DNA of 64,000 nucleotides. Origin: Minutocellus sp. GHC0000111 (lineage: Eukaryota). The position numbers were made by a program, and so were the translations under genes. The stretch covers positions 1,116,001-1,180,000 of the forward strand of contig OZ361259.1 of NCBI GenBank assembly GCA_977018835.1, read 5' to 3'. Within the stretch, counting starts at the first letter, position 1. The number at the start of each line of letters is the position of its first letter. Positions 1-64,000 of this stretch are shown one piece after another. The notes below the pieces were generated by a model that searched no databases, was not told where the DNA came from, and saw only the letters and a program-made list of their open reading frames with translations.

Positions 1-900
1 GTGCCGTCTGTGGTATGGAGAGTGGAGTCTGCGAGAACTTCAATGGCGGCGGCGGTTGTGGCGGACTAGGTGTTCAGAGTGTTGTAGGTGAGTATTGCAC
101 GTGGCGAATGAATACCAAGCACAACTATCCCCCTAGATACTGTTTATTTTCTTCTCGGCATTCGTCTCATAAGCTCGTTATATTTTTCATCTCTTACATC
201 AGTCGGTGCCTTCCTCGGAGGCTACATCATCCTCTACGGTCAGGTGCAGAGCTGGACTCCACAGCTGGTCACTGGACCACTGGGCCAAACACCGCCGAAC
301 AAGCTCACGGAGGTTCTTTGGGGGATCATCAACTGCATCCCAACTCTTGTAATGGGATTGGTGATGTCATTTTCGCCCGTATTCTTGGAACACAACGTCA
401 GTGGAATGATCGGGTGGCTAATCTCGTCCATCGTTGCGTTTGCCATCGTTTTCGCCATCAATTCCAGCATCCATTCCTATCTCGTTGTGAAGTATGCCAA
501 ATCTGACAAAGTGGCGGTCAGTGTTGGCTTTTACTATATGAGTAACGCCCTTGGCCGATTGATGGGTACCATTGGATCTGGTCTGATCTTTACTTATGTT
601 GGCGAATATTTTGGCGAATTCGTCGGTCATGATGGTACTGCGGGATTGGCTGCGTGCTACTTGGCTGGAACCCTTTCGAGTGCAGCGGCTGCATTCATAA
701 CCACCTTCATTGATGACGATGAGGGTGGCTTGAAATGTGGAAATATGACTTGTGTTCATGCTGAGATAGAAGATAACGAAGATGCTGAGAACGAATCAAG
801 CGGCGATGGCAAAGCAAACGGAACGGAGGAGACCGAGGTGAAAAAGATGTCGCAAGCGCAGGAGTCTACCCTAAGTGCCTCTGCCGTATCATCAGCATGA
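1..900 (+). CDS. arsJ: ArsJ-family MFS transporter, 3' part of an upstream copy (intron 88-202; 5' end outside window)
   Basis: Matches 33376-34275 at offset 33375. The GTGAGT...CAG intron joins SVV|VGAFLGGYIILYGQVQ. ArsJ C-terminal motifs FAINSSIHSYL and VGFYYMSNALGRLMGT are present. Confidence 0.88.
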
Positions 901-954
901 CACGCGTAGTAACCGTAAATTATAGTTGTTCATTGTTCAATATTTTCTACGCTG

Positions 955-2731
955 CTACGCTGCAATAGATGATCTTGCCCTTCGGCGAACATGGCGTTTC
1001 TTGAGAGGAATGTGCAAATCTCCGGGAACTCGGCCGTGGCAAAATGGAGCCTGACTCTTCATACAGACGCGGTGTTTGGCCCGAGCAAAGGCCCGTGCTG
1101 ATCGGCCGGTTGTGCTGATGGCATGCCGAAGAGGCTTGGGGATGGACCCATTGTTCGCAAGCAATATAGTTTGTATGTCGAGATACCGGTTGAGAGAGTA
1201 GGGGTTACGCTGCTGCAATGCCATGGTTTTCTTTTGTGGGAGGATCGACTGCGATGAAAAGTAGATCATTTGCTCATACTCGAACTCATCCTCTTTCCAT
1301 GGCTCGTCCAGCAAAGCTAAGGCAATCGCCTCGATGTAATTGCCAAGAATATCGAGATTATAACCTCCTTCCAGAGCCACAACGATGGGGGTGTTTCGGC
1401 CAGCGGCGTCCGACAGAGAATTTGTAATAGCATAATACGCGTCCGGCGTCAATTTGCAGTCTCCAAGCAAATCGCCCTCGGCTGCATCAAGACCTGCTGA
1501 CACGAGTATCAAGTCGGGCTGGAAGGCTCTTATAGCTGGCCCGACCACCTGCGTCATGGCCACTGCATACTCCGAGTTGCCCATGCCGCTCTGTTCCCAC
1601 ACGATATTTTGATTGGTTCCCATCGCATCTCCCTTGCCAACATCGTTCACGGATCCTGTACCGGGATAGAACCAGGAGAACCGCTCAGCATCGTCGGGGT
1701 GGGCCGAGTTACTTGCCCGGTGTATTGAAAGATAGAAATGTTTGGGTCGTCGTAGGTCAACTCCTGCGTGCCGTTCCCGTGATGGATATCTAAACCAAAT
1801 ATAAACACCCGCGAGGCTCTTTTGGTTGCAATTGCATGCTTTGCGGCGATTGCTACATTGCCAAAGTAGCAGAATCCTATGTATTGGCATAGAATTGGTG
1901 GTGAGAGGATGGATGTGAATTAGGGTTCTCATTGGTGACATTTCACATTTTTGGCATTCGTGCGGATCGACTCGACTTACCCATAGGCTTGTCGCGCAAG
2001 GCGTGATGACCTGGTGGACGGACCAAGGCAAGCGATCTCGTTACCTGAGAGTTTGACTCAGCACAGGCATTTACACACTCGACGACACCCCCAGCAGCCA
2101 ATGATGCGGCCTCGAACGTATGTGAGTCATAACATAGATCACTGGGATCGGTCAGCTTCACATGCTCATCGTTGGTCACAAGAGCCGCACTTCGGATGAA
2201 ACTGCAGTGGTCTGGACTGTGCGCGAGGAGGATCGTGTCGCGCGACGCAGGACGAAAGGGGAGCGATGTGAGTCATCTAGTTGTGGGCGAAGTGGAATGG
2301 CGCGAAAGATGTTCGGCGAGACTCGTTTGCGACATCCAAGGATGCTGACGCTGCAGGAGCGTCCACTCCATCTCCTGCAGGCGTTCCAACAGAGCTGTCA
2401 ATCTAGGCGCGGTTTCGACATGTTGTTCTGCATCGTCGGCGTCGTCTGTGTCGTTGATTTTTGGCTGTTCGGGAGGCGCATGGAGGCTCATTCGAGCATC
2501 GGTGCAGAGGAAGATGGAAGTCATGGCGGACATTTGGGTTAGCGTTCTCTTTGTGAATGATTGTGTTGTTTGGATTGTGAGAGCGACAGGGAGGCAATCG
2601 TCGATGCCGTCCTTTTTGGCCTTGCCACATGCCATGCCAGGGGCGGCGCGGGAGCGTTTTCGAACCAGCCTCATCTTGTGCTGCTCTGCTGCTTGGAGTT
2701 CCTCTGTGATGACTTGACTTGTTCGACTCAC
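955..2731 (-). pseudogene. Class II-like histone deacetylase, disrupted (copy A)
   Basis: Motifs RPPGHHA, GFCYFGNVA, LDIHHGNGTQ, LSIHR, SAGLDAAEGDLLG and LEGGYNL. GT-AG intron about 1878-1980. In-frame TGA at 2273-2275 and a frameshift near 1736-1738. Confidence 0.85.
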
Positions 2732-2744
2732 CGAATCTCAGAGC

Positions 2745-3434
2745 ATGGGAAACACAGAGCCAAGCGAGCACGACGACCTGGACGACTTCTTCGCCTCTGA
2801 CTCATTAGAGCGCTCATCGACAGTAAAAGCCGTGACCAAATCACACAAAACAAAAACAGCAGTTTCCACCAACGACCGCACGGCTGAACTGGCCAAGCTT
2901 CCCACGAAGCGACCGAGACGATCCAACTCCCCCTCGCAGGGCGTTCGGTCGGTTGGTTGTTGTTTTCTCCAACGTCGAAACGCGAGAGTGCGAGCGCATC
3001 GTCGGCGATCACGACGATCTGCTCGGCCCACCCCTCGCCATCGGTTGGTCCCACAATGTGCACGACGCGGTCGATCTGGACAAGCACGAGGAGGACCGGG
3101 CCAACACGCGCAAGCCCGAATGCGAGCTCATCCTCACCCCCCCAACGGCCGACGACATTTGTTGATGAATGAATTTGGCATCAGTGCCGATCACATCACC
3201 CAGGCCGAGCGCATGCTGGCCGAACAACGACGCACGAACGAGCTGGCGGCAAGTGCCTCCGAGGCCTCCGAGAGGAAGAAGAAGGAGCGCAGCGGGAGCG
3301 CGTCCTCTCTCTCTCTCAAGAGAGCCCGACGAAAGATTGGCAAGCGATTAAGCTTGGACCGGGCCGCCGACATCGGTTCCAGCTTGGTTGCCATGTCCAG
3401 CCCGTTCAGTTCCGTGCATGCCAGTGCCAGATAA
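2745..3434 (+). pseudogene. Diatom-type conserved hypothetical protein (F..V..RE...GPPL.IGW motif), frameshifted
   Basis: The motif segment VVFSNVETRECERIVGDHDDLLGPPLAIGWS lies in a different frame from the flanking segments. Shifts near 2950 and at the C run near 3140. Confidence 0.55.
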
Positions 3435-3807
3435 ATGGTGTGATGGTCCATTCAAAAAAGGCCTGCTTTGGGAAGAGTGACTCTCTCTCAGGAAAAAGCA
3501 CCGGTGCATCATGTGCAGAAAACCAAAGAGACAATTTAGATTGAACATAATCACTTTATAGCTAGAACATTTGCAATCGATATATTAAGCCGCACAACAA
3601 CAAAAGGAAAGCCACGCCGCAAAATGTGCTTGGATGACGCCGACGGCGAGGTTCGAAAGGGTTCAAAGAAATTAGAAACTTTTAACGCGCAACGTATGTT
3701 AATACTGACAAAGTGAAAATAATTATTTTACATGTAATTACTTGATAACTAATTCATCCGAACTCCGCATCGTTGATGATGTGCTCAACGACGTCCTTTG
3801 TTCCCCA

Positions 3808-3838
<31 letters not shown>
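3808..3838. repeat. (CCAG)n microsatellite, 7 units (also near 6209 and 8610; 6 units near 37183)
   Basis: Read directly from the sequence. Confidence 0.9.
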
Positions 3839-4019
3839 CCACTCTGTGTGCGACGAAATCAAAAACGGCGTGCCCTGCCCTCTGCTTTGCTCCCGCTCAG
3901 TCCCTTTGGCCCTTACCAGATACCAGATACAAGGCAATAGGCGGCTGGATTGGACACTCGAAGCAGTTATCATGTCTCTTGTCCATCCCATCAATCCATA
4001 GCTGAGCAGATATTGAAAC

Positions 4020-4945
4020 ATGGTGGTCTACCGCCACGACAAGCGAGCGGGCAATTTTGGTGACGTTCACAAACACATCGCTCTGCTCTCTGCCCTGTCG
4101 GCGACCACTGCAGCAGCATCAAATCGAAAAGCATTGTACATCGAAACTCATGCCGCATCTGGTTCGTACGAGAGTACGTCAAGCAAGTCCGAGGACACGG
4201 GAGTCGGCCGAGTGCTGGCCGCCGATGAGTCACATGCTTTTTGTCACAAGACATCCAGGCATATGCGGATGCGATCAAAAGATATCGTAATGGCGGGGCA
4301 AAATCAAAGCATCGATATCCAGGTTCGCCAGTGCTGGCCCTCTCGTGCTTGCGGTCAGGAAGAGATGAAGAAATGTGCGCGGAATATCTGCAAGACGTTG
4401 CAAATGAATTGTCACATACTCTCACTACATATCAAGAGGAAAATGACACATCGGTAGCGACGACAGTAGAAGTAGGAGATGGATACGCTGCCATGCGAAG
4501 GAAGTTGGCCAGCCTGACCAAAAATGACGAAGACGCAAAGAGCACGGTGCCGTTTATTCTTATCGACCCGCTATATACGGACCTACAAAGTGAGCTGGAC
4601 GATGTACCAATGGCAACCAGAGATTGTATCGCTGCGTCATCGGAGTCCATCATAATGATATGGTATCCAATCAAGAAGGGTCGTGACGACATCCTCTTGT
4701 CGTGGAAGGGAGACCTCGCGTCAGCTATCCGAGGAAAGCCGCATCGTCTCGTGCTTAGTGAAATCTGGACCAGTTCGCGAACAAACCAATCAAATGGATG
4801 CAAAGAGGACGCTCTGGTGGGATCAGGGTTCTGCATCGTCGGCGTCGTCTGTGTCGTTGATTTTTGGCTGTTCGGGAGGCGCATGGAGGCTCATTCGAGC
4901 ATCGGTGCAGAGGAAGATGGAAGTCATGGCGGACATTTGGGTTAG
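4020..4945 (+). pseudogene. rlmJ: RlmJ-like rRNA adenine-N6 methyltransferase, frameshifted, with a chimeric C-terminus (unit 1)
   Basis: YRH...AGNFGDVHKH, ETHAASGSY, YPGSP, LIDPLY, IWYP. Frame break at the T5 run near 4238-4242. After 4828 the frame runs into antisense HDAC sequence. Confidence 0.75.
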
Positions 4946-5147
4946 CGTTCTCTTTGTGAATGATTGTGTTGTTTGGATTGTGAGAGCGACAGGGAGGCAA
5001 TCGTCGATGCCGTCCTTTTTGGCCTTGCCACATGCCAGGCCAGGGGCGGCGCGGGAGCGTTTTCGAACCAGCCTCATCTTGTGCTGCTCTGCTGCTTGGA
5101 GTTCCTCTGTGATGACTTGACTTGTTCGACTCACCGAATCTCAGAGC

Positions 5148-5835
5148 ATGGGAAACACAGAGCCAAGCGAGCACGACGACCTGGACGACTTCTTCGCCTC
5201 TGACTCATTAGAGCGCTCATCGACAGTAAAAGCCGTGACCAAATCACACAAAACAAAAACAGCAGTTTCCACCAACGACCGCACGGCTGAACTGGCCAAG
5301 CTTCCCACGAAGCGACCGAGACGATCCAACTCCCCCTCGCAGGGCGTTCGGTCGGTTGGTTGTTGTTTTCTCCAACGTCGAAACGCGAGAGTGCGAGCGC
5401 ATCGTCGGCGATCACGACGATCTGCTCGGCCCACCCCTCGCCATCGGTTGGTCCCACAATGTGCACGACGCGGTCGATCTGGACAAGCACGAGGAGGACC
5501 GGGCCAACACGCGCAAGCCCGAATGCGAGCTCATCCTCACCCCCCCAACGGCCGACGACATTTGTTGATGAATGAATTTGGCATCAGTGCCGATCACATC
5601 ACCCAGGCCGAGCGCATGCTGGCCGAACAACGACGCACGAACGAGCTGGCGGCAAGTGCCTCCGAGGCCTCCGAGAGGAAGAAGAAGGAGCGCAGCGGGA
5701 GCGCGTCCTCTCTCTCTCAAGAGAGCCCGACGAAAGATTGGCAAGCGATTAAGCTTGGACCGGGCCGCCGACATCGGTTCCAGCTTGGTTGCCATGTCCA
5801 GCCCGTTCAGTTCCGTGCATGCCAGTGCCAGATAA
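5148..5835 (+). pseudogene. Copy of the 2745-3434 hypothetical gene (unit 2; extra 2-bp CT deletion)
   Basis: Tandem copy with a shorter (CT)n run. Confidence 0.5.
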
Positions 5836-6208
5836 ATGGTGTGATGGTCCATTCAAAAAAGGCCTGCTTTGGGAAGAGTGACTCTCTCTCAGGAAAAAGC
5901 ACCGGTGCATCATGTGCAGAAAACCAAAGAGACAATTTAGATTGAACATAATCACTTTATAGCTAGAACATTTGCAATCGATATATTAAGCCGCACAACA
6001 ACAAAAGGAAAGCCACGCCGCAAAATGTGCTTGGATGACGCCGACGGCGAGGTTCGAAAGGGTTCAAAGAAATTAGAAACTTTTAACGCGCAACGTATGT
6101 TAATACTGACAAAGTGAAAATAATTATTTTACATGTAATTACTTGATAACTAATTCATCCGAACTCCGCATCGTTGATGATGTGCTCAACGACGTCCTTT
6201 GTTCCCCA

Positions 6209-6239
<31 letters not shown>

Positions 6240-6420
6240 CCACTCTGTGTGCGACGAAATCAAAAACGGCGTGCCCTGCCCTCTGCTTTGCTCCCGCTCA
6301 GTCCCTTTGGCCCTTACCAGATACCAGATACAAGGCAATAGGCGGCTGGATTGGACACTCGAAGCAGTTATCATGTCTCTTGTCCATCCCATCAATCCAT
6401 AGCTGAGCAGATATTGAAAC

Positions 6421-7346
6421 ATGGTGGTCTACCGCCACGACAAGCGAGCGGGCAATTTTGGTGACGTTCACAAACACATCGCTCTGCTCTCTGCCCTGTC
6501 GGCGACCACTGCAGCAGCATCAAATCGAAAAGCATTGTACATCGAAACTCATGCCGCATCTGGTTCGTACGAGAGTACGTCAAGCAAGTCCGAGGACACG
6601 GGAGTCGGCCGAGTGCTGGCCGCCGATGAGTCACATGCTTTTTGTCACAAGACATCCAGGCATATGCGGATGCGATCAAAAGATATCGTAATGGCGGGGC
6701 AAAATCAAAGCATCGATATCCAGGTTCGCCAGTGCTGGCCCTCTCGTGCTTGCGGTCAGGAAGAGATGAAGAAATGTGCGCGGAATATCTGCAAGACGTT
6801 GCAAATGAATTGTCACATACTCTCACTACATATCAAGAGGAAAATGACACATCGGTAGCGACGACAGTAGAAGTAGGAGATGGATACGCTGCCATGCGAA
6901 GGAAGTTGGCCAGCCTGACCAAAAATGACGAAGACGCAAAGAGCACGGTGCCGTTTATTCTTATCGACCCGCTATATACGGACCTACAAAGTGAGCTGGA
7001 CGATGTACCAATGGCAACCAGAGATTGTATCGCTGCGTCATCGGAGTCCATCATAATGATATGGTATCCAATCAAGAAGGGTCGTGACGACATCCTCTTG
7101 TCGTGGAAGGGAGACCTCGCGTCAGCTATCCGAGGAAAGCCGCATCGTCTCGTGCTTAGTGAAATCTGGACCAGTTCGCGAACAAACCAATCAAATGGAT
7201 GCAAAGAGGACGCTCTGGTGGGATCAGGGTTCTGCATCGTCGGCGTCGTCTGTGTCGTTGATTTTTGGCTGTTCGGGAGGCGCATGGAGGCTCATTCGAG
7301 CATCGGTGCAGAGGAAGATGGAAGTCATGGCGGACATTTGGGTTAG
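6421..7346 (+). pseudogene. rlmJ: RlmJ-like methyltransferase, frameshifted and chimeric (unit 2)
   Basis: Same translated ORFs as 4020-4945. Confidence 0.75.
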
Positions 7347-7548
7347 CGTTCTCTTTGTGAATGATTGTGTTGTTTGGATTGTGAGAGCGACAGGGAGGCA
7401 ATCGTCGATGCCGTCCTTTTTGGCCTTGCCACATGCCAGGCCAGGGGCGGCGCGGGAGCGTTTTCGAACCAGCCTCATCTTGTGCTGCTCTGCTGCTTGG
7501 AGTTCCTCTGTGATGACTTGACTTGTTCGACTCACCGAATCTCAGAGC

Positions 7549-8236
7549 ATGGGAAACACAGAGCCAAGCGAGCACGACGACCTGGACGACTTCTTCGCCT
7601 CTGACTCATTAGAGCGCTCATCGACAGTAAAAGCCGTGACCAAATCACACAAAACAAAAACAGCAGTTTCCACCAACGACCGCACGGCTGAACTGGCCAA
7701 GCTTCCCACGAAGCGACCGAGACGATCCAACTCCCCCTCGCAGGGCGTTCGGTCGGTTGGTTGTTGTTTTCTCCAACGTCGAAACGCGAGAGTGCGAGCG
7801 CATCGTCGGCGATCACGACGATCTGCTCGGCCCACCCCTCGCCATCGGTTGGTCCCACAATGTGCACGACGCGGTCGATCTGGACAAGCACGAGGAGGAC
7901 CGGGCCAACACGCGCAAGCCCGAATGCGAGCTCATCCTCACCCCCCCAACGGCCGACGACATTTGTTGATGAATGAATTTGGCATCAGTGCCGATCACAT
8001 CACCCAGGCCGAGCGCATGCTGGCCGAACAACGACGCACGAACGAGCTGGCGGCAAGTGCCTCCGAGGCCTCCGAGAGGAAGAAGAAGGAGCGCAGCGGG
8101 AGCGCGTCCTCTCTCTCTCAAGAGAGCCCGACGAAAGATTGGCAAGCGATTAAGCTTGGACCGGGCCGCCGACATCGGTTCCAGCTTGGTTGCCATGTCC
8201 AGCCCGTTCAGTTCCGTGCATGCCAGTGCCAGATAA
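7549..8236 (+). pseudogene. Copy of the 2745-3434 hypothetical gene (unit 3)
   Basis: Tandem copy. Confidence 0.5.
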
Positions 8237-8609
8237 ATGGTGTGATGGTCCATTCAAAAAAGGCCTGCTTTGGGAAGAGTGACTCTCTCTCAGGAAAAAG
8301 CACCGGTGCATCATGTGCAGAAAACCAAAGAGACAATTTAGATTGAACATAATCACTTTATAGCTAGAACATTTGCAATCGATATATTAAGCCGCACAAC
8401 AACAAAAGGAAAGCCACGCCGCAAAATGTGCTTGGATGACGCCGACGGCGAGGTTCGAAAGGGTTCAAAGAAATTAGAAACTTTTAACGCGCAACGTATG
8501 TTAATACTGACAAAGTGAAAATAATTATTTTACATGTAATTACTTGATAACTAATTCATCCGAACTCCGCATCGTTGATGATGTGCTCAACGACGTCCTT
8601 TGTTCCCCA

Positions 8610-8640
<31 letters not shown>

Positions 8641-8821
8641 CCACTCTGTGTGCGACGAAATCAAAAACGGCGTGCCCTGCCCTCTGCTTTGCTCCCGCTC
8701 AGTCCCTTTGGCCCTTACCAGATACCAGATACAAGGCAATAGGCGGCTGGATTGGACACTCGAAGCAGTTATCATGTCTCTTGTCCATCCCATCAATCCA
8801 TAGCTGAGCAGATATTGAAAC

Positions 8822-9756
8822 ATGGTGGTCTACCGCCACGACAAGCGAGCGGGCAATTTTGGTGACGTTCACAAACACATCGCTCTGCTCTCTGCCCTGT
8901 CGGCGACCACTGCAGCAGCATCAAATCGAAAAGCATTGTACATCGAAACTCATGCCGCATCTGGTTCGTACGAGAGTACGTCAAGCAAGTCCGAGGACAC
9001 GGGAGTCGGCCGAGTGCTGGCCGCCGATGAGTCACATGCTTTTTGTCACAAGACATCCAGGCATATGCGGATGCGATCAAAAGATATCGTAATGGCGGGG
9101 CAAAATCAAAGCATCGATATCCAGGTTCGCCAGTGCTGGCCCTCTCGTGCTTGCGGTCAGGAAGAGATGAAGAAATGTGCGCGGAATATCTGCAAGACGT
9201 TGCAAATGAATTGTCACATACTCTCACTACATATCAAGAGGAAAATGACACATCGGTAGCGACGACAGTAGAAGTAGGAGATGGATACGCTGCCATGCGA
9301 AGGAAGTTGGCCAGCCTGACCAAAAATGACGAAGACGCAAAGAGCACGGTGCCGTTTATTCTTATCGACCCGCTATATACGGACCTACAAAGTGAGCTGG
9401 ACGATGTACCAATGGCAACCAGAGATTGTATCGCTGCGTCATCGGAGTCCATCATAATGATATGGTATCCAATCAAGAAGGGTCGTGACGACATCCTCTT
9501 GTCGTGGAAGGGAGACCTCGCGTCAGCTATCCGAGGAAAGCCGCATCGTCTCGTGCTTAGTGAAATCTGGACCAGTTCGCGAACAAACCAATCAAATGGA
9601 TGCAAAGAGGACGCTCTGGTGGGATCAGGGATAGCACTAATTCATCGCCATGACGACGTGACTGATAAATTGATGTCTTTGACCAAGGGGCTCAACGATA
9701 TTCTGTCTTCTGATGATAAGCAAAGAATTGGGAGCTGGAGTGTGTTGGAATGCTAG
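8822..9756 (+). pseudogene. rlmJ: RlmJ-like methyltransferase with native C-terminus, frameshifted (unit 3)
   Basis: RlmJ motifs are split between ORFs 8822-9259 and 9043-9756. Ends GSGIALIH...WSVLEC. Confidence 0.78.
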
Positions 9757-9927
9757 CTCGAGTATCTACATCTATGCTTTGCTCTACAGAATGATTTGCA
9801 ATATGCTAGCTCCAGGGCATCATATGCGAAGTTTTCGGTGCGATGAAGGTGCTATTCAGTACATGATCGATGCGAGGCGATCTCGTTAGGTAATTACTAC
9901 GTAGTATGTAAAATATAGACTTTTTCA

Positions 9928-10566
9928 TTAGAAAATGTAGACCGAACCGTCCGCTGTTTTGCAGCTAAGGTTGTCTTCTAGGCATGTTCCACAGCATGGC
10001 CAGTAGTAATCGAAGTCAAAGTCTTCCGGGACGGTGCATGTTGGGTCAACTGGAATCGACTGGCAAGTTTTTGGTCCGCATATGTCGCACGTTGCCACGT
10101 TGCCGTCGGCATCCGTCCGGCCTTCGCAGTCACGGTCGCTCTGGCATCCAGAGTCGAAGAGATCACCGATCGGCTCGCCACATCGGCTTGTGACGCACTG
10201 AGGAGGTAGTGCTGCGTCGCCTGTTGGTTCACCCAGGTCCTCATCCGGTGGGACACAGACTCCTGCCATGCACGTGAGGCCTGGAACATACGAAGAGTCG
10301 CAGGAAATGATTGTTTTACCCCTGAATTTTGTCTCACAGCACGCGCTACCGACGGCAGCACAGGTGCTTCCAGCAGACGCAGTTCCGTCATTTCCACCGC
10401 CGCCGTTTGGGTTGCCGCCGCCGTTGCCACCGCCGTTGCCTCCCCTGGCGAGGGCCCTGGCAATGGAGCGAAGATGATGACGGATTGCCGGCTCGTCCGA
10501 ATGAGCAGCAGCAATGCCGGTAACCGACAAGCCTGAAAGCATGAGGGCTGCTTTCGAAAGATTCAT
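9928..10566 (-). CDS. Secreted Gly/Asn-rich, Cys-rich protein
   Basis: Signal peptide MNLSKAALMLSGLSVTGIAAA, GGNGGGNGGG tract, many cysteines. Confidence 0.75.
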   Translation of the reverse strand: MNLSKAALMLSGLSVTGIAAAHSDEPAIRHHLRSIARALARGGNGGGNGGGNPNGGGGNDGTASAGSTCAAVGSACCETKFRGKTIISCDSSYVPGLTCMAGVCVPPDEDLGEPTGDAALPPQCVTSRCGEPIGDLFDSGCQSDRDCEGRTDADGNVATCDICGPKTCQSIPVDPTCTVPEDFDFDYYWPCCGTCLEDNLSCKTADGSVYIF

Positions 10567-10729
10567 CTGGTTGAAAGTGAATGAAACACAGTAGCGTTGC
10601 TTTTTGGGACTTGCTATGAATGGGTGAGAGCTCTCGTCCCGCTTTATGCTTTGGTAATGGAATTATTACGAGTATCCGCCAATTCGTTGTGCTTTGACTG
10701 CCAACCTTTAGCTTTCTGCCAACCCATTT

Positions 10730-12420
10730 TATTCACGGGTCAACAAAGTAGGGTTTGAGGAGACAAGCGATGATTTCAAAAAGAAAGATGCCTTTGCCTG
10801 GTCCCGAATCTGCCGAACTCGGGATCAAATCCCAGACCGCGACCCATACGTACGCAAATTGCCCTCCCAATCGACCATTATGCCCCTTGCAATGGCACCA
10901 AACACCGTATCTCCCTGCAATCTCACACATAATCAGCCTTCTATGGTCCCAAGGTAACGTGGTGTCACCCCGATAAACACCAACTTGCAAAGATGGGCAC
11001 ATGCGCTCACAAAAACCGTCGCGGTGGGCGGGAGAAATGGTGAAGTCGGAAATGTCGTCAAAAATGAGGTATTTGGCTAATATCTCGTGAGATACACCTT
11101 CGTGCCCCGGAAAAGTCGTGCTCATTCGATCGGCATAGTTCATGGGTAGACTGTTGTCGAGGAACCAACACTTGATTGGCAAGGTGTGTCGCGAATTCGC
11201 ATGCTTGACTGCCGAAATTGGGCCCAAATCCGACATTTGCCGCAAAAAGAGGTATTTGGCGTTTATCTCGTGAGATACAGCTTCATGCCCCGGAAAAGTG
11301 ATGATCGTTCGATCCACATAGTGTGTGGGTGAACCGCTGTCAAGAAACCAACACTCAACTTGCAACCAGTGTCAAGAACTCGCATGTTCCATCCATCCCT
11401 GACAATCGTCAAATTGCCCGCCAAAACAGTTTTTGGTGTCTATTTCTTCAGATAAACCTTCCAGCCCCCAGTTCAACCATATCATTCGTTATATTTGGCC
11501 TATGGGTGGAGTTTGATGTGATGGTTTGAACGGAATTCGTTGTGAGTGGTCGAGAACTCAATCACGACAAGCCCAAAATATCGTCGGAAAACGAAAAATA
11601 CGGTATCTGTGGTATATTTCATGTTTTAGGCCTCGACACCAGGATATTATCCTATCATTCGTCGGTGTGGGTCCATAGGTGGAGGTTCGTGCAGTAGTTT
11701 GAAGGGATTTATTGGCTGTGTCGACAATGAGCGTGCTACACGTCCCCAGGAATGAGCTGGGTGGGGGCTTCGGGGCCAGTTTGGGGCGTAATTCTTGCCA
11801 AATAGGCCTCGAGACCAGGATTGCACCATTCAAATCTTTTGTGTTGGTATAGGAGTTGGTGTTGATGCGGTAGTTTGCTGGCAGTTGGCCAGTGGGATGG
11901 AGGATTGTCGAGTAAGATGCCCAAAAATGGCTCGAAACGAGATTTTGGGGGTTGTCGGAGAGGTGGAGGGGGCGATATCTGGACAATCAAGCGAAAAGAC
12001 CAGCACAAATTGGCTTCATTTGATTGATATGGTCCCATGCCAGTATATCGAGCCTTAGGCGAAGGTTTGGTTGGAGGCCTGGCCACTAACTGTGTCCAGA
12101 GCAGCACGTGAGGGTAGGTGACAGCGGATTTTGGGCATTCTAAGAGGAGTGATTGGGTTCAATTCTCGGCCTTATGGGCAAGATTTACTGTGCACTTTCC
12201 TTCCGTTACATACGGATATACCGAAAGGGTGACGTGAGCGCTTGGGCAGAGGTTTGGGCTATGGACTTGTGCTCAACGCTGAGTATTTCTGCTTGTTAGG
12301 GTCAGCGCGGCGTGGCAGGAGGGCCAACCTTGCCAAGGGAGAGTGGTGATAGATTGGCATGCCGACGCAACCAAGAGTGTTCTATTAGCTTTAGTTGCAC
12401 TATATATGCATGTAAGATGT
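10730..12420. mobile_element. Putative non-autonomous transposon-like element with internal diverged repeats (boundaries approximate)
   Basis: No credible protein. Diverged direct repeat at about 11060-11185 and 11244-11368 (GAGGTATTTGGC...TCTCGTGAGATACA...GCCCCGGAAAAGT...AACCAACACT). Confidence 0.35.
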
Positions 12421-13218
12421 TAGTTTTTCATAAATGATCTTAACCTGTTTACTCTATGAAACTCAGTAGTCGTAATCATCTGTAGTAGTTGCAACGGGGC
12501 TATCAGGGCCCGGCCCGACCTTGCTCTCTGACATTGGTAACGTCTGCCAACCAAGCAATTCTACTGCAGCTACTACCGATAGAATCCCACTAGATTTATA
12601 TGCGGATGGGGCGCTACGCGAATAAACAATATTGAGGTCGTGATTATTTGTTGCGCTACAAGCCCTGACTCTTCGTCGAGGTCGATGACCATCGAGATTT
12701 ACGATAACATCGTCGAATTTTCACATCGATTTGCCTCCATTACTTCTACACCAGTACAAAGAACCCTTTGTGATCATTTTGATCGCTCAGGTATATCAAG
12801 AGACGCCGATTGATACGCTTCCAATGCAGTAGTTATGATTCAACCCAACTTTTCCATGTAATGTTAGACTCAGCGCCCCGCGAATTCTGACGTCAACCTC
12901 CTCGAAACATTCACATTAGAATCACAAGCCTCAGCAGCAAGCGCATGAAACTTTTCATCAAAGAGCCACCTCATATCATGTGTAGGTGGAGATAACCTAC
13001 TGGTGAGGTGATTCGACTTACATGGGCACACACAAACTATCGTCACGTTGGTGAGTTTGACCTCCCAGAAAGACAAAATTCATGCTCCAAAAATTACAAC
13101 ATGAAATAGTTTGGCCGAACTATTGGATTTGAGAATCACTATATACAGTTGAGTAAAGCTATAAATATTTTCTAGTTCACAGAGGCCGATTTTCGCCTAA
13201 TGATTTGAATTTATGCTA

Positions 13219-15531
13219 TCATGTCTGGTTTTCAACAAGAATCGATTCAGGATTCCGCCTTAGAAGCTCAAAGATTGCGCTCACGTACGCCTCGCCTCTC
13301 TCTTCAAAGTCATCTCTGTCCTTTCCAGCTTCTTGGCAAAGTAGATACACCGGAAACATGCCAGCTTTATTTCGTGTCCGGAGCGCCAGGGGGTATGCAC
13401 TGACTAGAGATGGGATACACTGCAAATTGCCGCTGATGCACGCCTTGTGCAAAGGTAGATCGCCATCATTATCGACCTGCTTGGGTAAGAAATCAAAGTC
13501 AACGGCGTGCTCATATTGATACCCAATGTCCCCTATCAGGAGTTCCGTGAAGGCATGTTCTCGATGATACTGACAACCAAGATGGAATGGAAGGCGTGCG
13601 CTGTTGTCTTTCATAATCATCAGCGCTTGGCCTTGGAGCAAGAGCATTTCGATGATTTCAGGACGAGCACCATTCTGGAAAGCGAGATGCAAGGGCGTTT
13701 TTCCTTCCTGATCTTTTTCACTCAATGCAGCGGGATATTTGTTCATCAAGTCTTTGATAAATTCCACATCAAGATCGTGTGACACAGCGAGATGGAGTGG
13801 CAAGCGACCGTGATTGTCTTTTGTTTCAATGATGGAGCGTTCTTTGTCCCCAAAACTCGAATCGTCATAAATGTAGTTGCACTCTCGACGGAAATGATCA
13901 AGCTGAATGACTTCTGTCGAAAGGCTTTCTTCCCGGTCAATTTTATCATCAACAAGGAGAGCATGTAGAAGAAAATTGCCATGATTTTCAACGTATGACT
14001 CATATCGTTTCTCCAGCAAGTACTGGAATGCATCTTTATTATCACTCCTGGTTGAACAGTGCAAGGGCAGCCCGAGGACGCTGTGGCGATGATCAATCGA
14101 TCCCGGGTATAGCTCTGTCAGATGCTTCAAAAGGTTTGTACTGCATCCAGCCTTACAAGCGCAATGTATCGGCAGCCCAAACTCGCTCGATACATGCCGA
14201 ATGGCGTTAAGTTGGTTTAACTTTGAAAGCGTTTCTTTGGCTTCGTCGCAAGAGTACTCGCGCGACCAATCGTGTTGGCAAAAAATATGCATAACGTTTC
14301 GTTCTTCCGCATCCAGGCGACTTATTGAGTACGGCAGTTGTTCAGCCAAGAAAAGAAGGGCATTGTGCCCTCTGTGCTTGAATTCAGAGTTTGCAACTAA
14401 GATTTGGATTGGATATCTCCCGTCTCTAGCTGCCGTATGGATTGCAGTAGGAAAGCATTTTATCAATAACTCGAATAAATCGACCAAATATGTTGGAAAA
14501 TCAGATGTGCAGGCAGAGTGAAGCGGCAGAAAGCCATCAATGTTTGCCATTCCAATCGCGGTAGGGTAGGTCTGCATAAGAAAGATCAAAACATCTCCAC
14601 TTTGGTCGCCTGCTCCTGCATGATGAAGGGGCAGTGCCTGGTTTGCATCTCTCTGATGAATTAGAAATGGGTAGAGGTCGTGCATCTTCTTGATTATTTC
14701 AAGAGGACCTGTCCTGCACGCACAGTGAAACGGTGTCATCACTCTTTCGCCCCCAGCATATTTTGCGACGGCTGGGTCTCTCTCAAAAAGAAAGTTGGCG
14801 ATAGTGTGATCCCTTGAGGATTCAATTGCAACATCCAATGGAGTCAGCCCTTCATTATTCCGCACATTTGTGCTCTCAGGGTGCTTTTCTACCAGATACA
14901 TCACTGTTTCCAGCATGCAGTCATTTGGTGAACAATGGCGACATGCCATGTGGATAGGCAATTCCTGGAAAATACAAGAAGCAACTTGTAGCATCCCTGT
15001 GTTGCACTCAACCAACATCTCAATCCAGTCTTTCGGCGACTTCTTAAATCTATCCAAAATAAAATGTATGGGAAGCTTCCCATCTGAAGCTGGCTCCATC
15101 GCCAAGGTGCGATCGTTTTCTAAGACCAACCTCAGCAAGTCTAGAGAAGTCCCCTCGGTCCAAGTTGCACAAATGACATGAATGGGGAGCAAACCCTCCT
15201 GTGGGGTTCGTAAGGCCAACAAGGAAGGGTTTACCTTGAGAAGTATCTCCACCAATGTAACAGAAACTTGATTTCTCTTACAAATGTGATGCAAAATAGG
15301 ATTCGTTGGACAACGCCCAGGTCTTTGGACCTCAAGTGCCGTTGGTGATGTTCTAACCATCTCTTGAAAGAGTTTAATGGCATCGGGATCATCGCCCCAT
15401 TCTAGAACATTTTGGCAAAAACTGCTGATCTCAGGGGTCATAAATAGAATGAAATGCCGCGCTTTGCTGTTAGACACCGGCTCCTCGCAGTCATGACTAT
15501 CACCTCGTGTTGCTGCTTGCGCTCGCTGCAT
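13219..15531 (-). CDS. Ankyrin-repeat protein (770 aa)
   Basis: Many LPLH/TPLH.AC ankyrin motifs; single exon. Confidence 0.9.
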   Translation of the reverse strand: MQRAQAATRGDSHDCEEPVSNSKARHFILFMTPEISSFCQNVLEWGDDPDAIKLFQEMVRTSPTALEVQRPGRCPTNPILHHICKRNQVSVTLVEILLKVNPSLLALRTPQEGLLPIHVICATWTEGTSLDLLRLVLENDRTLAMEPASDGKLPIHFILDRFKKSPKDWIEMLVECNTGMLQVASCIFQELPIHMACRHCSPNDCMLETVMYLVEKHPESTNVRNNEGLTPLDVAIESSRDHTIANFLFERDPAVAKYAGGERVMTPFHCACRTGPLEIIKKMHDLYPFLIHQRDANQALPLHHAGAGDQSGDVLIFLMQTYPTAIGMANIDGFLPLHSACTSDFPTYLVDLFELLIKCFPTAIHTAARDGRYPIQILVANSEFKHRGHNALLFLAEQLPYSISRLDAEERNVMHIFCQHDWSREYSCDEAKETLSKLNQLNAIRHVSSEFGLPIHCACKAGCSTNLLKHLTELYPGSIDHRHSVLGLPLHCSTRSDNKDAFQYLLEKRYESYVENHGNFLLHALLVDDKIDREESLSTEVIQLDHFRRECNYIYDDSSFGDKERSIIETKDNHGRLPLHLAVSHDLDVEFIKDLMNKYPAALSEKDQEGKTPLHLAFQNGARPEIIEMLLLQGQALMIMKDNSARLPFHLGCQYHREHAFTELLIGDIGYQYEHAVDFDFLPKQVDNDGDLPLHKACISGNLQCIPSLVSAYPLALRTRNKAGMFPVYLLCQEAGKDRDDFEERGEAYVSAIFELLRRNPESILVENQT

Positions 15532-15687
15532 GATGCTGATGCGATGATGATGGGCGAATTTCAGGGGACAGACAGACAGACCATTTTTTCTGAGCAGTCC
15601 GTCTCGCTAAGCAACTTGCTCTATTCTCAACTGCCACTCAATCGTCGCTGGTGTGTGTTCTTGCTGAAGAAGAGCACCAAAGAAGTC

Positions 15688-16971
15688 ATGAGGGTATTTG
15701 CCTTATCCTCATTGGTATGCGCTGGCATCGCTTCTTTGCCAGAAGATGCCCAGGCGTTCGTTTCCAGCACATTGCCAGCAGCCATCGTAAGTAGCGGACG
15801 CAGCCTTCGTGACCATGCAGATGTAGGAAGCTCGATAGGCGTATGCAACAATGTGCAGAGAGATAGAATATATGGCGCCAAACATTTAAAGCGCAGTTTA
15901 GTGCTGTATGCCGCCAAACGAGGTGGGGCCATGGCACGGAAGAAGAGCAAGGAACAGGGCGGCAAAACCGGCACAAGCTCGGACAGTAGCGGAGGAGGCT
16001 TCGGCGGCACCAGCAGCAAGCCCACGGACGCATCCATGAGCGGACTTCAGGGCAGCCGATCTCAACAGGGTGAAGGCGGACGAGAAATCTACTCCCTTCC
16101 AGCATTGTACGATTTGGCCTTTGGTTATCGCAACTACGAGGAGGAGGTGGACTTCTTGTTGAACGCCCATCGGAAGTATTCGGGACAGGAAAGCACGAAT
16201 GGGCCAAGCGACATTTTGGAATTGGCGGTAGGTCCTGCGCGTCATTCCATAAGTTGTTTGAGAGAGAATGGAGGAAAGATCAAATCAGTAACTGCCGTAG
16301 ATTTGTCCTCTGATATGGTTCAATATGGCAAGGAGAATGCTGATCAGGAGCTCGGCGATGCCGGAACCGGTGGACTTCGAGATGCCTTCAGCTATTTGCA
16401 GGAGGACATGAGATCCTACTGTCTTGGCGACGGAAAAGAGTCTCGAAGGGAGTCTTTGGACTCTGCATGGATATTGCTAGGATCGATGCAGCACTTAGTG
16501 ACCAACGATGATGTCATCGATTGTTTCCAATCTACTGCCAACGCCCTTCGTCCAGGAGGGACGCTGATCATCGAGCTTCCTCATCCGAGAGAAACCTTTA
16601 CCATGGTAGAGTGCACTCGCAATGGATGGGAGGTGCCCCTGGAAGATGACGAGGGGACCGAGTATGGCGAGCTCAAGGTGATTTGGGGCGACGACGATGA
16701 TCCGTTCGACCCCATCCGTCAGGTGCGCGACTTTACCGTGGCGTTGGAGCTGACTGGAGTTGATGAGAATGATACCAGCGGTGAAATGAAGAAGTTGCAG
16801 AGCGTGAAAGAGGTGGTTCCCGTGCGATTGTTCACTGCTCAGGAAATGGATGCCCTGGCGAGATGCGCTGGACTTCGTGTGGTGGCCATGTATGGCGCCC
16901 TTAGCGAGGAGGTTGCCGTTGACAGTGACAACGAGGCATTCAGATTGGTGTGCATCATGAGAAAGGAATAG
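15688..16971 (+). CDS. Class I SAM-dependent methyltransferase, probably plastid-targeted
   Basis: ILELAVGPARH, VTAVDLS..M, ALRPGGTLII. Signal peptide followed by AQAF. Confidence 0.85.
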   Translation: MRVFALSSLVCAGIASLPEDAQAFVSSTLPAAIVSSGRSLRDHADVGSSIGVCNNVQRDRIYGAKHLKRSLVLYAAKRGGAMARKKSKEQGGKTGTSSDSSGGGFGGTSSKPTDASMSGLQGSRSQQGEGGREIYSLPALYDLAFGYRNYEEEVDFLLNAHRKYSGQESTNGPSDILELAVGPARHSISCLRENGGKIKSVTAVDLSSDMVQYGKENADQELGDAGTGGLRDAFSYLQEDMRSYCLGDGKESRRESLDSAWILLGSMQHLVTNDDVIDCFQSTANALRPGGTLIIELPHPRETFTMVECTRNGWEVPLEDDEGTEYGELKVIWGDDDDPFDPIRQVRDFTVALELTGVDENDTSGEMKKLQSVKEVVPVRLFTAQEMDALARCAGLRVVAMYGALSEEVAVDSDNEAFRLVCIMRKE

Positions 16972-17398
16972 ACAATGCGATACTAGGAATTCTATTATGC
17001 ATCGCAATACGGTACATAAAATGGTGGCTGAATAGAAGCTGTTGGTACATGAAGAACCTTGTACCGCTCGACAGGTCAAAAATACTAGTACAAGGTCTTT
17101 CTAAATCACGTGGCACAAAAAAGCCGGCTTCTACGTACGTATGTCCGTACTGCAGTACGACATTCCACCCAGTCAATAAAAAAATGCGCCAACGTGCACC
17201 CCCTTTGGCGGCAATGACGGCGCCACAAGACATGACTGCATGCGCCGCCCAATCGCCTGAACATACAACAAAATAAGCAGAACCAGAAGCCAAGCGAGTC
17301 AAGAAGTTACTCATTTACTTGGTTCGTTGCCTTGGCCACCAGACCAGTGAACTGCTTTCTCAAGGAACATCGCCATTCCAATCGAAGTAGGAATCCCT

Positions 17399-18877
17399 AT
17401 GCAGCACGAACACGAACACAAGCAGCAGGACGTAGGCCACAGTCCCCTCCGCTTCGGAGGCAAAGCCTCGCATTACCACGCGGCCGCCCTATCGTCCGCC
17501 GAGGCTGACGGCAATGACGAAGAAGCCTTCGGCAGGGGTGGCGGCGATGCGTGCAATCGGAGCGTCGACTCAGCGTCGTGCTGGTCCGAGTCCGAACTGT
17601 CGTCGGCGGCGTACCCCCCGCTAAGTCCGCAGGCACAGAGCGCGATACAGGCGTCGAGGCGAAGATTTTTCATAACGGTCGCCTTGCTGGTGCTGGGAGC
17701 AGTGGTGCTGTATGTCAGCGGGTATCGGGCGGGGGAGCGGCACGAGCACGAACAGATGGTAGCGGCACTGGGTGCTAGCGGTACTGGCATTGATGCCGAT
17801 GGGTCGATAGTGGCTGATGAAAGTCTCCTCGATGCTGACGACGATACCATCGAAGAATTGACGGTGGAAGAAACGAATGATTTGGACATGGACGAGATAA
17901 TAGAAGAAGCCGAGGAGGAGGCCGAAGAAGAGCTAGCACTGGAGACGACGAAACAGCGGCCGCAAGAGGGCAATGGCAATGGCAATTACAATGACAATTT
18001 CAACCTTCCACAAAACTACCAAAAATTCCTAATCTTTGCCGAACAACGCTCCGGATCGCGATTCTTAACTGACCTGTTGGACGATCACGACCAAATAATA
18101 TGCGGAAACGAAGAATTGAACCACAAGGACACGTCCATGAATCTGAAGCACATGACCATTGAGGAGTACATGAAGCTGCTGGAGGAAACCTATGACGACG
18201 TATTTCAGAGCAAGGTCGCGCTATCGTCGGCAAATGCCAATGATGGTAGCCTCGTCGTTGGCTACAAGGTCATGTACAATCAGGGTGTTACGCACTTTGG
18301 TAAGGATCTAATGGCCAGACTTGATGAGGCGGGAATCAAGGTAATCCATCTTATCCGTCGGAACAAATTGCTCCAGTACATAAGCTTTGCATCCAACGAG
18401 AAGGACAAGCATCTGATGGCCGACAAGGAGAAGGCTGCGGAGCTTGCCGCTGCTGCAGCGGCGGCATCAGCGGAGGGAGAAGGGGTTCCTTTGAAGCACC
18501 AGGCTCATCCGAAGACCAAGGAGGATGCACAGAGGATACGGGACGAGCTTACCATCAGCGGGAAACATCCCGACAAGATCCTAAGCTTCATGGAGGCGCG
18601 GGAGGCCGACGACAAGGCAGTCTCCAACTTGGTATCGACATATTTGGACACGGCCAACTATGCCTTTGTCGATTACGAAGATTTGAGCCGTGAGACCGAG
18701 AAACAGATGGAGCGGCTGTTTGCATTGCTCGGGGTGGAGCAGCGCAAGGTGCAAAGCCAAATGGAGAAGATTCATGAAGGGAAGCTGACCAGAGACTATT
18801 TCAAGAAGGGACAGCAAGATGCGGTTAAGGAGGCACTGGAGAAGTCCGAATTCCGTTGGATGCTTGATGGCTGGTGA
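17399..18877 (+). CDS. Type II membrane sulfotransferase (Stf0-like)
   Basis: N-terminal TM helix, PAPS loop IFAEQRSGSRFL, GYKVMY, IHLIRRN.L.QYIS, VDYEDL. Confidence 0.82.
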   Translation: MQHEHEHKQQDVGHSPLRFGGKASHYHAAALSSAEADGNDEEAFGRGGGDACNRSVDSASCWSESELSSAAYPPLSPQAQSAIQASRRRFFITVALLVLGAVVLYVSGYRAGERHEHEQMVAALGASGTGIDADGSIVADESLLDADDDTIEELTVEETNDLDMDEIIEEAEEEAEEELALETTKQRPQEGNGNGNYNDNFNLPQNYQKFLIFAEQRSGSRFLTDLLDDHDQIICGNEELNHKDTSMNLKHMTIEEYMKLLEETYDDVFQSKVALSSANANDGSLVVGYKVMYNQGVTHFGKDLMARLDEAGIKVIHLIRRNKLLQYISFASNEKDKHLMADKEKAAELAAAAAAASAEGEGVPLKHQAHPKTKEDAQRIRDELTISGKHPDKILSFMEAREADDKAVSNLVSTYLDTANYAFVDYEDLSRETEKQMERLFALLGVEQRKVQSQMEKIHEGKLTRDYFKKGQQDAVKEALEKSEFRWMLDGW

Positions 18878-19293
18878 ATTTTACTACATGTAGGAATTCC
18901 TACTGGTAAATATATGGATTGCTCAATGCATTGCTTGATTGCTCAATGGGAGGGTATCGTATAAGAGTGTCTAGTGTTAGTAGATCTCGGCGATCCGGAT
19001 ACACGTATCGGCAGATGATAGGTCAATTACACGGTGAGTCTACGTAGAAATGTTGCCTGCTCCTCCGTCGAAGGTTCGCACCCATTCATGCGAACCCTTG
19101 GTCTTGACACGCTCAAAAGTCGCATGTTCCTCGACGAAGAATCCAGGCTTCCACTTTGAGCCCCATCACTGCTCTCACTCTTTATTCGCGCTCTGTCTCC
19201 TGATTCTCTCACCAGTACATATTTTTATCTTACTGCCTCGATCCCAATTCCTTGCCTCTGGCTCCTTATCACACATCAGATATTCCCACCAAG

Positions 19294-19617
19294 ATGAACC
19301 TTTCTAACATACTCCTCTTTCTTGCTCTCTACTTGCGAGTATCGGCATTTTCGCCAAGCCTGAAGAAGACACGATCTACTCATCTGAGTTACAATATCGT
19401 CATGCCCCCCGAAGATGACACCGAGAACGAGGAGTCTGTCTTTGAGCGCAAAAGAAAGGAGAAGGCCGACGAGGATGCCCACTTTCGCGAGAGATGCGAC
19501 GCCGAGGGAATAAACCTGAGCGAAATCGATCGGGCAGTGACTCCCGATATGCATAACAACCCCATGGGCAGCCTTATGCCTGGCGTCCATCTCACTGCGT
19601 TGTGTGGAGACGATTAG
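19294..19617 (+). CDS. Small plastid-targeted hypothetical protein
   Basis: Signal peptide followed by VSAFSP (ASAFAP-type). Confidence 0.7.
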   Translation: MNLSNILLFLALYLRVSAFSPSLKKTRSTHLSYNIVMPPEDDTENEESVFERKRKEKADEDAHFRERCDAEGINLSEIDRAVTPDMHNNPMGSLMPGVHLTALCGDD

Positions 19618-19799
19618 ACGTTGTCATTTTAAAGGTTTGTCAACGACACAAGCAGGCTACTTTCCCCAGTAGGAGAAGGGGATCGATGGCTGCAAATTCC
19701 GTAGCTTTATATATTTCGAGAGCGTTTTGCTTTGTAAATTAGATATGCATGCAGATACATGTGCATTGTTGGTTATTCTTTTGAGTTACATGGTGTGAG

Positions 19800-20825
19800 T
19801 TATAGCAAGACCGCCAAAAAGACGACGCAAAGAGCAGCATAGCCTCGGGACGAGCCACCACTTTCGTCGCGACGTTCAAGGATATCGGATCCATTCGTTT
19901 CAAGCACATCATTTCCTTCTACTGTTGCGATGGCAAAACTTTCCATACCTGCCGAGACACCATGCACAGCCTGTGTAAAACCAGTGTCGCATGGGTTGGT
20001 AGCATCATGTGGGGTCTCTCCCGCCATACAAAACTTGCCGGTATCGTCGTAGTAAAGCGTAACCGGGCCCTCAGGGTTTGCCGAAGAAGCATTCTCAACT
20101 TCGTTGGCGTTAACTCCGTTACCTACGATGTGAGCCACAGACCCATCTTCTTGACCATACTGCAATATAACGCCATGGGTCGAAGCGAGGGTACTATCGA
20201 TTGCATTTGCCTCGTCGTTCGATGTCAGAGAGGACGATCCAAACAATTCTGTTTTACTTTCGCTGGGACTATCCACACCAATGCCATTTTCGAGACCAGC
20301 CTCGTCGCGATTGGCACCAATATCTTCGGCAATCATTGACTCCTCTCCATCAACATGCAACATATCAACGCCCTCCTTGACCACATTGTCTCCATTGATG
20401 GTGAGATCGACCGCACCAGACACTTCGCTGATGATGTCATTTGCCGAAGCATTTATCTTATGCTTGCGCTTCTTGACGCCGGGCGCAGATCCTTCTCTGC
20501 ACTTAGTCACTTTAGGTTTCTCTCGAATGCCATTTAGAGGTTTGGTTGATCCCTTCAATCCAGGTACAGGCACGTGCCTATCTGCTGGTTCATCACCCAA
20601 CCCATCTCTGGGTTGTGTCCGAGGAAGTGGTGGAGAAGGAGTGCAGGTTGGTGCAAAGAATTCGGCCTCGGGATTTTCGTCTCGCAGAGGAAATATATGA
20701 ACCAATGAGCGCATACGAGAAGCTCGCGTTCCTTTCTTATGGGATTGGGCTTCAGCGACGCGCAAGCTAATCGGTCCAAGAATAAGGAAAAAGACAAGCA
20801 AGTTGTCACGCTTGACCAGGACCAT
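19800..20825 (-). CDS. Secreted, possibly GPI-anchored hypothetical protein
   Basis: Signal peptide, acidic low-complexity body, C-terminal SS...YAALCVVFLAVLL. Confidence 0.65.
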   Translation of the reverse strand: MVLVKRDNLLVFFLILGPISLRVAEAQSHKKGTRASRMRSLVHIFPLRDENPEAEFFAPTCTPSPPLPRTQPRDGLGDEPADRHVPVPGLKGSTKPLNGIREKPKVTKCREGSAPGVKKRKHKINASANDIISEVSGAVDLTINGDNVVKEGVDMLHVDGEESMIAEDIGANRDEAGLENGIGVDSPSESKTELFGSSSLTSNDEANAIDSTLASTHGVILQYGQEDGSVAHIVGNGVNANEVENASSANPEGPVTLYYDDTGKFCMAGETPHDATNPCDTGFTQAVHGVSAGMESFAIATVEGNDVLETNGSDILERRDESGGSSRGYAALCVVFLAVLL

Positions 20826-21378
20826 CGTGGTGGAAGCTTTGTTCAAATGTATGGTTATTCTTTGATTTTTGCACACCAGCTCCGCAGCGACTGAACGTGG
20901 TCACAAGAAAATATTGTATCGTAACAGTGCAACAGCAAACATTCATTTGAATTCTCTCTCAAAGCACAAAGTAGGAGGCAACTTTTGATGAGTGACAATG
21001 TCTCCACTCAATCAGTCTAAAATGGAGCACAAGAAGGTAGATCTGCCTCTGGAAAACAAATAACATCTACTCCTGTTGATACACCAGCGAAGCGGAGCTG
21101 CTGTCACAGGCACTGCCTCGCCATCGTCCCACTATGGCATCATCAATATCATCAATATCGCAGTCAACAATCGATGCTCAGATGAAGAGCTACGCCGCAC
21201 GCGTTGCTACGTACGTAGGCCTACAGTCACAAGATAAAAAATTGTGAAGCTCTGGCCGTCGTACGAAAGATACGTCAATTATTCGTCAAATCAGTCAATT
21301 CTTATCGCTCGCTCGTGCCGATGCCGTGCCGGCCAAGCAAGTTCATTAGTAGGACGCCACCCCCAAATTAACTTTCAC

Positions 21379-21582
21379 ATGTCTCGCAGTCGACAGGAAC
21401 ATCCCATAAACTGGGGCCGCAAGTTCCAGGGCGCGGCGGCTGGCTTCGCATGCGGTTCCGTGATTGGCATGTTCGCCAGCACATTACACTCGGGCAGAAT
21501 TCGACCAACGCCGCAATCGCTCTCGGCCGCTTTATTTATGGGGACCGTACTTGGAATAGGCGGGGCGATCAAAACAAACTGA
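21379..21582 (+). CDS. Small Gly-zipper membrane protein, Romo1/Mgr2-like
   Basis: 67 aa; GAAAGFACGSVIG and FMGTVLGIGGAIK. Confidence 0.55.
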   Translation: MSRSRQEHPINWGRKFQGAAAGFACGSVIGMFASTLHSGRIRPTPQSLSAALFMGTVLGIGGAIKTN

Positions 21583-21752
21583 TAGAATTCTGCGTAGCAA
21601 TGGCGGATGTGACGTACGCAACAACTATTCGTTTCTGATCGCCTTCAAGACGCACGCACGCACGCACGGGCCGGGCTATTCGATAGACTTATTTCACCAT
21701 GATCATTTATCAAAATATCATAAATTCAGCGAAATCATTTTGCTCAGTATTG

Positions 21753-22826
21753 TTATCTACCCAACAATGACGTTTCGCTGAACCATTTTCGCACCGTATA
21801 CACTTGTACGCCCGTCACTACGCAAAAGATGACAGTCTGCAACAAACTGCTCAATACCATCCTGGAATGCGAATGCTCGTTGACGGCGGCATGGACCGTA
21901 TTCCGATGCTGCTCCTTTTGTTGGTACTCCTTAATTTCTCCCAATAAACGGTTCAATCGCTTCAACTGATCATGCGTCGTCTTCAAATCCTCATCCTGCA
22001 ATCCCTCTGGTGTCAGGTCCTCCATGTCTTTTTCCTCCTCCAACATATGCCGACGCTGGTACGTGTAGACATGTCCCGTGCGCTTATCGATCCCACCCAA
22101 GTCCGATGCTTTGCGCAGTTCCATTTCCACCGTAATGGGATACCACGAACTCTTGACACACAGGCGATACCACCCCGGGGCAACAATCGGTCCAAACGTC
22201 CTCTCCACGGCATCGCCCTCACTGGCCCGCTGGTGCTTGTCAACCTTCTTCTGCCGCTTGGCATCAATGGCCGCCCGGCGGTTGTTGATCTTTTGCTTCC
22301 GCTTCTCCGACCGTTCGACCGCCACGGGATGGTCATCGTCCAACACGTAGTCGTCGTCGTACTCATCGTCGTCGTCGGCCCGATCGAACGCGGCGTCGTC
22401 ATCGTCCACGGCATCGTCGTCCCAATTGGCATCGGTCTCAAAGTCAATGGCCATGTACTCCAGAATGTTGTCGCCCTGTCCCGCCGGGCCGGTGCCGAAG
22501 CGTCGTCCCTGGCCGTACCGGCCAATGCTGGCCTTGAGGTCGTGGGCGGTATCGCTGCCCGGTGGTGCGACGGCCCCCTCGAAGATGCCAGTCGCCTTGA
22601 GCTCGGCACCGGACGTGATGAAGACGGAAGCCGTGACGGATTCGTCCTTTTCGAGATACTCGTGCAGGCATTCCGAACCTCGTTGCGGGATCTTGTATTG
22701 GAGGGGAATGTGGGCCGATACCAGCAGCAGGGCGGGTTGGGCAAGCACGAGCAAGAACAGTGCGGATATGCAGGAGCGGCATGGTGCCGAGTGGCTCGCT
22801 CGCAGACGTCGTTCTGGGTCGGACAT
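21753..22826 (-). CDS. p24/emp24 (GOLD-domain) cargo receptor, copy A with a replaced N-terminus
   Basis: Signal peptide, ECLHEY, G.YRLC, coiled coil, TM helix, QVYTVRKWF. The first 8 codons come from the junction filler. Confidence 0.8.
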   Translation of the reverse strand: MSDPERRLRASHSAPCRSCISALFLLVLAQPALLLVSAHIPLQYKIPQRGSECLHEYLEKDESVTASVFITSGAELKATGIFEGAVAPPGSDTAHDLKASIGRYGQGRRFGTGPAGQGDNILEYMAIDFETDANWDDDAVDDDDAAFDRADDDDEYDDDYVLDDDHPVAVERSEKRKQKINNRRAAIDAKRQKKVDKHQRASEGDAVERTFGPIVAPGWYRLCVKSSWYPITVEMELRKASDLGGIDKRTGHVYTYQRRHMLEEEKDMEDLTPEGLQDEDLKTTHDQLKRLNRLLGEIKEYQQKEQHRNTVHAAVNEHSHSRMVLSSLLQTVIFCVVTGVQVYTVRKWFSETSLLGR

Positions 22827-23385
22827 TGATTGGAGTGGTTCTGTTTTACCTTTTGTAATGTCATGTGTCCCGACGTTTCGCACGGTCTTTCGGCATCCTG
22901 AATTTGCACGTTTTGTCCAATCATTAGCTTCCGAACCTCACGGCCCCGGCGCGGCATCTGCAGGTCCTATTCATGCTTCTTTTTGCCATTTCATAGCATC
23001 TTTTCTTGCTGTGAACCAGCTTGAGCAAGTCGACGTCTTACGTGTTATCCATGCAGCTGACAGAGAGTCAATCTGTTCCGATGAAATCCCCATGCTCTAT
23101 GTACGTGATGCCAACGTTGGATCCGCTGCTTACGTTTTCAGATCTAATTTTGACTCCAACCCCCATCTACCTAGCGATGTTTTTGCCTCCTCGTCTCCCG
23201 TCTTTCGTTACCTCAGATCATGCTTTCGATCTGGTCCTCATTTCAATCCTTCTGGTCCTGATGATTACGGTCAGCTCTGAAGATTTCATGTACCTCGCTC
23301 TATTTATCTTTGTGGAATATTCAACATTTGTAGATATCTCTTCTTTAATTTTGTTAGTATTATATACATATATATTAAATTCAAG
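22804..23385 (+). mobile_element. Filler DNA at the duplication junction; possible 3' fragment of a non-LTR retroelement
   Basis: Absent from copy B. Plus-strand frame open 22804-23280, followed by a UTR-like stretch and an AT-rich TATATACATATATATTAAAT end. Confidence 0.35.
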
Positions 23386-24027
23386 CATTCATCAATCATT
23401 GGCTGAATCGTCTCATCCCACGTACAGGATGGGTCCATCATGGCACTTTGCCTTTCCTCGCTGGAATATCCATGCATCAGTGGTCCGAGCCCACTGGAAA
23501 TGACGATGAGCCGTCCGTCGTCTTTCTGCAACATTGGCAGAAAGGCATCGCACACCCTCCGAACACCGGTTGCACACACGTCCATCAGTTCCGATAATGG
23601 ATATCCCCACAATATGCCGGCGTTGCTCACCACACCATACAACGTTTGGCTGTTGTTTGGTGACGATTGGAGGATATCTTGAACGCACTTGGTCGCCCTT
23701 GCAACGGATGCGTCGGATGTCACGTCCAGTGGAATGACCTCGACCCGATCCACATTGTCGTCGATGCACGTCGCTATACCCCTTTGCGCTAATTCTCAGT
23801 TTATCGGCGGCAAAATTTCCCCGTTCCTCATCTCGGCTGCACAGCAAGACGCGCGCGTCGTCGTGCTGGGATAGTATCCGATCACAAAGGGCATAGCCCT
23901 GGCCTTTGTTGGCACCGGTGACGAGTATCGTCTTGATTGGTTGGATTGGCGGCGAGTTGGCCGCAAAGGCCGAGGCGGTGGATGCTACCAGAAGGAGCAG
24001 GGAAGGGAAGCAGAGAAGGTTCATCAT
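23385..24027 (-). pseudogene. Short-chain dehydrogenase/reductase (carbonyl-reductase-like), frameshifted and 3'-truncated
   Basis: TGANKGQG, LDVTS..SV, SNAGI, ISSG. Frameshift near 23795. Ends at the filler before any YxxxK motif. ASAFAA targeting motif. Confidence 0.8.
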
Positions 24028-24285
24028 TGTTTGTTATGCCGGCCCGAGATGCGCTGCCGAGATGCCGAGAGATACCGAGAGAGGCGCGAGCATGAGCAAT
24101 CATCTTTGGAGTGTCCCCCCGAAAATTTTATTAGCGGTTGTCCAGCGTTGTGCTGGTGTAGAGGGGCGCCGATCATCTTCTCAACCATCACCAGCTCAAC
24201 CGGCCAACAGCTTATCCAACACATCTCGTGCCTGCTTCATCTGCTTCATAACGTTGCACAGTCCGGCATAAGCCAGCCAAGCACC

Positions 24286-26067
24286 ATGATCGCTCATCGG
24301 CGAAGGCAACGCAGTAGTCTGACTGCTAGACCATTCATGCCGGTCTTTCTTTCCATTGCTCTAATAACCGCATGCTCATCATCCGTAACAGTGGCCAATG
24401 CCCTCTCCCTCTCCGCCGCTGCGCCCAAGCCCAAGGCCATCGTCGTCGGTGCCGGACCGGTGGGAGTCGCCACGGCCCTCACCCTGTCCTCGGCCCCGCA
24501 CAACTACGACGTGACGCTGTTGGAATCGGCACCCGAAATCTCCTCCCAGTACGACCCCTCCAAGGCATTCCTGTACAATGTCAATTTACGAGGGCAGGCA
24601 TTGACGTCGAAGTTTCCAGGCATGCAGGCCAAGCTAGCGGAGAGGGGCGTGCCCAGTGCCGGATTTGGTGGGGTGGCTCTGACGATTGTTCCGGCAGATC
24701 CCAACAAGCCGCTGCCGAAAAAGAAGGACAAGGTGGCAGGTGGTGTGGATAACAAAGAGGAAGTGCCATCATCGGATGATGACAATGAGGAGGAGGAGAG
24801 CGAAAAGCCCTCGCCTAAGCCGAGCTACTGGATCCCCCGTCATGCCATGGTCCAGCTCATGCTGGAATGCGTCCAGGAGCACAATGCCGAATGCATGAGC
24901 AATGCGAAATTGGGACGGATCGATTACTGCCCCGGTACAGAATGTCAATCGATCCGTCCCTTGTCGGACGATTCCTGCGTCGTCGTTACCACCGTGGACA
25001 AGTCGACGGGACAAACCATCAAACGTCATGCCACGCTGCTGGTCGGTGCCGATGGTATGAACAGCCGAGTGCGCGAGTGTTTGGCGTCCGATGACGCCAC
25101 CGAATTCACCAGCTGGTCCAATTACAATCCCGACAAGTTTCAGCTGCGAAAATGGACGTCCCCGTCGTCGCATCAGCGGATCAAGGTGCTGCAATTGCCG
25201 CCTCGCTTTCAGATACCCAATGGGGAGGGCGGGGCACTCACAACCAAGAGCGATAGCATCTATGCCATCCGATCGATCTACACCGGACCGCGCAACTATC
25301 TGAGTTTGGGACTCCTCCCAATGAAGGATAACAATGCCGTCCGATCAACCAACATCGTTACGAGGCCGGATCATGAGATATGGAAGATCAAGGATGGGGA
25401 GGGGGCGAGGCAGTGGTTCGAGAAGGCATATCCACGAATGCCCTTTGGGAAGGATGGTGGGATGATACCCGATGAGGAGTGGGATCGCTTCGCCAAGGCC
25501 GAGGGGACGAGGTTCCCGCACTGCCAATACTCGCCAGGAATGGGCATCAGCAATGACAAAGGCACGTGCGGCATTGCTCTCGTTGGTGATGCCATCCATG
25601 CATTCCCTCCGGATATTGGGCAGGGAGTCAACGCTGGCCTTGCGGACGTTGTGGCGCTGGACATGGCTTTGCAGGGCAAGGATACTGGAACGGGCGAGGA
25701 TGCAGCTGACGAAGACGAAAGTTTGACCTTGAAATCCAACATTGACCGCTATCAAAATCAGCACGAAGCCGAAATAGCGTCGCTGATACGCCTGGCACGA
25801 TTTGGTGCTCCGTACCAGTACAAACAACCCCATCGGATCGACGTGATCCGTCGGAAGATCTGGACGGCAAATGTCATCCTACGATTATTATTAAATAAGC
25901 TCACCTTGGGGTTGGTGCCGGCGCAGTGCATCATGCTTAGTCAGGACCCAAAGCTAACGTTCCGTCAGGTAATGAGACGAGCAGATCTCACTGCCTTGTC
26001 GTTCAAAGCGATTGCATTAGCAGTAATGGGAACTTTGCTGAGGAAAAGGTTTGGTTTGCCCGCATAA
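24286..26067 (+). CDS. FAD-dependent monooxygenase (kynurenine 3-monooxygenase-like)
   Basis: VVGAGPVG, LLVGADG.NS.VR, LVGDAIHAFPPDIGQGVNAGL. Confidence 0.88.
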   Translation: MIAHRRRQRSSLTARPFMPVFLSIALITACSSSVTVANALSLSAAAPKPKAIVVGAGPVGVATALTLSSAPHNYDVTLLESAPEISSQYDPSKAFLYNVNLRGQALTSKFPGMQAKLAERGVPSAGFGGVALTIVPADPNKPLPKKKDKVAGGVDNKEEVPSSDDDNEEEESEKPSPKPSYWIPRHAMVQLMLECVQEHNAECMSNAKLGRIDYCPGTECQSIRPLSDDSCVVVTTVDKSTGQTIKRHATLLVGADGMNSRVRECLASDDATEFTSWSNYNPDKFQLRKWTSPSSHQRIKVLQLPPRFQIPNGEGGALTTKSDSIYAIRSIYTGPRNYLSLGLLPMKDNNAVRSTNIVTRPDHEIWKIKDGEGARQWFEKAYPRMPFGKDGGMIPDEEWDRFAKAEGTRFPHCQYSPGMGISNDKGTCGIALVGDAIHAFPPDIGQGVNAGLADVVALDMALQGKDTGTGEDAADEDESLTLKSNIDRYQNQHEAEIASLIRLARFGAPYQYKQPHRIDVIRRKIWTANVILRLLLNKLTLGLVPAQCIMLSQDPKLTFRQVMRRADLTALSFKAIALAVMGTLLRKRFGLPA

Positions 26068-26131
26068 GCATTTCATTATAGAGATTTAAACATACACTTA
26101 ATATGAAATAGAGCTACAGTGCCACTTTAGT

Positions 26132-27819
26132 TCAAGGCCACGATGGCGTTGAGTAACTGGGCTCCTTGTCCTCGATTTTGGCCTCATACTCGATCCGGAC
26201 GCCTCCCTCTTCGCCCGCACATTCCTCATCGCCCTCCTCCTCTGACGCACCAAACGGAAGAAATCCACATAACTCTTCCTCCTTGGACTGCCTTGACGCT
26301 TCGTCTTCTTCGGCCGACTTTGCCGAATGTGTGCTAGAGATTGAGTTTCGAACGAATTTACCAACGATACCAAGTGGGTTAGGTTTTACTTGTGAGGCTG
26401 CCTTCTCTGTCTTCTCCAGCATCTCTTGCTGATATTCAAGAGCTTCGTTCATCAGTAGGCCGACAATCTCATCGAGGGGCAGCATGGATATTTCGGAAAA
26501 TTTCAGCAGGAAGCAGCTGAATTCCCTGATATCAAGTTCTTGATTGCCATCGTCGACCTCGGCGAAAATATCCATAATCTCTCCCTGAGTCACTGTGAGA
26601 CTCTCCACAAGAATTAGTCGATGCATGACGTGCATCAATTCGCTCTTGTCCAGAGCGCCACTGCCATCTGCGTCAAATGTGGAGAAAAGCTCAGGTAGAT
26701 GCTTGAACGCAACGTTGCACTCTTCGGTGTCTGCGCCAGCTTGGTGCCGCTGCACTTGGACGTTGTTTTCGTGCGCCTCGGCCACTTTCTCCGCGAGGTT
26801 GAGGAGGAACCCCGTTAGCTCATCCAGAGGTACGCCCGTTACCAGCGAAAACCGTGACATGAATACGGCGAATTCGTTTCTGTCAAGTGAATCATCGTCT
26901 TCTGGACAAATGTCATCCAGTAGTTCCAGGCACTCGGCCAATGAAACTTTCACATCCACAACCTTGCGACGGAATGCCTTGACGCAGGCAGCGATCTCGT
27001 TGCGGTCAAGGCATCCTGAGTTGTCAAGATCCAATAAATCAAAAAGGTTGTGCATTTGGTCCAATCCCCGGATCTGGGATGACATGTTGAAATGTGAGCT
27101 CTTTGTTCCGGGAATGCTCACAGATTCCTCGTGAAGAACGAACGATTCTCCACCACTCAATTCCTGCGAAGATCGATCGGTTATACTTTGAGTGCAGGCG
27201 GATGCCATTTCTTCAAGTGCAGTGCCAGCTGCCTTGCACAGACGCAGAAAGAAATATCCAAATTCTTTTCGATCGAGCTGTGTTTAAACGAAATGCAGGA
27301 TGTAAGATCCAGAAAAATGTTTAGTGACTTTGTTGTAGTCTCACATGAAACATGGCAAAAAAGTGACAGACTTACCTGGGGAGAACAACTCGTCGCGACA
27401 CGGACAGCATCAACGACACGACCCAGATCCTTGAACGAAAGTTTACAAATGTTCTTGTCGATGTGTCGCTTCACACCATTCTCCAGCTCGGTGGCCTCGA
27501 TGGTCCCATTGCCATCGACGTCCCACAGGTCGAACAAACCACAGGTCGAATCCCAGTCGTTTTGGGTCGAAATGGACAAGACGCTGGATCGGCGCCTCTC
27601 GATGCCTCTGCCCTTTGGACGGCTCAGCACGCCCGGCACGACTTCCTCCGTTTCGATGTTGGTCGATGACGAAGACGAATCATCGTTGGGGTTGCTGTGA
27701 CTTCGTCGAAAGCTGCTTCGAACTGAGGCCGAACCTGGCCTGCTCCTCTCTTGACTTGAGGAGTTGGCGATCTCCATCGCCGTCAAGTTGCTCATCCTCT
27801 GCTCTAATGGTGTTGGCAT
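26132..27819 (-). CDS. Multi-EF-hand Ca2+-binding protein (intron 27278-27375)
   Basis: DVDGNGTIEATE, DLDNSGCLDRNE, DADGSGALDKSE. The GTAAGT...CAG intron joins SPQ|LDRKEF. Confidence 0.85.
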
Positions 27820-28207
27820 GTCAGTCGATGCAATGTGACCTGTTCGGCATAAATTCTTGCACCTCTGGGCTCCTCTGATCTATCTCGGCCTGCGACTTCG
27901 CGTTTTGCAGTTTTGCAGTTGGCAGGACACAACAGGGGAAAACATTTTTGGGCGTGCACAAATAATGATGGTGCGACAACCACCCTTGGGTGCGAACCCT
28001 TCGCTTCTGTGTCGATTGAGTCGACAACGTGGCCGGCTGGCATGGCTGGAGCATCGCTCCCGCCAATGGTCTTGGATCACCCCTTCTCATCATGTGTTGG
28101 TGGATCTTGACATGGTAATGAATGCCTAATGGTTACGGTGGCGAGTTACTACGCACTTGCGCTCTTTCTTAACCAACGCGACCAGAAAATTAATTCAGCT
28201 ACCGAGC

Positions 28208-30241
28208 ATGTTCTCATCCGCTACTTCGAAGGCTACTTTGGCCCTTCTGGCACTTCTGATCTTCTTCCTGACACTTATTGCATCCATGTGGCATGTGGCG
28301 CCTCTGGTTCACAATCTTCCGCCATCCTTTGATCTGTATTCTACTGAATATGACGCTGCTGATATCCGAGCGCCGACTGCTGTCGGTTGGAGACTCCGTC
28401 TAATAACCAGAATCATCGTCTCCAGTCCCCTCGGCGACTTCTTTGCTCGGGCACTGTTGGTAAAGAATGGCGTGCCACAGCTCGTGGACTTTGCAGAGGA
28501 AATATCAAAGGATCTAGAAAACGACCACCCCAACGGAAAGGAATACATCATTGGCGAGCCACCCCTAATCCGACTGTCACCTGCCGACTATGCATGGCAC
28601 GACGACGCAGCAAGGGCAGAGCCAAAAGAGGCAGCAAAGCGGTTGGAGGCCCACAGTATCCAAAACAACGAGACGTGTGACTCCAATACCAAAAAGAAGT
28701 ACAATTCCATTTACGACTATCATCGAGCATATGCAGGAAACATCACAACTCCGTCGAAAGTGATTGCCAAACTGTTGGCTTTTATCAACAAGACGGATTC
28801 AATATTGAGATGTGTTGAGAGCACGGACGTTGATGGTGCGACATTGGCCGCAGAGGCATCCTTAAAGAGATGGAGAGATGGAGAACAACGGGGCATTTGG
28901 GACGGAGTACCTGTTATGGTGAAGCCTGAAGTAATGGTTCAAGCTTTGCCGTATACATCGGGGAAACAATTCCGGGACGACAACTCGGACGTTGCGGCAT
29001 ATGATGATATAATTTTCAAACGGTTAAAGGACGCAGGTGCAATTGTTGTCGCTTACACGACGATGCACGAGCTTGGAGTTCAACCCACGGGCTACAGCCC
29101 ATGGCATGGAGGTCCTAACAACCCACATGCTCGAAATCACTTTTCTGGTGGGTCTTCGAGTGGCTCGGCGGTGGCAGTGGCGACTGGCATGGTCCCCATA
29201 GCCCTGGGTCAGGATGGCGGTGGCAGTATTCGGATACCAGCAGCTTGGTCTGGCACAGTCGGTCTAGCCGCTGGGTATGGTCGCATACCGTTTCGCAAGG
29301 GCAAGGAAAATATATTCACAGTCGCCAAGGCAGGTGTTCTGACTGCTACTGTCGATGACTCGCTGGAAGCTCTGCTTCTTATTGGACAGGATGTATCGGA
29401 GGAAGAAGGTGCTGACAACCATCCCATCCATGTCTCATACGGAGGCAACGGTATACCGCCTCCCCATTCTCGACCTCGATGGTCGAATGCACTTATGGAT
29501 CGTCCGATTCGGATTGGAATATACTGGGACTGGGTAAGACACCGCCCTTCCGTGGCGTATGCTGGGACTACAGGCAGAGACGACGCGGTTTATAAATCGT
29601 TCGTTGAAATGATCGACACACTAAAGGAAAACGGTGCTGGCAACGGTAGGAAGTTTGAGGTAGTTAAGATCACTCTTCACCACCTGAGCACACAGGCCTT
29701 GGTCCACGGTATACTCATTACAAGCATGTTTAGTTTCGCTCAAGTCAATGAGCTCTATCGAGGCAAGAACAGAAGGCAAAGTGCTCGATTGGACGACGAC
29801 TTGCAACCTGCGACGGAAGTTCAGATCAAACTTGGTAGTCAGATCACAGCCCTGGAGATTATGGCCAGTTATCGGATTAGAAATTGGGCGTTGGCTCAAT
29901 GGAGGGCTGTTCTACAAGACGTGGACGTGATACTGGCGCCTACAACGCCGATGACGGCACTGGTTCGACCACCCAGTAGCGATGTGATCGGATTGTCTGA
30001 TACCGGCCTTTTTGTCCAAATGATGAGATTTATATGGCCAGGGAATCTTGTTGGATTGCCTGGTCTCGCAGTTCCCATCGGCACAGATTCCGATGGCCTC
30101 CCTCTTTCAATACAGGTGCTTTGTAATCACTGGCATGAAGCAGAGTGCATATCGGTAGGTGGCGTTATCGAGAGCTTGAGTGCTGTATCCAAGCCGATGC
30201 CTCCCGATGAATTATTTGTTGACTTGCTCGGAAATAATTGA
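28208..30241 (+). CDS. Amidase-signature enzyme (fatty acid amide hydrolase-like)
   Basis: GVPVMVK, GGSSSGSA, DGGGSIRIPA; N-terminal TM helix. Confidence 0.9.
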   Translation: MFSSATSKATLALLALLIFFLTLIASMWHVAPLVHNLPPSFDLYSTEYDAADIRAPTAVGWRLRLITRIIVSSPLGDFFARALLVKNGVPQLVDFAEEISKDLENDHPNGKEYIIGEPPLIRLSPADYAWHDDAARAEPKEAAKRLEAHSIQNNETCDSNTKKKYNSIYDYHRAYAGNITTPSKVIAKLLAFINKTDSILRCVESTDVDGATLAAEASLKRWRDGEQRGIWDGVPVMVKPEVMVQALPYTSGKQFRDDNSDVAAYDDIIFKRLKDAGAIVVAYTTMHELGVQPTGYSPWHGGPNNPHARNHFSGGSSSGSAVAVATGMVPIALGQDGGGSIRIPAAWSGTVGLAAGYGRIPFRKGKENIFTVAKAGVLTATVDDSLEALLLIGQDVSEEEGADNHPIHVSYGGNGIPPPHSRPRWSNALMDRPIRIGIYWDWVRHRPSVAYAGTTGRDDAVYKSFVEMIDTLKENGAGNGRKFEVVKITLHHLSTQALVHGILITSMFSFAQVNELYRGKNRRQSARLDDDLQPATEVQIKLGSQITALEIMASYRIRNWALAQWRAVLQDVDVILAPTTPMTALVRPPSSDVIGLSDTGLFVQMMRFIWPGNLVGLPGLAVPIGTDSDGLPLSIQVLCNHWHEAECISVGGVIESLSAVSKPMPPDELFVDLLGNN

Positions 30242-30589
30242 GCCCAATGCATATCGATAAGTAGATATGTCTATAAATGTTATCATTTCAACAAAATGCC
30301 ATACATGTAAGATAATTGATACGTTGTACGGCTGAAAAAAAAAACATCAGGGCGATTCATGCCTCAAAACTTTTTTGTCACTACGATCTCATCCACCCAA
30401 CGAATGACTTCTTGAATGGAGGCCACAATGTTCTCACAAAGTCACTACATTGCCACTATAGTCTTTGTGGCTCGGGCTGGTCGATCTTTGCGCCAATCAT
30501 CGCCAGTCATCAGAATGCCTCAGCGTCAATTCCAACCTACAAAACTTTTCCGATCATGTTTTATCCAACGTACATACACCTCACTCCTT

Positions 30590-31857
30590 TTACTCATACT
30601 TGAAGGATTCCTCCTCACCGGCAATGTATCGGTTGGCAACAATGTTGCACAGCTCGGCCATGCGCTTGGAATATCCAGCCTCATTGTCATACCAGGCATA
30701 GATCTTCACCAGCGTACCGTCAATGACCTGCGTACTGAGCGCATCGATGATGGAACTGCGGGTGTCGTTGGTGTAGTCCGTCGACACGAGGGGCTTCTCC
30801 TCGTAGCCCAGAATGCCCTTGAGCGGACCGGACTCACTGGCCGCCTTGAGGGCGGCATTGACCTCCTCCTTGGTGGTGGGCTTCTCGACCTCAAAGACGC
30901 AGTCGGTCAGACTGGCGTTGAGGAGGGGGACACGGATGGCCAAGCCGTTGAGCTTGCCCTTGAGCTCGGGATAGATCTCGACGATGGCAGTGGCAGAGCC
31001 GGTGGAGGTCGGGCAGAGGTTGATCATGCCGGAACGAGCACGACGGAGGTCGGACTTTTTGGTGTTGGGCATGTCGACCAGCTGTGTGAAGAAGCGGAGG
31101 AACATGAATTGATGCGGTGCAATTGCATGATATGCAGAAAAAGAACACACATGATGTGCCGGAAATGAAGTGAGATTGTGACGATGAAAGATACGACCAA
31201 AATCATATCGGATGCGCCTTGTATATGCCACAAGAAAGCAGTGCGCTAAAGTAAACATCGCGCATATATACAAATAAGTTCAGCTAAACTCACTGTCTGC
31301 GTACCGGTAACGTCATGGACGGTGGTAATGCACCCGTGCTTGATGCCAAAGTTCTCCTTGACGACCTTGACGACGGGAGCGAGGCAGTTGGTGGTGCAAC
31401 TGGCATTGGTCACGAGCTTCTGCTCCTCCTTGAGCAGACCGTGGTTGCACCCCAGCACGACGTTGAGGGCCTCGGGTTCCTTGACGGGGGCCGAAACGAC
31501 GACTCGCTTCACGCCGCATTCGGTGAAGTACGGCTCGAGGGTCTTGACCTTGAGGAACTTGCCGGTGCATTCCATCACCATGTCGACGCCCATGGCGGCC
31601 CAGTCGACCTTGGTGAAGTCCTTCTCCTGGGAGAAGGTGACGGTCTTGTCATCGACGGTGAAGGAGTTGTCGTCGACCTGGTCGACCTTGTGATTCCACG
31701 TGCCATGAACAGAGTCGTACTGGACGAAATACGAGGCCGACTCGCAGGAGCAGAGGTCGTTGACGTGGACGATTTCCAGGGAGGGGTCGTCCCATGCGTA
31801 ACGGAACACGAGACGGCCGATGCGGCCGAAGCCATTGACTGCACACTTGATGGGCAT
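30590..31857 (-). CDS. gapdh: ArsJ-associated (Gap3-type) glyceraldehyde-3-phosphate dehydrogenase, 351 aa (intron 31082-31293)
   Basis: [77 protein letters not shown]. The phase-0 GTGAGT...CAG intron restores the frame. No targeting peptide. Confidence 0.93.
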
Positions 31858-32354
31858 GGTTGGAGCAGGAGAGGGAGGCCGAGGGGTGGTAAAGTGAAAG
31901 TAGAAAGTGACGAATGAGGAATGATCGATTTAGCGGCTGCGGCGAATCTCGGCACTCGGGACGAATCTCCAAATTTACAGATTATACATTTGTAACAAGA
32001 CCTTGTAGTTTTATTAAAATACCGATCTTTCAACCAAAAATAGGGTATGTTACCTGATATTGATTGTAATTCATCCCGTCCACGAGTTCGGCTGAAGCCG
32101 GCACCAGGCGCATCTGGATGGCAGCCGCAGCTCAGCAGCAGTCAGTTGGACACAAGTCACATTGAGTTGACTATTGTTCGAGACGCACGCTGATTTGCAA
32201 TCACCTCTCAGCAACTTCAATCAGTGCGTGTCTTTTCTCTGGCACATCAGTCGCCTATCAAGGCAGCACATATTCTCTACTGATTTTTGATCACGAACGA
32301 TCATACAAAGGCAGTCCGGCAAAAAAGGAGGAGTCAAGCGAGTAAGCAACAAGC
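31858..32354. promoter_or_regulatory. Putative bidirectional promoter between gapdh and arsJ
   Basis: 497 bp between divergent ATGs, with an AT-rich core. Function is inferred. Confidence 0.55.
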
Positions 32355-34275
32355 ATGACCAAGGCATCGTATGAAAAGTTTGAAGACGGTGGCGACAATG
32401 AAGACAAATTCGCGGACGAGGTCGTTGCCGCTAATATTGAGGATCAGCAGCAGCAAGATGAAGAGTCTCCCGAACAAGCGGCAGCTCCTCAATTCGAACC
32501 AGCCGCCGAGCAGGCTGTGACCGCTTCGTCGACCACAAAGAAGAAGGGGGGAGACACCAACACGGGCAACATATCCTTCAAGGATTTGACGTCGGACCAT
32601 CTCCGTCCGTTCGCCATCATCTCCACGTCGTATCTGCTTTTTACGGTGACCGACGGTGCCATCCGCATGATTGTCCTGCTGCATGCGTACAATCTCAACT
32701 TTTCCGCGTTGGAGGTGGCCATCATGTTTACCTTGTATGAGCTGGCGGGTGCCGTGACCAACCTGTTGGCGGGTGTCATGGGTGCCAAGTGGGGTATCAA
32801 GCTGACTCTTATTACCGGTCTGACACTGCAGCTGGCCGCCTACGGCATGCTGTTTGGCTGGAATCCAGACTGGTCCAAAAGCCAGGCCACGCTGTTTGTT
32901 ACCTTTGTCCAAATGTTGGCGGGCATTGCAAAGGATCTTACCAAATTGGGTGGCAAGACGGTAACCAAGCTGGTGACACCGGAAGAACAAAACACCCGAC
33001 TGTTCAAGCTCGTCAGTCTCATTACCGGTTGGAAGAACAGCCTCAAGGGCGTAGGATACTTCCTGGGCAGTGCACTCATCGGCGTATCGTACGAGTTAGC
33101 CTTGGGGTTCATGATGGGTCTCATCGTTTTGGCCATGCCGTGGGCAATTCTCGGGTTGGACAACAAGCTGGGTACGGCCAAGAAGAAGAATTCGACGCTG
33201 AAGGAAATCTTCGTCATGGACAATCAGCAGCTCAATGTGCTGAGTTTGGCACGGCTGTTTCTGTTCGCGTCGCGTGATTTTTGGTTCGAGGTACCGTTGC
33301 CGTTCTATCTGCGAAGTCCAGGATGCGAAGGCCTGGGCACCGACCCCTGTATGGAGAACTCGGATTGTACTCGAGGTGCCGTCTGTGGTATGGAGAGTGG
33401 AGTCTGCGAGAACTTCAATGGCGGCGGCGGTTGTGGCGGACTAGGTGTTCAGAGTGTTGTAGGTGAGTATTGCACGTGGCGAATGAATACCAAGCACAAC
33501 TATCCCCCTAGATACTGTTTATTTTCTTCTCGGCATTCGTCTCATAAGCTCGTTATATTTTTCATCTCTTACATCAGTCGGTGCCTTCCTCGGAGGCTAC
33601 ATCATCCTCTACGGTCAGGTGCAGAGCTGGACTCCACAGCTGGTCACTGGACCACTGGGCCAAACACCGCCGAACAAGCTCACGGAGGTTCTTTGGGGGA
33701 TCATCAACTGCATCCCAACTCTTGTAATGGGATTGGTGATGTCATTTTCGCCCGTATTCTTGGAACACAACGTCAGTGGAATGATCGGGTGGCTAATCTC
33801 GTCCATCGTTGCGTTTGCCATCGTTTTCGCCATCAATTCCAGCATCCATTCCTATCTCGTTGTGAAGTATGCCAAATCTGACAAAGTGGCGGTCAGTGTT
33901 GGCTTTTACTATATGAGTAACGCCCTTGGCCGATTGATGGGTACCATTGGATCTGGTCTGATCTTTACTTATGTTGGCGAATATTTTGGCGAATTCGTCG
34001 GTCATGATGGTACTGCGGGATTGGCTGCGTGCTACTTGGCTGGAACCCTTTCGAGTGCAGCGGCTGCATTCATAACCACCTTCATTGATGACGATGAGGG
34101 TGGCTTGAAATGTGGAAATATGACTTGTGTTCATGCTGAGATAGAAGATAACGAAGATGCTGAGAACGAATCAAGCGGCGATGGCAAAGCAAACGGAACG
34201 GAGGAGACCGAGGTGAAAAAGATGTCGCAAGCGCAGGAGTCTACCCTAAGTGCCTCTGCCGTATCATCAGCATGA
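32355..34275 (+). CDS. arsJ: ArsJ-family organoarsenical efflux MFS transporter, 601 aa (intron 33463-33577)
   Basis: Y..FTVTDGAIRMIVLLH, LYELAGAVTNL, QMLAGIAKDLTK, TGWKNSLKGVGYFLG, ARLFLFASRDFWFEVPLP, FAINSSIHSYL, GFYYMSNALGRL.GT. These are motifs recalled from bacterial ArsJ. Confidence 0.9.
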
Positions 34276-34329
34276 CACGCGTAGTAACCGTAAATTATAG
34301 TTGTTCATTGTTCAATATTTTCTACGCTG

Positions 34330-36106
34330 CTACGCTGCAATAGATGATCTTGCCCTTCGGCGAACATGGCGTTTCTTGAGAGGAATGTGCAAATCTCCGG
34401 GAACTCGGCCGTGGCAAAATGGAGCCTGACTCTTCATACAGACGCGGTGTTTGGCCCGAGCAAAGGCCCGTGCTGATCGGCCGGTTGTGCTGATGGCATG
34501 CCGAAGAGGCTTGGGGATGGACCCATTGTTCGCAAGCAATATAGTTTGTATGTCGAGATACCGGTTGAGAGAGTAGGGGTTACGCTGCTGCAATGCCATG
34601 GTTTTCTTTTGTGGGAGGATCGACTGCGATGAAAAGTAGATCATTTGCTCATACTCGAACTCATCCTCTTTCCATGGCTCGTCCAGCAAAGCTAAGGCAA
34701 TCGCCTCGATGTAATTGCCAAGAATATCGAGATTATAACCTCCTTCCAGAGCCACAACGATGGGGGTGTTTCGGCCAGCGGCGTCCGACAGAGAATTTGT
34801 AATAGCATAATACGCGTCCGGCGTCAATTTGCAGTCTCCAAGCAAATCGCCCTCGGCTGCATCAAGACCTGCTGACACGAGTATCAAGTCGGGCTGGAAG
34901 GCTCTTATAGCTGGCCCGACCACCTGCGTCATGGCCACTGCATACTCCGAGTTGCCCATGCCGCTCTGTTCCCACACGATATTTTGATTGGTTCCCATCG
35001 CATCTCCCTTGCCAACATCGTTCACGGATCCTGTACCGGGATAGAACCAGGAGAACCGCTCAGCATCGTCGGGGTGGGCCGAGTTACTTGCCCGGTGTAT
35101 TGAAAGATAGAAATGTTTGGGTCGTCGTAGGTCAACTCCTGCGTTCCGTTCCCGTGATGGATATCTAAATCAAATATAAACACCCGCGAGGCTCTTTTGG
35201 TTGCAATTGCATGCTTTGCGGCGATTGCTACATTGCCAAAGTAGCAGAATCCTATGTATTGGCATAGAATTGGTGGTGAGAGGATGGATGTGAATTAGGG
35301 TTCTCATTGGTGACATTTCACATTTTTGGCATTCGTGCGGATCGACTCGACTTACCCATAGGCTTGTCGCGCAAGGCGTGATGACCTGGTGGACGGACCA
35401 AGGCAAGCGATCTCGTTACCTGAGAGTTTGACTCAGCACAGGCATTTACACACTCGACGACACCCCCAGCAGCCAATGATGCGGCCTCGAACGTATGTGA
35501 GTCATAACATAGATCACTGGGATCGGTCAGCTTCACATGCTCATCGTTGGTCACAAGAGCCGCACTTCGGATGAAACTGCAGTGGTCTGGACTGTGCGCG
35601 AGGAGGATCGTGTCGCGCGACGCAGGACGAAAGGGGAGCGATGTGAGTCATCTAGTTGTGGGCGAAGTGGAATGGCGCGAAAGATGTTCGGCGAGACTCG
35701 TTTGCGACATCCAAGGATGCTGACGCTGCAGGAGCGTCCACTCCATCTCCTGCAGGCGTTCCAACAGAGCTGTCAATCTAGGCGCGGTTTCGACATGTTG
35801 TTCTGCATCGTCGGCGTCGTCTGTGTCGTTGATTTTTGGCTGTTCGGGAGGCGCATGGAGGCTCATTCGAGCATCGGTGCAGAGGAAGATGGAAGTCATG
35901 GCGGACATTTGGGTTAGCGTTCTCTTTGTGAATGATTGTGTTGTTTGGATTGTGAGAGCGACAGGGAGGCAATCGTCGATGCCGTCCTTTTTGGCCTTGC
36001 CACATGCCAGGCCAGGGGCGGCGCAGGAGCGTTTTCGAACCAGCCTCATCTTGTGCTGCTCTGCTGCTTGGAGTTCCTCTGTGATGACTTGACTTGTTCG
36101 ACTCAC
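34330..36106 (-). pseudogene. Histone deacetylase, disrupted (copy B)
   Basis: Same stop and frameshift as copy A. Keeps IFDLDIHHGNGTQ where copy A reads IFGLD (SNP 35170/1795). Confidence 0.85.
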
Positions 36107-36119
36107 CGAATCTCAGAGC

Positions 36120-36809
36120 ATGGGAAACACAGAGCCAAGCGAGCACGACGACCTGGACGACTTCTTCGCCTCTGACTCATTAGAGCGCTCATCGACAGTA
36201 AAAGCCGTGACCAAATCACACAAAACAAAAACAGCAGTTTCCACCAACGACCGCACGGCTGAACTGGCCAAGCTTCCCACGAAGCGACCGAGACGATCCA
36301 ACTCCCCCTCGCAGGGCGTTCGGTCGGTTGGTTGTTGTTTTCTCCAACGTCGAAACGCGAGAGTGCGAGCGCATCGTCGGCGATCACGACGATCTGCTCG
36401 GCCCACCCCTCGCCATCGGTTGGTCCCACAATGTGCACGACGCGGTCGATCTGGACAAGCACGAGGAGGACCGGGCCAACACGCGCAAGCCCGAATGCGA
36501 GCTCATCCTCACCCCCCCAACGGCCGACGACATTTGTTGATGAATGAATTTGGCATCAGTGCCGATCACATCACCCAGGCCGAGCGCATGCTGGCCGAAC
36601 AACGACGCACGAACGAGCTGGCGGCAAGTGCCTCCGAGGCCTCCGAGAGGAAGAAGAAGGAGCGCAGCGGGAGCGCGTCCTCTCTCTCTCTCAAGAGAGC
36701 CCGACGAAAGATTGGCAAGCGATTAAGCTTGGACCGGGCCGCCGACATCGGTTCCAGCTTGGTTGCCATGTCCAGCCCGTTCAGTTCCGTGCATGCCAGT
36801 GCCAGATAA
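36120..36809 (+). pseudogene. Diatom-type hypothetical protein, frameshifted (copy B)
   Basis: Copy of 2745-3434. Confidence 0.55.
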
Positions 36810-37390
36810 ATGGTGTGATGGTCCATTCAAAAAAGGCCTGCTTTGGGAAGAGTGACTCTCTCTCAGGAAAAAGCACCGGTGCATCATGTGCAGAAAACCA
36901 AAGAGACAATTTAGATTGAACATAATCACTTTATAGCTAGAACATTTGCAATCGATATATTAAGCCGCACAACAACAAAAGGAAAGCCACGCCGCAAAAT
37001 GTGCTTGGATGACGCCGACGGCGAGGTTCGAAAGGGTTCAAAGAAATTAGAAACTCTTAACGCGCAACGTATATTAATACTGACAAAGTGAAAATAATTA
37101 TTTTACATGTAATTACTTGATAACTAATTCATCCGAACTCCGCATCGTTGATGATGTGCTCAACGACGTCCTTTGTTCCCCACCAGCCAGCCAGCCAGCC
37201 AGCCAGCCACCACTCTGTGTGCGACGAAATCAAAAACGGCGTGCCCTGCCCTCTGCTTTGCTCCCGCTCAGTCCCTTTGGCCCTTACCAGATACCAGATA
37301 CAAGGCAATAGGCGGCTGGATTGGACACTCGAAGCAGTTATCATGTCTCTTGTCCATCCCATCAATCCATAGCTGAGCAGATATTGAAAC

Positions 37391-38325
37391 ATGGTGGTCT
37401 ACCGCCACGACAAGCGAGCGGGCAATTTTGGTGACGTTCACAAACACATCGCTCTGCTCTCTGCCCTGTCGGCGACCACTGCAGCAGCATCAAATCGAAA
37501 AGCATTGTACATCGAAACTCATGCCGCATCTGGTTCGTACGAGAGTACGTCAAGCAAGTCCGAGGACACGGGAGTCGGCCGAGTGCTGGCCGCCGTTGAG
37601 TCACATGCTTTTTGTCACAAGACATCCAGGCATATGCGGATGCGATCAAAAGATATCGTAATGGCGGGGCAAAATCAAAGCATCGATATCCAGGTTCGCC
37701 AGTGCTGGCCCTCTCGTGCTTGCGGTCAGGAAGAGATGAAGAAATGTGCGCGGAATATCTGCAAGACGTTGCAAATGAATTGTCACATACTCTCACTACA
37801 TATCAAGAGGAAAATGACACATCGGTAGCGACGACAGTAGAAGTAGGAGATGGATACGCTGCCATGCGAAGGAAGTTGGCCAGCCTGACCAAAAATGACG
37901 AAGATGCAAAGAGCACGGTGCCGTTTATTCTTATCGACCCGCTATATACGGACCTACAAAGTGAGCTGGACGATGTACCAATGGCAACCAGAGATTGTAT
38001 CGCTGCGTCATCGGAGTCCATCATAATGATATGGTATCCAATCAAGAAGGGTCGTGACGACATCCTCTTGTCGTGGAAGGGAGACCTCGCGTCAGCTATC
38101 CGAGGAAAGCCGCATCGTCTCGTGCTTAGTGAAATCTGGACCAGTTCGCGAACAAACCAATCAAATGGATGCAAAGAGGACGCTCTGGTGGGATCAGGGA
38201 TAGCACTAATTCATCGCCATGACGACGTGACTGATAAATTGATGTCTTTGACCAAGGGGCTCAACGATATTCTGTCTTCTGATGATAAGCAAAGAATTGG
38301 GAGCTGGAGTGTGTTGGAATGCTAG
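37391..38325 (+). pseudogene. rlmJ: RlmJ-like methyltransferase, frameshifted (copy B)
   Basis: Copy of 8822-9756 with the same T5 frame break. Confidence 0.78.
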
Positions 38326-38496
38326 CTCGAGTATCTACATCTATGCTTTGCTCTACAGAATGATTTGCAATATGCTAGCTCCAGGGCATCATATGCGAAG
38401 TTTTCGGTGCGATGAAGGTGCTATTCAGTACATGATCGATGCGAGGCGATCTCGTTAGGTAATTACTACGTAGTATGTAAAATATAGACTTTTTCA

Positions 38497-39135
38497 TTAG
38501 AAAATGTAGACCGAACCGTCCGCTGTTTTGCAGCTAAGGTTGTCTTCTAGGCATGTTCCACAGCATGGCCAGTAGTAATCGAAGTCAAAGTCTTCCGGGA
38601 CGGTGCATGTTGGGTCAACTGGAATCGACTGGCAAGTTTTTGGTCCGCATATGTCGCACGTTGCCACGTTGCCGTCGGCATCCGTCCGGCCTTCGCAGTC
38701 ACGGTCGCTCTGGCATCCAGAGTCGAAGAGATCACCGATCGGCTCGCCACATCGGCTTGTGACGCACTGAGGAGGTAGTGCTGCGTCGCCTGTTGGTTCA
38801 CCCAGGTCCTCATCCGGTGGGACACAGACTCCTGCCATGCACGTGAGGCCTGGAACATACGAAGAGTCGCAGGAAATGATTGTTTTACCCCTGAATTTTG
38901 TCTCACAGCACGCGCTACCGACGGCAGCACAGGTGCTTCCAGCAGACGCAGTTCCGTCATTTCCACCGCCGCCGTTTGGGTTGCCGCCGCCGTTGCCACC
39001 GCCGTTGCCTCCCCTGGCGAGGGCCCTGGCAATGGAGCGAAGATGATGACGGATTGCCGGCTCGTCCGAATGAGCAGCAGCAATGCCGGTAACCGACAAG
39101 CCTGAAAGCATGAGGGCTGCTTTCGAAAGATTCAT
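38497..39135 (-). CDS. Secreted Gly/Cys-rich protein (copy B)
   Basis: Same protein as 9928-10566. Confidence 0.75.
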   Translation of the reverse strand: MNLSKAALMLSGLSVTGIAAAHSDEPAIRHHLRSIARALARGGNGGGNGGGNPNGGGGNDGTASAGSTCAAVGSACCETKFRGKTIISCDSSYVPGLTCMAGVCVPPDEDLGEPTGDAALPPQCVTSRCGEPIGDLFDSGCQSDRDCEGRTDADGNVATCDICGPKTCQSIPVDPTCTVPEDFDFDYYWPCCGTCLEDNLSCKTADGSVYIF

Positions 39136-39298
39136 CTGGTTGAAAGTGAATGAAACACAGTAGCGTTGCTTTTTGGGACTTGCTATGAATGGGTGAGAGC
39201 TCTCGTCCCGCTTTATGCTTTGGTAATGGAATTATTACGAGTATCCGCCAATTCGTTGTGCTTTGACTGCCAACCTTTAGCTTTCTGCCAACCCATTT

Positions 39299-40989
39299 TA
39301 TTCACGGGTCAACAAAGTAGGGTTTGAGGAGACAAGCGATGATTTCAAAAAGAAAGATGCCTTTGCCTGGTCCCGAATCTGCCGAACTCGGGATCAAATC
39401 CCAGACCGCGACCCATACGTACGCAAATTGCCCTCCCAATCGACCATTATGCCCCTTGCAATGGCACCAAACACCGTATCTCCCTGCAATCTCACACATA
39501 ATCAGCCTTCTATGGTCCCAAGGTAACGTGGTGTCACCCCGATAAACACCAACTTGCAAAGATGGGCACATGCGCTCACAAAAACCGTCGCGGTGGGCGG
39601 GAGAAATGGTGAAGTCGGAAATGTCGTCAAAAATGAGGTATTTGGCTAATATCTCGTGAGATACACCTTCGTGCCCCGGAAAAGTCGTGCTCATTCGATC
39701 GGCATAGTTCATGGGTAGACTGTTGTCGAGGAACCAACACTTGATTGGCAAGGTGTGTCGCGAATTCGCATGCTTGACTGCCGAAATTGGGCCCAAATCC
39801 GACATTTGCCGCAAAAAGAGGTATTTGGCGTTTATCTCGTGAGATACAGCTTCATGCCCCGGAAAAGTGATGATCGTTCGATCCACATAGTGTGTGGGTG
39901 AACCGCTGTCAAGAAACCAACACTCAACTTGCAACCAGTGTCAAGAACTCGCATGTTCCATCCATCCCTGACAATCGTCAAATTGCCCGCCAAAACAGTT
40001 TTTGGTGTCTATTTCTTCAGATAAACCTTCCAGCCCCCAGTTCAACCATATCATTCGTTATATTTGGCCTATGGGTGGAGTTTGATGTGATGGTTTGAAC
40101 GGAATTCGTTGTGAGTGGTCGAGAACTCAATCACGACAAGCCCAAAATATCGTCGGAAAACGAAAAATACGGTATCTGTGGTATATTTCATGTTTTAGGC
40201 CTCGACACCAGGATATTATCCTATCATTCGTCGGTGTGGGTCCATAGGTGGAGGTTCGTGCAGTAGTTTGAAGGGATTTATTGGCTGTGTCGACAATGAG
40301 CGTGCTACACGTCCCCAGGAATGAGCTGGGTGGGGGCTTCGGGGCCAGTTTGGGGCGTAATTCTTGCCAAATAGGCCTCGAGACCAGGATTGCACCATTC
40401 AAATCTTTTGTGTTGGTATAGGAGTTGGTGTTGATGCGGTAGTTTGCTGGCAGTTGGCCAGTGGGATGGAGGATTGTCGAGTAAGATGCCCAAAAATGGC
40501 TCGAAACGAGATTTTGGGGGTTGTCGGAGAGGTGGAGGGGGCGATATCTGGACAATCAAGCGAAAAGACCAGCACAAATTGGCTTCATTTGATTGATATG
40601 GTCCCATGCCAGTATATCGAGCCTTAGGCGAAGGTTTGGTTGGAGGCCTGGCCACTAACTGTGTCCAGAGCAGCACGTGAGGGTAGGTGACAGCGGATTT
40701 TGGGCATTCTAAGAGGAGTGATTGGGTTCAATTCTCGGCCTTATGGGCAAGATTTACTGTGCACTTTCCTTCCGTTACATACGGATATACCGAAAGGGTG
40801 ACGTGAGCGCTTGGGCAGAGGTTTGGGCTATGGACTTGTGCTCAACGCTGAGTATTTCTGCTTGTTAGGGTCAGCGCGGCGTGGCAGGAGGGCCAACCTT
40901 GCCAAGGGAGAGTGGTGATAGATTGGCATGCCGACGCAACCAAGAGTGTTCTATTAGCTTTAGTTGCACTATATATGCATGTAAGATGT
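39299..40989. mobile_element. Putative non-autonomous element (copy B)
   Basis: Copy of 10730-12420. Confidence 0.35.
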
Positions 40990-41787
40990 TAGTTTTTCAT
41001 AAATGATCTTAACCTGTTTACTCTATGAAACTCAGTAGTCGTAATCATCTGTAGTAGTTGCAACGGGGCTATCAGGGCCCGGCCCGACCTTGCTCTCTGA
41101 CATTGGTAACGTCTGCCAATCAAGCAATTCTACTGCAGCTACTACCGATAGAATCCCACTAGATTTATATGCGGATGGGGCGCTACGCGAATAAACAATA
41201 TTGAGGTCGTGATTATTTGTTGCGCTACAAGCCCTGACTCTTCGTCGAGGTCGATGACCATCGAGATTTACGATAACATCGTCGAATTTTCACATCGATT
41301 TGCCTCCATTACTTCTACACCAGTACAAAGAACCCTTTGTGATCATTTTGATCGCTCAGGTATATCAAGAGACGCCGATTGATACGCTTCCAATGCAGTA
41401 GTTATGATTCATCCCAACTTTTCCATGTAATGTTAGACTCAGCGCCCCGCGAATTCTGACGTCAACCTCCTCGAAACATTCACATTAGAATCACAAGCCT
41501 CAGCAGCAAGCGCATGAAACTTTCCATCAAAGAGCCACCTCATATCATGTGTAGGTGGAGATAACCTACTGGTGAGGTGATTCGACTTACATGGGCACAC
41601 ACAAACTATCGTCACGTTGGTGAGTTTGACCTCCCAGAAAGACAAAATTCATGCTCCAAAAATTACAACATGAAATAGTTTGGCCGAACTATTGGATTTG
41701 AGAATCACTATATACAGTTGAGTAAAGCTATAAATATTTTCTAGTTCACAGAGGCCGATTTTCGCCTAATGATTTGAATTTATGCTA

Positions 41788-44100
41788 TCATGTCTGGTTT
41801 TCAACAAGAATCGATTCAGGATTCCGCCTTAGAAGCTCAAAGATTGCGCTCACGTACGCCTCGCCTCTCTCTTCAAAGTCATCTCTGTCCTTTCCAGCTT
41901 CTTGGCAAAGTAGATACACCGGAAACATGCCAGCTTTATTTCGTGTCCGGAGCGCCAGGGGGTATGCACTGACTAGAGATGGGATACACTGCAAATTGCC
42001 GCTGATGCACGCCTTGTGCAAAGGTAGATCGCCATCATTATCGACCTGCTTGGGTAAGAAATCAAAGTCAACGGCGTGCTCATATTGATACCCAATGTCC
42101 CCTATCAGGAGTTCCGTGAAGGCATGTTCTCGATGATACTGACAACCAAGATGGAATGGAAGGCGTGCGCTGTTGTCTTTCATAATCATCAGCGCTTGGC
42201 CTTGGAGCAAGAGCATTTCGATGATTTCAGGACGAGCACCATTCTGGAAAGCGAGATGCAAGGGCGTTTTTCCTTCCTGATCTTTTTCACTCAATGCAGC
42301 GGGATATTTGTTCATCAAGTCTTTGATAAATTCCACATCAAGATCGTGTGACACAGCGAGATGGAGTGGCAAGCGACCGTGATTGTCTTTTGTTTCAATG
42401 ATGGAGCGTTCTTTGTCCCCAAAACTCGAATCGTCATAAATGTAGTTGCACTCTCGACGGAAATGATCAAGCTGAATGACTTCTGTCGAAAGGCTTTCTT
42501 CCCGGTCAATTTTATCATCAACAAGGAGAGCATGTAGAAGAAAATTGCCATGATTTTCAACGTATGACTCATATCGTTTCTCCAGCAAGTACTGGAATGC
42601 ATCTTTATTATCACTCCTGGTTGAACAGTGCAAGGGCAGCCCGAGGACGCTGTGGCGATGATCAATCGATCCCGGGTATAGCTCTGTCAGATGCTTCAAA
42701 AGGTTTGTACTGCATCCAGCCTTACAAGCGCAATGTATCGGCAGCCCAAACTCGCTCGATACATGCCGAATGGCGTTAAGTTGGTTTAACTTTGAAAGCG
42801 TTTCTTTGGCTTCGTCGCAAGAGTACTCGCGCGACCAATCGTGTTGGCAAAAAATATGCATAACGTTTCGTTCTTCCGCATCCAGGCGACTTATTGAGTA
42901 CGGCAGTTGTTCAGCCAAGAAAAGAAGGGCATTGTGCCCTCTGTGCTTGAATTCAGAGTTTGCAACTAAGATTTGGATTGGATATCTCCCGTCTCTAGCT
43001 GCCGTATGGATTGCAGTAGGAAAGCATTTTATCAATAACTCGAATAAATCGACCAAATATGTTGGAAAATCAGATGTGCAGGCAGAGTGAAGCGGCAGAA
43101 AGCCATCAATGTTTGCCATTCCAATCGCGGTAGGGTAGGTCTGCATAAGAAAGATCAAAACATCTCCACTTTGGTCGCCTGCTCCTGCATGATGAAGGGG
43201 CAGTGCCTGGTTTGCATCTCTCTGATGAATTAGAAATGGGTAGAGGTCGTGCATCTTCTTGATTATTTCAAGAGGACCTGTCCTGCACGCACAGTGAAAC
43301 GGTGTCATCACTCTTTCGCCCCCAGCATATTTTGCGACGGCTGGGTCTCTCTCAAAAAGAAAGTTGGCGATAGTGTGATCCCTTGAGGATTCAATTGCAA
43401 CATCCAATGGAGTCAGCCCTTCATTATTCCGCACATTTGTGCTCTCAGGGTGCTTTTCTACCAGATACATCACTGTTTCCAGCATGCAGTCATTTGGTGA
43501 ACAATGGCGACATGCCATGTGGATAGGCAATTCCTGGAAAATACAAGAAGCAACTTGTAGCATCCCTGTGTTGCACTCAACCAACATCTCAATCCAGTCT
43601 TTCGGCGACTTCTTAAATCTATCCAAAATAAAATGTATGGGAAGCTTCCCATCTGAAGCTGGCTCCATCGCCAAGGTGCGATCGTTTTCTAAGACCAACC
43701 TCAGCAAGTCTAGAGAAGTCCCCTCGGTCCAAGTTGCACAAATGACATGAATGGGGAGCAAACCCTCCTGTGGGGTTCGTAAGGCCAACAAGGAAGGGTT
43801 TACCTTGAGAAGTATCTCCACCAATGTAACAGAAACTTGATTTCTCTTACAAATGTGATGCAAAATAGGATTCGTTGGACAACGCCCAGGTCTTTGGACC
43901 TCAAGTGCCGTTGGTGATGTTCTAACCATCTCTTGAAAGAGTTTAATGGCATCGGGATCATCGCCCCATTCTAGAACATTTTGGCAAAAACTGCTGATCT
44001 CAGGGGTCATAAATAGAATGAAATGCCGCGCTTTGCTGTTAGACACCGGCTCCTCGCAGTCATGACTATCACCTCGTGTTGCTGCTTGCGCTCGCTGCAT
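41788..44100 (-). CDS. Ankyrin-repeat protein (copy B)
   Basis: Same protein as 13219-15531. Confidence 0.9.
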   Translation of the reverse strand: MQRAQAATRGDSHDCEEPVSNSKARHFILFMTPEISSFCQNVLEWGDDPDAIKLFQEMVRTSPTALEVQRPGRCPTNPILHHICKRNQVSVTLVEILLKVNPSLLALRTPQEGLLPIHVICATWTEGTSLDLLRLVLENDRTLAMEPASDGKLPIHFILDRFKKSPKDWIEMLVECNTGMLQVASCIFQELPIHMACRHCSPNDCMLETVMYLVEKHPESTNVRNNEGLTPLDVAIESSRDHTIANFLFERDPAVAKYAGGERVMTPFHCACRTGPLEIIKKMHDLYPFLIHQRDANQALPLHHAGAGDQSGDVLIFLMQTYPTAIGMANIDGFLPLHSACTSDFPTYLVDLFELLIKCFPTAIHTAARDGRYPIQILVANSEFKHRGHNALLFLAEQLPYSISRLDAEERNVMHIFCQHDWSREYSCDEAKETLSKLNQLNAIRHVSSEFGLPIHCACKAGCSTNLLKHLTELYPGSIDHRHSVLGLPLHCSTRSDNKDAFQYLLEKRYESYVENHGNFLLHALLVDDKIDREESLSTEVIQLDHFRRECNYIYDDSSFGDKERSIIETKDNHGRLPLHLAVSHDLDVEFIKDLMNKYPAALSEKDQEGKTPLHLAFQNGARPEIIEMLLLQGQALMIMKDNSARLPFHLGCQYHREHAFTELLIGDIGYQYEHAVDFDFLPKQVDNDGDLPLHKACISGNLQCIPSLVSAYPLALRTRNKAGMFPVYLLCQEAGKDRDDFEERGEAYVSAIFELLRRNPESILVENQT

Positions 44101-44256
44101 GATGCTGATGCGATGATGATGGGCGAATTTCAGGGGACAGACAGACAGACCATTTTTTCTGAGCCGTCCGTCTCGCTAAGCAACTTGCTCTATTCTCAAC
44201 TGCCACTCAATCGTCGCTGGTGTGTGTTCTTGCTGAAGAAGAGCACCAAAGAAGTC

Positions 44257-45540
44257 ATGAGGGTATTTGCCTTATCCTCATTGGTATGCGCTGGCATCGC
44301 TTCTTTGCCAGAAGATGCCCAGGCGTTCGTTTCCAGCACATTGCCAGCAGCCATCGTAAGTAGCGGACGCAGCCTTCGTGACCATGCAGATGTAGGAAGC
44401 TCGATAGGCGTATGCAACAATGTGCAGAGAGATAGAATATATGGCGCCAAACATTTAAAGCGCAGTTTAGTGCTGTATGCCGCCAAACGAGGTGGGGCCA
44501 TGGCACGGAAGAAGAGCAAGGAACAGGGCGGCAAAACCGGCACAAGCTCGGACAGTAGCGGAGGAGGCTTCGGCGGCACCAGCAGCAAGCCCACGGACGC
44601 ATCCATGAGCGGACTTCAGGGCAGCCGATCTCAACAGGGTGAAGGCGGACGAGAAATCTACTCCCTTCCAGCATTGTACGATTTGGCCTTTGGTTATCGC
44701 AACTACGAGGAGGAGGTGGACTTCTTGTTGAACGCCCATCGGAAGTATTCGGGACAGGAAAGCACGAATGGGCCAAGCGACATTTTGGAATTGGCGGTAG
44801 GTCCTGCGCGTCATTCCATAAGTTGTTTGAGAGAGAATGGAGGAAAGATCAAATCAGTAACTGCCGTAGATTTGTCCTCTGATATGGTTCAATATGGCAA
44901 GGAGAATGCTGATCAGGAGCTCGGCGATGCCGGAACCGGTGGACTTCGAGATGCCTTCAGCTATTTGCAGGAGGACATGAGATCCTACTGTCTTGGCGAC
45001 GGAAAAGAGTCTCGAAGGGAGTCTTTGGACTCTGCATGGATATTGCTAGGATCGATGCAGCACTTAGTGACCAACGATGATGTCATCGATTGTTTCCAAT
45101 CTACTGCCAACGCCCTTCGTCCAGGAGGGACGCTGATCATCGAGCTTCCTCATCCGAGAGAAACCTTTACCATGGTAGAGTGCACTCGCAATGGATGGGA
45201 GGTGCCCCTGGAAGATGACGAGGGGACCGAGTATGGCGAGCTCAAGGTGATTTGGGGCGACGACGATGATCCGTTCGACCCCATCCGTCAGGTGCGCGAC
45301 TTTACCGTGGCGTTGGAGCTGACTGGAGTTGATGAGAATGATACCAGCGGTGAAATGAAGAAGTTGCAGAGCGTGAAAGAGGTGGTTCCCATGCGATTGT
45401 TCACTGCTCAGGAAATGGATGCCCTGGCGAGATGCGCTGGACTTCGTGTGGTGGCCATGTATGGCGCCCTTAGCGAGGAGGTTGCCGTTGACAGTGACAA
45501 CGAGGCATTCAGATTGGTGTGCATCATGAGAAAGGAATAG
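44257..45540 (+). CDS. SAM-dependent methyltransferase (copy B)
   Basis: Copy of 15688-16971 with a V/M difference (VVPMRLF). Confidence 0.85.
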   Translation: MRVFALSSLVCAGIASLPEDAQAFVSSTLPAAIVSSGRSLRDHADVGSSIGVCNNVQRDRIYGAKHLKRSLVLYAAKRGGAMARKKSKEQGGKTGTSSDSSGGGFGGTSSKPTDASMSGLQGSRSQQGEGGREIYSLPALYDLAFGYRNYEEEVDFLLNAHRKYSGQESTNGPSDILELAVGPARHSISCLRENGGKIKSVTAVDLSSDMVQYGKENADQELGDAGTGGLRDAFSYLQEDMRSYCLGDGKESRRESLDSAWILLGSMQHLVTNDDVIDCFQSTANALRPGGTLIIELPHPRETFTMVECTRNGWEVPLEDDEGTEYGELKVIWGDDDDPFDPIRQVRDFTVALELTGVDENDTSGEMKKLQSVKEVVPMRLFTAQEMDALARCAGLRVVAMYGALSEEVAVDSDNEAFRLVCIMRKE

Positions 45541-45967
45541 ACAATGCGATACTAGGAATTCTATTATGCATCGCAATACGGTACATAAAATGGTGGCTGA
45601 ATAGAAGCTGTTGGTACATGAAGAACCTTGTACCGCTCGACAGGTCAAAAATACTAGTACAAGGTCTTTCTAAATCACGTGGCACAAAAAAGCCGGCTTC
45701 TACGTACGTATGTCCGTACTGCAGTACGACATTCCACCCAGTCAATAAAAAAATGCGCCAACGTGCACCCCCTTTGGCGGCAATGACGGCGCCACAAGAC
45801 ATGACTGCATGCGCCGCCCAATCGCCTGAACATACAACAAAATAAGCAGAACCAGAAGCCAAGCGAGTCAAGAAGTTACTCATTTACTTGGTTCGTTGCC
45901 TTGGCCACCAGACCAGTGAACTGCTTTCTCAAGGAACATCGCCATTCCAATCGAAGTAGGAATCCCT

Positions 45968-47446
45968 ATGCAGCACGAACACGAACACAAGCAGCAGGAC
46001 GTAGGCCACAGTCCCCTCCGCTTCGGAGGCAAAGCCTCGCATTACCACGCGGCCGCCCTATCGTCCGCCGAGGCTGACGGCAATGACGAAGAAGCCTTCG
46101 GCAGGGGTGGCGGCGATGCGTGCAATCGGAGCGTCGACTCAGCGTCGTGCTGGTCCGAGTCCGAACTGTCGTCGGCGGCGTACCCCCCGCTAAGTCCGCA
46201 GGCACAGAGCGCGATACAGGCGTCGAGGCGAAGATTTTTCATAACGGTCGCCTTGCTGGTGCTGGGAGCAGTGGTGCTGTATGTCAGCGGGTATCGGGCG
46301 GGGGAGCGGCACGAGCACGAACAGATGGTAGCGGCACTGGGTGCTAGCGGTACTGGCATTGATGCCGATGGGTCGATAGTGGCTGATGAAAGTCTCCTCG
46401 ATGCTGACGACGATACCATCGAAGAATTGACGGTGGAAGAAACGAATGATTTGGACATGGACGAGATAATAGAAGAAGCCGAGGAGGAGGCCGAAGAAGA
46501 GCTAGCACTGGAGACGACGAAACAGCGGCCGCAAGAGGGCAATGGCAATGGCAATTACAATGACAATTTCAACCTTCCACAAAACTACCAAAAATTCCTA
46601 ATCTTTGCCGAACAACGCTCCGGATCGCGATTCTTAACTGACCTGTTGGACGATCACGACCAAATAATATGCGGAAACGAAGAATTGAACCACAAGGACA
46701 CGTCCATGAATCTGAAGCACATGACCATTGAGGAGTACATGAAGCTGCTGGAGGAAACCTATGACGACGTATTTCAGAGCAAGGTCGCGCTATCGTCGGC
46801 AAATGCCAATGATGGTAGCCTCGTCGTTGGCTACAAGGTCATGTACAATCAGGGTGTTACGCACTTTGGTAAGGATCTAATGGCCAGACTTGATGAGGCG
46901 GGAATCAAGGTAATCCATCTTATCCGTCGGAACAAATTGCTCCAGTACATAAGCTTTGCATCCAACGAGAAGGACAAGCATCTGATGGCCGACAAGGAGA
47001 AGGCTGCGGAGCTTGCCGCTGCTGCAGCGGCGGCATCAGCGGAGGGAGAAGGGGTTCCTTTGAAGCACCAGGCTCATCCGAAGACCAAGGAGGATGCACA
47101 GAGGATACGGGACGAGCTTACCATCAGCGGGAAACATCCCGACAAGATCCTAAGCTTCATGGAGGCGCGGGAGGCCGACGACAAGGCAGTCTCCAACTTG
47201 GTATCGACATATTTGGACACGGCCAACTATGCCTTTGTCGATTACGAAGATTTGAGCCGTGAGACCGAGAAACAGATGGAGCGGCTGTTTGCATTGCTCG
47301 GGGTGGAGCAGCGCAAGGTGCAAAGCCAAATGGAGAAGATTCATGAAGGGAAGCTGACCAGAGACTATTTCAAGAAGGGACAGCAAGATGCGGTTAAGGA
47401 GGCACTGGAGAAGTCCGAATTCCGTTGGATGCTTGATGGCTGGTGA
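45968..47446 (+). CDS. Sulfotransferase (copy B)
   Basis: Same protein as 17399-18877. Confidence 0.82.
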   Translation: MQHEHEHKQQDVGHSPLRFGGKASHYHAAALSSAEADGNDEEAFGRGGGDACNRSVDSASCWSESELSSAAYPPLSPQAQSAIQASRRRFFITVALLVLGAVVLYVSGYRAGERHEHEQMVAALGASGTGIDADGSIVADESLLDADDDTIEELTVEETNDLDMDEIIEEAEEEAEEELALETTKQRPQEGNGNGNYNDNFNLPQNYQKFLIFAEQRSGSRFLTDLLDDHDQIICGNEELNHKDTSMNLKHMTIEEYMKLLEETYDDVFQSKVALSSANANDGSLVVGYKVMYNQGVTHFGKDLMARLDEAGIKVIHLIRRNKLLQYISFASNEKDKHLMADKEKAAELAAAAAAASAEGEGVPLKHQAHPKTKEDAQRIRDELTISGKHPDKILSFMEAREADDKAVSNLVSTYLDTANYAFVDYEDLSRETEKQMERLFALLGVEQRKVQSQMEKIHEGKLTRDYFKKGQQDAVKEALEKSEFRWMLDGW

Positions 47447-47862
47447 ATTTTACTACATGTAGGAATTCCTACTGGTAAATATATGGATTGCTCAATGCAT
47501 TGCTTGATTGCTCAATGGGAGGGTATCGTATAAGAGTGTCTAGTGTTAGTAGATCTCGGCGATCCGGATACACGTATCGGCAGATGATAGGTCAATTACA
47601 CGGTGAGTCTACGTAGAAATGTTGCCTGCTCCTCCGTCGAAGGTTCGCACCCATTCATGCGAACCCTTGGTCTTGACACGCTCAAAAGTCGCATGTTCCT
47701 CGACGAAGAATCCAGGCTTCCACTTTGAGCCCCATCACTGCTCTCACTCTTTATTCGCGCTCTGTCTCCTGATTCTCTCACCAGTCCATATTTTTATCTT
47801 ACTGCCTCGATCCCAATTCCTTGCCTCTGGCTCCTTATCACACATCAGATATTCCCACCAAG

Positions 47863-48186
47863 ATGAACCTTTCTAACATACTCCTCTTTCTTGCTCTCTA
47901 CTTGCGAGTATCGGCATTTTCGCCAAGCCTGAAGAAGACACGATCTACTCATCTGAGTTACAATATCGTCATGCCCCCCGAAGATGACACCGAGAACGAG
48001 GAGTCTGTCTTTGAGCGCAAAAGAAAGGAGAAGGCCGACGAGGATGCCCACTTTCGCGAGAGATGCGACGCCGAGGGAATAAACCTGAGCGAAATCGATC
48101 GGGCAGTGACTCCCGATATGCATAACAACCCCATGGGCAGCCTTATGCCTGGCGTCCATCTCACTGCGTTGTGTGGAGACGATTAG
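47863..48186 (+). CDS. Small plastid-targeted protein (copy B)
   Basis: Copy of 19294-19617. Confidence 0.7.
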   Translation: MNLSNILLFLALYLRVSAFSPSLKKTRSTHLSYNIVMPPEDDTENEESVFERKRKEKADEDAHFRERCDAEGINLSEIDRAVTPDMHNNPMGSLMPGVHLTALCGDD

Positions 48187-48368
48187 ACGTTGTCATTTTA
48201 AAGGTTTGTCAACGACACAAGCAGGCTACTTTCCCCAGTAGGAGAAGGGGATCGATGGCTGCAAATTCCGTAGCTTTATATATTTCGAGAGCGTTTTGCT
48301 TTGTAAATTAGATATGCATGCAGATACATGTGCATTGTTGGTTATTCTTTTGAGTTACATGGTGTGAG

Positions 48369-49394
48369 TTATAGCAAGACCGCCAAAAAGACGACGCAAA
48401 GAGCAGCATAGCCTCGGGACGAGCCACCACTTTCGTCGCGACGTTCAAGGATATCGGATCCATTCGTTTCAAGCACATCATTTCCTTCTACTGTTGCGAT
48501 GGCAAAACTTTCCATACCTGCCGAGACACCATGCACAGCCTGTGTAAAACCAGTGTCGCATGGGTTGGTAGCATCATGTGGGGTCTCTCCCGCCATACAA
48601 AACTTGCCGGTATCGTCGTAGTAAAGCGTAACCGGGCCCTCAGGGTTTGCCGAAGAAGCATTCTCAACTTCGTTGGCGTTAACTCCGTTACCTACGATGT
48701 GAGCCACAGACCCATCTTCTTGACCATACTGCAATATAACGCCATGGGTCGAAGCGAGGGTACTATCGATTGCATTTGCCTCGTCGTTCGATGTCAGAGA
48801 GGACGATCCAAACAATTCTGTTTTACTTTCGCTGGGACTATCCACACCAATGCCATTTTCGAGACCAGCCTCGTCGCGATTGGCACCAATATCTTCGGCA
48901 ATCATTGACTCCTCTCCATCAACATGCAACATATCAACGCCCTCCTTGACCACATTGTCTCCATTGATGGTGAGATCGACCGCACCAGACACTTCGCTGA
49001 TGATGTCATTTGCCGAAGCATTTATCTTATGCTTGCGCTTCTTGACGCCGGGCGCAGATCCTTCTCTGCACTTAGTCACTTTAGGTTTCTCTCGAATGCC
49101 ATTTAGAGGTTTGGTTGATCCCTTCAATCCAGGTACAGGCACGTGCCTATCTGCTGGTTCATCACCCAACCCATCTCTGGGTTGTGTCCGAGGAAGTGGT
49201 GGAGAAGGAGTGCAGGTTGGTGCAAAGAATTCGGCCTCGGGATTTTCGTCTCGCAGAGGAAATATATGAACCAATGAGCGCATACGAGAAGCTCGCGTTC
49301 CTTTCTTATGGGATTGGGCTTCAGCGACGCGCAAGCTAATCGGTCCAAGAATAAGGAAAAAGACAAGCAAGTTGTCACGCTTGACCAGGACCAT
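48369..49394 (-). CDS. Secreted, possibly GPI-anchored protein (copy B)
   Basis: Copy of 19800-20825. Confidence 0.65.
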   Translation of the reverse strand: MVLVKRDNLLVFFLILGPISLRVAEAQSHKKGTRASRMRSLVHIFPLRDENPEAEFFAPTCTPSPPLPRTQPRDGLGDEPADRHVPVPGLKGSTKPLNGIREKPKVTKCREGSAPGVKKRKHKINASANDIISEVSGAVDLTINGDNVVKEGVDMLHVDGEESMIAEDIGANRDEAGLENGIGVDSPSESKTELFGSSSLTSNDEANAIDSTLASTHGVILQYGQEDGSVAHIVGNGVNANEVENASSANPEGPVTLYYDDTGKFCMAGETPHDATNPCDTGFTQAVHGVSAGMESFAIATVEGNDVLETNGSDILERRDESGGSSRGYAALCVVFLAVLL

Positions 49395-49947
49395 CGTGGT
49401 GGAAGCTTTGTTCAAATGTATGGTTATTCTTTGATTTTTGCACACCAGCTCCGCAGCGACTGAACGTGGTCACAAGAAAATATTGTATCGTAACAGTGCA
49501 ACAGCAAACATTCATTTGAATTCTCTCTCAAAGCACAAAGTAGGAGGCAACTTTTGATGAGTGACAATGTCTCCACTCAATCAGTCTAAAATGGAGCACA
49601 AGAAGGTAGATCTGCCTCTGGAAAACAAATAACATCTACTCCTGTTGATACACCAGCGAAGCGGAGCTGCTGTCACAGGCACTGCCTCGCCATCGTCCCA
49701 CTATGGCATCATCAATATCATCAATATCGCAGTCAACAATCGATGCTCAGATGAAGAGCAACGCCGCACGCGTTGCTACGTACGTAGGCCTACAGTCACA
49801 AGATAAAAAATTGTGAAGCTCTGGCCGTCGTACGAAAGATACGTCAATTATTCGTCAAATCAGTCAATTCTTATCGCTCGCTCGTGCCGATGCCGTGCCG
49901 GCCAAGCAAGTTCATTAGTAGGACGCCACCCCCAAATTAACTTTCAC

Positions 49948-50151
49948 ATGTCTCGCAGTCGACAGGAACATCCCATAAACTGGGGCCGCAAGTTCCAGGG
50001 CGCGGCGGCTGGCTTCGCATGCGGTTCCGTGATTGGCATGTTCGCCAGCACATTACACTCGGGCAGAATTCGACCAACGCCGCAATCGCTCTCGGCCGCT
50101 TTATTTATGGGGACCGTACTTGGAATAGGCGGGGCGATCAAAACAAACTGA
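49948..50151 (+). CDS. Romo1/Mgr2-like small membrane protein (copy B)
   Basis: Copy of 21379-21582. Confidence 0.55.
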   Translation: MSRSRQEHPINWGRKFQGAAAGFACGSVIGMFASTLHSGRIRPTPQSLSAALFMGTVLGIGGAIKTN

Positions 50152-50321
50152 TAGAATTCTGCGTAGCAATGGCGGATGTGACGTACGCAACAACTATTCG
50201 TTTCTGATCGCCTTCAAGACGCACGCACGCACGCACGGGCCGGGCTATTCGATAGACTTATTTCACCATGATCATTTATCAAAATATCATAAATTCAGCG
50301 AAATCATTTTGCTCAGTATTG

Positions 50322-51395
50322 TTATCTACCCAACAATGACGTTTCGCTGAACCATTTTCGCACCGTATACACTTGTACGCCCGTCACTACGCAAAAGATG
50401 ACAGTCTGCAACAAACTGCTCAATACCATCCTGGAATGCGAATGCTCGTTGACGGCGGCATGGACCGTATTCCGATGCTGCTCCTTTTGTTGGTACTCCT
50501 TAATTTCTCCCAATAAACGGTTCAATCGCTTCAACTGATCATGCGTCGTCTTCAAATCCTCATCCTGCAATCCCTCTGGTGTCAGGTCCTCCATGTCTTT
50601 TTCCTCCTCTAACATATGCCGACGCTGGTACGTGTAGACATGTCCCGTGCGCTTATCGATCCCACCCAAGTCCGATGCTTTGCGCAGTTCCATTTCCACC
50701 GTAATGGGATACCACGAACTCTTGACACACAGGCGATACCACCCCGGGGCAACAATCGGTCCAAACGTCCTCTCCACGGCATCGCCCTCACTGGCCCGCT
50801 GGTGCTTGTCAACCTTCTTCTGCCGCTTGGCATCAATGGCCGCCCGGCGGTTGTTGATCTTTTGCTTCCGCTTCTCCGACCGTTCGACCGCCACGGGATG
50901 GTCATCGTCCAACACGTAGTCGTCGTCGTACTCATCGTCGTCGTCGGCCCGATCGAACGCGGCGTCGTCATCGTCCACGGCATCGTCGTCCCAATTGGCA
51001 TCGGTCTCAAAGTCAATGGCCATGTACTCCAGAATGTTGTCGCCCTGTCCCGCCGGGCCGGTGCCGAAGCGTCGTCCCTGGCCGTACCGGCCAATGCTGG
51101 CCTTGAGGTCGTGGGCGGTATCGCTGCCCGGTGGTGCGACGGCCCCCTCGAAGATGCCAGTCGCCTTGAGCTCGGCACCGGACGTGATGAAGACGGAAGC
51201 CGTGACGGATTTGTCCTTTTCGAGATACTCGTGCAGGCATTCCGAACCTCGTTGCGGGATCTTGTATTGGAGGGGAATGTGGGCCGATACCAGCAGCAGG
51301 GCGGGTTGGGCAAGCACGAGCAAGAACAGTGCGGATATGCAGGAGCGGCATGGTGCCGAGTGGCTCGCTCGCGTTGGTAATGCAGCACCTCTCAT
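50322..51395 (-). CDS. p24/emp24 GOLD-domain protein, native copy (357 aa)
   Basis: Complete ORF with ATG, signal peptide, GOLD cysteines and C-terminal TM helix. Confidence 0.85.
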   Translation of the reverse strand: MRGAALPTRASHSAPCRSCISALFLLVLAQPALLLVSAHIPLQYKIPQRGSECLHEYLEKDKSVTASVFITSGAELKATGIFEGAVAPPGSDTAHDLKASIGRYGQGRRFGTGPAGQGDNILEYMAIDFETDANWDDDAVDDDDAAFDRADDDDEYDDDYVLDDDHPVAVERSEKRKQKINNRRAAIDAKRQKKVDKHQRASEGDAVERTFGPIVAPGWYRLCVKSSWYPITVEMELRKASDLGGIDKRTGHVYTYQRRHMLEEEKDMEDLTPEGLQDEDLKTTHDQLKRLNRLLGEIKEYQQKEQHRNTVHAAVNEHSHSRMVLSSLLQTVIFCVVTGVQVYTVRKWFSETSLLGR

Positions 51396-51745
51396 TTGCT
51401 AAACAATATGTCAAGGACCACAAAAGAGATACACGTAGTCTCGGTGCTCTTCTGGCTCTGGCTAGCGTAGCTTGATAACCCAAGCGAGTGCACAGCTTCC
51501 AACCGTTGCCGATACTTCCAACGGACGGCCGACTTTTGTCTTCGTCATTTCGTCATTGTTGCTCATTTTTCGTCTTACCTTCGTCCGTCATGGTGGCGCC
51601 TGTTGTTTCCGTGCCAGCTGTTCGGCAGACGCAAAACCAGAACTTGCCATCACTCGAAAGATATCTGCCCAGTCCAACACTTTGCCGAATAACATTACTA
51701 CCTTCTTGATCACCAAGCCTCCAAGATTAATATAGAGAGCTCGAG

Positions 51746-52576
51746 ATGAAGCTTTGTGTGGCCTCCGCCATCCGCTTCGGCACAACTTGTGCTGGCTTTC
51801 ACTTGCGGCCAGCCGACGCCTTCATTTTCGGCCATGCAACTGCCCCGATAAGGGGGATAAATAATGCGAATCTTGCGATCCAATCATCGGCATCTCAGCA
51901 ATGTTCGCGCAGAGGAGCTCATTCGTCACAATTACAGTATAAGCCAGGGGGCAAAGATGACGAACATGCTGACGAGGATAACAATTCTGTTCGCAACGAA
52001 CAGAATTCCGATTCCGCCGAGGACGAGAAAGATACGATTTCTCCCGAGGCAACAATGAATGCCGACGATGCACTAAACTCCCAGATTGTTGAGGATGTCG
52101 ATTGCTATGACCTATGCGATGCATTTGGTGACGAGGAAGCTGCAGAAGGTCATGTTGTCTTTAGTCCTCAGCATAACTCGGCAACTCCTATAAAAGGTAC
52201 CCCTGCTGCCGCTGAAGTAGTCCCCTCCGCACAACAACAGCAAGAGGAGGCACCGGCAACACCGACCAAGGATGTCAAGACTATGCGTCAAAACTTGGAG
52301 TTACACTGGCAAATCACCTCCTCGTCCTCGGAATGTGACCTTGAGGCGGACATACGGTCCTGCAGCGATCCCTGCCCAACGTGCCATGGAAGCGGAAAGG
52401 TTGAGTGCCGATTCTGTGGCGGGACGGGATTCTTCACGCTGGGCGAAATGGTCATGGGCGGTGGAAAGGTGTGTCCGATTTGCAATCACGATGGAGAGGA
52501 GGAGTGCGTTCAGTGTCGCGGTAGCGGATGGGTTGCCAATTGGAGACAGACCAATTTGACTGGCCTTGAGCCTTGA
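51746..52576 (+). CDS. DnaJ-type zinc-finger (CxxCxGxG) protein, probably organellar
   Basis: CPTCHGSG, CRFCGGTG, CPICNHDG, CVQCRGSG; ADAF motif in the N-terminus. Confidence 0.8.
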   Translation: MKLCVASAIRFGTTCAGFHLRPADAFIFGHATAPIRGINNANLAIQSSASQQCSRRGAHSSQLQYKPGGKDDEHADEDNNSVRNEQNSDSAEDEKDTISPEATMNADDALNSQIVEDVDCYDLCDAFGDEEAAEGHVVFSPQHNSATPIKGTPAAAEVVPSAQQQQEEAPATPTKDVKTMRQNLELHWQITSSSSECDLEADIRSCSDPCPTCHGSGKVECRFCGGTGFFTLGEMVMGGGKVCPICNHDGEEECVQCRGSGWVANWRQTNLTGLEP

Positions 52577-52705
52577 TCTCAGCAAGTGTGCGCAATGTCA
52601 GATCGACCACCGGCCAGCACATGGCCGACTCTCCGGTACTGTACCTTTGTACATTCTTTACCTTGGGCTCAGCAGTATGTAAAAATGTAATTTAGTATGC
52701 TTGGT

Positions 52706-54963
52706 TTACATGATATTCTCGACGTTGCCATCCTTGTCCACAACGTACTTGCCGGGCTCGTCGATGATGATTTCCATCGCCTCGTGCTTCTTCATGGTGT
52801 AGCCACGGATGGCAACCTCCTCGGGGACGTCGGCGCCCTCGGGAATCTCTTCGACTTCGCACCCCTTATTTCGCACCACGAGGCCATCAACTAGAACACT
52901 GCAATCATGTCCTGTTCGGATGATCAGAGCACCATCGAGATCGAGATTCTTCACCGTCAGGCCTTCGCCCTCCAACACGAGTGATGATCGCTCGGTAATC
53001 TTTCCGCCCTCAATCTTGTTCATAATCTCCTCCTGGCTAATGGCAAAGCCGGGGCAAATGATGATGCGGGGTCCAGGAGTGACCGGAATACCCGCGATAG
53101 GGACCAAATCCTCTTCCTCCGATACCTTCAAATCGACACCGGCAAATTTGAGCTTGCGTTGGTTTTGAATGTACTTGTCGGATTCTGCGCTGGACATGGT
53201 ACCCGGAGCATTGCTACCACCCCGCACGGCCTCGATGCCCGACTCCAGCGAATTCTTGGCCGGACTGAACGAGAACCACCGATCAAAGTTGGTAAAGCCA
53301 ATGTTGACGTCGCTGCCCATCTCTTTTTGGAACAGCTTGGGAATGTCCTGTATCATGCATTCCAGCCGAGTGGGCTTCTTGAATTCCGTCCGAGGTCTTT
53401 GTATTTAGGATTCACAAACTCTACTACGACGCCCTGGTCCTCTCCGCGCAAAGTCTTGGCATAGGCATCCATGCCAATAACGAGAATGTTGCTATTGCCT
53501 GGGTAGGGAGAGTATCCCGTCGCTGGATCGGCAACATCGCCCTTGCGATCACCCTGCGTCTTGAGCAGGGGATCGAGCTGATTGTATTCCACATTGATCG
53601 TCAGACTCTTTTCAGGATCAGAGTTGTGTCTGGAAAAAAGAAATGGATGAAAAGGTAAGATACAACATAAGTTGAAAAGCAAATGCACGTTGCAAAGTAA
53701 TCAAGGAACAAAGCCATCGCACAAAACTCACTCCAATCTCGTAATGGCACCGGCCGCCTCTCCCGCAAGTCGAGGAATGGTAATGCTGTTCATATCAAAC
53801 TTCTTGGCAATACTGACACCCAGCGCGGGCAGCACACTGTTGATAATCAAAGCATTGGTATCCTGCAGAAACACCACGTGCTTCTTCCCCTCCTTCTCCC
53901 ATCGGTCGATATGGCCCTCCCTCAGCAGCAAATGATGCACGTCGCCGTGACCATGGGGCTTGGTCTCGACGTCCCACCGACTGTCGCCCAGACTCAAACC
54001 CGCCATGGAATCCTTGAGGGCCGCCACCTTGTCCTGGCAGACGATGGAGACCTGACCGGCCTCAAAGCCAAAGTTGTCGTTGTCTTCCAACAGCTGGCGA
54101 GTGGGTGCGTCGGTATCGCCACTGGTCATGATCACGAGGGGGATGCGCACCTCCTTTCTGCCGGTCTTGACGTGGGCCATTCTCTGCATCGCCTGAATGT
54201 ATCGGGCGTACATGGCCAGGTAGCTCTTGTTGGTGACCAGGTTGGTCTCCAAACTCAGCTTGATGCCGGAGTAGCCCAACCGCTCGCCCAGTCCACCGGC
54301 CACCAACACAAAGGCCACGGAATCGATGCCCGTCAATCCCGTCTGCTCGGCCTCGGTAAAGGTCATACCGGTGTGATCGTCGGGTTCGAGGGTGTCGTAT
54401 ACCAAATTTTCTCCCTCGGGGACCGACGCCTCAAAGTCCGAAAAGGGGTTCGTCCCGTCGGCGCTCTCCTTGAGGAGGACGCGGGCCTTGCCCAGATAGG
54501 CGGTGAGTCCACCTGGGTAGGAGGCGTCGAGATCGGCCAACTTTTCCGTGAGGCGGATCTTGCCGTCGTCGTCGGTACCGGCCGCGGGCCAGTCGGCGTA
54601 GACGTGGGTTTGGGCGTTGATTCCGGCGTCGCCCTCGATGAGGTTTTGGAGGGCCGTTTGGCCGCGAGGGGAGAGGAGGGACCAGTTGTCAGCGCTGACG
54701 ATGCCCTCGAGGGTGGAGGGGAGGGCGGTATCGGCACCCGCCGAGGCGGTGGAAGAAGCAAGAGCACCTCCTCGCGGCAGATTGGCAATTGGATTCAGCC
54801 GATTTTGAACTGCATGTTTAGGAACGAAAGCAGGCAAGGCGATGCCACTCTGTGGGGCAGTTCGAGACGACGCAGCCATGGACGACGACGTCCCAAAGGC
54901 CGACGCCGAGCAGCCGGAGGTGGCGGCAAGGACGAGGAGGGAGGCGGCACCGCTGAGCTTCAT
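52706..54963 (-). pseudogene. UDP-sugar pyrophosphorylase (USP) with plastid-targeting presequence; intron 53630-53731; frameshift near 53393
   Basis: VLVAGGLGERLGYSGIK, KPHGHGDVH, FLQDTN, NVEYNQLDPLL, EFVNPKYKD then a shift to RTEFKKPTRLECM.QD. ASAFG motif. Confidence 0.85.
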
Positions 54964-55832
54964 GGCTACTAGTATGGCCTGGGCTTTTTGAAGAAATACC
55001 GGTAAGTCAAAAAGATCCGATCGAGCACGGGCAGACGAAGACGGCAACGCGCTCTGATGCGATGTATCTTCCGCTCTGACAGCGAGATGATGTGACGATG
55101 GTGGCCGGAAGATTCGACCGGCCGCTGTGGAAGAACAGGCACATCATTGTTGAAGCGGGGCCGAGATCAAAACACGTACTTCAGCGAGTCGAACGAGTCA
55201 CATTATGTATTGGGTCATTGGTAAGCTCGCCAGCATAGCATAGCAGCAGCAGAGCACAACTTGCGGCGGCGCGGGCCAAGTGGCGACGATGTCAGATATG
55301 TGCCAATGCTGGAAGGAGTAGATCAGGCTCAGAACGACTAGATCTACTATTCCGATCTATTTGGATCTGGTATCGCCGACCTACTTCCTGAAGAGAGCGA
55401 TGCCGACGATCATGGCGATGAAGAAGACCATGCCCATGACTCCCACGACGATGCCCGTGATTCCCACGACGATGTCGACAAAGACTCCGATGGTACCACC
55501 AGCCCTGCCGGAAAAAAATGGGTGAGAGCCCATCGGTTCCAAGGCCCGTTCTTGCCGCTGTTGCATTTGCCGTGTTTGTGTAATTATCTTATATATGTGT
55601 GGTATTTACGATAACTAGAGCTTGCTAGCATCGATAATCTTTGGGTGTACGTGTCTTTTTATGAGTGAATTCACATCTTTTCTCAGCATTTTGGAATACC
55701 AGTGATCAAGCGATAAAGAGCACACAGGCATCATGAGTTGAGTTGCGTATTCTTCCTCTAATTCACATCTTTTCTCCACGACATCTATCTCGTTTCTGGA
55801 CCAATCATCAACGTTGAAATTACCCGCGATAT

Positions 55833-58139
55833 CTAAGCATTGCAGGCCGGGTTGCCCCATTCCTTGCAGGTCTTACCCAGATGAATAGACGAGCAGAAAG
55901 CTTGAAGGCCAGATCCAGAGCAACTCGCGATGCCACTGGGACAGTCCGGACCATCGCAACAGCTGCATGGGTCGAAGGTGGAGTAAAAGCAGCTGTTACT
56001 GCCGTTATTGTTCTCACAAACGACGGCCGACGCAAGGAAGTCACTGTATTTACAAGGCCAGTCCTTCTCCTTGAGGCAAGACACTTCGCTGCGATGGAAC
56101 TCAGCTCCGTAGCACGAGCTACCGCCATAGCAAGAGACAACCGAGTCGGCGAACTCGGCAGATTTGCAAGCTTGCTCGTCTTGGCAGTACACCGTGCATT
56201 CCTCTACCTCAAGCTCGACGCAGCTATCATCGGCAGTGCAGTAGTGGTGGTCGGATCTAAGGGAGCATGTAGCATCAGACGTGTCGATTGCATGTACCTC
56301 GCTTGTTGAATCATTGCGCTCAGTCGAAATATCTGTACAGGCTGGATTGCCCCATTCCTTGCAGGTCTTACCCAGATGAATAGACGAGCAGAAAGCTTGA
56401 AGGCCAGATCCAGAGCAACTCGCGATGCCACTGGGACAGTCCGGGCCATCGCAACAGCTGCATGGGTCGAAGGTGGAGTAAAAGCAGCTGTTACTGCCGT
56501 TATTGTTCTCACAAACGACGGCCGACGCAAGGAAGTCACTGTATTTACAAGGCCAGTCCTTCTCCTTGAGGCAAGACTCTTCGCTGCGATGGAACTCAGC
56601 TCCGTAGCACGAGCTACCGCCATAGCAAGAGACAACCGAGTCGGCGAACTCGGCAGATTTGCAAGCTTGCTCGTCTTGGCAGTACACCGTGCATTCCTCT
56701 ACCTCAAGCTCGACGCAGCTATCATCGGCAGTGCAGTAGTGGTGGTCGGATCTAAGGGAGCATGTAGCATCAGACGTGTCGATTGCATGTACCTCGCTTG
56801 TTGAATCATTGCGCTCAGTCGAAATATCTGTACAGGCTGGATTGCCCCATTCCTTGCAGGTCTTACCCAGATGAATAGACGAGCAGAAAGCTTGAAGGCC
56901 AGATCCAGAGCAACTCGCGATGCCACTGGGACAGTCCGGGCCATCGCAACAGCTGCATGGGTCGAAGGTGGAGTAAAAGCAGCTGTTACTGCCGTTATTG
57001 TTCTCACAAACGACGGCCGACGCAAGGAAGTCACTGTATTTACAAGGCCAGTCCTTCTCCTTGAGGCAAGACTCTTCGCTGCGATGGAACTCAGCTCCGT
57101 AGCACGAGCTACCGCCATAGCAAGAGACACCCGAGTCGGCGAACTCGGCAGATTTGCAAGCTTGCTCGTCTTGGCAGTACACCGTGCATTCCTCTACCTC
57201 AAGCTCGACGCAGCTATCATCGGCAGTGCAGTAGTAGTTGTCTGATCTAAGGGAGCATGTAGCATCAGACGTAACAATAGTAGGAAAATTGGGCTCAGAA
57301 GATGGTTCCTGGTTGTCGGTGGTAGGTGTGGTCGGGGTAGTACTGGCAGGTGTGTTTGGAGTAGTACTGGCAGGCGTGTCAGGTTGAACGTAAACGGAAG
57401 TTTCTTTCTGTGGCTCTTGTGGTTTGGCAGTATTACCGCCATCACTGGTGGGGGCGGAAGGCGTGCCGCCTTGAGGGAGGACTTTAGATCCGGTGTTGGG
57501 TTCGGTAGCAACAACATCGGGGGTATCTTCATCCTCAGCTACGGGACAATCACCTCCATCCCAGTCGCACTGCTCGTTGCTATATTCATCTCCATCGCAC
57601 TTCCCGTCCCCAATCAACGACGGATTGGGCACGTGGCAATTGGGATACATCGTATTGTAATAAATACAATCGCCTGCATCCCACAGACATTCTGCAGTGT
57701 TGTACAGCCCTCCGTTGCACATGCCATCACCGACGAGAGATGGATTAGGAACCTTGCAGTCTGGCAAAAGAGGATGGGCCTTGACGTTTGCAGTACTGGA
57801 GCGAGCACTGTCATCCTCCCCGCAACAGGATTTTGGTGTAAGAAGAATCGCCAGAACAACGCCGACTGCAACGACGACAAGTACCGCAAGCGATACGAGG
57901 AGGACCTTCTTGCGGGTGCACCACTTGCCAGAGCCGTCCTCTGACTTTTACTTGGCTCCAGCCGAATCGATGACGATACCACCAACTTTGGCGTCACGAA
58001 CGATGGGGACGGCGCTGGTAACTGACATGGTATCCAGATCGATGGCGACACTGCCGTTGTTGGCGGCGGGCTCGTCTGGTGGGGAAAAGTCGACCTTCGC
58101 CTGAGGAGGGGCCGACGGGCTGGGTTGCGTGTTGACCAT
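55833..58139 (-). pseudogene. Type II membrane LNR (Lin12/Notch-repeat) protein with three Cys-rich 165-aa repeats; in-frame TAA at 57948-57950
   Basis: GDGMCNGG.YNT.EC.WDAGDC motifs and TM segment KKVLLVSLAVLVVVAVG. ORFs 57948-58139 and 55833-57767 are in the same frame. Confidence 0.75.
55836..57272. repeat. Intragenic tandem repeat, 495-bp period, about 2.9 near-identical copies
   Basis: ORFs recur at 55881, 56376 and 56871. Confidence 0.95.
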
Positions 58140-59813
58140 CGTTGATTATACTCTACGGCCGCAGCGTTGAACAAACGAGGAGAATATATTAGGAACAATT
58201 AGAACAATATCACCGACGGACGTGCAGCGTTTGATCCGAGAGTTGTGCAATGCATTTAGGACATGATACCGGTACGATGAGGATTCTTGACATGCAGTAC
58301 CTGGGTTCGTACTTATTCAAACGAAATTATATGATCACAGCCAACTCACCGACTTGATTGCTTTGTTTTTTGCTTGATTCGCTTCGTTCGTTTGTTTGAC
58401 TTCTTTTTATGAGCTCAAAGTCGAATAAAAAAAAGACATGAGAGCCGTCCAAGATCTCCATTCGGTCGACGCCGCCGTCGGTGCGAGCCAGCCCGGCCAA
58501 CCATGCGACCCGAGGAAGACCTTGGTTGAAACCTGCGATGTTGGGCCATTGCAATACCAGGGTGCCAAAAATATTGCTCAACCATGTGTAGAACTGCTCA
58601 GCACGTCTTGCCCGCGATGGTGTTGTCCATAATCACTATGGCTGCATTGACAACGGCTTCAAAGCACATCATGTGCAATGCGGTCCGCTGGTCGACATCG
58701 AGGCATGGTATGCCCAGACATCCGATGGGCCCAGGCCAACGTCCAAAGCCGTACCACACACCCTCCTCCTATTCTTCAGCACAGGCGTGTGTGCGGGACG
58801 GCGCCGCGGCCAGAAAGCAGCGCTAATTCCGCTGGAATAGTTACATTCCACGCAGAGGGAGAGGCCGGGTACCGTCCATCGCATGCGGCGGGAGTTGGGG
58901 CTGCTGTCGTCCACTGGTCAACGCCAAATCGACCAAACAGAGCCCAGATGTATGCCCACGTTCAGGGATTATACAATACCGCCAATAGTTTCCTCGCTAG
59001 GCACACACGGCGGCAGCAGCACGCCGCCCCGATGCCGCATCTTCGTCATGGTTGAAGAATGAGGTGGCCGACCAGCACAAAACGAGCCTGCCAGCAAAAA
59101 AGGGACGCTTGCTCGATGCGAAGCCAAAAATAGAACCGGCTTTGGCGGGAGCGGAAGAGCAGGTCGGCGGCCGACTTCGAAGCCGGGGGAAGGTTCATAA
59201 ATCGAATAAGAACACTGCCATCAACTCAAAGCAAAGGTAAGCAAAGCGCATCGACGGAGCCTGTGACTAGTATGGTGCTTTCGTTGGATCAACGGCATGA
59301 AATCTCACATTATGCGGCCGTCTACTTTGGATGATCCGCTCCTCTTACTTTCGTCTCTCACACTCTCGCCGTCCTGACGACAGACAGCACAAGACACATT
59401 GCCAGCATAATCGACCTGAATCAACGATCACCAGCCAGAAGTTCTAACAATCGAAAAGGTGAGAAGCAGAGGCATTGTCGTTTGAGTGATCATAGAAAAT
59501 GGGCAGCGGTCGTTTGGACCGAGATACTACGCAGTAAAAGTAGCCCAAGCACACCAGGAACGGCGAAGATGATAAATGGAAATGATCCTCTTTGTACTAT
59601 TGTAATTTGACGCAAGATTTACCTAATCCGAATGAATCTTCTCATGCACTCTCACATTACTAGTACATTACACCCAGGTACAGGATATTCCAACTCGCGA
59701 CTCTACAATTATACATCTGATACAAAAAACTTTCAACTCAATCGACGATCTACCGGTACGATTCCAACTTCATATTGAGCCATTCGTTGGATCAAATCAT
59801 CAGCGAAATCACA

Positions 59814-61861
59814 ATGGACCCCGACGGTGATTACGAGAGCGGCCACAGCACCCGATTGATCGGCGACATTCTACCAAAAGACGCCAAGCCGGACAACGTC
59901 GATGAGGAGTGCAACAAGAAATGTGGTGAGGATGGATTTTATGAATCCAAGGGCAACGACGAGGAGATGGGCCTCAAGCCAAGTCCGAAAGCCAACACAT
60001 CCAAGGTACTTCTGTTCGACGAAAATGAGGGCAGTATCGACCTGAAAGCGTCAGCCCCACCGGCAGTCGATCTGGGCTGCCTAGCCTCGGCGCCACCGCT
60101 CGAGCCATCACTGCATCCATCGCCAGAGGACGATGCAACTGCTCCTACCACCCCCGAAAGCAGCTACCCTCCCGAGCCGCCTGGCTTCAAGGACGAACCC
60201 ATCGAGAGAGGCGGCAGTATCCCTGATAGCGTTGCGCTGCCAATTGGCTTGGACAACGCTGATCGTGCTCTACCTATAGCATCGGTGGTTCCCATCATCA
60301 CAGACGCGACGGGTGCTGAAATTGCAACTCCTCCAACCCAGCCGACGATGTCTTCTTCAACAAGTAATCATAATGATTCTGCAAATGCTCCACCTCAGGA
60401 ACAGTCTACTAGTCCCACCAACTACACCGCCGATCGAGCTCCCTCTCGCCGCGTCCTGCCGTATTTCCGCCCAGTGCCGACTCACCCAGCTCATGACGAG
60501 CGAGAGAAGAAAGGTAGTCAAGGCTGGAAGTGCACGCCGTGCAAAAAAGCTTTATGCCTTGCTGTCATAATCATAGTCGCAGTGGTTGCTGTCGGCCTAA
60601 CAATCGCCCACAAGCCAAAAGAAGCCGAGCCCTCCTTTGCGTCACTTTATCCAAACTGCCATGTGCTTCATAAGGAGTGGATTGGGGATGATGAATGCAA
60701 TGGTGGAAATTACAACAAACGCGGTTGTGGGTGGGACGGAGGCGACTGTATAAAACAGGACTGGCCTAACTGCCATGCCAATACTCCAGAAGCGTTTCGT
60801 GGACTTGGAAATGGGAAGTGCAATGCCGCGTTCGATGTGATCGAATGTGGTTTCGATTTAGGAGACTGTAAGCCCAATTGGAGCAAAGACGATGTTGAAA
60901 AACTGAAAGAAATAATGAAAACCTATCCTGGATGCTACTTTGATGGCATGGTCATGGGCTGGTTTGGTGATGGAGTTTGCGATGGTGGATTGTACGATCG
61001 CGAAGTTTGTGGCCACGATGGAGGCGACTGCATCGTTCAAGGCTACCCTGACTGTCAAGTCGACGACCCACCCTATATTGGCGACGATGAATGCGACGGA
61101 GGGCAATACAACACCGAGGAGTGTGGCTGGGATGGCGGTGATTGCGTAGACTTCAATCGGCAGTATCCCAACTGCGAAGTTGAAACTCCCTATTATCTTG
61201 CAGACGAATTTTGTCACGGTGGTCGGTACAACACCGAGGAGTGTGGTTGGGACGGAGGCGACTGCGTTGAGGGCTACCCCAATTGTCAAGTTACGGACCC
61301 AAATAAAGTTGGCGACGGAAGCTGTGACGGCGGAGAGTACAACACCGAAGAGTGCGGCTGGGACGGAGGTGACTGCCTGATTGCCGAGTGGCCCAACTGC
61401 CACATTGACAACCCAGGTGGTCTGGGCAATGGCCTATGTAACAAAGGATCCAAGGCCGACGTCGTGGAGTGTGGGTTTGATGGGGGAGACTGTACAAATT
61501 TAGGCATTGACGACATAAAGGAACTGCTGAGAAGATATCCCAATTGTCACCCCGACAATGCGCATGCGGCCGAAATGAACGATGGCTACTGTTTGAACAG
61601 CAATGATAATGCCGAGTGCGGCTGGGATGGGGAGACTGTCTCTTCGAAAGGAAAAACAACAAGTGCAATGGATCAGTCCGCTCCACATGGTCCAACAAAA
61701 GTCGCGCCTGGTGCCAGAACAAATGCCTTGACGAAGGCAGCAGCTGCAAAGCTTACGATATAGGCGCCTACTCGGAGGGTGAAACGGGAAGGTGCAGGAT
61801 CTTCAGCAGGTACTCTTCCAGTTCTTATAAATACGATTCCAAATGTTACAAGAAGAAGTAG
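59814..61861 (+). CDS. Type II membrane protein with about 8-9 LNR repeats and a PAN/apple-like C-terminus; frameshift at the G run near 61630
   Basis: Repeated YPNC...GDG.CDGG.YNTEECGWDGGDC. The last GWDGGDC is broken, and the frame continues as GDCLFERKNNKC...CQNKC...CKAYD...CRIF. Confidence 0.8.
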
Positions 61862-62056
61862 ACGGTGATCGAGGGCGGTGAGACCAAGATTGAGAGAAAA
61901 TTATTTCTAGTACACGCGGAATGTCCGATTGCACAAAGCAAGAATAAAATAAATAAATCCTATCCGAAAGAGAAAAGATCGCCAAACAGCACTCACACTT
62001 TTTGCATTGAATGAAAATTTCAGTTTGCCCGCTGAAATAAAGGACTCTCAAACAAA

Positions 62057-62806
62057 CTAAGCATTCGGATCCATAACGTTGCCCTCCTTGTCGTACAATA
62101 TCGGTACCAGTCGTTCCTGATCAACATCCAACGTGGCGCCCAGCACCTTGAGCACAGCATCATGATGCACATAAAGTTTCGGCAGACCATCCTCCAAGGC
62201 ATCTGCCGGTGGTTTTGGCGTTTCGCCATCCTCCATCACTTCCAGCGATACTGCCTCGTCATTTGGATGGAGGGCCGAAGCTCGAAGAAACGAAAATCCA
62301 AATACCATCCGAGGCTCACCCGTCGTGGATTGGCTGTAGGTCAGCTGGATGCCAATGATTGCATCGTCCGATTTATTTCCGTCTTCATTGCTCTGGTTTG
62401 AGGTAACATTCTCCAACAATGACTTGAAGAAGGTTCGAGCCTTGGGAGTCAATGCAACCGCGGCCTTTCGTGGTATGAACTTTCGTCTGCGATTGCTTCG
62501 ACGTGTCTTGCCTTGACTGCTTGATGGGTTGTCTCCAATCCCACCGCTGAATGGCGACGATAGGAGTGAGGCAGATGCGGAATAACGACGAACTGGTCTG
62601 GAATTGTACTGCCGACGTTGGGCAAACGTCGAGCAAGAGACCGATGGTGCAGATGCCGAGGCCGACGAAGAATGAGGGCAGAGCAACTCGTGCCGGCAAG
62701 AGACTGCCCTGGCCGCAGCAGCTGGCAAATGTCCGGCTGATCTAGCCACGGCCAATGGCATCAGCTGACGTCCAACTGCATGTCTTGATCGAATCATCAT
62801 CAACAC
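62057..62806 (-). CDS. Mitochondrion-targeted HesB/IscA-fold-like hypothetical protein (start uncertain)
   Basis: Arg/Ser-rich presequence; AVALTPKA...GIQL...F.FSF...DE.V...KLYV...VLKVLGATLD. Confidence 0.55.
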   Translation of the reverse strand: MLMMIRSRHAVGRQLMPLAVARSAGHLPAAAARAVSCRHELLCPHSSSASASAPSVSCSTFAQRRQYNSRPVRRYSASASLLSSPFSGGIGDNPSSSQGKTRRSNRRRKFIPRKAAVALTPKARTFFKSLLENVTSNQSNEDGNKSDDAIIGIQLTYSQSTTGEPRMVFGFSFLRASALHPNDEAVSLEVMEDGETPKPPADALEDGLPKLYVHHDAVLKVLGATLDVDQERLVPILYDKEGNVMDPNA

Positions 62807-63496
62807 AGTATCGATCGGGCAGGAGCGAACGGCACCGGCGGTATCGGTACCGAGGAATGAGGCAGGTTGTTGCCACTGGCTGCTGCTGCAGGGCCGCCAT
62901 GGCCAGGCTCATTTTTGTCGCGATGGAAAGACCTGATGATGGAGAGTGGATCGAGATGGAAGCAACGGTCGAAGCAAAGCGCCAGAAGTCACACATCAAC
63001 GGCACGGAACCATGACGACGATGGTCGTTGGTGGCAGCACTGCTGTGGCGGCACCCTTTCTTCTCTCCGGGACCGGCAAACGCAGGTCGTGAGGTCATAT
63101 CGACCCACGATTTGAGCTCAAGACTGCAAATGACGCAACAATGCCATGACGCGGCAAGGCGGAATTGGTCGAAGGAGCCAAAGCAGCGTTCCTCTGTGCC
63201 ATTCGACGGTTTGCCACAATCAGCTGTTGAAGGATATCTCTGATGGGATGTGGTATTTGGCTTTCTTTCGGTTATTGGTACCCCAAAATTATCATGTTTG
63301 CATGTTGTTGCAATTAGCAAATTTCGCAAAATCGCAGCTTGAAAACATTATGGCTTGAAAAATATTTTTCAGTTTTTCGCCGTTTTGCATTGCAGTTTGG
63401 ATTTTTTTCGTCGTTGGCTCTCATTTTTCCAGTCCTGCTCGACAACTCAACCAGAGAAGAGAGAAACGAGCCGATAGAGAAGAACCCACCCAAACG

Positions 63497-64000
63497 ATGG
63501 AAGAGCCTGCTCAAGAGAACCAGGCCGTTGCTGCTGCTGGTGGCGTTGCGGTAGCGGCGGCTGGTGCTGCTGCTGGCGGCGGTGACGATGCCGTCAATGT
63601 AGCGGCGGCTGGAGCAAATCAAGAAGGCAATGACGGCAGTAATATCGAGGCCTCGGCGGAGAATTCAAACGGCAACCAGAACGGTGAGGAGGCGATGGAC
63701 GTCGATACAGCAGCTACTGCCGCTACTGCGGCTCCGTCCTCTCGCTATTCCCTCCGCAAGAGGAAGCCGCTACTGGCAGTCCAAGGCAGCAATTCGACTT
63801 CAGTTGCTGGCGGCGGGAATTCCAGCTCCAATTCAAATTCCAGCTCAGCCGTGCCAGATGCCGACCCCTTTGGCTACGTCAACACGGCCGCCCTCACCGA
63901 CCGGCAATTCGAAAAGATGCTGGCCAAATACGAGGAGGACGGCGTCCGCGAACGAGCTCAGAAGAAGCTGCGGCTCGAGAGAGGATACGGCGATGACGAC
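63497..64000 (+). CDS. Partial hypothetical protein (low-complexity N-terminus, NLS-like RYSLRKRKP), runs off the window
   Basis: Frame open from the ATG at 63497 to the window end. Confidence 0.6.
   Translation, partial: MEEPAQENQAVAAAGGVAVAAAGAAAGGGDDAVNVAAAGANQEGNDGSNIEASAENSNGNQNGEEAMDVDTAATAATAAPSSRYSLRKRKPLLAVQGSNSTSVAGGGNSSSNSNSSSAVPDADPFGYVNTAALTDRQFEKMLAKYEEDGVRERAQKKLRLERGYGDDD

What the first reader, a model, noticed from the sequence alone, without database searches (positions are those of the whole stretch)
30590..34275. Intron-containing, head-to-head gapdh-arsJ arsenate-detoxification module in a diatom-like genome
Seen: a divergent pair 497 bp apart, both intact, each with one GT-AG intron. 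The GAPDH has the ArsJ-associated/Gap3 signature ([32 protein letters not shown]) rather than that of ordinary cytosolic GapC. The MFS protein has ArsJ motifs along its length. Established: in bacterial ars clusters this GAPDH uses arsenate to make 1-arseno-3-phosphoglycerate, which ArsJ exports, giving As(V) resistance without reduction to arsenite. Inference: a two-gene bacterial module was kept linked and domesticated with introns and a bidirectional promoter, which would be useful where phosphate is low and arsenate enters through phosphate transporters. I recall ArsJ/GAPDH neighbourhoods being noted in some green algae, so novelty for this lineage needs checking.
Basis: partly seen in the sequence, partly recalled or inferred. 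Interest (0 to 1): 0.92.

Follow-up and report, generated by a model that had tools for sequence, protein, structure and literature searches.

The report
Diatom arsenate-export pair, phosphate-starvation promoter
A diatom chromosome carries, back to back and both spliced, relatives of the special enzyme and membrane pump that bacteria and green algae use against arsenate, and the DNA between them holds a repeated motif that likely switches them on when phosphate runs short; the detox system itself is already known.

Summary
Observation confirmed. Two intact genes lie head to head, 497 bp apart: an ArsJ-associated GAPDH (351 aa) and an ArsJ-type MFS transporter (601 aa). RNA contigs skip both introns. 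The module is published for green algae with mutant evidence (PMC7826186). Diatom arsJ appears in a published tree (PMC9812998), and probably this GAPDH too (PMC1920508). This scan also found the pair before in other diatom genomes. It is not a freshly kept bacterial operon. Bacteria have the genes in tandem (84 of 88 loci), and the eukaryotic copies form one old clade with no identifiable donor. Head-to-head linkage holds in 5 of 20 informative diatom loci (centric-like) and in haptophyte-like and green-alga-like loci. It is absent in the raphid pennate and Thalassiosirales loci. Not found in my literature searches: (1) the PtPSR phosphate-starvation element GAATCT is clustered in all six diatom spacers (17 sites versus 0.84 expected) and upstream of unlinked diatom arsJ (13 versus 1.1); (2) diatom and haptophyte ArsJ carry a six-cysteine insert. 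Best reading: arsenate efflux coupled to phosphate starvation. Function in diatoms is untested, and the exported species is disputed even in bacteria. New member of a known kind.

The parts
31294..31857 (-). gapdh3 (ArsJ-associated GAPDH) exon 1, 188 codons; NAD-binding GxGxxG motif, catalytic Cys154 and His181; no N-terminal extension
31082..31293 (-). gapdh3 intron, 212 nt, GT-AG, phase 0; an intron at or next to the same codon in linked diatom loci L001, L011, L014, L027
30590..31081 (-). gapdh3 exon 2 with stop codon
31858..32354 (.). 497-bp divergent spacer (47% GC), likely a shared promoter
31943..31950 (+). GAATCT-containing box 1 (PtPSR-type phosphate-starvation element), about 86 bp from the gapdh3 start codon
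31962..31969 (+). GAATCT-containing box 2; boxes 1 and 2 are the only pair of such sites within 100 bp of each other among 13 in the window
32355..33462 (+). arsJ exon 1: acidic N-terminal tail of about 80 aa, TM1-TM7 and the six-cysteine insert
33317..33439 (+). six-cysteine insert in the TM7-TM8 loop of ArsJ (approximate limits), confidently folded in a model of a 96%-identical relative
33463..33577 (+). arsJ intron, 115 nt, GT-AG
33578..34275 (+). arsJ exon 2: TM8-TM12, acidic tail and stop codon
1..900 (+). second, identical copy of 33376-34275 (3' part of arsJ, 0 differences in 900 nt), part of a large duplicated segment; its 5' part would lie before the window start

Best explanation
This is an intact, spliced diatom copy of the ArsJ-GAPDH3 gene pair, which likely protects the cell from arsenate and is likely switched on by the phosphate-starvation regulator PSR through the GAATCT boxes in the shared spacer. 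Proposed steps: (1) low phosphate activates PSR, phosphate uptake rises and arsenate enters with it (inferred from known biology); (2) PSR binds the spacer and induces both genes (boxes shown; binding and joint induction inferred); (3) cytosolic GAPDH3 uses arsenate in place of phosphate to form 1-arseno-3-phosphoglycerate (shown for bacterial members, inferred here); (4) ArsJ exports As(V), either as that ester or as free arsenate after its hydrolysis, without reduction to arsenite (inferred). The pair was acquired once, long ago, by eukaryotes. The head-to-head layout is a eukaryotic arrangement, kept in some centric diatoms and lost in others.
For: Shown here: both genes intact, spliced and under purifying selection. 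A 97%-identical full-length relative scores 490 bits on NF033735, cut-off 450. The GAPDH falls with 41 bacterial ArsJ-associated GAPDHs away from 6 canonical ones including E. coli GapA, SH-aLRT 100. The transporter's only strong family is ArsJ, at 34-41% identity to 8 annotated bacterial ArsJ with 87 invariant columns. Both gene trees have one eukaryotic clade with parallel order. Head-to-head linkage recurs in L001, L011, L014, L025, L027 (spacers 255-667 bp), in haptophyte-like L035/L036 (75 bp in L035) and in green-like L055/L057/L059. YGAATCTH occurs 17 times in six diatom spacers against a shuffle mean of 0.84 and a maximum of 4 in 1000. CGAATCT is the only 7-mer present in all six, and an independent set of 9 unlinked diatom arsJ loci has 13 sites against 1.1 expected, in 8 of 9 loci. 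From papers: PtPSR binds GAATCT (stated in PMC13729311, citing the original). The Phaeodactylum orthologue Phatr3_J23598 changes by log2 +2.3 (FDR 1e-44) under P depletion, the same direction as PtPSR (supplement of PMC12168105). Chlamydomonas arsJ and pgk3 mutants are arsenate-sensitive (PMC7826186). Vibrio VarG prefers arsenate to phosphate (PMC9601151). Nodularia gapdh and arsJ rise under P limitation (PMC9846622).
Against: No experiment on any diatom copy was found. ArsJ misses the NCBIfam cut-off: 346.5 bits for a 96%-identical relative against 400, and 343-357 for seven other diatom proteins. 15 of 20 informative diatom loci have no GAPDH beside arsJ, and Fragilariopsis, Epithemia and Cylindrotheca fusiformis carry the two genes on different scaffolds, so adjacency is not needed. 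P induction of the Phaeodactylum orthologue is not specific: glycolytic GAPC2A rises more (+2.9) in a list of thousands of changed genes, and the Phaeodactylum arsJ gene was not identified. In the window alone two boxes are modest evidence (P = 0.015), and they lie nearer gapdh3 than arsJ. The motif was first spotted by eye in the six spacers, and the background for the independent set includes coding DNA. The haptophyte-like spacer and the green-like head-to-head loci have no box. No PGK-like third gene is adjacent.
Confidence: 0.72

Rival explanations
1. Same arsenate role, but ArsJ exports free arsenate and works largely on its own. GAPDH3 is only a transient arsenate sink, so the genes are co-regulated rather than channelled.
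For: In Vibrio cholerae 1As3PG was not found outside the cell and the arsJ mutant was far more sensitive than the GAPDH mutant (PMC9601151 passages). arsJ stands alone in Cyanidiales (PMC9812998). Linkage is absent in 15 of 20 informative diatom loci while the boxes upstream of arsJ persist.
Against: The VarH-type phosphatase that frees arsenate in Vibrio is described as largely limited to Vibrionaceae, and no phosphatase gene flanks the window pair. In green algae the two genes are both present or both absent (PMC7826186). This rival differs from the best explanation only in step 4 and is contained in it.
Confidence: 0.4
2. In diatoms the pair serves phosphate economy rather than arsenic defence: GAPDH3 plus ArsJ move or recycle phosphorylated three-carbon metabolites during phosphate starvation, and arsenate tolerance is incidental.
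For: Regulation looks tied to phosphate, not arsenic: GAATCT boxes, and no ars gene among the neighbours scanned. Other GAPDHs are also induced by P depletion. The MFS fold resembles organophosphate carriers such as GlpT and G6PT1 about as much as drug pumps.
Against: Bacterial members sit among ars genes in the 8 annotated plasmid regions read. The green-algal orthologue's mutant is arsenate-sensitive. The fold matches are at 9-15% identity and are not specific.
Confidence: 0.15
3. A recent, diatom-specific horizontal transfer of a bacterial gapdh-arsJ operon that was then domesticated.
For: Both genes have close bacterial families and are neighbours in bacteria.
Against: Bacterial order is tandem (84 of 88). 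Eukaryotic copies form one long-stemmed clade sister to all sampled bacteria. No prokaryotic genome matched the diatom-type ArsJ patterns, and the best bacterial identity was 40% or less. A published tree holds fungi, Capsaspora, cryptophytes, haptophytes, red and green algae and diatoms (PMC9812998 supplement).
Confidence: 0.03
4. Chance adjacency or an assembly artefact.
For: The window holds a large near-identical duplication that overlaps arsJ.
Against: The same head-to-head pair occurs in five separate diatom metagenome contigs with different spacers and outer neighbours.
Confidence: 0.02

Closest known systems
Green-algal ArsJ-type neighbourhood, ArsJ + GAPDH3 + PGK3/PGK4A (Foflonker and Blaby-Haas, PMC7826186)
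   Same: Orthologous ArsJ and GAPDH3 in one eukaryotic clade with green-like loci; nuclear and adjacent. A PGK-containing version was recovered here in L073-L076.
   Different: No adjacent PGK in the window or in the three linked diatom loci whose neighbours were scanned. Diatom ArsJ has a six-cysteine insert that green-like copies lack. Diatom spacers carry GAATCT clusters. The main text does not mention diatoms.
Bacterial gapdh-arsJ pair of ars operons (Pseudomonas aeruginosa DK2, Chen et al. 2016, not held and known only through citing papers; Vibrio cholerae var operon, PMC9601151; NCBIfam NF033735 and NF033734)
   Same: Same two families: 53-62% identity for GAPDH and 34-41% for ArsJ.
   Different: Tandem and ArsR-controlled in bacteria, divergent with introns and PSR-type boxes here. 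ArsJ is about 600 aa rather than about 410, with acidic tails and the cysteine insert, and scores below the curated cut-off.
Diatom 'GapA/B*' GAPDH of bacterial type (Rogers et al. 2007, PMC1920508) and diatom arsJ leaves in Supplementary Fig. 14 of Cho et al. 2023 (PMC9812998)
   Same: Each gene has been reported separately in diatoms. The figure includes Fragilariopsis OEU18849.1, which is P0016 here. GapA/B* is very probably this GAPDH, inferred from its description; accessions were not compared.
   Different: In the passages read, neither paper links the two genes in diatoms or discusses their regulation.
PtPSR phosphate-starvation regulon of Phaeodactylum (Kumar Sharma et al. 2020; not held, cited through PMC13729311, PMC13187674, PMC12168105)
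   Same: The core element GAATCT is enriched in the spacer and upstream of diatom arsJ genes.
   Different: Binding and PSR dependence are not shown for these genes. The original paper's target list could not be read and may already include them.

Membership tests
ArsJ-associated GAPDH (NF033735, GAPDH3) | Score above the curated cut-off of 450 bits and above canonical GAPDH models | tested here: met
   Exons scored apart, 229 + 241 bits, best family for both; 97%-identical full-length P0245 scores 490 against 385 on TIGR01534. The spliced window protein itself was not scored whole.
ArsJ-associated GAPDH (NF033735, GAPDH3) | Groups with bacterial ars GAPDHs, not with GapC or GapA/B | tested here: met
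   SH-aLRT 100 against 6 canonical GAPDHs (quick tree, the careful search did not finish). No eukaryotic GapC was in the set; E. coli GapA stood in for it, a relationship recalled from memory.
ArsJ-associated GAPDH (NF033735, GAPDH3) | Intact catalytic Cys/His and NAD-binding motif | tested here: met
   Cys154, His181 and GxGxxG present
ArsJ-associated GAPDH (NF033735, GAPDH3) | Prefers arsenate to phosphate and forms 1As3PG | not testable with these tools
   Shown for Vibrio VarG (PMC9601151)
ArsJ (NF033734) | Score above the curated cut-off of 400 bits | tested here: not met
   237 + 116 bits for the exons; 346.5 for P0241; 343-357 for other diatom and haptophyte-like copies. It is filed as a eukaryotic ArsJ orthologue, not as a member of the bacterial equivalog.
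ArsJ (NF033734) | Orthology to ArsJ: nearest family, shared motifs, 12-helix MFS fold | tested here: met
   Only strong NCBIfam hit; 87 invariant columns with 8 annotated ArsJ; model of P0241 pLDDT 84, pTM 0.84, all top fold matches MFS. The ArsJ trees had no non-ArsJ outgroup.
ArsJ (NF033734) | Exports As(V) or 1As3PG and confers arsenate resistance | not testable with these tools
   Shown for Chlamydomonas (sensitivity only) and Vibrio orthologues
Bacterial gapdh-arsJ operon | Tandem gapdh then arsJ, with ArsR or other ars genes nearby | tested here: not met
   Divergent in the window; neighbours are an amidase and a histone deacetylase; bacteria are tandem in 84 of 88
Green-algal ArsJ-type neighbourhood | ArsJ and GAPDH3 orthologues adjacent in a nuclear genome | tested here: met
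Green-algal ArsJ-type neighbourhood | Adjacent non-canonical PGK (present in most, not all, green algae) | tested here: not met
   No PGK beside the pair in the window, L011, L014 or L025; present in L074. A PGK elsewhere in the genome could not be sought, as no genome is held.
PSR phosphate-starvation regulon | Clustered GAATCT elements in the promoter | tested here: met
   2 in the window spacer (P = 0.015); 17 vs 0.84 over six spacers; 13 vs 1.1 in an independent set
PSR phosphate-starvation regulon | PSR-dependent induction under P limitation | tested here: inconclusive
   Phaeodactylum GAPDH orthologue up log2 2.3, but so is GAPC2A; arsJ not identified; no psr-mutant data seen

The most novel reading that the evidence does not exclude
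Diatoms run a dedicated arsenate-proofreading arm of the phosphate-starvation response: PSR switches on an As(V) efflux module from one two-way promoter. The module reached the ancestors of diatoms and haptophytes as an already linked head-to-head cassette from a green-algal source and gained an outward-facing disulfide cap on ArsJ. This would be a main, overlooked route by which bloom-forming phytoplankton tolerate high arsenate-to-phosphate ratios without making arsenite or methylarsenic.
Probability: 0.3. Interest if true: 0.65.

Novelty: new member of a known kind. Interest (0 to 1): 0.42.

Why it matters
Arsenate competes with phosphate in low-phosphate seas, and algal handling of it is usually explained by reduction and methylation (general knowledge). 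An As(V) export route wired to the phosphate-starvation regulator would add a second path in a major group of primary producers. It can be tested at once in Phaeodactylum, where knockouts and psr mutants exist. It would also reassign a gene annotated as glycolytic (Phatr3_J23598). The module itself is published, so the gain is its extension to diatoms and haptophytes, its regulation and the cysteine insert.

Tried and rejected
No whole genome is held, so copy number, PGK3/4, PSR, ArsC, ACR3 and ArsM could not be sought in this organism. Whether the large duplication in the window is real DNA or an assembly haplotype is left open. A scan of prokaryotic genomes with diatom-type ArsJ patterns found 66 pattern matches and no relative, so no close bacterial donor was seen. 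Viral contigs gave 4 loci at 33-40% identity, not followed up. The cysteine insert has no Pfam match at E up to 1. Foldseek gave only generic MFS matches at 9-15% identity. No solved structure of this GAPDH class turned up among the 60 best listed of 137 matches. The careful GAPDH tree did not finish; the quick tree is used. No AU test was run, so a green-algal origin (SH-aLRT 96) is only a hint. The RNA contigs leave 31928-32071 uncovered; this is not used as evidence. A motif scan for PGK was too crude, missing the PGK in L074, and was replaced by Pfam (42 ORFs: 41 of the 82 listed plus one from L035). No complex prediction was run, because no binding is claimed. Literature: 'arsJ + diatom' gave 2 papers, neither on this pair; 'arsJ + GAPDH + algae' gave 5; 'YGAATCTH' gave 0; the last search was too broad, and none of the 30 listed of 5,465 held arsJ. 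Chen et al. 2016 and Kumar Sharma et al. 2020 are not held. Ribeiro and Lahr 2022, on eukaryotic arsenic genes, was seen only as a reference. Any of these, or their supplements, may already mention diatom linkage or PSR control.
Full report
1. Observation. The region holds two divergent genes whose start codons are 497 bp apart. The minus-strand gene has exons 31857-31294 and 31081-30590 around a 212-nt GT-AG intron and gives a 351-aa protein. The plus-strand gene has exons 32355-33462 and 33578-34275 around a 115-nt GT-AG intron and gives 601 aa. RNA contigs from four metatranscriptome runs cover parts of both genes. Two runs from two studies skip the 212 nt, and one skips the 115 nt with no mismatch in a 344-nt contig. 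These runs include related strains, and contigs cannot show expression level or strand. Comparison with a close relative (L001) gives dN/dS near 0.04 for both genes.

2. Identity. Both GAPDH exons match NF033735, the ArsJ-associated GAPDH, best. A 97%-identical full-length relative scores 490 bits, above the cut-off of 450. In a tree of 80 rows the protein lies with 41 bacterial ars GAPDHs, apart from 6 canonical GAPDHs (SH-aLRT 100; quick tree; five near-identical rows were dropped first). It has the catalytic Cys and His and no N-terminal extension, so it is likely cytosolic. The transporter matches only ArsJ strongly but stays below the bacterial cut-off (346.5 against 400 for a 96%-identical relative), as do all diatom copies tested. 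A model of that relative has a 12-helix MFS fold (pLDDT 84, pTM 0.84), and fold matches are generic. All named top hits are diatoms; the window's nearest named relatives include Odontella and Eucampia.

3. Distribution and layout. Of 80 metagenome loci (the best 80 of 217), 45 are diatom-type: 44 by the tree and one short one by sequence. Twenty of these have a GAPDH hit or at least 1.4 kb upstream; the other 25 are too short to judge. Five of the 20 carry gapdh3 head to head with arsJ (L001, L011, L014, L025, L027), with spacers of 255-667 bp. Four of those five group with a Chaetoceros GAPDH. The other 15, about 8-9 distinct groups, fall with raphid pennates and Thalassiosirales and have no GAPDH within the DNA held. 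Fragilariopsis, Epithemia and Cylindrotheca fusiformis have the two genes on different scaffolds. L035/L036 group with the haptophyte Calcidiscus (SH-aLRT 99) and are also head to head, 75 bp apart in L035. Unnamed green-alga-like loci show head-to-head (L055/57/59), tandem (L063), separated (L056) and PGK-containing (L073-76) layouts. In bacteria 84 of 88 loci have gapdh directly upstream of arsJ on the same strand: 79 were labelled so, and 5 more are so by their printed coordinates. Two had too little flank and 2 had no GAPDH.

4. Origin. Eukaryotic ArsJ and GAPDH3 each form one group, sister to all sampled bacteria (support 100 and 94). No prokaryote matched diatom-type patterns, and best identities were at most 40%. 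Diatom, bolidophyte and haptophyte ArsJ share a six-cysteine insert between TM7 and TM8 that is absent from the green-like and bacterial sequences inspected. This group nests among green-like sequences with SH-aLRT 96, which is a hint only. By standard MFS topology the loop faces outside or a lumen, and the model folds it confidently (pLDDT 93-97), so a disulfide-bonded cap is likely. Its role is unknown.

5. Regulation. While printing the spacers I noticed a repeated word. The pattern YGAATCTH, recalled as the PtPSR site, occurs 2, 2, 2, 2, 6 and 3 times in the six diatom spacers: 17 against a dinucleotide-shuffle mean of 0.84, maximum 4 in 1000. An unbiased count finds CGAATCT as the only 7-mer in all six. 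In an independent set of 9 unlinked diatom arsJ loci, 700 bp upstream of TM1 hold 13 sites against 1.1 expected from the rest of those loci, with 8 of 9 positive. Across the whole window the pattern is not enriched (13 against 16.6). PMC13729311 states, citing the original study, that PtPSR binds GAATCT. The Phaeodactylum orthologue (B7GC94, Phatr3_J23598) changes by log2 +2.3 under phosphate depletion, as PtPSR does (+3.0), but GAPC2A changes by +2.9, so this is weak support. The haptophyte-like spacer has no site.

6. Mechanism. Most likely PSR induces the pair when phosphate is scarce, GAPDH3 traps incoming arsenate as 1-arseno-3-phosphoglycerate, and ArsJ removes As(V) (confidence about 0.72). 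Shown here: gene integrity, splicing, family, linkage and motif enrichment. Inferred: enzyme preference, transport, localisation and PSR binding. Whether ArsJ carries the ester or free arsenate is open; the Vibrio study favours free arsenate (PMC9601151). A role in phosphate economy without arsenic (0.15) cannot be excluded. Recent diatom-specific transfer and artefact are rejected.

7. What is known, and what I saw of each paper. PMC7826186: abstract, passages, section 8 and a search of its supplement, which was cut when stored; it describes the green-algal ArsJ-GAPDH3-PGK cluster and arsenate-sensitive mutants, and the main text has no mention of diatoms. PMC9812998: passages and parts of supplement 1 (one file unreadable); its arsJ tree includes four diatom species. 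PMC1920508: passages; a bacterial-type GAPDH in diatoms, haptophytes and diplonemids. PMC9601151, PMC9846622, PMC13729311, PMC13187674, PMC7283521, PMC8233357, PMC6198282, PMC7578391, PMC13701856, PMC11528361: passages only. PMC12168105: passages and rows of supplements. Chen 2016 and Kumar Sharma 2020: not seen. My searches found no paper on diatom linkage, the boxes or the insert, but the library lacks most subscription journals. Earlier notes of this scan report the same pair, motif and insert in other diatom genomes. I read them after my own tests, and they are not independent evidence.

8. Verdict. A real, intact and conserved gene pair, and a new member of a published kind. The worthwhile additions are the likely PSR control, the linkage shared with haptophyte-like loci and the cysteine insert. 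Interest 0.42.

Noticed in passing
window 1-4828 vs 33376-38199; 7229-22803 vs 35800-51372: Large direct duplication at 99.75-99.87% identity. It includes the 3' part of arsJ, so the whole gapdh3-arsJ pair may be present twice. It is a recent segmental duplication or an assembly haplotype.
   Followed up: partly
window 2425-9630: A 2.4-kb unit repeated three times in tandem in one copy of the duplicated segment but apparently once in the other.
   Followed up: no
window 55843-57272: A roughly 495-bp unit repeated about three times inside a long ORF with cysteine-rich repeats.
   Followed up: no
L011:3733-6066, L014:6081-8264, L025:35-2386: In three Chaetoceros-like loci the same Cys/Met-metabolism PLP enzyme gene (PF01053) lies just downstream of gapdh3. 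This may be plain synteny or a link to thiol supply.
   Followed up: no
L018, L022, L025, L027, L014 vs L028, L040, L043, L044, L048 vs window: arsJ intron positions differ by lineage (about codon 399, codon 315 and codon 370), while the gapdh3 intron near codon 188 is shared by the linked diatom loci.
   Followed up: partly
L046; proteins P0413 and P0475: Some haptophyte-like ArsJ copies have a shortened or degenerate insert, two of them with only two cysteines.
   Followed up: no
L081:571-1620 and L082:690-1781: Both cyanobacterial gapdh-arsJ loci have a phosphate-binding protein gene next to them, a bacterial parallel to the phosphate link.
   Followed up: no
L169-L172: Four viral-collection contigs carry bacterial-type arsJ or parts of it; they may be prophage flanks.
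   Followed up: no
L035:3727-4746: Downstream of gapdh3 in the haptophyte-like locus lies a multi-pass membrane protein that looks by eye like a ZIP-type metal transporter; no Pfam hit at E 1e-4.
   Followed up: partly
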